Origin: Croceivirga radicis
Lineage (GTDB): Bacteria > Bacteroidota > Bacteroidia > Flavobacteriales > Flavobacteriaceae
DNA length: 32,000 nt
Direction of reading: 5' to 3'
Assembly: GCF_002072105.2 (NCBI RefSeq)
Contig: NZ_MTBC01000004.1
Span: 250,913-282,912, forward strand
The notes beneath the pieces are model-generated. The model saw nothing but the letters and a program-made list of their open reading frames with translations, was not told the origin of the DNA and searched no databases. Shown here piece after piece: positions 1 through 32,000 of the stretch (position 1 is its first letter; each line of letters begins with the position of its first letter). Made by a program: the position numbers and the translations under genes.

Positions 1-159
1 GATTTTCTTGCAGACACTTTTAAGATTAGTAAAGCAGATCGCCATACCGCCCTTGGAGATGCCTACATAACGGCATTAGCATTTTTACGTATAACAAATA
101 GAATAAAACCAAAATCTTTTAAAGATCTAGAAACCAAAAAACGTTTTATCTGGTTCTAG
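1..159 (+). CDS. 3' end of a DnaQ/Pol III epsilon-like 3'-5' exonuclease gene (5' part lies outside the window)
   Basis: Frame 1 is open from base 1 to TAG at 157-159 and reads ...KADRHTALGDAYITALAFLRITNRIKPKSF... The H-x-A-x-x-D-A pattern matches the Exo III motif of DEDDh exonucleases. Only 52 codons are visible. Confidence 0.45.
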   Translation, partial: DFLADTFKISKADRHTALGDAYITALAFLRITNRIKPKSFKDLETKKRFIWF

Positions 160-265
160 CACAAAATACGCTATCTAATCATTGCTATGTGTAAAGAAAA
201 TTAAGATTCTTCTGCTTGCCGCTAATCTCTTCACACTTGTTATCTGTCGAAAAAATAGTACTTTA

Positions 266-277
266 TTGATATATCAA
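266..277. promoter_or_regulatory. Perfect 12-bp palindrome TTGATATATCAA upstream of the 314-8021 operon (candidate operator)
   Basis: Read directly from the sequence. It lies 37 nt upstream of the ATG at 314, in the only non-coding stretch before the operon. A TTGAT half-site recurs at 287-291. Confidence 0.25.
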
Positions 278-313
278 ATTAACTTTTGATGAAACTAAAC
301 TCAATAAATTGCA

Positions 314-2644
314 ATGAACCACAAGTTTTATGCATTATCCTTACTATGTTTAATAGCTATAGGATGTAAAGATGCAGTAAAAACTACCGAAATTGGGATA
401 GACCAAATTGCTGAAAGCAAAGCAATTCCCAACGAGGTAGATTTTTCACTTCATATTAAACCCATATTATCAGACCGTTGTTTCAAATGTCATGGACCCG
501 ATAAAAATGCGGTAGAAGGCAACTTATCCCTACATACCGCAGAAGAAGCTTATAAAGCATTGGGCGAGGCTCAAGGCCATTTTGCCGTTGTTCCAGGTAA
601 TCCTGAAAAAAGTTCTTTGGTAGCACGTATCTACACAGATGACTCGGGTCTGCTTATGCCGCCTCCTGAATCCAATCTAACCCTAACTGACGTAGAAAAG
701 GAGTTATTACGTAAATGGATAACGCAAGGTGCTGAATATAAAAAACATTGGGCTTTTATACCTCCTGTACAACCAAAAGTGCCAGCGTTTAAGAATACCA
801 ATTGGATACAAAATGAAATTGATGCTTTCGTATTTCAAAAATTAGAGGAAAATCAGTTTAAACCTTCAGAAAAAGCGCCAAGGGAAATATTGGTTAGACG
901 GCTGTATTTAGACCTTACCGGTTTGCCTCCAACTTTAAACGCGTTAGATTCCCTAGTTGGTTTAAAAGAGGATATCAATTGGGAAAAATTGATTGATCAA
1001 TTATTGAATTCTACAGATTATGCGGAACACATGGCCGCAGATTGGATGGAAGTGGCCCGCTATGCGGACACCCACGGCTACCAAGATGATTTTGAAAGGA
1101 CCATGTGGCCTTGGCGCGATTGGGTTATACATGCTTTTGATGAAAATATGCCGTATGATCAATTTGTTACTATGCAATTGGCAGGCGATTTGTTGCCCAA
1201 CGCAAATAAGGAATCCATTTTAGCCACAGGTTTTAATAGAAACCACAAAATTACTGCGGAAGGCGGTGTAATCCCTGAAGAATACAGAATTGAATATGTA
1301 GAAGACCGCACCAATACGTTTGGTACCGCATTTTTAGGAATGACCATGGAATGTGCCCGTTGCCATGACCACAAGTACGATCCTATAAGTCAAAAAGAGC
1401 ATTTTCAGCTTTTTAGTTTTTTCAACGGTATAGATGAAGATGGTTTAATGGCCAATGGCTCGGTAATACCCAAACCCTATATTAAAATCACCCAAGAAGA
1501 AGCGGATAAAGTGCTCGATTTTATTAACCTTTCCAAATCTCAAGAATCTTATGTCACCTCTTTGGTTATGGACAATAAGGCTAAGGAACGCCCAACGTAT
1601 GTATTAAATCGTGGCGTTTATGACCAGCCGGGAGAGCAAGTTTTTCCAGAGACACCTACCGCCATTTTACCCTATCCAGAAACCTATCCAAAAAATAGGC
1701 TTGGGTTGGCCAAATGGCTATTCCACAAAGGCAATCCACTAACGACACGTATTATGGTTAATCGCCTTTGGCAAAAAATGTACGGTAAAGGTATTGTTGC
1801 TTCTTCTTATGATTTTGGCAATCAAGGTTCCTTGCCTACGCACCCAGAATTGTTAGATTACCTAGCCATAAAATTTCAAGAAGAAAACTGGGACATCAAA
1901 AAAATGCTAAAATTTATGGCGCTTTCGGCAACCTATCAGCAATCGTCCAAAATTACCCCAGAGGCCTTAGAAAAAGACCCGGAAAATGATTGGTTGGCTC
2001 GCGCTCCCCGTATTCGATTATCAGCAAGTGCCATTCGCGACCAAGCGTTACAACTAGGCGGATTACTGCATAAAGAAATAGGTGGCCCTAGTGTAAAACC
2101 TTATCAACCAGATGGCTTATGGGAAGAAACCACCGGAGGTGGTGGTGGTAGTACGGCAACTTATGTGGTGGGCTCTGGAACCGATTTGTACCGCAAAAGT
2201 TTATACACCTTTTGGAAACGTACCGTTCCGCCACCAAGTATGATAACTTTTGATGCTTCTTCAAGAGACTTATGCTCCGTAAAGCGAGAAGACACCAATA
2301 CGCCTTTACAAGCACTGGTACTGCTTAACGACCCACAGATAATAGAGGCCGCAAGGGCCATGGCTGCTCCATATGCTGAAAAAAATGGAACTATAGATAC
2401 AGCTATAAAAGCATTGTTTAGAAACGCTACAGGCCGTATGCCTACTGCTGATGAATTAACCAGGCTAACCAGATTTCATGAAGATATGAAAACCAAAGTG
2501 GCAGAAGGCGCTATTGTACCTACAGAATATTTGGCTATTGGCAACTATACCAATGAAAAAATAACGGACCAAGAAGCATGGACCTGCCTGGCCTTGACCG
2601 CCCATGCCATACTAAACCTGGACGAAACAATAACAAGAGGATGA
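314..2644 (+). CDS. Lipoprotein with PSCyt1 (planctomycete-type cytochrome c), DUF1549/PSCyt2 and DUF1553/PSD1 domains
   Basis: Lipoprotein signal LLCLIAIGC (Cys18). Heme c motif in KPILSDRCFKCHGPDKN. DUF1549 signature NEIDAFVFQKL...RRLYLDLTGLPPT. DUF1553 signature ECARCHDHKYDPISQKEHFQLFSFF. 776-aa uninterrupted ORF. Confidence 0.9.
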   Translation: MNHKFYALSLLCLIAIGCKDAVKTTEIGIDQIAESKAIPNEVDFSLHIKPILSDRCFKCHGPDKNAVEGNLSLHTAEEAYKALGEAQGHFAVVPGNPEKSSLVARIYTDDSGLLMPPPESNLTLTDVEKELLRKWITQGAEYKKHWAFIPPVQPKVPAFKNTNWIQNEIDAFVFQKLEENQFKPSEKAPREILVRRLYLDLTGLPPTLNALDSLVGLKEDINWEKLIDQLLNSTDYAEHMAADWMEVARYADTHGYQDDFERTMWPWRDWVIHAFDENMPYDQFVTMQLAGDLLPNANKESILATGFNRNHKITAEGGVIPEEYRIEYVEDRTNTFGTAFLGMTMECARCHDHKYDPISQKEHFQLFSFFNGIDEDGLMANGSVIPKPYIKITQEEADKVLDFINLSKSQESYVTSLVMDNKAKERPTYVLNRGVYDQPGEQVFPETPTAILPYPETYPKNRLGLAKWLFHKGNPLTTRIMVNRLWQKMYGKGIVASSYDFGNQGSLPTHPELLDYLAIKFQEENWDIKKMLKFMALSATYQQSSKITPEALEKDPENDWLARAPRIRLSASAIRDQALQLGGLLHKEIGGPSVKPYQPDGLWEETTGGGGGSTATYVVGSGTDLYRKSLYTFWKRTVPPPSMITFDASSRDLCSVKREDTNTPLQALVLLNDPQIIEAARAMAAPYAEKNGTIDTAIKALFRNATGRMPTADELTRLTRFHEDMKTKVAEGAIVPTEYLAIGNYTNEKITDQEAWTCLALTAHAILNLDETITRG

Positions 2645-4134
2645 GCGAAAAGAAAATTATACAAGAACGTTTGCTGCAAGAAAACAGAAGAGCTTTCTTA
2701 AAAAAATCTGCTTTAGGTATTGGTGGTTTAGCGTTAAGTTCCCTTGCCGGTTGTAGTTTTTTTAGTAAAAATGAAAATGGAATTTTAACGCAAACCAACG
2801 GGACTATTGGCACCAAAGGAATATTAGAAAATTTACACCATAATGCCAAAGTAAAACGAGTAATCTATTTGTTCCAAAGTGGCGGCCCATCTCAATTAGA
2901 GCTTTTTGATTATAAGCCTTTACTTAACAAACGTAGAGGAGAAGACCTACCAGAATCCATCAGAAACGGCCAACGATTAACGGGGATGACTTCCGGTCAG
3001 GATAAATTTCCTTTAGTGGGTTCCTTATTTAATTTTAATCAACATGGAACTAATGGTACCTGGATGAGCGATTTGCTTCCTTATACTTCAAAGATTGTAG
3101 ACGACCTGTGTATTATCAAATCCATGTATACAGAAGCTATTAACCATGACCCTGCAGTAACCTTTTTTCAAACGGGTTCCCAACAACCGGGCAGACCTTG
3201 TATTGGTTCATGGATGAGTTACGGGTTGGGTTCTGAAAATGATAATTTACCTGCATTTACCGTGCTCCTTTCTCGTGGCACGGGAAGGCCAAATGGCCAA
3301 CCATTGTACACTAGATTATGGGGTAATGGTTTTTTACATTCTCAGCACCAAGGAGTACAATTTAGAGCCGCCAAAGACCCGGTATTATACTTGAACGACC
3401 CTGAGGGAATGACCAAAATGGGGAAACGGGCCATGCTAGATATGTTGGCAGAACTTAATGAGCACCATTATAACGACTACGGAGACCCAGAGACCCAAGG
3501 TAGAATTAGCCAGTATGAAATGGCCTACCGCATGCAAACTTCCGTGCCAGAGGTAATGGACACCTCCAACGAACCAGATTATGTGTACAAAATGTACGGC
3601 GCAGATGCTAAAATTCCTGGTACTTACGCCGCAAATTGTCTGTTGGCTAGAAAATTGGCAGAGCAAGACGTTCGTTTTATACAATTGTACCACATGGGCT
3701 GGGACCAGCACGATAATTTACCCGGAGCTATAGAAAAACAAGCCAAAGATGTAGACCAAGCTTCCGCAGCTTTGGTAGAAGATTTAAAACAACGTGGTTT
3801 ATTAGAAGATACCTTAGTAATCTGGGGAGGAGAATTTGGCCGAACCAACTATTCCCAAGGTATTCTTACCGATACCAATTACGGTAGAGACCACCATCCA
3901 AGATGTTTTACCATGTGGCTGGCCGGCGGTGGTGTTAAACCGGGATTGGTATATGGAGAAACCGATGATTTTGGCTACAACATAACCCAAAACCCTGTAC
4001 ATGTACATGACTTCCAAGCTACATTGCTACATCTAATGGGTATAGACCATGAAAAGCTTACTTATAAATATCAAGGTAGGCGTTTTAGATTAACCGATGT
4101 GGAAGGCCATATTGTAAAAGATATTTTAGCCTAA
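2641..4134 (+). CDS. DUF1501 family protein (sulfatase/alkaline-phosphatase-like fold) with twin-arginine signal
   Basis: The ATG at 2641 overlaps the upstream stop (ATGA at 2641-2644). The signal NRRAFLKKSALGIGGLALSSLAGC combines a Tat consensus with a lipobox-like LAGC. DUF1501 signatures: VIYLFQSGGPSQLELFDYKP and GRDHHPRCFTMWLAGGGVKPGLVYGETDD. The ORF-track start at 2578 would put 21 non-signal residues in front of the Tat motif, so I rejected it. Confidence 0.9.
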   Translation: MSEKKIIQERLLQENRRAFLKKSALGIGGLALSSLAGCSFFSKNENGILTQTNGTIGTKGILENLHHNAKVKRVIYLFQSGGPSQLELFDYKPLLNKRRGEDLPESIRNGQRLTGMTSGQDKFPLVGSLFNFNQHGTNGTWMSDLLPYTSKIVDDLCIIKSMYTEAINHDPAVTFFQTGSQQPGRPCIGSWMSYGLGSENDNLPAFTVLLSRGTGRPNGQPLYTRLWGNGFLHSQHQGVQFRAAKDPVLYLNDPEGMTKMGKRAMLDMLAELNEHHYNDYGDPETQGRISQYEMAYRMQTSVPEVMDTSNEPDYVYKMYGADAKIPGTYAANCLLARKLAEQDVRFIQLYHMGWDQHDNLPGAIEKQAKDVDQASAALVEDLKQRGLLEDTLVIWGGEFGRTNYSQGILTDTNYGRDHHPRCFTMWLAGGGVKPGLVYGETDDFGYNITQNPVHVHDFQATLLHLMGIDHEKLTYKYQGRRFRLTDVEGHIVKDILA

Positions 4135-5165
4135 TGCAGCGTAGAAGTTTTATTAAGAAGACAAGTGTTGCATCTGTTGGTCTGGTATCGTTGCCCCTAT
4201 TTGCCCAAGCAAGAACCAATGAAAATGGTATTGTTGGCCATGGTGATTTTAAATATAAGGTAAATGTGAACTGGGGAGCGCTCAATAGTCAATATTACCC
4301 TGTTAATGATTGCCATGAAATGGTAATGGATAAAAAAGGGCGTTTGTATTTGTTGACCAATAATACCAAAAATAACGTCTTGGTTTACAATAAGGATGGA
4401 GACTTATTAAACGCATGGGGAACGCAGTATCCTGGTGCCCATGGTTTAACCCTACACGATGAAAATGGTACGGAATATTTGTACATAAGCGATAACAACA
4501 GGCACGAGGTTATTAAAACAACCTTAGACGGAAAGGTAATTCAAGTCTACTCTTGTCCATTAGAAAGTGAAAAATACGAAAGTAAGTCAAGCTTTATTCC
4601 TACGGAAACGGCTATTGCTTCAAATGGGGATGTTTACATTGCAGATGGTTATGGAGCACAATATATAACGCATTACAATGCTAAGGGCGAACTTCTAAAC
4701 ATTTTTGGAGGCAAAGGCTCCCAAATGCATCATTTTGATAATGCCCACGGTATATGCATAGATACTAGAAATGGTAAACCTCCTACCCTGCTCATCACAG
4801 CCAGACAACAGAACAAACTAAAACGTTTTTCAATGGCAGGTGAACTTATTAGCACCATAGACTTGCCTGGGGCTTATATCTGTAGGCCAGTAATACATAA
4901 TGAGAACGTGTACTTAGCTTCCATCTGGTCTCATGATGGTTCTCCGGATACCGGTTTTATTTGTGTTTTGGACAAAAACGACCAATTGGTTTCAGCTCCA
5001 GGAGGATGCGTACCTAAGTATACTGATGGTAAATTAGGAAACATGTACCAAACCTTATCCATTTTTAAGCATCCACATGATGTTTGTGTTGATGAGGACG
5101 AAAATTTGTACGTTCCTCAATGGAATAGTGGAAAAACCTACCCTATAAAATTAACCCGTGTGTAA
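4134..5165 (+). CDS. Tat-exported NHL-repeat / six-bladed beta-propeller protein (peptidyl-alpha-hydroxyglycine lyase-like)
   Basis: TAATG stop/start overlap at 4132-4136. Signal MQRRSFIKKTSVASVGLVSLPLFAQA. Recurrent blade-like segments: GRLYLLTNN, EYLYISDNN, GDVYIADGY, ENVYLASIW, ENLYVPQWN. Confidence 0.75.
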   Translation: MQRRSFIKKTSVASVGLVSLPLFAQARTNENGIVGHGDFKYKVNVNWGALNSQYYPVNDCHEMVMDKKGRLYLLTNNTKNNVLVYNKDGDLLNAWGTQYPGAHGLTLHDENGTEYLYISDNNRHEVIKTTLDGKVIQVYSCPLESEKYESKSSFIPTETAIASNGDVYIADGYGAQYITHYNAKGELLNIFGGKGSQMHHFDNAHGICIDTRNGKPPTLLITARQQNKLKRFSMAGELISTIDLPGAYICRPVIHNENVYLASIWSHDGSPDTGFICVLDKNDQLVSAPGGCVPKYTDGKLGNMYQTLSIFKHPHDVCVDEDENLYVPQWNSGKTYPIKLTRV

Positions 5166-5977
5166 TGAAGTACGTTTTAAGATGGATTTATTTTAAAGGC
5201 ATACTTATTATTGTATTAGTAGGTTATACTTCCGGAGCTTTTGGACAAGAAAATAATCAACAATCTACTTTTGCGTTGGCAGCACCGGTGGTGTATGTAG
5301 ATTCCCTTCTATTCACAAAACAAGCCTTGTTAAGCTTTACAGAAGGAGAAAAAGGGAGTGTTTTACATTATCAATTAGCAGATGATAAACCAAGAACCGC
5401 AAATCATAAAAAGCCTATTGAAATTAAAACAACAAGCACTTTAAAGGTATGGAGTACCCATCCATATTATCAAACTAGTGATACCACAACCCTAAAGTTA
5501 ACTAAGGCGAATAGTTTACTTTCTGATGCAAAAATTAGCATAGAACCAGAACCTAAAGCTGCTTATAGGGGTAACAAAGAAGCCAGCCTCAAAGATTTGA
5601 TTAAAGGCACAACCAATTTTAGAACGGGTAACGATTGGTTGGGTTTCCAGACTACTGAGGTAAACTTCACAATCAATTTAAAAGAACCTACTACCCTATA
5701 TTTAGTAAGTTTGGGAGTTTTAAGAGATTATGGTTCTTGGGTTTTTCTACCAAAACAAATAACTGTAGAAAGTAATAAGAAAATTATTGGACAAGTAAAC
5801 ATCCAAATACCAAAAGAGGGAGAAAAAACAGCCTCTACCTTTTTACACGTTCCTATTAAAAAAGGCACTTACAAGGAGCTACAAATCCAAATAAATACAT
5901 TACCAACTATACCCCAATGGCACTTGGGCCAAGGCACAATTCCATGGCTGTTTATAGACGAACTACTGATTAATTGA
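5165..5977 (+). CDS. Secreted hypothetical protein with an Fn3/chitobiase-C-like segment and a discoidin-like beta-sandwich module
   Basis: TAATG overlap at 5163-5167. N-terminal signal/anchor ILIIVLVGYTSGAFGQ. The C-terminal half aligns by eye with the C-terminus of the next gene (GTTNF..WLGF...SWVFLP...WLFIDELLIN versus GSTNF..WLGY...SWIFSP...FIFIDEVVLN). Confidence 0.7.
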   Translation: MKYVLRWIYFKGILIIVLVGYTSGAFGQENNQQSTFALAAPVVYVDSLLFTKQALLSFTEGEKGSVLHYQLADDKPRTANHKKPIEIKTTSTLKVWSTHPYYQTSDTTTLKLTKANSLLSDAKISIEPEPKAAYRGNKEASLKDLIKGTTNFRTGNDWLGFQTTEVNFTINLKEPTTLYLVSLGVLRDYGSWVFLPKQITVESNKKIIGQVNIQIPKEGEKTASTFLHVPIKKGTYKELQIQINTLPTIPQWHLGQGTIPWLFIDELLIN

Positions 5978-5981
5978 CCAA

Positions 5982-8021
5982 ATGAATTTAGCAAACCTGC
6001 ACCCCTTATTGGTACACTTGCCCATAGGCATTTTTATACTAGCGTTTTTACTAGAATTATGGCAGTGGATACGTAAAAAAGACGAAAAAGAAACCATATT
6101 ATTTATACTAGCCACTACCATATTCTTCTCTTTATTATCCATTGCTACCGGTTGGTTTTTAGGAGATAATGGCGGTTATGATGTAGACATGCTCAACAAT
6201 CACAAATGGATGGGTATTGCCTTTACCCTATGCGCTATAACCTTGTTTGTATTACGCTATTGTACCAAAGCTATTTATAGAAAAATTTATAATCTATTAC
6301 TCGTCATAGGTATAGTATTGCTATCCTTAACAGGGCATTTTGGTGGTAACATGACGCATGGTGAAGACTTTTTATTTACAGACCATAGTCCAAAGGCAAT
6401 AGCAATTGCAAATATAGAAAAGGCTCAGGTATACGCAGAATTGGTGCAACCTGTACTAGAAGCAAAGTGCGTAAGCTGCCATAATACATCCAAAACTAAG
6501 GGTGGTTTGCTATTAACATCTAAAGCAGAAATTTTAGCAGGCGGAGAAAGTGGCCTGTTATTCGATACCATTTCTGGCCATTATACCAATTTATTTATGC
6601 ATCGGCTACACTTGCCTATGGAAGATGATGAACACATGCCTCCAAAAGGAAAACAACAACTAAGTGCAGAAGAGATTACGCTCTTAGATTGGTGGATTAA
6701 AAACGAGAACTGTTTTGATTGTACTGTTGAAGATTTAGAAAAAGATAGTCGTTTAGAACCTTATTTTGCTAGTTTAGAAGAAGACCAGAGCGATTTGTCT
6801 CAATTGGCGAAAAATGCAAACTTTATTCCAAGAGAAGATTTGGAAAGAATTACAAAAATGGGAATTTCTTTACAGCAGTTATCAGAAGATAATCCTTTAC
6901 TTATTGCCAATTTTAACCGCCAAAAAAATATAACAACTAGCCATTTTGATGCTTTAGAAAATATAGCATCTAATGTGGTAGAAATCAATCTTAGTTACAC
7001 CAATTTCAATGACGATTTAATAACCGCGCTTAAGCCATACAACAACCTTATAAAACTGCAGCTTAATAATACTACGGTAACCGATAAGGGAATAGAAAAG
7101 CTAAAAAACAAACCGTATCTAACCTCTTTAAACCTTTTTGGCACTCCTATTAAAAAGCTCAATTCTGAACAGTTGGGGCAGCACAAAAAATTGACCCATG
7201 TTTATGTTACGCCACAATCTTTAACGCAAGAAAGCATTACATCCTTAAGTAACGCAAATATTATTTTGCAAGGATTGGATATCAATGAAAAATTTAAAGC
7301 GAGTAAAATAACATCGCCTGTAATTGTAGCCAATCAAGAAGTTTTTAAAGATTCGCTACGTATAACTATAGAAACTTCATTTGAGGAAGCAACCACCTAT
7401 TTTGGAGTGGTAAATAAAACTAGCGACACGCTATTTAAGGTCTATACCAATCCATTTTTCATTTCTAAAACCCAGACAGTTTTGGCTTTTAGTGAAAAAG
7501 AAGGTTGGGGCAAAAGTGAATATGCCAAGCGCGACTTTATAAAAAGTGGCATCCCTATTAAAGAAGGAAAATTGCATGCCAAACCACACGAAAAATATGC
7601 AGCACAGCATGAAGTAACCTTATTTGATGGTAAACGAGGAAGCACCAATTTTGTAGATGGTAAATGGTTAGGATACGAGGAACAAAACTTCAAGGGTACG
7701 TTTCTATTTGATGATAACAAAGAAATAAGTAGTATAAGTGTTAGTCATTTATCCGCACCCACTAGTTGGATTTTTTCGCCAATAGGCTATAAAGTGATTG
7801 GAATTACCGAAAATGGGGCTAAAAAAACCATAAAAACCATTGATTTAGGTAAAAACAAGCCTAATGTTGATGTACAACGCAACCTCATCACCTTAGAATT
7901 TGATGCGATAAAAGTTAAAGGAATTCAATTGGAAATTGTAAACCAAGGTAAAAACCCAGAATGGCACACAGACCCCGGAGGTAATAGTTTCATTTTTATT
8001 GATGAAGTGGTTTTAAATTAA
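5982..8021 (+). CDS. Membrane-anchored c-type cytochrome domain protein: DUF2231-like 4-TM domain, PSCyt1, leucine-rich repeats and a discoidin-like C-terminal module
   Basis: N-terminal hydrophobic helices carry HPLLVHLPIG and LTGHFGGNMTHGEDF. PSCyt1 motif VQPVLEAKCVSCHNTSKTKGGLLL (CxxCH at 6468-6482). LRR-like block: INLSYTNFNDDLITALKPYNNLIKLQLNNTTVTDKGIEKLKNKPYLTSLNLFGTPI. The C-terminus is paralogous to the 5165-5977 product. Confidence 0.85.
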   Translation: MNLANLHPLLVHLPIGIFILAFLLELWQWIRKKDEKETILFILATTIFFSLLSIATGWFLGDNGGYDVDMLNNHKWMGIAFTLCAITLFVLRYCTKAIYRKIYNLLLVIGIVLLSLTGHFGGNMTHGEDFLFTDHSPKAIAIANIEKAQVYAELVQPVLEAKCVSCHNTSKTKGGLLLTSKAEILAGGESGLLFDTISGHYTNLFMHRLHLPMEDDEHMPPKGKQQLSAEEITLLDWWIKNENCFDCTVEDLEKDSRLEPYFASLEEDQSDLSQLAKNANFIPREDLERITKMGISLQQLSEDNPLLIANFNRQKNITTSHFDALENIASNVVEINLSYTNFNDDLITALKPYNNLIKLQLNNTTVTDKGIEKLKNKPYLTSLNLFGTPIKKLNSEQLGQHKKLTHVYVTPQSLTQESITSLSNANIILQGLDINEKFKASKITSPVIVANQEVFKDSLRITIETSFEEATTYFGVVNKTSDTLFKVYTNPFFISKTQTVLAFSEKEGWGKSEYAKRDFIKSGIPIKEGKLHAKPHEKYAAQHEVTLFDGKRGSTNFVDGKWLGYEEQNFKGTFLFDDNKEISSISVSHLSAPTSWIFSPIGYKVIGITENGAKKTIKTIDLGKNKPNVDVQRNLITLEFDAIKVKGIQLEIVNQGKNPEWHTDPGGNSFIFIDEVVLN

Positions 8022-8054
8022 AAAAAGGTCTGGCTTATACCAGACCTTTTTTTT
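8022..8054. terminator. Bidirectional rho-independent terminator between convergent genes
   Basis: AAAAAAGGTCTGG-cttata-CCAGACCTTTTTTTT. The GC core stem is 8027-8033/8040-8046, flanked by an A-run and a T-run so it can function on both strands. It sits between the stop at 8021 (+) and the acs stop at 8058 (-). Confidence 0.8.
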
Positions 8055-8057
8055 AAT

Positions 8058-9965
8058 TTATAGTTTCTCTTTTATAATCTGGTCTACCACTTCAGGATTT
8101 AATAACGTAGACGTATCGCCTAAATTACTTAAATCATTAGAAGCAATTTTTCTAAGTATTCTCCTCATAATCTTACCACTACGGGTTTTAGGCAGTCCGG
8201 TAACGAATTGTATTTTATTCAGCTTCGCAATAGGGCCAATTTTATCAGAAATTTGCTGATTTATCTCATTTCTTAGGTTATTTCTATCCCTAGATTCTCC
8301 GGTTTCTTTTAAAATTACGAAGCCGTAAAGTGCATTTCCCTTAATATCATGCGGAAAACCAACAATGGCAGATTCCGCAACCGCAGGATGCTCGTTTATG
8401 GCATCCTCTATAGGTGCAGTACCCAAATTATGACCAGAAACAATAATTACGTCATCTACCCTACCCGTAATACGGTAATAGCCTACCTCATCACGTAATG
8501 CGCCATCCCCGGTAAAATACATGTTCTCAAAAGCGGAAAAATAGGTGTCTTTATAGCGTTGGTGGTTGCCCCAAATTGTTCTAGCCATAGAAGGCCAAGG
8601 GTATTTTATACACAATCTACCGTCTACCTGATTACCCTTTATCTCTTTGCCGTTTTCATCCATTAAAGCGGGTTGTATTCCTGGTAAGGGTAAAGTGGCG
8701 TAAGTAGGCTTTGTTGGCGTACTAAACGGTATAGGAGATATCATAATGCCACCGGTTTCGGTTTGCCACCAGGTATCTACAATAGGGCAATTCTTTTCGC
8801 CAACATGATCATTGTACCAATGCCAAGCTTCCTCATTTATAGGCTCTCCAACCGTTCCTAAAACTTTCAAGGACGATAAATCATATTTGGTAACAAAATC
8901 AATATTTTCTTTAGCCAGGGCCCTAATTGCCGTTGGCGCTGTATAAAATTGTGTAACCTTATGTTTTTGAACAATTTCCCAGAAGCGGCCATAATCGGGA
9001 TACGAAGGTACACCCTCAAACATAACCGTTGTAGCCCCGTTGGCCAAAGGACCGTAAACAATATAGGAATGCCCTGTAATCCAACCAATATCTGCAGTAC
9101 ACCAATACACATCTTCTTCTCTATACTGAAAAACGTTTTTAAATGAATAGGCAGAATAGACCATATAACCACCCGTAGTATGCATCATTCCCTTGGGTTT
9201 ACCCGTAGAGCCAGAAGTGTACAAAATAAATAGTGGGTCTTCAGAATCCACTATTTCTGGCACGCAATCGCCATAGGCTTCATCTAATAAAGGTTGTAAC
9301 CATTCATCTCTATTTTCTTTTAGTTTGATATCGGAATGGATACGCTTGGCTACCAATACTTTTTCTACCGTTGGGCAGTCCTCTAAAGCCTCATCTACAA
9401 TACCTTTTAAGTCGATGGTTTTTGCTCCACGATAAGAACCATCTGAGGTAATCACCATTTTAGCCTCACAATCTTGAATTCTAGTTGCTAAAGCCGAAGC
9501 CGAGAAACCGGCAAACACTACGGAGTGTACGGCTCCAATACGCGCGCAGGCCAATAGGGATATAGCCAATTCTGGAATCATAGGTAAATAAATAACTACC
9601 CTATCCCCTTTTTTTATACCCTTATCCTTTAACACATTGGCAAACTTAGATACGCGTTTGTGCAGTTCTAAATAGGATATATGCTCCGCCGCTTCATCTG
9701 GATTGTTAGGTTCAAATAAAATGGCCGTTTTATTTCCCCTAACATGTAAATGACGGTCAATACAATTTTCAGTAATGTTCAATTGCGCACCAGAAAACCA
9801 TTTTACTTCTGGTTTGCTAAAATCCCATTCTAATACGTTGTTCCATTTTTTACGCCATAAGAAGTGTTCTTCTGCTATCTCTTCCCAAAAATTTTCAGGA
9901 TTTCTAACGGATCTACGGTATACTTGAAAATATTCTTCTAAATGTTTAATGTGGTAATTACTCAT
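8058..9965 (-). CDS. acs: Acetyl-CoA synthetase (AMP-forming)
   Basis: 635 aa. Acs-type N-terminus: FWEEIAEEHFLWRKKW..WF.GAQLN. AMP-binding motif YTSGSTGKPKG. Also WWQTETGG, and C-terminal LPKTRSGKIMRRILRKIA containing the catalytic/acetylated Lys context. Confidence 0.97.
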   Translation of the reverse strand: MSNYHIKHLEEYFQVYRRSVRNPENFWEEIAEEHFLWRKKWNNVLEWDFSKPEVKWFSGAQLNITENCIDRHLHVRGNKTAILFEPNNPDEAAEHISYLELHKRVSKFANVLKDKGIKKGDRVVIYLPMIPELAISLLACARIGAVHSVVFAGFSASALATRIQDCEAKMVITSDGSYRGAKTIDLKGIVDEALEDCPTVEKVLVAKRIHSDIKLKENRDEWLQPLLDEAYGDCVPEIVDSEDPLFILYTSGSTGKPKGMMHTTGGYMVYSAYSFKNVFQYREEDVYWCTADIGWITGHSYIVYGPLANGATTVMFEGVPSYPDYGRFWEIVQKHKVTQFYTAPTAIRALAKENIDFVTKYDLSSLKVLGTVGEPINEEAWHWYNDHVGEKNCPIVDTWWQTETGGIMISPIPFSTPTKPTYATLPLPGIQPALMDENGKEIKGNQVDGRLCIKYPWPSMARTIWGNHQRYKDTYFSAFENMYFTGDGALRDEVGYYRITGRVDDVIIVSGHNLGTAPIEDAINEHPAVAESAIVGFPHDIKGNALYGFVILKETGESRDRNNLRNEINQQISDKIGPIAKLNKIQFVTGLPKTRSGKIMRRILRKIASNDLSNLGDTSTLLNPEVVDQIIKEKL

Positions 9966-9994
9966 TGTAAAATATAAGTCTTTATTGTTTCTGT

Positions 9995-11770
9995 TTAATG
10001 TTCTATAGCTTCACCTGCACCACTAGGTATTCTAATGTTCTCCACTATTTCTTGTACATGTTCTGGTGGTGCGGTTGTAACGGATGAAACCACTAGTGCA
10101 ATGCTAAAATTCACCAACATACCTACGGTACCAAAACCTTCTGGAGAAATACCAAACCACCAATATTCTTGAGTTGCGGTATCTGGATTTCCTATCCATC
10201 CCAGTTTAAAGCGCGCTATGTAATAGCAGGTTATGGCCAAACCGGCCAACATACCCGTTATGGCACCTTCCCTATTCATGCGTTTACTAAAAATACCCAA
10301 AACAATTGCAGGGAAAAAAGACGATGCCGCCAAGCCAAAAGCCAAGGCTACCACGGATGCGACAAATCCTGGTGGATTAATACCAAAATAGCCCGCTACC
10401 AAGACTGCAACCAACGATGATAACCTCGCAATCAATAATTCTTTCTTATCTGATATTTCTGGGGCTATTTGTTTTTTTACCAAATCATGGGAAATTGAAG
10501 TAGAAATTACCAACAGTAAACCTGCTGCGGTAGACAAAGCTGCTGCTAGACCGCCAGCCGCAACCAAAGCAATGATCCAATTGGGTAAATTAGCTATTTC
10601 CGGATTGGCCAATACGGTAATGTCCCGATCTACATACAATTCATTCACTGTTGGGCTTGGATTGGCTATTAAACGTTCTCCGTTTACCCCTCTTTTTGTT
10701 TCAAAAATTGGTTTGGCATCTGCTAAGGCATTACCGGGAGCATACTGTATTTTTCCATCTTTGTTCTTATCTGTCCATGCAATAAGCCCTGTATCTTCCC
10801 ATTTGGTAAACCAGGCCGGTATTTCTTTATATGGAGTGTTTTGTACCGTTTCCATCAAATTGGTACGGGCAAACACAGCAATTGCGGGCGCAGTGGTATA
10901 TAGAATTGCAATAAAAAGCAAAGCAAAACCAGCAGACTTACGGGCATCTTTTACCTTTGGAACTGTAAAAAACCGAATAATTACATGGGGTAAACCAGCA
11001 GTACCCATCATTAATGCCGCTGTTATAAAAAAGACATCCATTTTAGACTTCGTGCCATCTGTATATGCGGTAAAACCTAAATCTGTCATTAAACCATCTA
11101 GCTTATCCAATAAATAAATACCATCGCTTCCGGCTGCCCCCATTCCTAGCTGTGGTACGGGATTACCCGTAGCCATCAAAGAAATAAAAATTGCGGGGAC
11201 CATAAAGGCAAAAATCAGTACACAATATTGGGCCACTTGGGTATAGGTTATTCCCTTCATTCCACCTAAAAAAGCGTAGAATAATACCACGGCCATACCA
11301 ATGTACACTCCTGTATTTACCTCAACGTCTAAAAAACGACTAAATACAACGCCCACACCTCGCATTTGGCCCGCCACATAGGTAAAGGAAACAAATAACG
11401 CCGCCACAATAGCCACCGTTCTTGCTACATTTGAATAATACCTATCTCCTATAAAATCCGGAACGGTAAATTTTCCAAATTTTCTCAAATAAGGTGCCAA
11501 GAGTAGTGCTAGAAGTACATAACCGCCTGTCCAACCCATTAGATAAACCGAGCCATCATAACCTGAAAAGGCAATTATACCGGCCATGCCCAAAAAGGAT
11601 GCGGCAGACATCCAATCTGCTGCGGTAGCTAACCCATTTGCCAAAGGAGAAACACCTCCGCCGGCAACATAAAATTCTTTTGTAGAACCTGCCCTAGACC
11701 AAATGGCTATTCCTATATAAAGGGCAAACGTAATACCCACCAAAATAAATGTCCACGTTTGTATTCCCAT
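9995..11770 (-). CDS. Sodium:solute symporter family protein (VC_2705-like large subunit, probable acetate/monocarboxylate uptake)
   Basis: 591-aa polytopic membrane protein with an SSF-like N-terminus (TKEFYVAGGGVSPLANGLATAADWMSAASFLGMAG). Its start overlaps the stop of the DUF4212 gene (TAATG). It lies directly upstream of acs. Confidence 0.88.
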   Translation of the reverse strand: MGIQTWTFILVGITFALYIGIAIWSRAGSTKEFYVAGGGVSPLANGLATAADWMSAASFLGMAGIIAFSGYDGSVYLMGWTGGYVLLALLLAPYLRKFGKFTVPDFIGDRYYSNVARTVAIVAALFVSFTYVAGQMRGVGVVFSRFLDVEVNTGVYIGMAVVLFYAFLGGMKGITYTQVAQYCVLIFAFMVPAIFISLMATGNPVPQLGMGAAGSDGIYLLDKLDGLMTDLGFTAYTDGTKSKMDVFFITAALMMGTAGLPHVIIRFFTVPKVKDARKSAGFALLFIAILYTTAPAIAVFARTNLMETVQNTPYKEIPAWFTKWEDTGLIAWTDKNKDGKIQYAPGNALADAKPIFETKRGVNGERLIANPSPTVNELYVDRDITVLANPEIANLPNWIIALVAAGGLAAALSTAAGLLLVISTSISHDLVKKQIAPEISDKKELLIARLSSLVAVLVAGYFGINPPGFVASVVALAFGLAASSFFPAIVLGIFSKRMNREGAITGMLAGLAITCYYIARFKLGWIGNPDTATQEYWWFGISPEGFGTVGMLVNFSIALVVSSVTTAPPEHVQEIVENIRIPSGAGEAIEH

Positions 11771-12024
11771 TACTCGTCTAGATTAAATTTCTTGTCCAAA
11801 CGATTCATAAGAACAACATAAATAAAAATAAGCAGCACAAAAACATATATAGAACCTTGTTGGGCAAACCAAAAGCCCAATTTAAAACCGCCTAAACGGA
11901 TGGTATTTAATTGTTCTACCCACAGTATGCCAAAGCCATAAGAGACTAAAAACCAAATAGCCAATAAAATAGCTAAATAGGTAAGATTAAAACGCCAGTA
12001 TTTCTTGTGTTGTTCAGTTTGCAT
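11770..12024 (-). CDS. DUF4212 protein (putative solute:sodium symporter small subunit)
   Basis: 84 aa with two hydrophobic helices (YWRFNLTYLAILLAIWFLVSYGFGIL...GFKLGFWFAQQGSIYVFVLLIFIYV). Translationally coupled to the symporter, which is the classic arrangement for this family. Confidence 0.85.
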   Translation of the reverse strand: MQTEQHKKYWRFNLTYLAILLAIWFLVSYGFGILWVEQLNTIRLGGFKLGFWFAQQGSIYVFVLLIFIYVVLMNRLDKKFNLDE

Positions 12025-12158
12025 TGGTTCAGTTTGAACCTGAAAGATAGAAAATTTTTAAAGTGTAGATATGAACATTTCTATACAACCAACGCAATAT
12101 TCTGAGAGTTTACTACATTTTTAACTAAATAACCTAAAAGTTAAATTCTTATAAAACA

Positions 12159-12192
12159 AAACAATCCCAGTGGCGAACTATTGGGGTTGTTT
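12159..12192 (-). terminator. Candidate terminator downstream of purC
   Basis: On the minus strand: AAACAACCCCA-(12 nt loop)-TGGGATTGTTT, an 11-bp stem with one mismatch, followed by TGTTTTAT. It starts 19 nt after the purC stop. Confidence 0.4.
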
Positions 12193-12210
12193 ACTAAATA
12201 TTATCTAAAA

Positions 12211-13167
12211 CTATAATTCTTTAAGGTAACTATTAACATTGTTACCTATACGCTCATGAATATTACTTACATCTGCTTTTACAAAAGTTTCGCCTGTAAT
12301 ACTCTCATATAGCTCTATATATCTTTCAGAAACAGAATTAATATATTCATCTGACATATGGGGTACAGTTTGGCCTTCCAATCCTTGAAAACCATTACTG
12401 ATTAACCATTGGCGAACAAACTCTTTTGAAAGCTGTTTTTGTGCTTCTCCCTTTTGCTGGCGCTCGGCATAACCATCTGCATAAAAATATCTAGAAGAAT
12501 CCGGTGTGTGTATTTCATCTATTAATACAATCTGCCCATCTTTGGTTTTGCCAAATTCATATTTTGTATCCACCAAAATTAGGCCTCTTTTGGCCGCGAT
12601 TTCGGTTCCGCGCTCAAAAAGGGCTTTAGTATAATTCTCTAATACCTTATAATCTGCCTCGGCAACAATACCTCTAGAAAGAATAGCTTCTCTAGCTATA
12701 TCCTCGTCGTGATCACCCTGTTCTGCCTTAGTTGCCGGCGTTATAATTGGTTCAGGAAATTTATCGTTTTCCTTCATACCTTCTGGCATGGCAACACCAC
12801 ATAAGCTACGTTTTCCTGCTTTGTACTCCCGTGCTGCATGGCCAGATAAATAACCACGGATTACCATTTCTACCTTAAAAGGTTCACAAGCTTTACCTAC
12901 CGCTACATTAGGATCTGGGGTTGCCAATAACCAATTGGGTACAATATCTTCCGTGGCCTGCATCATTTTTGTGGCAATCTGGTTTAAGATTTGCCCTTTG
13001 TAAGGTATACCCTTTGGCATTACCACATCAAATGCGGAAAGACGGTCTGTAGCCACCATTACAAGGATATCATTTTCTAACGTATATACTTCTCTTACCT
13101 TACCCTTATAAACCCCTTGCTGTTTTGCAAAGGTGTAGTGGGTATCCATTAATGTATTTACAGCCAT
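12211..13167 (-). CDS. purC: Phosphoribosylaminoimidazole-succinocarboxamide (SAICAR) synthase
   Basis: 318 aa. Long-form PurC signatures: [46 protein letters not shown]. Confidence 0.95.
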
Positions 13168-13170
13168 CTA

Positions 13171-14130
13171 TTAAAATTGATTTTGATGCTCTATGTCTTT
13201 ATAAGCCTCTATTACCTTTTTTACAAGTTTATGTCTAATAACGTCTTTATCGTCCAGATAGATAATTTTAATCCCCTCAACATTTTTCAATATTAAGATA
13301 GCCTCCTTTAGACCAGAGATTACCCTTCTAGGAAGATCAATTTGTCCAGGATCGCCCGTTAATAAGAATTTTGCATTTTTACCCATACGTGTCAAGAACA
13401 TCTTCATCTGGGCATGGGTAGTATTCTGTGCCTCATCCAAAATAACGAACGCATTGTCTAAAGTTCTACCCCGCATAAACGCCATGGGTGCAATCTGTAT
13501 GGTACCGTCTTCTATGTATTTATCTAATTTTTCTGGAGCGATCATATCCCGTAATGCATCGTACAATGGTTGCATGTAAGGGTCTAACTTCTCTTTTAGA
13601 TCTCCTGGTAAAAAACCAAGGTTTTCACCAGCTTCAACGGCTGGTCTGGTTAAAATTATGCGTCTTACCTGTTTTTCCTTTAATGCCTTAACAGCCATTG
13701 CTACACCGGTGTAGGTTTTTCCCGTACCTGCTGGTCCTATGGCAAAAACCATATCGTTTTTCATGATGGCGTCTACCAACTTTCGTTGGTTTACGGTTTG
13801 TGCTTTAATAAGCCTACCACTTACCCCATGTACCAATACCTCGCCACTAGCTGCAGAAGATTGTATTTCTTCTTTAGAATCACTTGTTAGTAACCGCTCA
13901 ATTGCGTTCTCATCTATTTTATTGTACTTGGCAAAGTGCTCCGTTATCATGTCAAAACGGCGATCAAACTCTTCTAACAATTCTTCATCGCCATAAACCT
14001 TTATTTTGTTGCCACGGGCAACAATTTTTAGTTTAGGAAAATACTTTTTGAGTAATTCTATATTCTCGTTCTGATTGCCAAAAAAATCTCTTGGACTAAT
14101 CTCTGTAAGTTCTATTATTAGTTCGTTCAA
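13171..14130 (-). CDS. phoH: PhoH family ATPase
   Basis: 319 aa. Walker A GPAGTGKTY. Also LTRPAVEAGENLGFLPGDLKEKLDPY and FVILDEAQN. There are only 3 nt between its stop and the purC start, so the two are probably co-transcribed. Confidence 0.95.
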   Translation of the reverse strand: MNELIIELTEISPRDFFGNQNENIELLKKYFPKLKIVARGNKIKVYGDEELLEEFDRRFDMITEHFAKYNKIDENAIERLLTSDSKEEIQSSAASGEVLVHGVSGRLIKAQTVNQRKLVDAIMKNDMVFAIGPAGTGKTYTGVAMAVKALKEKQVRRIILTRPAVEAGENLGFLPGDLKEKLDPYMQPLYDALRDMIAPEKLDKYIEDGTIQIAPMAFMRGRTLDNAFVILDEAQNTTHAQMKMFLTRMGKNAKFLLTGDPGQIDLPRRVISGLKEAILILKNVEGIKIIYLDDKDVIRHKLVKKVIEAYKDIEHQNQF

Positions 14131-14249
14131 AAAAAGAAAGTATTAAAGTTGTGGGGTAATAAATTCGCTGTTCTTTGTTTTTAATTAATTTTACAAACAA
14201 ACTTAACCAAAATACAGTTTTAACTAGCAAAAAACTATTAACAGCCTAT

Positions 14250-15083
14250 ATGGCGATAATTACTCTTACCACAGACTTTGGAACCAAGGACCACTTTGTA
14301 GCCGTGTTAAAAGGGGCCTTACTAACAGAAGTGCCTACTACCACTATTGTTGATATCTCGCATTCCATTTCGCCGTTTAATATTCATGAATGTGCCTATT
14401 TACTCAAAAATAGTTATAAAGCGTTTCCCAAAGGCAGTATCCATATTATTGGTATTGATGCAGAATGGTCTCCAGAAAACGAACATATTGTGGTATTAGT
14501 AGATGGGCATTATTTTATTAGTGCCAATAATGGGGTAATTTCATTGGTTACCTCAGAAAAACCTCCAGAAAAAATCATGGCGATAAACCTCCCAAACGGA
14601 GAAATATCAAGCTTTCCAACCCAAGATATTTTTGTTCCGGTAGCAGCACATTTGGCAAGAGGTGGGCAACCAGAGGTGGTTTGTACGCCTTTTGACGAAC
14701 TAAAGGAATTACGTGATTTTAAGCCTAGAATTGAAAATAACGGCAATACCATAATTGGCAATGTCATCTATATTGATAATTACGGTAATGTTGTAACCAA
14801 CATAGAACGCAGCACCTTTGATGCTTACCGCAACGGCAGAACCTTTGAAATAACCGCAAGAAGGCAACGTATAAAAGCGATACAAAAAAGTTATAACGGA
14901 ATTGTGGATTACAACAAAGAAAAAAACCAACGTAAAGGACCAGGAGACCTATTGGCGCTTTTTAATGCAGCAGGCTACCTAGAACTGGCCATTTATAAAA
15001 GTGATTTAAATACCGTTGGTGGTGTTTCTACCCTTATTGGGCTGCAATACCGAGATATCATAACCATTAATTTTGATGCATGA
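14250..15083 (+). CDS. SAM hydroxide adenosyltransferase / SAM hydrolase (DUF62, fluorinase-chlorinase superfamily)
   Basis: From the ATG at 14250 it reads MAIITLTTDFGTKDHFVAVLKG...VDISH, the typical DUF62 N-terminus. Also IDNYGNVVTNI. The ORF-track start at 14175 is a TTG that adds 25 non-conserved residues. Confidence 0.85.
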   Translation: MAIITLTTDFGTKDHFVAVLKGALLTEVPTTTIVDISHSISPFNIHECAYLLKNSYKAFPKGSIHIIGIDAEWSPENEHIVVLVDGHYFISANNGVISLVTSEKPPEKIMAINLPNGEISSFPTQDIFVPVAAHLARGGQPEVVCTPFDELKELRDFKPRIENNGNTIIGNVIYIDNYGNVVTNIERSTFDAYRNGRTFEITARRQRIKAIQKSYNGIVDYNKEKNQRKGPGDLLALFNAAGYLELAIYKSDLNTVGGVSTLIGLQYRDIITINFDA

Positions 15084-15376
15084 TCGTAAGAATTGTAAAA
15101 CTGACTTTTAAAACCGAAGAAATTGCCAACTTTGAGCACATTTTTGAAGAAACCAAGGCCAATATCCGAAATTTTGAAGGTTGTAATTTTTTAGAATTAT
15201 ATCAAGATGTAAATTCGCCACAGCAATTTTTCACCTATAGCTATTGGGAAACCCAAGATCATTTGGAAAGCTACAGGCAATCCGATTTTTTCAAGTCGGT
15301 TTGGAGCAAAACAAAGGTGCTGTTCGCAGCTAAACCAGAAGCATGGAGTGTAACCAAAAAACATACCTTAGCGTAA
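15080..15376 (+). CDS. Antibiotic-biosynthesis-monooxygenase (ABM) domain protein
   Basis: 98 aa with a ferredoxin-like ABM pattern (IVRIVKLTFK...FEGC..LELYQD...FFTYSYWETQDHLESYRQSDFF). ATGA overlap with the upstream gene at 15080-15083. Confidence 0.7.
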   Translation: MIVRIVKLTFKTEEIANFEHIFEETKANIRNFEGCNFLELYQDVNSPQQFFTYSYWETQDHLESYRQSDFFKSVWSKTKVLFAAKPEAWSVTKKHTLA

Positions 15377-15380
15377 ATCA

Positions 15381-16109
15381 ATGAATGCCATACTAAAAAA
15401 AGAACTTCAATCTTTCTTTAATTCACCTCTAGGATTTTTAATCATAGGTGTTTTTTTAATCCTAAGTAGTCTTTTCCTTTGGGTATTTAAAGGCGATTTT
15501 AACATCTTAGATTACGGTTTTGCGGATTTAAGTAAATTTTTTCTTTTTGCACCGTGGATATTCCTATTTATCATACCGGCCATAACCATGAAAAGCTTTT
15601 CAGAGGAATATAAAATGGGTACCATGGAATTGCTTTTGATAAAACCTATTGGCATTCCTAAAATTATATTGGGCAAATATTTAGGAACACTTTTGGTTTC
15701 CATGCTAATGCTATTACCAACCCTAGTGTACGTTTTTTGTATTGGTGCACTGGGCATGGACACTAATAATTATGATTTAGGTGTAATTATAGGCTCTTAT
15801 TTTGGTCTGTTCTTTTTAATTGGCCTTTTTCATGCAATTGGCTTATTTGCTTCTACGGTAAGCAACAATCAGATTTTTTCTTTTCTCTTAGGTGTGCTAT
15901 TGTGTTTTCTAATCTTTTTTGGGTTTGATGCCCTTGCCTCTTTGTTAACAGATGGTAGCACGCAAGAACTCGTTTCCAATTTAGGTGCAAACGCTCATTT
16001 TAATAGTATTGCAAGAGGTATCATAGATACTAGAGACTTAGTTTATTTTATTAGTCTTATCCTATTCTTTCTTTGCTTAAGCTATTTACAAATCAAAAAT
16101 AAAAGATAG
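15381..16109 (+). CDS. gldF: Gliding-motility ABC transporter permease GldF
   Basis: 242 aa, ABC-2 type permease. The N-terminus ILKKELQSFFNSPLGFLIIGVFLILSSLFLWVF is typical of GldF. It is immediately followed by gldG. Confidence 0.85.
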   Translation: MNAILKKELQSFFNSPLGFLIIGVFLILSSLFLWVFKGDFNILDYGFADLSKFFLFAPWIFLFIIPAITMKSFSEEYKMGTMELLLIKPIGIPKIILGKYLGTLLVSMLMLLPTLVYVFCIGALGMDTNNYDLGVIIGSYFGLFFLIGLFHAIGLFASTVSNNQIFSFLLGVLLCFLIFFGFDALASLLTDGSTQELVSNLGANAHFNSIARGIIDTRDLVYFISLILFFLCLSYLQIKNKR

Positions 16110-16111
16110 TT

Positions 16112-17779
16112 ATGGCGAAGAATCTAAAAAATGTTGCGCTAGCACTAGTTGTATTGGTTGGTTTAAATGTATTAGCCGCGTTAGTATATACTCGAATTGA
16201 TTTAACGGAAGATAAGCGCTATACATTATCTGCAGCTGCAAAGGAAACGGTAATTCAATTTGAAGCACCAGTAATCGTGGACATTTTATTGGAAGGGAAC
16301 TTACCTTCTGAATTCAATCGTTTAAAAAATGAAACCCTGTTGCTCTTAGACCAATTTAAGGCAGAAAACAGTAAAATTTCATATAACCTGGTTAATCCAT
16401 TAGAAGGTGTAACCAATAAAGAACAAACCCTAGTAGAATTACAGAATTTGGGTTTGAAACCAGCTTCTGTAACCATTAACCAAGATGGTAAAACATCTCA
16501 AGAATTTGTCTTTCCTTGGGCCATGATAAACTATGGTAACAAAACGGTAAAAGTTCCTTTATTAAAAAATAAACTTGGGGCCACACCAGAGGAACGCATC
16601 AATAACTCCGTACAAAATTTGGAATATGCTTTTGCTGATGCTTTTACCAAATTAACCACCACGAATAAAAAGAAAATTGCAGTTTTAAAAGGTAATGGAG
16701 AATTAGCAGATCAATACCTAGCCGATTTTCTAACTTCCATAAAAGAATATTACAACATAGGGGCCATTACCTTAGATTCCGTGAGTGCTAATGCCAATGG
16801 TGTTTTAGCGCAATTAAATGGTTTTGATATGGCCCTAATTGCCAAGCCTACATTGCCCTTTAATGATCAGGAGAAGTATGTATTGGACCAATACATGGTA
16901 CAGGGTGGTAAAACCTTATGGTTATTAGACCAAGTGGCCATGGAAATGGATAGTCTATACAACGATACGGGTAGCGCTATTGCGCTTCCTTTTAATTTGG
17001 AGCTAGACGATTTGTTGTTTAAATATGGTGTACGTGTTAATCCCGTCTTGGTGAACGACTTGTATAACACACCAATTGTAATGGCGAATGGTAGTGGAAA
17101 CGACAGCCAATATAATCCGTATCCTTGGCCCTATAATCCTATGGTTTTTTCAAGGGAAAACCACCCCATTAACAAAAATATTGAAGCCGTACGGTTGCAA
17201 TTTGCAAACGGTATAGATACGTTGTCCAATGCCTACAAAAAAACCGTTTTGCTACAGGCTTCACCCCTTTCTAGAACAGAGGGCATACCTAAAGAAATTA
17301 ATCTGAATCTATTAGCAAATCCCCCTAAACAAGAAGACTATACACCCAATGCAGGTGCCCCTTTGGCCGTATTGATAGAGGGTAGGTTCACCAGTGCCTA
17401 TAAGAACAGGGTAAAACCCATTTTGCATCAAAATTCAGTAGAAGAAGGACCAAACAACAAGATGATCGTAATAGCAGACGGGGACATTGTTAAAAACCAA
17501 ATGGAGCGTGGAAGACCACTAGAGTTGGGCTTTGATAAATGGACCAACAGCTTTTACGGAAACAAGGAATTCTTGGTAAACTGCGTAAATTATTTGCTAG
17601 ATGATACAGGACTTATAAACATCCGAAATAAAAAAGTAAGTATTCCTGTATTAGACCCACAAAAAATTGCGGATACCAAACAAAAATGGCAACTTATAAA
17701 CACCTTATTACCAGTAAGTTTATTACTTTTATTGGGATTGATTTATAGTTGGTATAGAAAGCAAAGCTATAAAAGCTAA
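16112..17779 (+). CDS. gldG: Gliding-motility ABC transporter accessory protein GldG
   Basis: 555 aa with N-terminal and C-terminal TM anchors flanking a large periplasmic domain (RIDLTEDKRYTLS..., PYPWPYNP). There is a 2-nt gap after gldF. Confidence 0.85.
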   Translation: MAKNLKNVALALVVLVGLNVLAALVYTRIDLTEDKRYTLSAAAKETVIQFEAPVIVDILLEGNLPSEFNRLKNETLLLLDQFKAENSKISYNLVNPLEGVTNKEQTLVELQNLGLKPASVTINQDGKTSQEFVFPWAMINYGNKTVKVPLLKNKLGATPEERINNSVQNLEYAFADAFTKLTTTNKKKIAVLKGNGELADQYLADFLTSIKEYYNIGAITLDSVSANANGVLAQLNGFDMALIAKPTLPFNDQEKYVLDQYMVQGGKTLWLLDQVAMEMDSLYNDTGSAIALPFNLELDDLLFKYGVRVNPVLVNDLYNTPIVMANGSGNDSQYNPYPWPYNPMVFSRENHPINKNIEAVRLQFANGIDTLSNAYKKTVLLQASPLSRTEGIPKEINLNLLANPPKQEDYTPNAGAPLAVLIEGRFTSAYKNRVKPILHQNSVEEGPNNKMIVIADGDIVKNQMERGRPLELGFDKWTNSFYGNKEFLVNCVNYLLDDTGLINIRNKKVSIPVLDPQKIADTKQKWQLINTLLPVSLLLLLGLIYSWYRKQSYKS

Positions 17780-17818
17780 GTGTTAATAAATTAGTTTCTT
17801 AACGCCGTAGTTTTAAGA

Positions 17819-17826
17819 TATATTTG
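17819..17826 (+). promoter_or_regulatory. Candidate Bacteroidota -7 promoter box (TATATTTG) upstream of dnaN
   Basis: Matches the TAnnTTTG consensus. It lies 77 nt upstream of the dnaN ATG. No clean -33 TTTG partner was seen. Confidence 0.3.
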
Positions 17827-17902
17827 CTGTTAGCCATTTGTAAGCACTTTAGCTACGGCTAAAATTGAAAAATGTAGAAACCGGATTGCAAAAATCTATT
17901 TG

Positions 17903-19021
17903 ATGAAATTCATAGTATCTAGTACGTATTTATTAAAACAACTACAAGTTTTGGGCGGTGTAATCAACAATAGTAACACCTTGCCAATTTTAGATAACTT
18001 TTTGTTCGATTTAAAACAGAACAGCTTAACCGTATCCGCTTCTGATTTGGAAACCACCATGAGTTCCGTAATCGAGGTAGATTCAGATTCTGAGGGACTA
18101 ATTGCTTTACCGGCAAAATTACTATTGGACACCTTAAAAACGTTTCCGGAACAACCGCTAACCTTTGTGGTAGAAGACAACAATACGGTAGAAATTAGTT
18201 CTAACCATGGTAAGTATGCCCTAGCCTATGCAGATGGTGCAGAATTTCCTAAAGCAATAGAACTTACAGAACCTAGTTCTACTACTATTTTAGGCGATGT
18301 GTTGGCAACGGCCATCAATAAAACCATTTTTGCCGCGGGTAATGATGACCTACGCCCGGTGATGAGCGGAGTGTTTTTTCAATTTTCTCCAGAAAGCCTA
18401 ACATTTGTTTCTACAGATGCGCATAAATTGGTAAAATACCAGAGAGAAGATATTAGTGCTTCTGAGGTTGCAGAATTTATTATGCCTAAAAAACCTTTGA
18501 ATCTCTTAAAAGGAATTTTAGCTGGTTCTGAAAGCGAGGTAAAAATTGAATATAACGAAAGTAACGCCAAGTTTACGTTTGATAATAGTGAACTTATTTG
18601 TAGGTTAATTGACGGTAAGTACCCTAATTATGAAGCGGTAATACCAAAAGAAAACCCAAACGTGCTAAGCATATCCCGTTCCCAGTTTTTGAGTAGTGTA
18701 AAGCGTGTATCTATTTTCTCTAACAAAACAACCCATCAAATACGATTAAAAGTTGCAGGCGCGGAATTAAACATTTCTGCAGAAGATGTAGATTACAGCA
18801 ACAAAGCGGAAGAGCGTTTGTCTTGTGCATACCAAGGAGACGACATGCAAATTGGCTTTAACTCGCGCTTTTTAGTAGAAATGTTAAACAACCTTTCTTC
18901 TGATGATGTTACCCTAGAAATGAGCTTGCCCAACAGAGCGGGTATATTAACCCCCGCAGATGGTCTTGATGAGGGAGAAAAAGTAACCATGTTGGTAATG
19001 CCAGTTATGTTAAACGGATAA
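17903..19021 (+). CDS. dnaN: DNA polymerase III beta subunit (sliding clamp)
   Basis: MKFIVSSTYLLKQLQVLGGVI...LPILDNFLF...LTVSASDLE, running to a C-terminal MPVMLN. The ATG at 17903 is preferred over the adjacent TTG at 17900. Confidence 0.95.
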   Translation: MKFIVSSTYLLKQLQVLGGVINNSNTLPILDNFLFDLKQNSLTVSASDLETTMSSVIEVDSDSEGLIALPAKLLLDTLKTFPEQPLTFVVEDNNTVEISSNHGKYALAYADGAEFPKAIELTEPSSTTILGDVLATAINKTIFAAGNDDLRPVMSGVFFQFSPESLTFVSTDAHKLVKYQREDISASEVAEFIMPKKPLNLLKGILAGSESEVKIEYNESNAKFTFDNSELICRLIDGKYPNYEAVIPKENPNVLSISRSQFLSSVKRVSIFSNKTTHQIRLKVAGAELNISAEDVDYSNKAEERLSCAYQGDDMQIGFNSRFLVEMLNNLSSDDVTLEMSLPNRAGILTPADGLDEGEKVTMLVMPVMLNG

Positions 19022-19043
19022 TACCAAAAGAGATAATCTTCAT

Positions 19044-19072
19044 AAAAACCACCGTTTTCACGGTGGTTTTTT
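19044..19072. terminator. Bidirectional rho-independent terminator between dnaN and the convergent barrel gene
   Basis: AAAAACCACCG-ttttca-CGGTGGTTTTTT, with stem 19049-19054/19061-19066 and flanking A and T runs. Confidence 0.75.
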
Positions 19073-19080
19073 GTTTTATT

Positions 19081-20076
19081 CTATAACGTGTAATTCAAGT
19101 AAAATAGCAAACGCTGTTTTATTTTAACATCGTCTGCAAATAATTCTTGACGTAAGGGAATACCAATGTCCGCACCTACAACCAATCTTTTTAGACTCAA
19201 CTCTGCCCCTATTGTACCCAAATGCATATACCCATTGGTATCTGGTAATTGGTCTCCGTACTGTTCTATTTTTTGGAAAAAATCGCCACTTAACCCTACA
19301 AATGGGGCTAATACGTTTGTACCTACCAAAAAACCATTGAACACCTTGGCATTATAGCTTAGTTGGTCTCCAAATCGATACGCGTTCCTGTTTTCGCCTT
19401 TTAAAAAATAGCTTCCTGTAGCGTTAATCCCAAACATGTTCTTGCTATAGCTATAGCCAGCGGAAAAAATAGCATCGGTACTACCGGTACCCAATTGAAA
19501 ACCTGGATTTACCCTTTCCGTAAGTACTTGTTCAAATTCACCCGTTGGTAGCTTTATTCCCATTCCAAACCGTAGGGAATGACCTGTAAACACCGGCATT
19601 GAAATCCTGCTTGCATCAGCATCCTCATCTTGAATCTGGTTCTTTTTAAAATTTAGGGTATACCAACCTATTAAACTAATATCCCCTAGACCGTTCAACT
19701 GCTCCGTACGGTCTGTAAACTCCCTATTTAAATCTTGGTAGGGTACCGTTGCCGTAATATGAAAATTAGAGGCAATTGGTATTTTTGCCCATACTTGATA
19801 GGTATTAAAATGTTCCTGACTAGTAGGACTGTTCTCAAAAATACCATCCTTAGATTTAAACTGCTGATAACTATAGCGAACACCTATAAAGTTGGTATTA
19901 CCCAACGTTCCAAAGCCAAAATTCCCTCCCGTTGTGGCACAGCCACAGAAATCGCAATCAAATTTGTATGTTCCCAAAGGTTTCGGGCAAGGATTGGCAT
20001 TTGCCATAAATGCTACCAAAATAGAATAGAGAAATAGACTAAAACTCCGCAAACCTTTTGTCTTCAATAAATTCAT
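19081..20076 (-). CDS. Outer-membrane beta-barrel protein with a Cys-rich N-terminus (putative small-solute/metal channel)
   Basis: Signal peptide ...LFLYSILVAFMANA with an AxA cleavage site. The mature N-terminus is NPCPKPLGTYKFDCDFCGCATTGGNFGFG. After that come alternating amphipathic strands rich in G/Y/F, ending in an aromatic-rich terminal strand (LLFYLNYTL). Confidence 0.65.
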   Translation of the reverse strand: MNLLKTKGLRSFSLFLYSILVAFMANANPCPKPLGTYKFDCDFCGCATTGGNFGFGTLGNTNFIGVRYSYQQFKSKDGIFENSPTSQEHFNTYQVWAKIPIASNFHITATVPYQDLNREFTDRTEQLNGLGDISLIGWYTLNFKKNQIQDEDADASRISMPVFTGHSLRFGMGIKLPTGEFEQVLTERVNPGFQLGTGSTDAIFSAGYSYSKNMFGINATGSYFLKGENRNAYRFGDQLSYNAKVFNGFLVGTNVLAPFVGLSGDFFQKIEQYGDQLPDTNGYMHLGTIGAELSLKRLVVGADIGIPLRQELFADDVKIKQRLLFYLNYTL

Positions 20077-21088
20077 TATCCGTTAATGTTTTTAAAAATG
20101 CTATTATATTTTCCTTTTCAGTAATTGATAAGGGTATACCCAAACTTCCGTTACTATCTATTAAGCTTGGATCCACAGTACCATTGGCAACCATGCCATT
20201 GGCATAAAAATCCATTACCGCTTCCAAGGTTCCAAACCTACCATCATGCATGTAAGGAAATGTCAGTTCTATATTCCTTAAACTAGGCACCCTAAATTTG
20301 TAATGGTCCTCTTGAAATCCACTTACTCTTTTTCGGCCTTCTTCTTCAGGAAAATTTGGGTTCATGGGTAACCCATTGTTTCTGTAGCTTTGGTCCGTAA
20401 ACAATTCGCCTGCATGGCAATTAGCACATTTTTGTCTAAAAGTTTCTAAACCGGCCAATTCTTTGTCCGTTAGTATTTCGCCTTCTCCCCTACTGTATTT
20501 GTCATATCTACTGTTACCAGAAACCATTTGCAGCATAAATTGGGATAGTGCTTTCAATAATCGCTCACTATTTATCACATCATCTCCATAGGCTTTGGTA
20601 AACAATTTAGGATATTCTTTGTCTGCCCTTAACTTAGAAAGTACGTTAGGGATACGCTCGTTCATTTCCACCTCGCTCGTTATAGGAATTATTGGTTGCA
20701 GGTCTAAATGCGTAGCTGCACCATCCCACGTAAATTCATTAAAAAAAGCAAGATTATGCAAGGGTTGTGCGTTTCTAAATCCTTCCAATCCATTAACACC
20801 GTGACTCACCGTATGCCCATGATGCGTAAAGGAAAACGCCTGTTCATGGCAAAAACCACAGCTAACAACACCGGTAGAAGACAAGCTTCCATCATAGAAT
20901 AGTTTCTTACCCAATTCAAAACCTTCCTCGGTTAAAGGGTTTACCTCTAAATTGTAGGCAACCTCAGGAAAGTTGGTAGGTATAGAAAGTTCCATTGGTG
21001 TTGGTACCGCTATATATTCTTCCTCAGCGTTGTTTTGGCATGCTATAATTACCGCAACAACAGCTAATAGTACTATCCACTTTTGCAT
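20039..21088 (-). CDS. Di-heme cytochrome c peroxidase of the MauG/MbnH type (lipoprotein)
   Basis: Lipobox VIIAC. Two CxxCH motifs (SCGFCHEQ and CANCHAG). CCP/MauG signatures: LFYDGSLS, FRVPSLRNIELTFPYMHDGRFGTLEAVMDFY. Confidence 0.9.
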   Translation of the reverse strand: MQKWIVLLAVVAVIIACQNNAEEEYIAVPTPMELSIPTNFPEVAYNLEVNPLTEEGFELGKKLFYDGSLSSTGVVSCGFCHEQAFSFTHHGHTVSHGVNGLEGFRNAQPLHNLAFFNEFTWDGAATHLDLQPIIPITSEVEMNERIPNVLSKLRADKEYPKLFTKAYGDDVINSERLLKALSQFMLQMVSGNSRYDKYSRGEGEILTDKELAGLETFRQKCANCHAGELFTDQSYRNNGLPMNPNFPEEEGRKRVSGFQEDHYKFRVPSLRNIELTFPYMHDGRFGTLEAVMDFYANGMVANGTVDPSLIDSNGSLGIPLSITEKENIIAFLKTLTDNEFIEDKRFAEF

Positions 21089-21141
21089 TGCAATACCTAT
21101 TTACCTTCCCCTTGTTATTAGCAAGGAGAAGGTTTTATTTT

Positions 21142-21924
21142 TTAGTTATGCACGTGGTCTACCGTGAAGATTTTAGAAGTATTCACCGCTATTTGTGGCG
21201 ATTTTACAGGATCTACATGAATTTGTGCCTTATCTGCCAAATACAAGATTGTTTCTGCGTTTAGAACGCCTGCCAAATCTGCAACTATATGGATTTCTGG
21301 AGCTATGTCGGTTCGCAATTTGGCGGAAACTGGTAAATCTAGGGTAATTTCCTTATAATTATCCAAGGCGCTACCATGGCTTCCCATGTGTATGGCAAAA
21401 GCAGTTTCTTCTGTACTGCCATCAGAACTAAAACTTCCCTCATAACGAATAAATTTATATCCTGCTTGCCAAGACCATAACATACCCGCATCTGTTGCAA
21501 TAGCTAAAAAATCGCCCTGCCCTTCAGCTCCTTGAAGGTATTTCTCTTGGTCTACCCCAATACCAAAACTAATTTTCGTGTAATTACCAGCTGGCACGTT
21601 GGGTAAAGAAATAAAGCGAGAATCGTTATCAGATTCATCAATAACAAAAAGAGATTCGTCTTTTGGATAGGTAAATACCGTACCGTCTTCTTGCGTAACA
21701 CTTATGTTGCTCACAATGTATTTAAAGGTATCTATAGTTAAGCGTTCGGTACCATTTCCTGGGTAAGAGGTTCCCAATAACAAATCGGAACCTGCATAGG
21801 CATTATCAAATTCAATTTTTAAGGTGCCTTCACCTGATATTTGGTCCACCTTGTCATCATCCTTACTACAAGACATACCTATAATTAGCAGCATACCAAA
21901 TGCCGCATATTTTAAAACTTTCAT
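21142..21924 (-). CDS. MbnP-like lipoprotein (putative copper-binding partner of the adjacent peroxidase)
   Basis: Lipobox IIGMSC followed by SKDDDK. The 260-aa beta-rich protein carries FKYIVSNISV, GMLWSWQAGYKFIRYEG and FAIHMGSHG. I recall these as typical of flavobacterial MbnP-family proteins. It sits directly upstream of a MauG/MbnH-type peroxidase. Confidence 0.65.
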   Translation of the reverse strand: MKVLKYAAFGMLLIIGMSCSKDDDKVDQISGEGTLKIEFDNAYAGSDLLLGTSYPGNGTERLTIDTFKYIVSNISVTQEDGTVFTYPKDESLFVIDESDNDSRFISLPNVPAGNYTKISFGIGVDQEKYLQGAEGQGDFLAIATDAGMLWSWQAGYKFIRYEGSFSSDGSTEETAFAIHMGSHGSALDNYKEITLDLPVSAKLRTDIAPEIHIVADLAGVLNAETILYLADKAQIHVDPVKSPQIAVNTSKIFTVDHVHN

Positions 21925-21999
21925 TCAATTGTTTTTATATGTAAATAGTACTATTAAAGGCTAGTACAAAAAGCCTAAAAAATAAAGGGAAAGAAAGTT

Positions 22000-22392
22000 T
22001 TAACCTATTGGAGGTCTTAAATTGGGCGTACCTGCGTATTGTTCCCACATATCTTCTTTAAAGTAGTTGTTCAATACCTTTTTAAAGGTTAGTGTAGGTA
22101 GCCTAACACCGTACTCCTGTGGTACAAATAAGGGAACAAAAGCTTCTAGTAATGATAGTACAGCATGATCTGCCTGTTGCTCTTTTTTGCTTTGATCTGC
22201 AGCAGCCAACTGCTCCATAAGGTAACATTTACCATTACACTCTAGCTCTGGCCGTTCTTTATTAATACAGTAGTTTTCTATGAAATAGTCAATATTGAAT
22301 TGAAAATAGGAAAAGTACCCTACAAAGTAAGCGGGCCTTAATGCAAAGATAACTAAGAAGAAAATGGCCAAATACTTTTTTACCGCTCCCAT
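22000..22392 (-). CDS. Small single-pass membrane protein with a C-x9-C-x3-C motif (uncharacterised)
   Basis: The ATG at 22392 gives MGAVKKYLAIFFLVIFAL (TM helix), then NYCINKERPELECNGKCYLMEQL. The ORF-track start at 22401 is a TTG. I recognised no known domain. Confidence 0.6.
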   Translation of the reverse strand: MGAVKKYLAIFFLVIFALRPAYFVGYFSYFQFNIDYFIENYCINKERPELECNGKCYLMEQLAAADQSKKEQQADHAVLSLLEAFVPLFVPQEYGVRLPTLTFKKVLNNYFKEDMWEQYAGTPNLRPPIG

Positions 22393-22438
22393 TGGACACA
22401 AAATTAGGAGGTATTTAGGTTATAAAAAATATTTGGCG

Positions 22439-22446
22439 CAAACTTA
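22439..22446 (-). promoter_or_regulatory. Candidate Bacteroidota -7 promoter box (TAAGTTTG on minus strand) for the 22392-19081 cluster
   Basis: Matches TAnnTTTG. It lies 47 nt upstream of the ATG at 22392 and just after the DUF4870 gene stop. Confidence 0.3.
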
Positions 22447-22452
22447 TTTTGC

Positions 22453-22815
22453 CTAACCGATGAAACGGATAGTTAAGAACTGACTAGGTGCTTCGCCATT
22501 GGCAGCTTTTACGGCATTTACAATCGGCAGCACAAAACCTAATATTCCAACAAAAATTAGCGATAAAATGCCCAGACCAAATAAAAGTATGGCTGGTATA
22601 CTTATAAGGATATAAAGTAGCATACTTAGTTGAAAATTGATAATGGATTTACCATGCTCGTCCATACCTTCAACATCGTTCTTAGATGCCAACCATAGAA
22701 TTAACGGTACTATAAAACCGCCAAATCCGGTTACGTAGTGCAATAACTGACTTAAGTGGGTTATGGCCAAAAGCGTATTATCCTTACGCATTGCCTTTGT
22801 GTGTGTAATTGTCAT
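22453..22815 (-). CDS. DUF4870 family membrane protein
   Basis: From the ATG at 22815: ...LLAITHLSQLLHYVTGFGGFIVPLILWL...GKSIINFQLSMLLYILI... This gives three to four TM helices in the DUF4870/Tic20-like pattern. The TTG at 22854 was rejected. Confidence 0.7.
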   Translation of the reverse strand: MTITHTKAMRKDNTLLAITHLSQLLHYVTGFGGFIVPLILWLASKNDVEGMDEHGKSIINFQLSMLLYILISIPAILLFGLGILSLIFVGILGFVLPIVNAVKAANGEAPSQFLTIRFIG

Positions 22816-22901
22816 TTTGATTGATTTATTGATGAATACACTTATGTGACGCAATTTGTTTTAAAATGTTACAGCCCAGCTCTTATTTGTACTTTTGCAA
22901 C

Positions 22902-24272
22902 ATGTTATATGATGATACCATAATAGCCTTGGCCACCCCTTCTGGAATGGGTGCCATTGCCGTAATACGTATTTCTGGACCACAAGCAATTGAATGGGTA
23001 GATGCCCATTTTCAATCTATCCATAAGAAAAGACTGGCTACCCAAAAAAGCCATACTATACACCTGGGGTACATTAAAGATGGCGATAAGACATTAGACC
23101 AAGTATTGGTGTCCATTTTTAAAGGACCAAATTCGTACACGGGAGAACATGTTATAGAAATCTCTTGTCATGGTTCTATGTATATACAACAACAAGTAAT
23201 ACAGCTATTTTTAAAAAAGGGCTGCCGCATGGCTACAGAGGGCGAATTTACCCTACGCGCGTTCTTAAACGGTAAAATGGATTTGAGCCAAGCAGAAGCC
23301 GTGGCAGATTTAATTGCGTCAGACAGTAAGGCAAGTCACGAAATTGCATTACAACAAATGCGGGGTGGTTTTAGCAATCAAATACAAGAACTACGGGAAG
23401 AACTATTAAATTTTGCCTCTTTAATAGAGTTAGAATTGGATTTTTCCGAAGAAGACGTTGAGTTTGCGGACCGTACTCAATTTTTAAATTTATTAAACCG
23501 GATTACCGAAGTTTTAAAAGGGTTAATTGATTCTTTTGCCTTGGGTAATGTGTTAAAAGAAGGGATACCCGTAGCTATTGTAGGGGAACCTAATGTAGGT
23601 AAATCTACCTTGCTCAATGCTTTGCTAAACGAGGAAAGGGCTATTGTGAGTGATATTCCCGGTACCACTAGAGATACCGTTGAGGATCAAATAGCTATTG
23701 GTGGGGTTACGTTTAGGTTCATAGATACCGCAGGTATACGAGAAACAGAAGACCATGTAGAAAAAATAGGAATCCAACGGGCTTTTGAAAAAATTGAAAA
23801 AGCACAAGTGGTGCTCTATTTGTTTGAAGCCGGTAAAGATAAACTGGCAGAAATTAAACTGTTACAAGATAAATTTCCGCACAAACGTATTCTAGTTCTA
23901 GCGAATAAGGCAGAAAACCTTAATGAATCTGAAAAAACCAGCTTAAAAGAACGGTTACCAGAGGCCCTATTATTATCTGCCAAAACCGGCACGGGTCTTA
24001 AAGAGTTACAAGACACGCTTCTAGACCTAACCGTAAAAGGGCAATTGGGTAATAATAATACTATTGTAAGTAATAGTAGGCATTATGATTCTTTACTTAA
24101 AGCACTAGAAGAAATTACAAAAGTAAAAGAAGGTATGGACATAGGGCTAAGTAGCGATTTAGTAGCTATTGATATCAGAGAAGCCTTATATCATTTAGGC
24201 GAGATTACCGGCCAAGTTACCAATGACGAATTGTTGGGGAATATTTTTTCCAATTTCTGTATCGGCAAGTAG
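22902..24272 (+). CDS. mnmE: tRNA modification GTPase MnmE (TrmE)
   Basis: From the ATG at 22902: MLYDDTIIALATPSGMGAIAVIRISG. G-domain motifs GEPNVGKSTLLNAL, DTAGIRET and NKAE. C-terminal FCIGK. Confidence 0.95.
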   Translation: MLYDDTIIALATPSGMGAIAVIRISGPQAIEWVDAHFQSIHKKRLATQKSHTIHLGYIKDGDKTLDQVLVSIFKGPNSYTGEHVIEISCHGSMYIQQQVIQLFLKKGCRMATEGEFTLRAFLNGKMDLSQAEAVADLIASDSKASHEIALQQMRGGFSNQIQELREELLNFASLIELELDFSEEDVEFADRTQFLNLLNRITEVLKGLIDSFALGNVLKEGIPVAIVGEPNVGKSTLLNALLNEERAIVSDIPGTTRDTVEDQIAIGGVTFRFIDTAGIRETEDHVEKIGIQRAFEKIEKAQVVLYLFEAGKDKLAEIKLLQDKFPHKRILVLANKAENLNESEKTSLKERLPEALLLSAKTGTGLKELQDTLLDLTVKGQLGNNNTIVSNSRHYDSLLKALEEITKVKEGMDIGLSSDLVAIDIREALYHLGEITGQVTNDELLGNIFSNFCIGK

Positions 24273-24335
24273 GCTTACTAGAAAATATATGAATCGATGA
24301 TTCTCTGTTAGTTGAAAACATTATTTGTTAAAGAA

Positions 24336-24365
24336 GAAAAGCTTCCAAATGCATGGAAGCTTTTC
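24336..24365. terminator. Hairpin terminator between convergent mnmE and GH115 genes
   Basis: GAAAAGCTTCCA-aatgca-TGGAAGCTTTTC, a 12-bp perfect stem. It lies 64 nt after the mnmE stop and 31 nt after the GH115 stop. Confidence 0.65.
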
Positions 24366-24395
24366 TAAACTAAAAACTAAACTAATTAACTAAAA

Positions 24396-27260
24396 CTATT
24401 TTCTGTAGGTAGGTGCCGGACCTTTGTAAGATTCCTGCAATCCCCCGAAATCAATAATTGCTTTTTGGATTACCATACCCGGATTACCACCTACTAACTT
24501 TAACGTATGTTTACCCGGTTTGGCAAGCCATATTTTACTTGTGTTGATAGCTGCATTACGGATTACGTTGCTCTGCCATTCAAACGAATATTCTTCAGAC
24601 GCAGTAGATTCCCAATGTATGGGACTATTGTCTATTTGAACGCCATAGCGTGTGCCGGTGTCTTCATCTTTTCCAAAAACCGGTAAGGCATAGGTGTACA
24701 CCGTTACATAGCCAGCTTTATCAGCATAAAAATCATAGGATACGGTCGTATTTGCCCAACCTTTATCCGTTACGCTACCCAGCTGTACCGAAGTTCCTAA
24801 ATAGCCTAAACCATCAATCACAGCTACCTTTGACCCTTTCTTTTCTTCTTTTCGTGATAATTTTGCTGGATTAATACTTACTACACCGTTATCTTCTACA
24901 TATAACACATCATCTGGTACCTTATTATTGTCCACTGCAAGTAAGACACTTTCCTCCTTACCAGCTATATTGAATATAATTTCTCCTTTAAGGAAAGGTT
25001 TATCTGGAATATTGCTCCAATCAATGGTAATAGCTATCTGTTCTTCTAAAATGGTCTTGCCTTTGGTCTTACCAATTTTAACCCATTTTGGTGCATTGAT
25101 AACTTGCCAAGAAACGGCTTCTTTGGATTTATTATAAAGCGTTATGTTGTGCGATTTTTGGGTACTTCTATAAAATTTTGGCAATTCATAATAACCACTA
25201 TTGGTATTTCCATTGGGTATAAAAAGTGAAAATGCCGGTTCTTCTGAAAGCGAAATGGTTTCCATGGGTGGCATTTGCAATTCTGGTAAACGGTCTGGAG
25301 CGGTCATCATGCCCTTCCATTTACCGTTACTTAAATTATTATATGCTTTGGTAATTAGCCCTAAACTATCGTCATACATTTTAACTTTATCCACCAAACT
25401 ATTGGTTGCCGCCCTACCTTGTTGGGCATACCAACGGTTTTTTTGGGCCAAAAGCATTTTATGGTTTACCAAATGCGCCCCTACAACCGGATATAAAACC
25501 AGCTGGTAATAAGCTGATTTCAACTCTTTAGGAAGGGTTTTATAAATGGATTTTGCTTTTTTGGAAATACTATTATAGCGTTTTAAACGTGTTTCTGCTT
25601 CGTTATAATTCTGAAAAGAAAACTCAGTATCCCGTATGTTTTCTTTGGCATCCAAACTGTTCCATCGCCAATCCCAAGCCATATATTCTGGTTTTCGCTC
25701 AAAACCTAGATTAAAATATTCAGTAAAAATTTGCTTAAAGTCCTCTTGGTACCGCGCTCCAAATAGCGCACTCAAATAAGCTGGAATTTTATCGTTACTA
25801 TTTCCAAAGTCGAAAGCAGAAACATCCCAAGCCATATCTAAAAAGAATTGCATACCCAACTCACCTGGCTTTATATCGCCTACATTAAGCAACCAATACG
25901 TATCTGCTCCAGTTCGGTAGGCCTTGCCCATTTCTTCTACCATTAAAGCTGGTGGTGTGGTGTTGAGCCAGAGGTAGTCATTAGGTGAACCTAAATACGA
26001 AATATGATAGTAAACGCCAATTCCTCCTTTGCGTTTCGCTTCTGTAGGATTGCTTAGTTTTTTAATGTACCCGTAATTATCGTCTGGCCATACAATGGTA
26101 ACATCTTCTGGTAATTGCATGCCGCTTTTATAGATATCCAACACCTCTTTATAGGGCACAAAAATTTGAGGAATAGCCTCTGGTTCTTTTTTAATATGTT
26201 TTTGTAAAATGTTGCGTTCCTCCCTAATTACTTGTTCCAATACACCCGCCTTGGTATACCCTTCTGGTACGTCTTTCATACCAGTATCGTGTATACCGCG
26301 CATTCCAACGGTATAAATATTCTCAAAGGGGGCCGCTTCTTTTACGCGGGCATCCATTACGGCCAGTACGCCATCTTTATTGGTTACATAATCCCACTCC
26401 CCATTTTTTTGCTTATCCCATTCTGTAGTATTGTTGTAAAGTAAAGGCTCTGCATGGCTCGTAGTCATTAGAATTCCATAACGGTCCGTTACTATTTTAT
26501 TTTCAGGGTATTTATAAAAAGCTCCGGTTACCTCATGCATGGCCGGGGCCAACATATTTGCTTTTAATCGTAATAAAAGTTCACAAACCTTTGCATAGGT
26601 ATTGGGACCAATATCACCAATTTCAGGATCCATTATTTTACTGGCCCATGGTTTTAACGCCCAATCTTCATCATTTAGGAAAACCCCTCTATATTTAACG
26701 GAAGGAGCTTTACTGGTATAATTTGGATTTTTAAGCACCACTTTAGATTGCTTTGCAATTGGTACGTCTGCCCACCAATACCATGGGGAAACACCTATGC
26801 GTTTAGAAAGTTCAAATACCCCGTAAGCCGTGCCCCTTCTATCGCTCCCCACTATCACTAGTGCCTTATCCAATCCTTTCCAAGGGCTTGCCACCGTTAA
26901 CAACTTAAAACGTTCCCATTGGTCCTCAATATCGTTAACTGTTATTTTGTTTGTTTTTATCAATCCTTGGATTAACGGACTATCCAAACTACCAATTAAA
27001 ATCGCAGTTTTACCTTTGGTTTTTTTATAGCTTAATTGGGGAGTTTTACCTGTTACGGATGCTATATCTTTCACCAAATGATTCGCTACAGTATGTACTG
27101 TTTCTGCATCTGATTTATCCACAACAATTGAAGCCACCTCGTTTTGATAGAATAGTTGAAATTCTTCCGTATTGGAAGTAGTACGCTGTGCGGTAAGTTG
27201 ATAGAAATTGGTAGTAATGAGCAAAGCCATTACTACCAATTGTATTCTCTTTTTATCCAT
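24396..27260 (-). CDS. Glycoside hydrolase family 115 (alpha-glucuronidase-like)
   Basis: 954 aa with a signal peptide. Signatures: GSDRRGTAYGVFELSKRIGVSPWYWWADVP and YRGVFLNDEDWALKPWA, which are characteristic of GH115. Confidence 0.88.
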   Translation of the reverse strand: MDKKRIQLVVMALLITTNFYQLTAQRTTSNTEEFQLFYQNEVASIVVDKSDAETVHTVANHLVKDIASVTGKTPQLSYKKTKGKTAILIGSLDSPLIQGLIKTNKITVNDIEDQWERFKLLTVASPWKGLDKALVIVGSDRRGTAYGVFELSKRIGVSPWYWWADVPIAKQSKVVLKNPNYTSKAPSVKYRGVFLNDEDWALKPWASKIMDPEIGDIGPNTYAKVCELLLRLKANMLAPAMHEVTGAFYKYPENKIVTDRYGILMTTSHAEPLLYNNTTEWDKQKNGEWDYVTNKDGVLAVMDARVKEAAPFENIYTVGMRGIHDTGMKDVPEGYTKAGVLEQVIREERNILQKHIKKEPEAIPQIFVPYKEVLDIYKSGMQLPEDVTIVWPDDNYGYIKKLSNPTEAKRKGGIGVYYHISYLGSPNDYLWLNTTPPALMVEEMGKAYRTGADTYWLLNVGDIKPGELGMQFFLDMAWDVSAFDFGNSNDKIPAYLSALFGARYQEDFKQIFTEYFNLGFERKPEYMAWDWRWNSLDAKENIRDTEFSFQNYNEAETRLKRYNSISKKAKSIYKTLPKELKSAYYQLVLYPVVGAHLVNHKMLLAQKNRWYAQQGRAATNSLVDKVKMYDDSLGLITKAYNNLSNGKWKGMMTAPDRLPELQMPPMETISLSEEPAFSLFIPNGNTNSGYYELPKFYRSTQKSHNITLYNKSKEAVSWQVINAPKWVKIGKTKGKTILEEQIAITIDWSNIPDKPFLKGEIIFNIAGKEESVLLAVDNNKVPDDVLYVEDNGVVSINPAKLSRKEEKKGSKVAVIDGLGYLGTSVQLGSVTDKGWANTTVSYDFYADKAGYVTVYTYALPVFGKDEDTGTRYGVQIDNSPIHWESTASEEYSFEWQSNVIRNAAINTSKIWLAKPGKHTLKLVGGNPGMVIQKAIIDFGGLQESYKGPAPTYRK

Positions 27261-27272
27261 TTAAAAATGTAA

Positions 27273-28928
27273 TTAATAACCAGGATTTTGCTCTAAATTT
27301 CCGTCCTTGTTACGTTCAATTTCATTAGCCGGTATGGGCCATAAATTATAGTGTTCTTGAATTTCATCTGCGTAATAAGGATTAAAACGCAACACCCTAT
27401 CGTATAACAATCCTGTACGCATTAGGGTTAGTCTTCTTTTTTCTTCAATCCCTAGCTCTCGCATTCTTTCGTCCAAAATATAATCCATATCCACATTAGA
27501 AGCTGCTACCGGCGTTGCATTAGATCTTGCCCTTACCGTATTGATATCTGATGCGGCATCTGTTAAATTACCAGCCATAAGGTATGCTTCTGCCCTTAAA
27601 AGATAAGTTTCTGCTAATCTGAACATATATTGATCTGTATATGTTGCACCGGCGGCATTGGTAAGTTGATAGGTTTCTGGATTTGCATACAAACCGTCTG
27701 GATGATTAAATGGTGTTGTACATTTAGATTGATACGCATAGAATGTTCTACTTGGAACTTCTACACCCTCTGGAGGGTTTTCAGTTGAAATTACTTGACC
27801 AAATAAAGGCGAGTTTGGATTGGTTGAAGTAAACTCCCTTACAAAATTGTGGCCAGCGTTTCTAATATCACTATCAAAATCTGTTTCCCATATCGTGTTG
27901 CTAAAATGTCTGGTAGAAATTGCCCAACCAATACCCCTACCTGCGGTATAGTCACCAATAGGCCAAGAAAAAGGACGGTCCCCATCTACCCGCAAATCTC
28001 TCATAAAGGTTCCGTGGTGTCTTTCTAACATATAGGAACCTCCTCTACCGGTAGAAGTAGTTCCACCACCTAAAACATCGGTCTCAAATTGAATGACCCA
28101 TATACCTTCTGTATTTCCAGAAGACCTATTCTGGTTGTTCTTCCTAAATAAATCCCAATAGACATCACCTGGTTCTTCGTTGGCCCTTGATCCAAATCTT
28201 GTAGTCATTAACGCGGTAGCAGGGTTATTGATAACTACTGTGGCAGCGGCAACAGCATCTTGAGGTCTATTGACGGCCAAATAAACTTCAGCTAGTAAAT
28301 GATAGGCGGCAAGGCTATTTACCCTTCCATCAGCAGCCTCTTCAATACTTGGTAGATTATCCTTGGCGTAATTAAGGTCTTCTATTACCTGGTTCAAAAC
28401 TTCTTCCTTGGTATTCCTGGTAAAGTCCGTTTTAGGTGCCGTTAATTGCTCCAATACAAGGGGTACCCCACCATATAAATAGGCAAGGCTTCTGTACGAG
28501 ATTCCCCTAAAAAATCTGGCTTGCGATAGAATATCCGTTTTTTGGTCATCAGTTAAATTAGACTGTTCTACTTGGTCTATTACCGCATTTGCTTCAGAAA
28601 TTGTTTTGAACAACAGGTTCCAATGTACCCTAGGAATTTCTGCAACAGGATCGTAGGCCGCGACCATATTGCTATGGCGCTGTGTACTTCTTTGCCCATC
28701 AAATACTATATCTGTACCGTAAATAAAATCAAAGGGTCGGTTTTCATCCCTGGAAAAATATTGCCTTCTATAAAGAAAGTACAAATTATTTACGGAAGCC
28801 AAAAAATCCTCATATGTAGTAAATGCGTTCGCAGAGCTTAAAAAGTCTTCTGGTTTTTCTTCTAGGAAATCCTTATCACAAGAAAATAGTAAGGAAATGG
28901 TTAAGAATATATAAATATATTTTTTCAT
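27273..28928 (-). CDS. susD: SusD/RagB family nutrient-binding outer-membrane lipoprotein
   Basis: Lipobox LLFSC followed by DKDFLEE. TPR-like SusD signatures: RFFRGISYRSLAYLYGGVPL and RLAETYLLRAEAYL. C-terminal WPIP..E...N...QNPGY. It lies 11 nt downstream of SusC. Confidence 0.95.
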   Translation of the reverse strand: MKKYIYIFLTISLLFSCDKDFLEEKPEDFLSSANAFTTYEDFLASVNNLYFLYRRQYFSRDENRPFDFIYGTDIVFDGQRSTQRHSNMVAAYDPVAEIPRVHWNLLFKTISEANAVIDQVEQSNLTDDQKTDILSQARFFRGISYRSLAYLYGGVPLVLEQLTAPKTDFTRNTKEEVLNQVIEDLNYAKDNLPSIEEAADGRVNSLAAYHLLAEVYLAVNRPQDAVAAATVVINNPATALMTTRFGSRANEEPGDVYWDLFRKNNQNRSSGNTEGIWVIQFETDVLGGGTTSTGRGGSYMLERHHGTFMRDLRVDGDRPFSWPIGDYTAGRGIGWAISTRHFSNTIWETDFDSDIRNAGHNFVREFTSTNPNSPLFGQVISTENPPEGVEVPSRTFYAYQSKCTTPFNHPDGLYANPETYQLTNAAGATYTDQYMFRLAETYLLRAEAYLMAGNLTDAASDINTVRARSNATPVAASNVDMDYILDERMRELGIEEKRRLTLMRTGLLYDRVLRFNPYYADEIQEHYNLWPIPANEIERNKDGNLEQNPGY

Positions 28929-28939
28929 TATACTAATTT

Positions 28940-31900
28940 TTAAAATGATACATTTAAGCCAATTGAATATCCTTTAAGCACTGGCCTACCACCATTTGTT
29001 AATCCTTGATTTGTTTCAGGGTCCCAACCTCTCCAGCTTGTCCAAGTAGCTAAATTTTTTCCACTTAAAAATAGACTTAATCCTGAAAGAGAAAGTTTAT
29101 CTAGCAATTCTTGATCAAAACTATATCTAAGACTTACATCTTGAAGCCTTACAAAGCTCCTATCCATATATATTGGCGGGGTAATGGTTGGTGCCGTGGA
29201 TGAGATGGGGTTTACACCATTTGGATTATTGGGTTGCCAATAATCTATACCACTTAAATAATTAAATCTAATAGAATTATCAGAAGTGTATAGCACATTT
29301 GAATTATACCCTAGATAAGAATCAGAACCTCCTTGTATAGAATTTAGAAAAAAGCTTAACGAAAGGTTTTTGTGGCTAAAGGTGTTTAAAATTGAAAATC
29401 TATAGGCAGGTTCACTACGTCCCAAGACCACCCGATCATCTACAGGTGTAATTTCTCCGTCTCCATTTTGATCTACCACCCTAAATGTTCCAGGAAAATA
29501 ACCATCTGGAATATTTTCTTCTCCTACTTGGTATATACCGTCTGTTTCATAATTATAATAGGTACCTAAAGACTCACCAATAAACAATCCACTAGAAATT
29601 AAATCGTCCTCAACCCCGTCTCCGTCCTCGTCTTGACCGGTAAGCTCAAGAATCTCATTCTTATTGGTAGAAAAATTTAGCGTTGTGGTCCAGTTAAAAT
29701 CATTAGACCTAACAATGTCGCCCGTAAGGGATATTTCTACACCTTTGTTTTCAATTTTACCAACATTGGTATTTATTCTTTCAAAACCGGTTATATACGG
29801 AATTGCGACGCTAAACAATAAATCGTTTGTTATATTTCTATAAACCTCTACATTACCATTAATACGATTATTAATAAAGCCGAAGTCCATACCAATGTTC
29901 AAACCTGTTGTTCGCTCCCATTTTAAATCAGCATTGGGCAATGAACTTAATTCTTGCCCAAAGGCGGGGGTACCCCCATCTCCAAATACATAGGCCGCTC
30001 TAGTACCTAATGATGCCAATGAATTATATCTGCTAGTTTGGTTACCACTAACACCGTAACCAACACGTAACTTTAAATTATTTATCCATTCTACATTATC
30101 CAAGAATTGCTCATTGGAAGCAATCCAGCCAAATGCCCCGGAAGGGAAATAGCCATATTTGTTATTAGCGGCAAAACCAGAAAAACCATCTCTTCTAATA
30201 GTACCCGTAAGTAAATATCTATTATCAAATTTATAGTTTAAACGAAACATCTGATAGTTTAACTGCTCACTAAAAGCTGATGAACTGGTGAATTGGTTTG
30301 CTCCTAACTCCAAACTATTATACCCTAAAGTAAGTCTTTCAAAACCGTTGGTATAAGCATTTGTACTTTCTCCTTTACGTTCAATGGCTCCGTATAAAAG
30401 GGTTAAGCCTAAATCATGTTTGTTAAAAGTTCTATTATACGTTAATATATTATCTAAGGTATAATCGTAATAAAAATTAATGTTTTTTCCAGCATCTCCG
30501 GTAAAACCAGCTCCATACTCACTAGAACCATAATATTTATCTATCCTGTAGTTGTTTCCAAAATTTACTCTATACTTTAATCCTTTTATAAATCCAAAAT
30601 CGATTTCTGAATAGAGATTAGCGAAAAAAGAATCATGTCTTTCTAAATCTTGAACGTCATAGGCAAGAAAAGGATTCAATTGAATGGTATTGAATGGTGA
30701 GAGTATTAAATTTCCCTCATCATCATAAGGTGTCAACAAAGGGGAAGAAGTTACCAATTCCCATATATTAGGTTCATCACCATCTTGGTTAACAAAAGAA
30801 CCAAAGGTTTGTATACCCACTTTCCACCAGTCCGTGGCGTCAATATCTACATTTACGCGGATATTCTTTCTTTGAAAATTATCATTTAAAATAAACCCTT
30901 TTTGATCAGTATGACCAATAGATAATAAATAACTAACGTTATCACCGCCACCAGCAACGCTGGCCTTATTTTCTATAATATAGCCCGTACGGGTACCCTC
31001 ATCCCACCAATCATAATCATTATCCAATAAATTTCCATCACCATCTACCATGGTTCCATCTACATAATCCGCTAAATCAAAGTCTGGATTAGGTGTAGTA
31101 AAATCTGGTCCTAAATAGGCATCTTCATAGTTTAACGCCCTTACCTTTTCTAAATACTCGTTTCTTCTCATGGGCCTTAAATTAACATTTGGACCTTGGG
31201 AGGTGTAAGAAGTAGAAAATGAAATGACAGGTTTTTTATTTTTCTTACCACTTTTAGTAGTGATCAACAGTACGCCATTTGCTGCTTGCGCACCATAGAC
31301 AGCTGTAGAGCTCGCATCCTTTAAAACATCTATAGACTCAATATTGTCCGGGTTTAAAGAAGATAGCGAACCGTTGTACTGAATACCATCTAAAACAATT
31401 AAAACGTTTGAGTTACCAGAAATGGTACTAGCACCTCTAATACGTATAGAGGGTGTGGCACCGGCACTCGTAACTTGACCCACATTAAGACCCGGCACAA
31501 CACCTTGTAAACTTTGGGCTATGTTGGTATTTGGCGCTTCTTTAAAAGCTTCAATATCCGCACTACTAACAGCACCGGTAACATCTGACTTTTTTTGCGT
31601 TCCGTAACCTACAACAACAATTTCATCTAGGGTTTCCACATCTTCTTTTAAAATGATGCTCAAAGATGACCTACCATTTAATGTAATCGATTGCGCAACA
31701 AAGCCAACATAAGAAACATTTAAAACACTTTTGTTAAGTGAATTAACGTTTATTGTGAATTTTCCGTCAAAATCCGAAGAGACCCCGTTTGTAGTTCCTT
31801 TTTCTATAATACTAGCATAAGGTATAGGAAGTTTATTACTATCCATTACCGTGCCGGTAACCGTTTGTTGCGCTTTTACTTGATTGCCAACGACCAGACC

Positions 31901-31945
31901 AAACGCCAATAGCAAAATAGAAAGGGGTGAAATAAAGGTTTTCAT
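28940..31945 (-). CDS. susC: SusC/RagA family TonB-dependent outer-membrane transporter
   Basis: From the ATG at 31945: signal MKTFISPLSILLLAFGLVVGNQVKAQQ. Carboxypeptidase-regulatory-like domain (VTGTVMD...PIPYASI...GTTNGVSSDFDGKFTI). Plug (VVVGYGTQKKSDVTGAVS). The barrel ends in GYSIGLNVSF. Confidence 0.95.
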   Translation of the reverse strand: MKTFISPLSILLLAFGLVVGNQVKAQQTVTGTVMDSNKLPIPYASIIEKGTTNGVSSDFDGKFTINVNSLNKSVLNVSYVGFVAQSITLNGRSSLSIILKEDVETLDEIVVVGYGTQKKSDVTGAVSSADIEAFKEAPNTNIAQSLQGVVPGLNVGQVTSAGATPSIRIRGASTISGNSNVLIVLDGIQYNGSLSSLNPDNIESIDVLKDASSTAVYGAQAANGVLLITTKSGKKNKKPVISFSTSYTSQGPNVNLRPMRRNEYLEKVRALNYEDAYLGPDFTTPNPDFDLADYVDGTMVDGDGNLLDNDYDWWDEGTRTGYIIENKASVAGGGDNVSYLLSIGHTDQKGFILNDNFQRKNIRVNVDIDATDWWKVGIQTFGSFVNQDGDEPNIWELVTSSPLLTPYDDEGNLILSPFNTIQLNPFLAYDVQDLERHDSFFANLYSEIDFGFIKGLKYRVNFGNNYRIDKYYGSSEYGAGFTGDAGKNINFYYDYTLDNILTYNRTFNKHDLGLTLLYGAIERKGESTNAYTNGFERLTLGYNSLELGANQFTSSSAFSEQLNYQMFRLNYKFDNRYLLTGTIRRDGFSGFAANNKYGYFPSGAFGWIASNEQFLDNVEWINNLKLRVGYGVSGNQTSRYNSLASLGTRAAYVFGDGGTPAFGQELSSLPNADLKWERTTGLNIGMDFGFINNRINGNVEVYRNITNDLLFSVAIPYITGFERINTNVGKIENKGVEISLTGDIVRSNDFNWTTTLNFSTNKNEILELTGQDEDGDGVEDDLISSGLFIGESLGTYYNYETDGIYQVGEENIPDGYFPGTFRVVDQNGDGEITPVDDRVVLGRSEPAYRFSILNTFSHKNLSLSFFLNSIQGGSDSYLGYNSNVLYTSDNSIRFNYLSGIDYWQPNNPNGVNPISSTAPTITPPIYMDRSFVRLQDVSLRYSFDQELLDKLSLSGLSLFLSGKNLATWTSWRGWDPETNQGLTNGGRPVLKGYSIGLNVSF

Positions 31946-32000
31946 AAATTCATAGTTTGTGGTTATTATTATACGTGTGATAATCACACCATTCAAATAT

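Follow-up and report, generated by a model that had tools for sequence, protein, structure and literature searches.

The locus analysed here contains a two-gene module, comprising a PSCyt1–DUF1549–DUF1553 gene (ORF1 type) and a DUF1501 gene (ORF2 type), for which a 2012 in silico study gave a description but assigned no function (PMC3542564). Carbohydrate-binding-module (CBM) fusions of the module's genes and nearby sulfatases have been reported, the genes are denser in oxic-layer genomes, and a role in electron transport has been proposed (PMC5615132, PMC3542564). The literature searched agrees with the initial annotation of this DNA that the pair has no defined function. The same annotation presented the whole locus as an undescribed system, which needs narrowing: the ORF1–ORF2 module is already in PMC3542564, but neither its DUF2231–cytochrome–LRR–CBM partner (ORF5) nor the five-gene form was found in the literature searched. 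The present study concerns these five genes in a window of 32,000 nucleotides from the marine flavobacterium Croceivirga radicis. Our reading, to which we give a probability of about 45%, is that they are expressed as one unit and that their products make up a periplasmic enzyme system, tethered to the membrane and linked to the respiratory chain.

Operon layout and flanking signals

The features of the locus are as follows (positions are those of the window).

160–313, + strand: non-coding leader of 154 nt, from the upstream-gene stop (157–159) to the ORF1 ATG (frame 1 translation)
239–251, + strand: conserved leader motif GTTATCTGTCGAA (pattern GYYRTYNGTCGAA), a candidate promoter or regulator site
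314–2644, + strand: ORF1, 776 aa; PSCyt1 (residues 56–119), PSCyt2/DUF1549 (168–374) and PSD1/DUF1553 (461–721) by Pfam
479–493, + strand: ORF1 heme-attachment motif 1, CFKCH (residues 56–60), invariant in the alignment and present in all full-length homologues
1352–1384, + strand: ORF1 motif 2, CARCHDHKYDP (residues 347–357, CxxCH at 347–351), within DUF1549
2641–4134, + strand: ORF2, 497 aa
4134–5165, + strand: ORF3, 343 aa
5165–5977, + strand: ORF4, 270 aa
5982–8021, + strand: ORF5, 679 aa; in order, four-TM DUF2231, PSCyt1 heme c, LRR, Fn3_assoc/CHB_HEX_C and F5/8-type-C-like (Pfam, homologues and PDB profile)
5982–6365, + strand: ORF5 DUF2231 membrane domain (residues 1–128), four predicted TM helices
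6468–6653, + strand: ORF5 heme c site, CVSCH (residues 163–167) and HMPPKGK (218–224), invariant in the alignment
6942–7217, + strand: ORF5 leucine-rich repeats, about residues 321–412 (family profile against LRR ectodomains, E 8e-18)
7314–8018, + strand: ORF5 C-terminal Fn3_assoc/CHB_HEX_C_1 and F5/8-type-C-like region, about residues 445–679 (PDB profile)
8020–8053, no strand assigned: terminator-like hairpin, intrinsic and bidirectional, with a 14-bp stem, an A-run and a T-run (scan)

Re-reading of the sequence bore out the layout originally given, from the leader to the terminal hairpin. The ORF2 start overlaps the ORF1 stop in an ATGA junction (2641–2644), ORF2/ORF3 and ORF3/ORF4 are joined by TAATG (4132–4136 and 5163–5167), and ORF4 and ORF5 are separated by the 4-nt gap CCAA (5978–5981). 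Homologues of 497 aa favour an ORF2 start at 2641 over one at the first ATG, 2578. ORF5 converges with an acetyl-CoA-synthetase-like gene, and the hairpin, AAAAAAAGGTCTGG-CTTATA-CCAGACCTTTTTTT, takes up the 36-nt interval between their stop codons. The earlier proposal of a single expression unit is further upheld by the tight packing and by a same-strand order that is conserved across Bacteroidota loci. No Rfam family matched the leader, and its motif occurs only once in the window, even with one mismatch allowed. It has one exact match upstream of the ORF1 homologues in 14 Flavobacteriaceae loci, and among 85 loci the sole other match lies upstream of a SusC/SusD pair (L001). The motif is specific to the ORF1 upstream region, and we count it in favour of our reading.

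Conservation, gene order and natural fusions

Relatives of ORF5 are encoded in at least 593 genomes. Among 54 Bacteroidota loci with at least 5.5 kb of DNA upstream of the ORF5 homologue, 45 carry ORF1 and ORF2 homologues directly upstream on the same strand, with conserved gaps or overlaps that are mostly −4 to +16 nt, and these loci span Flavobacteriaceae, Saprospiraceae, Cytophagales, Chitinophagales and Sphingobacteriales. The obligatory coupling claimed for ORF3 and ORF4 does not hold: 18 of the 45 loci have all five genes, 25 have only ORF1–ORF2–ORF5 and 2 add ORF3 alone. By conservation the core is ORF1, ORF2 and ORF5, and ORF3 and ORF4 are accessory, present in about 40% of loci. Of 80 loci, 31 have an ORF3 homologue, which invariably sits after ORF2 and before ORF4/ORF5, and 26 have an ORF4 homologue, nearly always together with ORF3. 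The only recurrent neighbour families were the operon's own five (78, 55, 55, 31 and 26 loci; the next best reached 7). ORF5 is dispensable in some lineages, as in Phaeodactylibacter, where an ORF1–4 cluster has no ORF5 nearby; conversely, ORF5 lacks ORF1/ORF2 within 10 kb in about 7 loci, mostly Saprospiraceae MAGs. Identity falls from ORF2 (76–87%, from Flavobacteriaceae to Saprospiraceae) through ORF1 and ORF3 (about 55–69%; ORF1 63–69% across Flavobacteriaceae) and ORF5 (30–52%) to ORF4 (25–45%), a ranking compatible with a catalytic core whose associated binding modules evolve faster.

Two natural fusions tie ORF5 to the operon's other genes. In one, P0415, DUF2231, PSCyt1, PSCyt2 and PSD1 form a single protein of 813 aa, and on three contigs the next gene encodes DUF1501 and overlaps the fusion gene by 4 nt; in the other, P0472, a TM segment and PSCyt1 precede NHL repeats. 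They strengthen the case for the physical complex wired through hemes that was originally put forward and that we too infer. The products might instead be co-transcribed but independently acting periplasmic proteins, their adjacency reflecting co-regulation only, in keeping with the variable presence of ORF3 and ORF4, the separate occurrence of ORF5 and the ORF1/ORF2 pair, and the many such pairs in varied contexts in PVC genomes (PMC3542564). We consider this quite improbable, however, given that ORF1 and ORF2 practically always occur together (55 loci each), that gene order is invariant and translational-coupling-type overlaps recur across Bacteroidota classes, that LRR domains are typical protein-docking modules, and that ORF5-type anchors are fused both with ORF1-type bodies and with NHL repeats.

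Domains and heme sites of the five proteins

Pfam and the sequence itself confirm the domains, the export signals and the three CxxCH motifs first reported, except that the LRR, Fn3_assoc and F5/8-type-C regions of the window's own ORF5 gave no Pfam match at E≤0.01 and the ORF4 beta-sandwich stayed below the Pfam threshold. ORF1 (PSCyt1, E 5e-17; PSCyt2/DUF1549, 3e-82; PSD1/DUF1553, 3e-96) is a putative di-heme c lipoprotein, with a lipobox AIGC at residues 15–18 and a conserved MPPP whose Met115 is a candidate axial ligand for the first heme motif. Every full-length ORF1 homologue retains both CxxCH motifs, and the extended second motif, C-x-x-C-H-[DS]-H-[KP]-Y-D-P, is kept in 50 of 50, divergent type-B proteins included. 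Because the AF2 model of ORF1 is poor (pLDDT 54.8), it offers no fold evidence for DUF1549/DUF1553.

ORF5 (DUF2231, E 2e-8; PSCyt1, E 1e-7) begins with helices modelled at residues 3–31, 36–59, 68–93 and 97–120 (AF2, pLDDT 85–95). Its topology we infer from the positive-inside loops RKKDEKE and RYCTKAIYRK and from the heme c domain, which must be periplasmic. His7, His12, His74, His119 and His126, at the predicted periplasmic ends of DUF2231, are invariant in the homologue alignment; in 118–150 diverse DUF2231 representatives His12 and His74 are invariant or nearly so and the other three are at least 90% conserved. Any DUF2231 cofactor is a guess, because no solved structural relative of the AF2 model was found. 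Exactly one CxxCH is present in 80 of 80 ORF5 homologues, and Met219 is a candidate axial ligand; a DUF2231 search gave 3,522 matches, with PSCyt1 also present in 96 of the 118 scanned. LRR_4, LRR_8 and LRR_6 occur in 27–46 of these 118 relatives, precomputed Pfam matches back the LRR, Fn3_assoc and F5/8-type-C assignments in homologues, and the ORF5 family profile aligns with the last 220 residues of the beta-hexosaminidase 6q63 (E 7e-38).

Of the accessory proteins, ORF3 is an NHL-repeat beta-propeller (Pfam NHL, E 1.6e-9) with a Tat motif, QRRSFIKK (Tat motifs in 27 of 31 homologues), and with H103, H205 and H315 invariant. Its earlier description as lyase-like is not sustained: the match is to generic NHL, TRIM NHL domains (E 1e-15) outscore PAL (E 7e-11) in the PDB profile search, and the PAL metal site could not be mapped onto it. 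ORF4 has a Sec-type N-terminus and, judged by its BLASTP match to ORF5 residues 491–679 (E 3e-13), is a paralogue of the Fn3_assoc/F5/8-type-C-like region; its beta-sandwich assignment would follow from that match, its sole Pfam signal being a sub-threshold Fn3_assoc (cutoff E≤0.01), while the ORF4 homologue at locus L084 bears CHB_HEX_C_1/Fn3_assoc.

ORF2 is a DUF1501 protein (E 2e-158) with a Tat motif, NRRAFLKK, at residues 15–22 (RRxFL in 54 of 58 homologues), a lipobox-like LAGC whose cysteine is not conserved in the alignment, and invariant S84, D90, K92, N168, H169, D355, H357, E398, D417, H418 and H419. Its predicted sulfatase/phosphatase fold finds modest support: hhalign places the C-terminal third on S1 sulfatases with 81% probability, around the metal-ligand segment, and the Pfam Phosphodiest score is below the family cutoff. 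The formylglycine motif is absent. We read ORF2 as a distant relative of sulfatases and phosphodiesterases, of the alkaline-phosphatase/sulfatase-superfamily kind. This kinship to hydrolases, together with the standing of ORF2 as the best-conserved protein of the set, the LRR and CBM-type domains of ORF5, which typify binding and not catalysis, and the clusters that do without ORF5, could point to an esterase, phosphatase or sulfatase-like ORF1–ORF2 enzyme with no redox turnover, in which the hemes are structural, sensory or regulatory and ORF5 is a mere membrane tether and substrate-binding scaffold. We think this quite unlikely. The three CxxCH motifs and the candidate Met ligands show strict conservation from order to order, the cytochrome domain is kept in most DUF2231 relatives, fusion P0415 keeps the anchor–cytochrome unit, and hemes are costly to keep for a purely structural role.

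Proposed electron flow and substrate, and comparison with known systems

The proteins of the set probably act together as a single periplasmic enzyme coupled to electron transfer. Catalysis would fall to ORF1 and ORF2, whose periplasmic substrate is most likely glycan-derived. Electrons would travel along the three c-type hemes from ORF1 to ORF5, by way of the His/Met-type heme c domain and the conserved histidines clustered on the periplasmic side of the membrane, and DUF2231 would connect this path with the membrane in either direction; we favour oxidation of the substrate, with its electrons entering the aerobic respiratory chain. The LRR region may dock partner proteins and the F5/8-type-C-like domains may hold substrate or envelope glycan. 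Among the accessories, ORF3 is exported by Tat and is possibly a second enzyme, and ORF4 would be a secreted duplicate of the ORF5 binding module. Against this reading, none of the five proteins has a redox-catalytic domain that can be recognised (flavin, PQQ, Mo or Fe-S).

Any link to glycans or sulfatases is no more than suggestive. The likeness of the ORF5 and ORF4 C-terminal domains to that of beta-hexosaminidase hints toward glycans, and occasional neighbours include sulfatases, FGE, GH92, Tat-signal xylose-isomerase-like TIM barrels and rhaM; the second site of the leader motif in L001, ahead of SusC/SusD genes, is a further hint of this kind. Sulfatase and GH neighbours are not clearly commoner than expected for marine Bacteroidota: we estimate that a sulfatase lies within 10 kb in about 10 loci, where a 1% gene frequency would give about 13. 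In the neighbourhoods surveyed, the module does not lie within a SusC/D locus.

Electrons could also run the other way, from menaquinol at the periplasmic face through the His-rich DUF2231 of ORF5 and the c-hemes to ORF1/ORF2, making the pair a periplasmic reductase, an oxygen- or peroxide-activating enzyme or a repair enzyme. Such a system would be comparable to MsrPQ or to a quinol-fed di-heme peroxidase. In its favour, DUF2231 with its cluster of conserved His residues adjoins the heme c domain, ORF1 has two heme motifs, as in di-heme peroxidase/MauG-type enzymes with one relay and one catalytic heme, Tat export of ORF2 parallels that of MsrP, and the module is self-contained and tied to no PUL, as for a housekeeping or repair role. 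We nevertheless regard this direction as unlikely, since ORF1 has no sequence similarity to CCP/MauG, no quinol site is recognisable, the carbohydrate-binding-type domains are left unexplained, and a His/Met c-type domain, when fused to a periplasmic enzyme, more often serves a dehydrogenase as electron acceptor. A true CCP_MauG gene, unrelated to ORF1, is present elsewhere in the window. We regard the operon, whose envelope proteins form a widely conserved set, as a compact entry point into a large uncharacterised protein family, and as a Bacteroidota form of the “planctomycete cytochrome/DUF1501” module.

Organization and conservation of the gene cluster

The five plus-strand genes, here ORF1 to ORF5, form a compact array that opens with a noncoding leader and closes with a hairpin.

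Features of the gene cluster
157-159, + strand: stop codon of the upstream gene, after which the 154-nt noncoding leader begins (sequence reading)
239-251, + strand: leader motif GTTATCTGTCGAA, conforming to the pattern GYYRTYNGTCGAA
314-8021, + strand: the five ORFs (ORF calling)
2641-2644, + strand: ATGA junction (direct sequence reading, as for the three junctions that follow)
4132-4136, + strand: TAATG junction
5163-5167, + strand: TAATG junction
5978-5981, + strand: 4-nt gap
8020-8053: terminator-like hairpin of 14 bp with A-run and T-run flanks, before a convergent acetyl-CoA-synthetase-like gene

Reading of the sequence confirmed the layout proposed in the initial annotation, namely five coupled same-strand ORFs with these junctions, the 154-nt leader and a terminal hairpin. 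As expected of an operon, the genes occupy one strand, are joined by overlapping or near-zero junctions and share a single upstream noncoding region and a single terminator; the junctions are conserved among homologous loci, where the spacing between genes mostly falls within -4 to +16 nt. Scans for sigma-70-like promoters (24 sites against 25.7 expected) and for the Bacteroidetes -7 element TAnnTTTG (44 against 48 expected) returned chance numbers, the leader carries no exact -7 box, and no Rfam family matched anywhere in the window.

The conservation of this arrangement was assessed in 80 loci anchored on ORF5, drawn from contigs representing one genome per species; a relative is present in at least 593 genomes. 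Neighbors were identified by tBLASTn with the five proteins and by clustering all ORFs of the loci against one another. All 80 loci belong to Bacteroidota (Flavobacteriaceae, Saprospiraceae, Cytophagales, Chitinophagales and Sphingobacteriales), and the families that recur around ORF5 are those of ORF1 (55 loci), ORF2 (55), ORF3 (31) and ORF4 (26), the next family being found in 7. Of these loci, 54 include at least 5.5 kb of upstream sequence, and in 45 of the 54, ORF1 and ORF2 lie immediately 5′ of ORF5 and on the same strand; 18 of these 45 have all five genes in the order of the window, 25 are limited to ORF1-ORF2-ORF5, and the other 2 have ORF3 but lack ORF4. A lack of synteny among homologues had been named beforehand as grounds for abandoning the idea of a dedicated complex; what was found is synteny in 45 of 54 loci. 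The module is usually a single cluster in the loci examined, and the acetyl-CoA-synthetase-like and sodium:solute symporter genes that adjoin it in the window were not found in related loci. The recurrent neighbors and this synteny thus establish that the gene cluster is a conserved, self-contained module.

The composition of the module nevertheless varies around its core, which modifies the suggestion of the initial annotation that ORF1 and ORF2 have three further obligatory partners: ORF3 and ORF4 are accessory and ORF5 itself is sometimes absent. Specifically, one Phaeodactylibacter-type contig (L084, 1-13552) carries GH92-GH92-sulfatase-ORF1-ORF2-ORF3-ORF4 plus a second ORF4-like gene, and no ORF5 homologue was found within 8 kb of this cluster, indicating that the membrane cytochrome is not always adjacent. 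ORF5 without the other genes also occurs, chiefly in Saprospiraceae metagenome-assembled genomes. In addition, Cytophagales and Chitinophagales contain a divergent module, type B, in which ORF2 is 45-52% identical and ORF5 is shorter (~450 aa), being devoid of the C-terminal domains. Some type-B loci (L055, L061, L067, L069, L075 and L076) have extra genes between ORF2 and the short ORF5 or just 3′ of ORF5. The products of these genes are a TIM barrel of the xylose-isomerase-like type with a Tat signal (AP_endonuc_2) and, in two of the loci, a protein similar to L-rhamnose mutarotase (rhaM).

The leader motif is unique within the window, even when one mismatch is allowed. Among 85 loci scanned, 14, all from Flavobacteriaceae, have a single copy of GYYRTYNGTCGAA 60-80 nt 5′ of the ORF1 homologue, and the sole other match (L001:17094-17106) precedes a SusC/SusD pair of Allomuricauda sp. 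d1. Moreover, a LytTR response regulator and histidine kinase pair is located immediately 5′ of ORF1 in six loci, and in L001 this pair adjoins both motif-bearing units. Together, the motif and the adjacency of the LytTR/histidine kinase genes suggest that the operon starts with a regulated promoter of its own, and in one species they hint that glycan uptake is regulated along with it. The motif may be a regulatory or promoter element shared by a small regulon. An account of the motif based on an ECF sigma factor was rejected, as the two genes 5′ of the motif-bearing SusC gene in L001 encode CBM9-like and GHL10 proteins, not a sigma/anti-sigma pair.

The ORF1 and ORF2 proteins

Pfam assigns PSCyt1, PSCyt2/DUF1549 and PSD1/DUF1553 domains to ORF1, all far above the curated cutoffs. 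The three CxxCH motifs described in the initial annotation are present, at residues 56 and 347 of ORF1 and residue 163 of ORF5, as are the lipobox and Tat motifs. Both ORF1 heme motifs (CF[KA]CHGPD and C-x-x-C-H-[DS]-H-[KP]-Y-D-P) are found in 50 of 50 full-length homologues, the divergent type included, and each of the 80 ORF5 homologues contains exactly one CxxCH; the motifs stand in exported domains, which is the sequence signature of a c-type cytochrome. Conserved methionines in MPPP and HMPPKGK segments are likely the axial ligands. Sequence and profile searches of the PDB with ORF1 returned no significant relatives, and its AF2 model, built on a 25-sequence alignment, is poor (pLDDT 54.8) and therefore unfit for a fold search.

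ORF2, the start of which overlaps the end of ORF1, matches Pfam DUF1501 with 528 bits (E 2e-158). Its Tat motif, NRRAFLKK, is retained as RRxFL in 54 of 58 homologues, and its lipobox cysteine is not conserved among them. ORF2 is by far the most conserved of the five products, with 76-87% identity from Flavobacteriaceae to Saprospiraceae, followed by ORF1 and ORF3 (~55-69%), ORF5 (30-52%) and ORF4 (25-45%), a gradient that fits a catalytic core accompanied by faster-evolving binding modules. Its invariant residues are Ser84 (in GxPSQ), D90, K92, N168, H169, D355, H357, E398, D417, H418 and H419.

Profile-profile comparison (hhalign) of ORF2 with the S1 sulfatases encoded in the same loci gave 81% probability (E 1e-5) over 93 columns, the aligned segment being the C-terminal third, with the “SDNG” metal ligands and the next strand. 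The Pfam Phosphodiest profile scores 19.9 bits on ORF2, below its cutoff of 23, Pfam Sulfatase gave no match at E ≤ 0.01, and PDB sequence and profile searches returned nothing significant. The C/S-x-P-x-R formylglycine motif is absent from the alignment of ORF2 homologues, and the segment after the first strand of ORF2 reads GGPSQ; this absence and the lack of a Pfam Sulfatase match rule out an S1 formylglycine sulfatase. The partial similarity and the missing motif therefore suggest that ORF2 is a relative of the alkaline-phosphatase/sulfatase superfamily and not a formylglycine sulfatase. Its likeness to that superfamily (PF00884, PF01663) lies in the aligned C-terminal third and the weak Phosphodiest match, and the D/H-rich invariant segments GWDQH and GRDHH may be similar to the bimetal sites of alkaline-phosphatase superfamily enzymes. 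In contrast, the metal-ligand pair D-N of the S1 sulfatases aligns with E-F in ORF2, which further differs from them by Tat export and a constant cytochrome partner.

Membrane anchor, accessory proteins and genomic surroundings

ORF5 is 100% identical to protein BUL40_08125 of Croceivirga radicis (Flavobacteriaceae), the source of the window, and matches Pfam PSCyt1 and DUF2231 (PF09990), the latter over residues 5-125 with 34.6 bits against a cutoff of 26.4. Its LRRs are assigned from a match of the family profile to LRR proteins (E 8e-18), with which homologue annotations agree. Its C terminus is assigned from a match of the family profile to the last ~220 residues of the β-hexosaminidase 6q63 (E 7e-38), the F5/8-type-C domain being annotated in homologues as well. 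ORF4 (5165-5977), which has no Pfam assignment of its own, is a paralogue of the C-terminal ~190 residues of ORF5 (7452-8018; BLASTP E 3e-13, 25% identity), and the operon thus encodes a free, secreted copy of the putative binding module of its anchor. The LRR and F5/8-type-C assignments of ORF5 are borne out by the family profile and by homologues, but not by Pfam on the sequence of the window itself. ORF5 and ORF4 share with the GH20 enzyme 6q63 the Fn3_assoc/CHB_HEX_C and F5/8-type-C (CBM32-like) domains; unlike that enzyme, they have no glycoside-hydrolase catalytic domain and carry these domains on a membrane cytochrome (ORF5) or alone behind a signal peptide (ORF4).

The membrane domain of ORF5 is modeled by AF2 as four confident helices, and a search with this model found no solved structural relative. 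Histidines 7, 12, 74, 119 and 126 are invariant or nearly so and are located at helix ends predicted to be periplasmic, since the loops follow the positive-inside pattern and the heme c domain is periplasmic. DUF2231 may therefore contain a periplasm-facing heme or metal site. A further feature follows the heme domain: residues 243-247 (6708-6722) read NCFDC, a CxxC that is invariant in the Flavobacteriaceae alignment but does not show up in the consensus of a more diverse set of relatives, and that could represent a disulfide or metal site specific to the lineage.

A search with ORF5 residues 1-135 against 1.84 billion representative proteins yielded 3,522 relatives. Among 118 that were scanned, 109 contained DUF2231, 96 contained PSCyt1 and ~46 contained LRRs. 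One relative, P0415, is a single 813-aa protein with the architecture DUF2231-PSCyt1-PSCyt2-PSD1 (gene 1079-3520 in L081), that is, the ORF5 anchor joined to the body of ORF1, and it is followed with a 4-nt overlap by a DUF1501 gene on three contigs (L081-L083). In another, P0472, a TM-PSCyt1 unit is fused to NHL repeats; both fusions come from metagenome contigs. The strongest support at hand for an assembly, physical or functional, that would unite ORF5 with ORF1/ORF2 and with ORF3 is given by these natural fusions combined with the invariance of gene order. The same fusions, together with the conservation of the heme motifs, make it improbable that the enzyme is purely hydrolytic with noncatalytic hemes, and they leave slightly less room still for a loose operon whose products form no complex.

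ORF3 matches Pfam NHL (37.8 bits, cutoff 20), and a PDB profile search placed NHL propellers, the TRIM NHL domains, first (E 1e-15), with peptidyl-α-hydroxyglycine α-amidating lyase (PAL, PDB 3fvz), the sole enzyme among the top matches, ranked behind them (E 7e-11); the NCBIfam ScyF profile matched weakly. Three invariant histidines, H103, H205 and H315, are spaced ~100 residues apart, recall the three-His zinc site of PAL and are suggestive of a PAL-like metal site. When that site was mapped onto ORF3 by sub-alignment, the repeat register was ambiguous and left the histidines unplaced, and the zinc and catalytic (Tyr/Arg) residues of PAL are not unambiguously alignable. ORF3 differs from the six-bladed NHL propellers of the PAL/ScyF type by its Tat signal and its optional membership of the cluster.

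The surroundings of the operon in the window are as follows.

Other features of the window
1-159, + strand: 3′ end of the upstream gene, product ...DRHTALGDAY...KKRFIWF
8058-12024, - strand: acetyl-CoA-synthetase-like gene, sodium:solute symporter gene and a membrane ORF of 84 aa that overlaps the start of the symporter gene, convergent with the operon
19081-20076, - strand: 331-aa ORF without a Pfam match, overlapping the CCP_MauG gene by 38 nt
20039-21088, - strand: CCP_MauG di-heme peroxidase-like gene
21142-21924, - strand: MbnP-family gene beside the CCP_MauG gene, an MbnH/MbnP-like pair
24396-31996, - strand: GH115 (α-glucuronidase family), SusD and SusC genes, a small polysaccharide utilization locus 16 kb from the operon and the nearest SusC/D in the window

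By eye, this C-terminal end of the upstream product resembles the ExoIII motif of a DEDDh 3′-5′ exonuclease. Across the homologous loci, occasional neighbors are sulfatases, formylglycine-generating enzyme, GH92, TIM-barrel isomerase-like proteins and rhaM. The sulfatase, formylglycine-generating enzyme and GH92 genes are found in ~5-10 loci each, counts not clearly above the estimated marine Bacteroidota background, and the link to glycan genes is therefore only suggestive. These neighbors do agree with published remarks that PSCyt genes bear CBMs and are found in the vicinity of sulfatases (PMC5615132). Only 5 of the 80 loci contain a SusC-like family, which never directly adjoins the five genes; the module is not part of a polysaccharide utilization locus, in which a co-oriented SusC/SusD pair would stand next to the genes.

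Proposed function and relation to known systems

The best-supported reading, to which we assign a probability of roughly 0.45, is that the operon encodes a membrane-tethered periplasmic enzyme in which ORF1, a putative di-heme lipoprotein, and ORF2, the Tat-exported DUF1501 protein, form the catalytic pair and ORF5 provides the membrane link. ORF5 would contribute a third c-heme and a membrane connection via DUF2231. Docking probably takes place on the LRRs of ORF5, and its CBM-type C terminus, like ORF4, likely binds a glycan; ORF3 would be an optional second enzyme. Concerning the direction of electron flow, c-type domains with His/Met ligation that are fused to periplasmic enzymes usually accept electrons. 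For this reason, and because a higher density of PSCyt genes has been reported for oxic-layer genomes (PMC5615132), substrate oxidation feeding the aerobic respiratory chain is favored; flow in reverse, which would make the complex a quinol-fed reductase or an oxygen-activating enzyme comparable to MsrPQ, is considered rather unlikely. A bolder and doubtful proposal is a new class of respiratory-chain-linked periplasmic enzyme. Here, an alkaline-phosphatase-fold DUF1501 protein and a heme-bearing DUF1549/DUF1553 partner would carry out redox-coupled chemistry, for example oxidative ester or glycoside cleavage, and would be wired by three c-hemes to a hitherto unrecognized His-rich four-helix membrane redox module, DUF2231, whose electron partner would be the quinone pool or a terminal oxidase.

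Few protein families have expanded as much in Planctomycetota and Verrucomicrobiota as DUF1501 and DUF1549/DUF1553, which are also frequent in Bacteroidota from marine and soil habitats. If the proposal of a new class is true, it would provide a function for PSCyt/DUF1501 families that are very large in all three phyla. The Bacteroidota form is compact and has an explicit membrane partner, and natural fusions indicate which of its proteins belong together; moreover, cultured strains of Pedobacter, Mucilaginibacter, Dyadobacter, Maribacter and Arenibacter are represented among the loci. The role of the “planctomycete cytochrome” modules, a long-standing question, thereby becomes experimentally testable through a well-delimited, conserved version, and DUF2231 stands out as a candidate for a new redox or metal module of the membrane.

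The ORF1-ORF2 module itself is already known in silico, and the operon is not a categorically new system. The PSCyt1/PSCyt2/PSD1 domains were defined in Rhodopirellula baltica, and the module was discussed by He et al. 2017 (PMC5615132). Kamneva et al. 2012 (PMC3542564) described PSCyt1/PSCyt2/PSD1 with DUF1501 in Planctomycetes, Verrucomicrobia and Lentisphaerae, leaving its function open, in an account that includes the Tat signal, CBM fusions and a four-gene version with a PSCyt1/WD40 protein, and that records the module in only “a few species” of Bacteroidota. An electron-transport role has been proposed for it (PMC5615132, PMC3542564). The module of the 2012 account shares with the present operon an identical three-domain ORF1 architecture, an adjacent twin-arginine DUF1501 gene, conserved cytochrome motifs and associated carbohydrate-binding-type domains. 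Whereas its four-gene form adds PSCyt1/WD40 as the second PSCyt1 protein, the second cytochrome here is the polytopic DUF2231-PSCyt1-LRR-Fn3_assoc-F5/8C protein, and the operon further differs by its extra NHL-propeller and ORF4 genes, Bacteroidota host, self-contained organization and conserved leader motif. In the literature searched, none of the 12 papers that mention DUF1501 gives it a function, no paper names DUF1501 and DUF1553 together, DUF2231 is mentioned in one database paper only, and no description was found of the DUF2231-PSCyt1-LRR-CBM partner, the NHL/ORF4 accessories, the fusions or the leader motif.

In its logic, the proposed enzyme would be reminiscent of MsrPQ and the three-subunit flavoprotein/gluconate dehydrogenases, which likewise combine a Tat-exported catalytic part, dedicated heme carriers (in the dehydrogenases, a multi-heme cytochrome c subunit) and a membrane partner to the respiratory chain, a comparison of working and not of membership. 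These systems have no sequence relationship to the operon, which encodes no Mo, flavin or PQQ domain and divides its predicted hemes between two proteins. In place of their trans-membrane di-heme b bundle, its anchor is DUF2231, with histidines at the predicted periplasmic face only.
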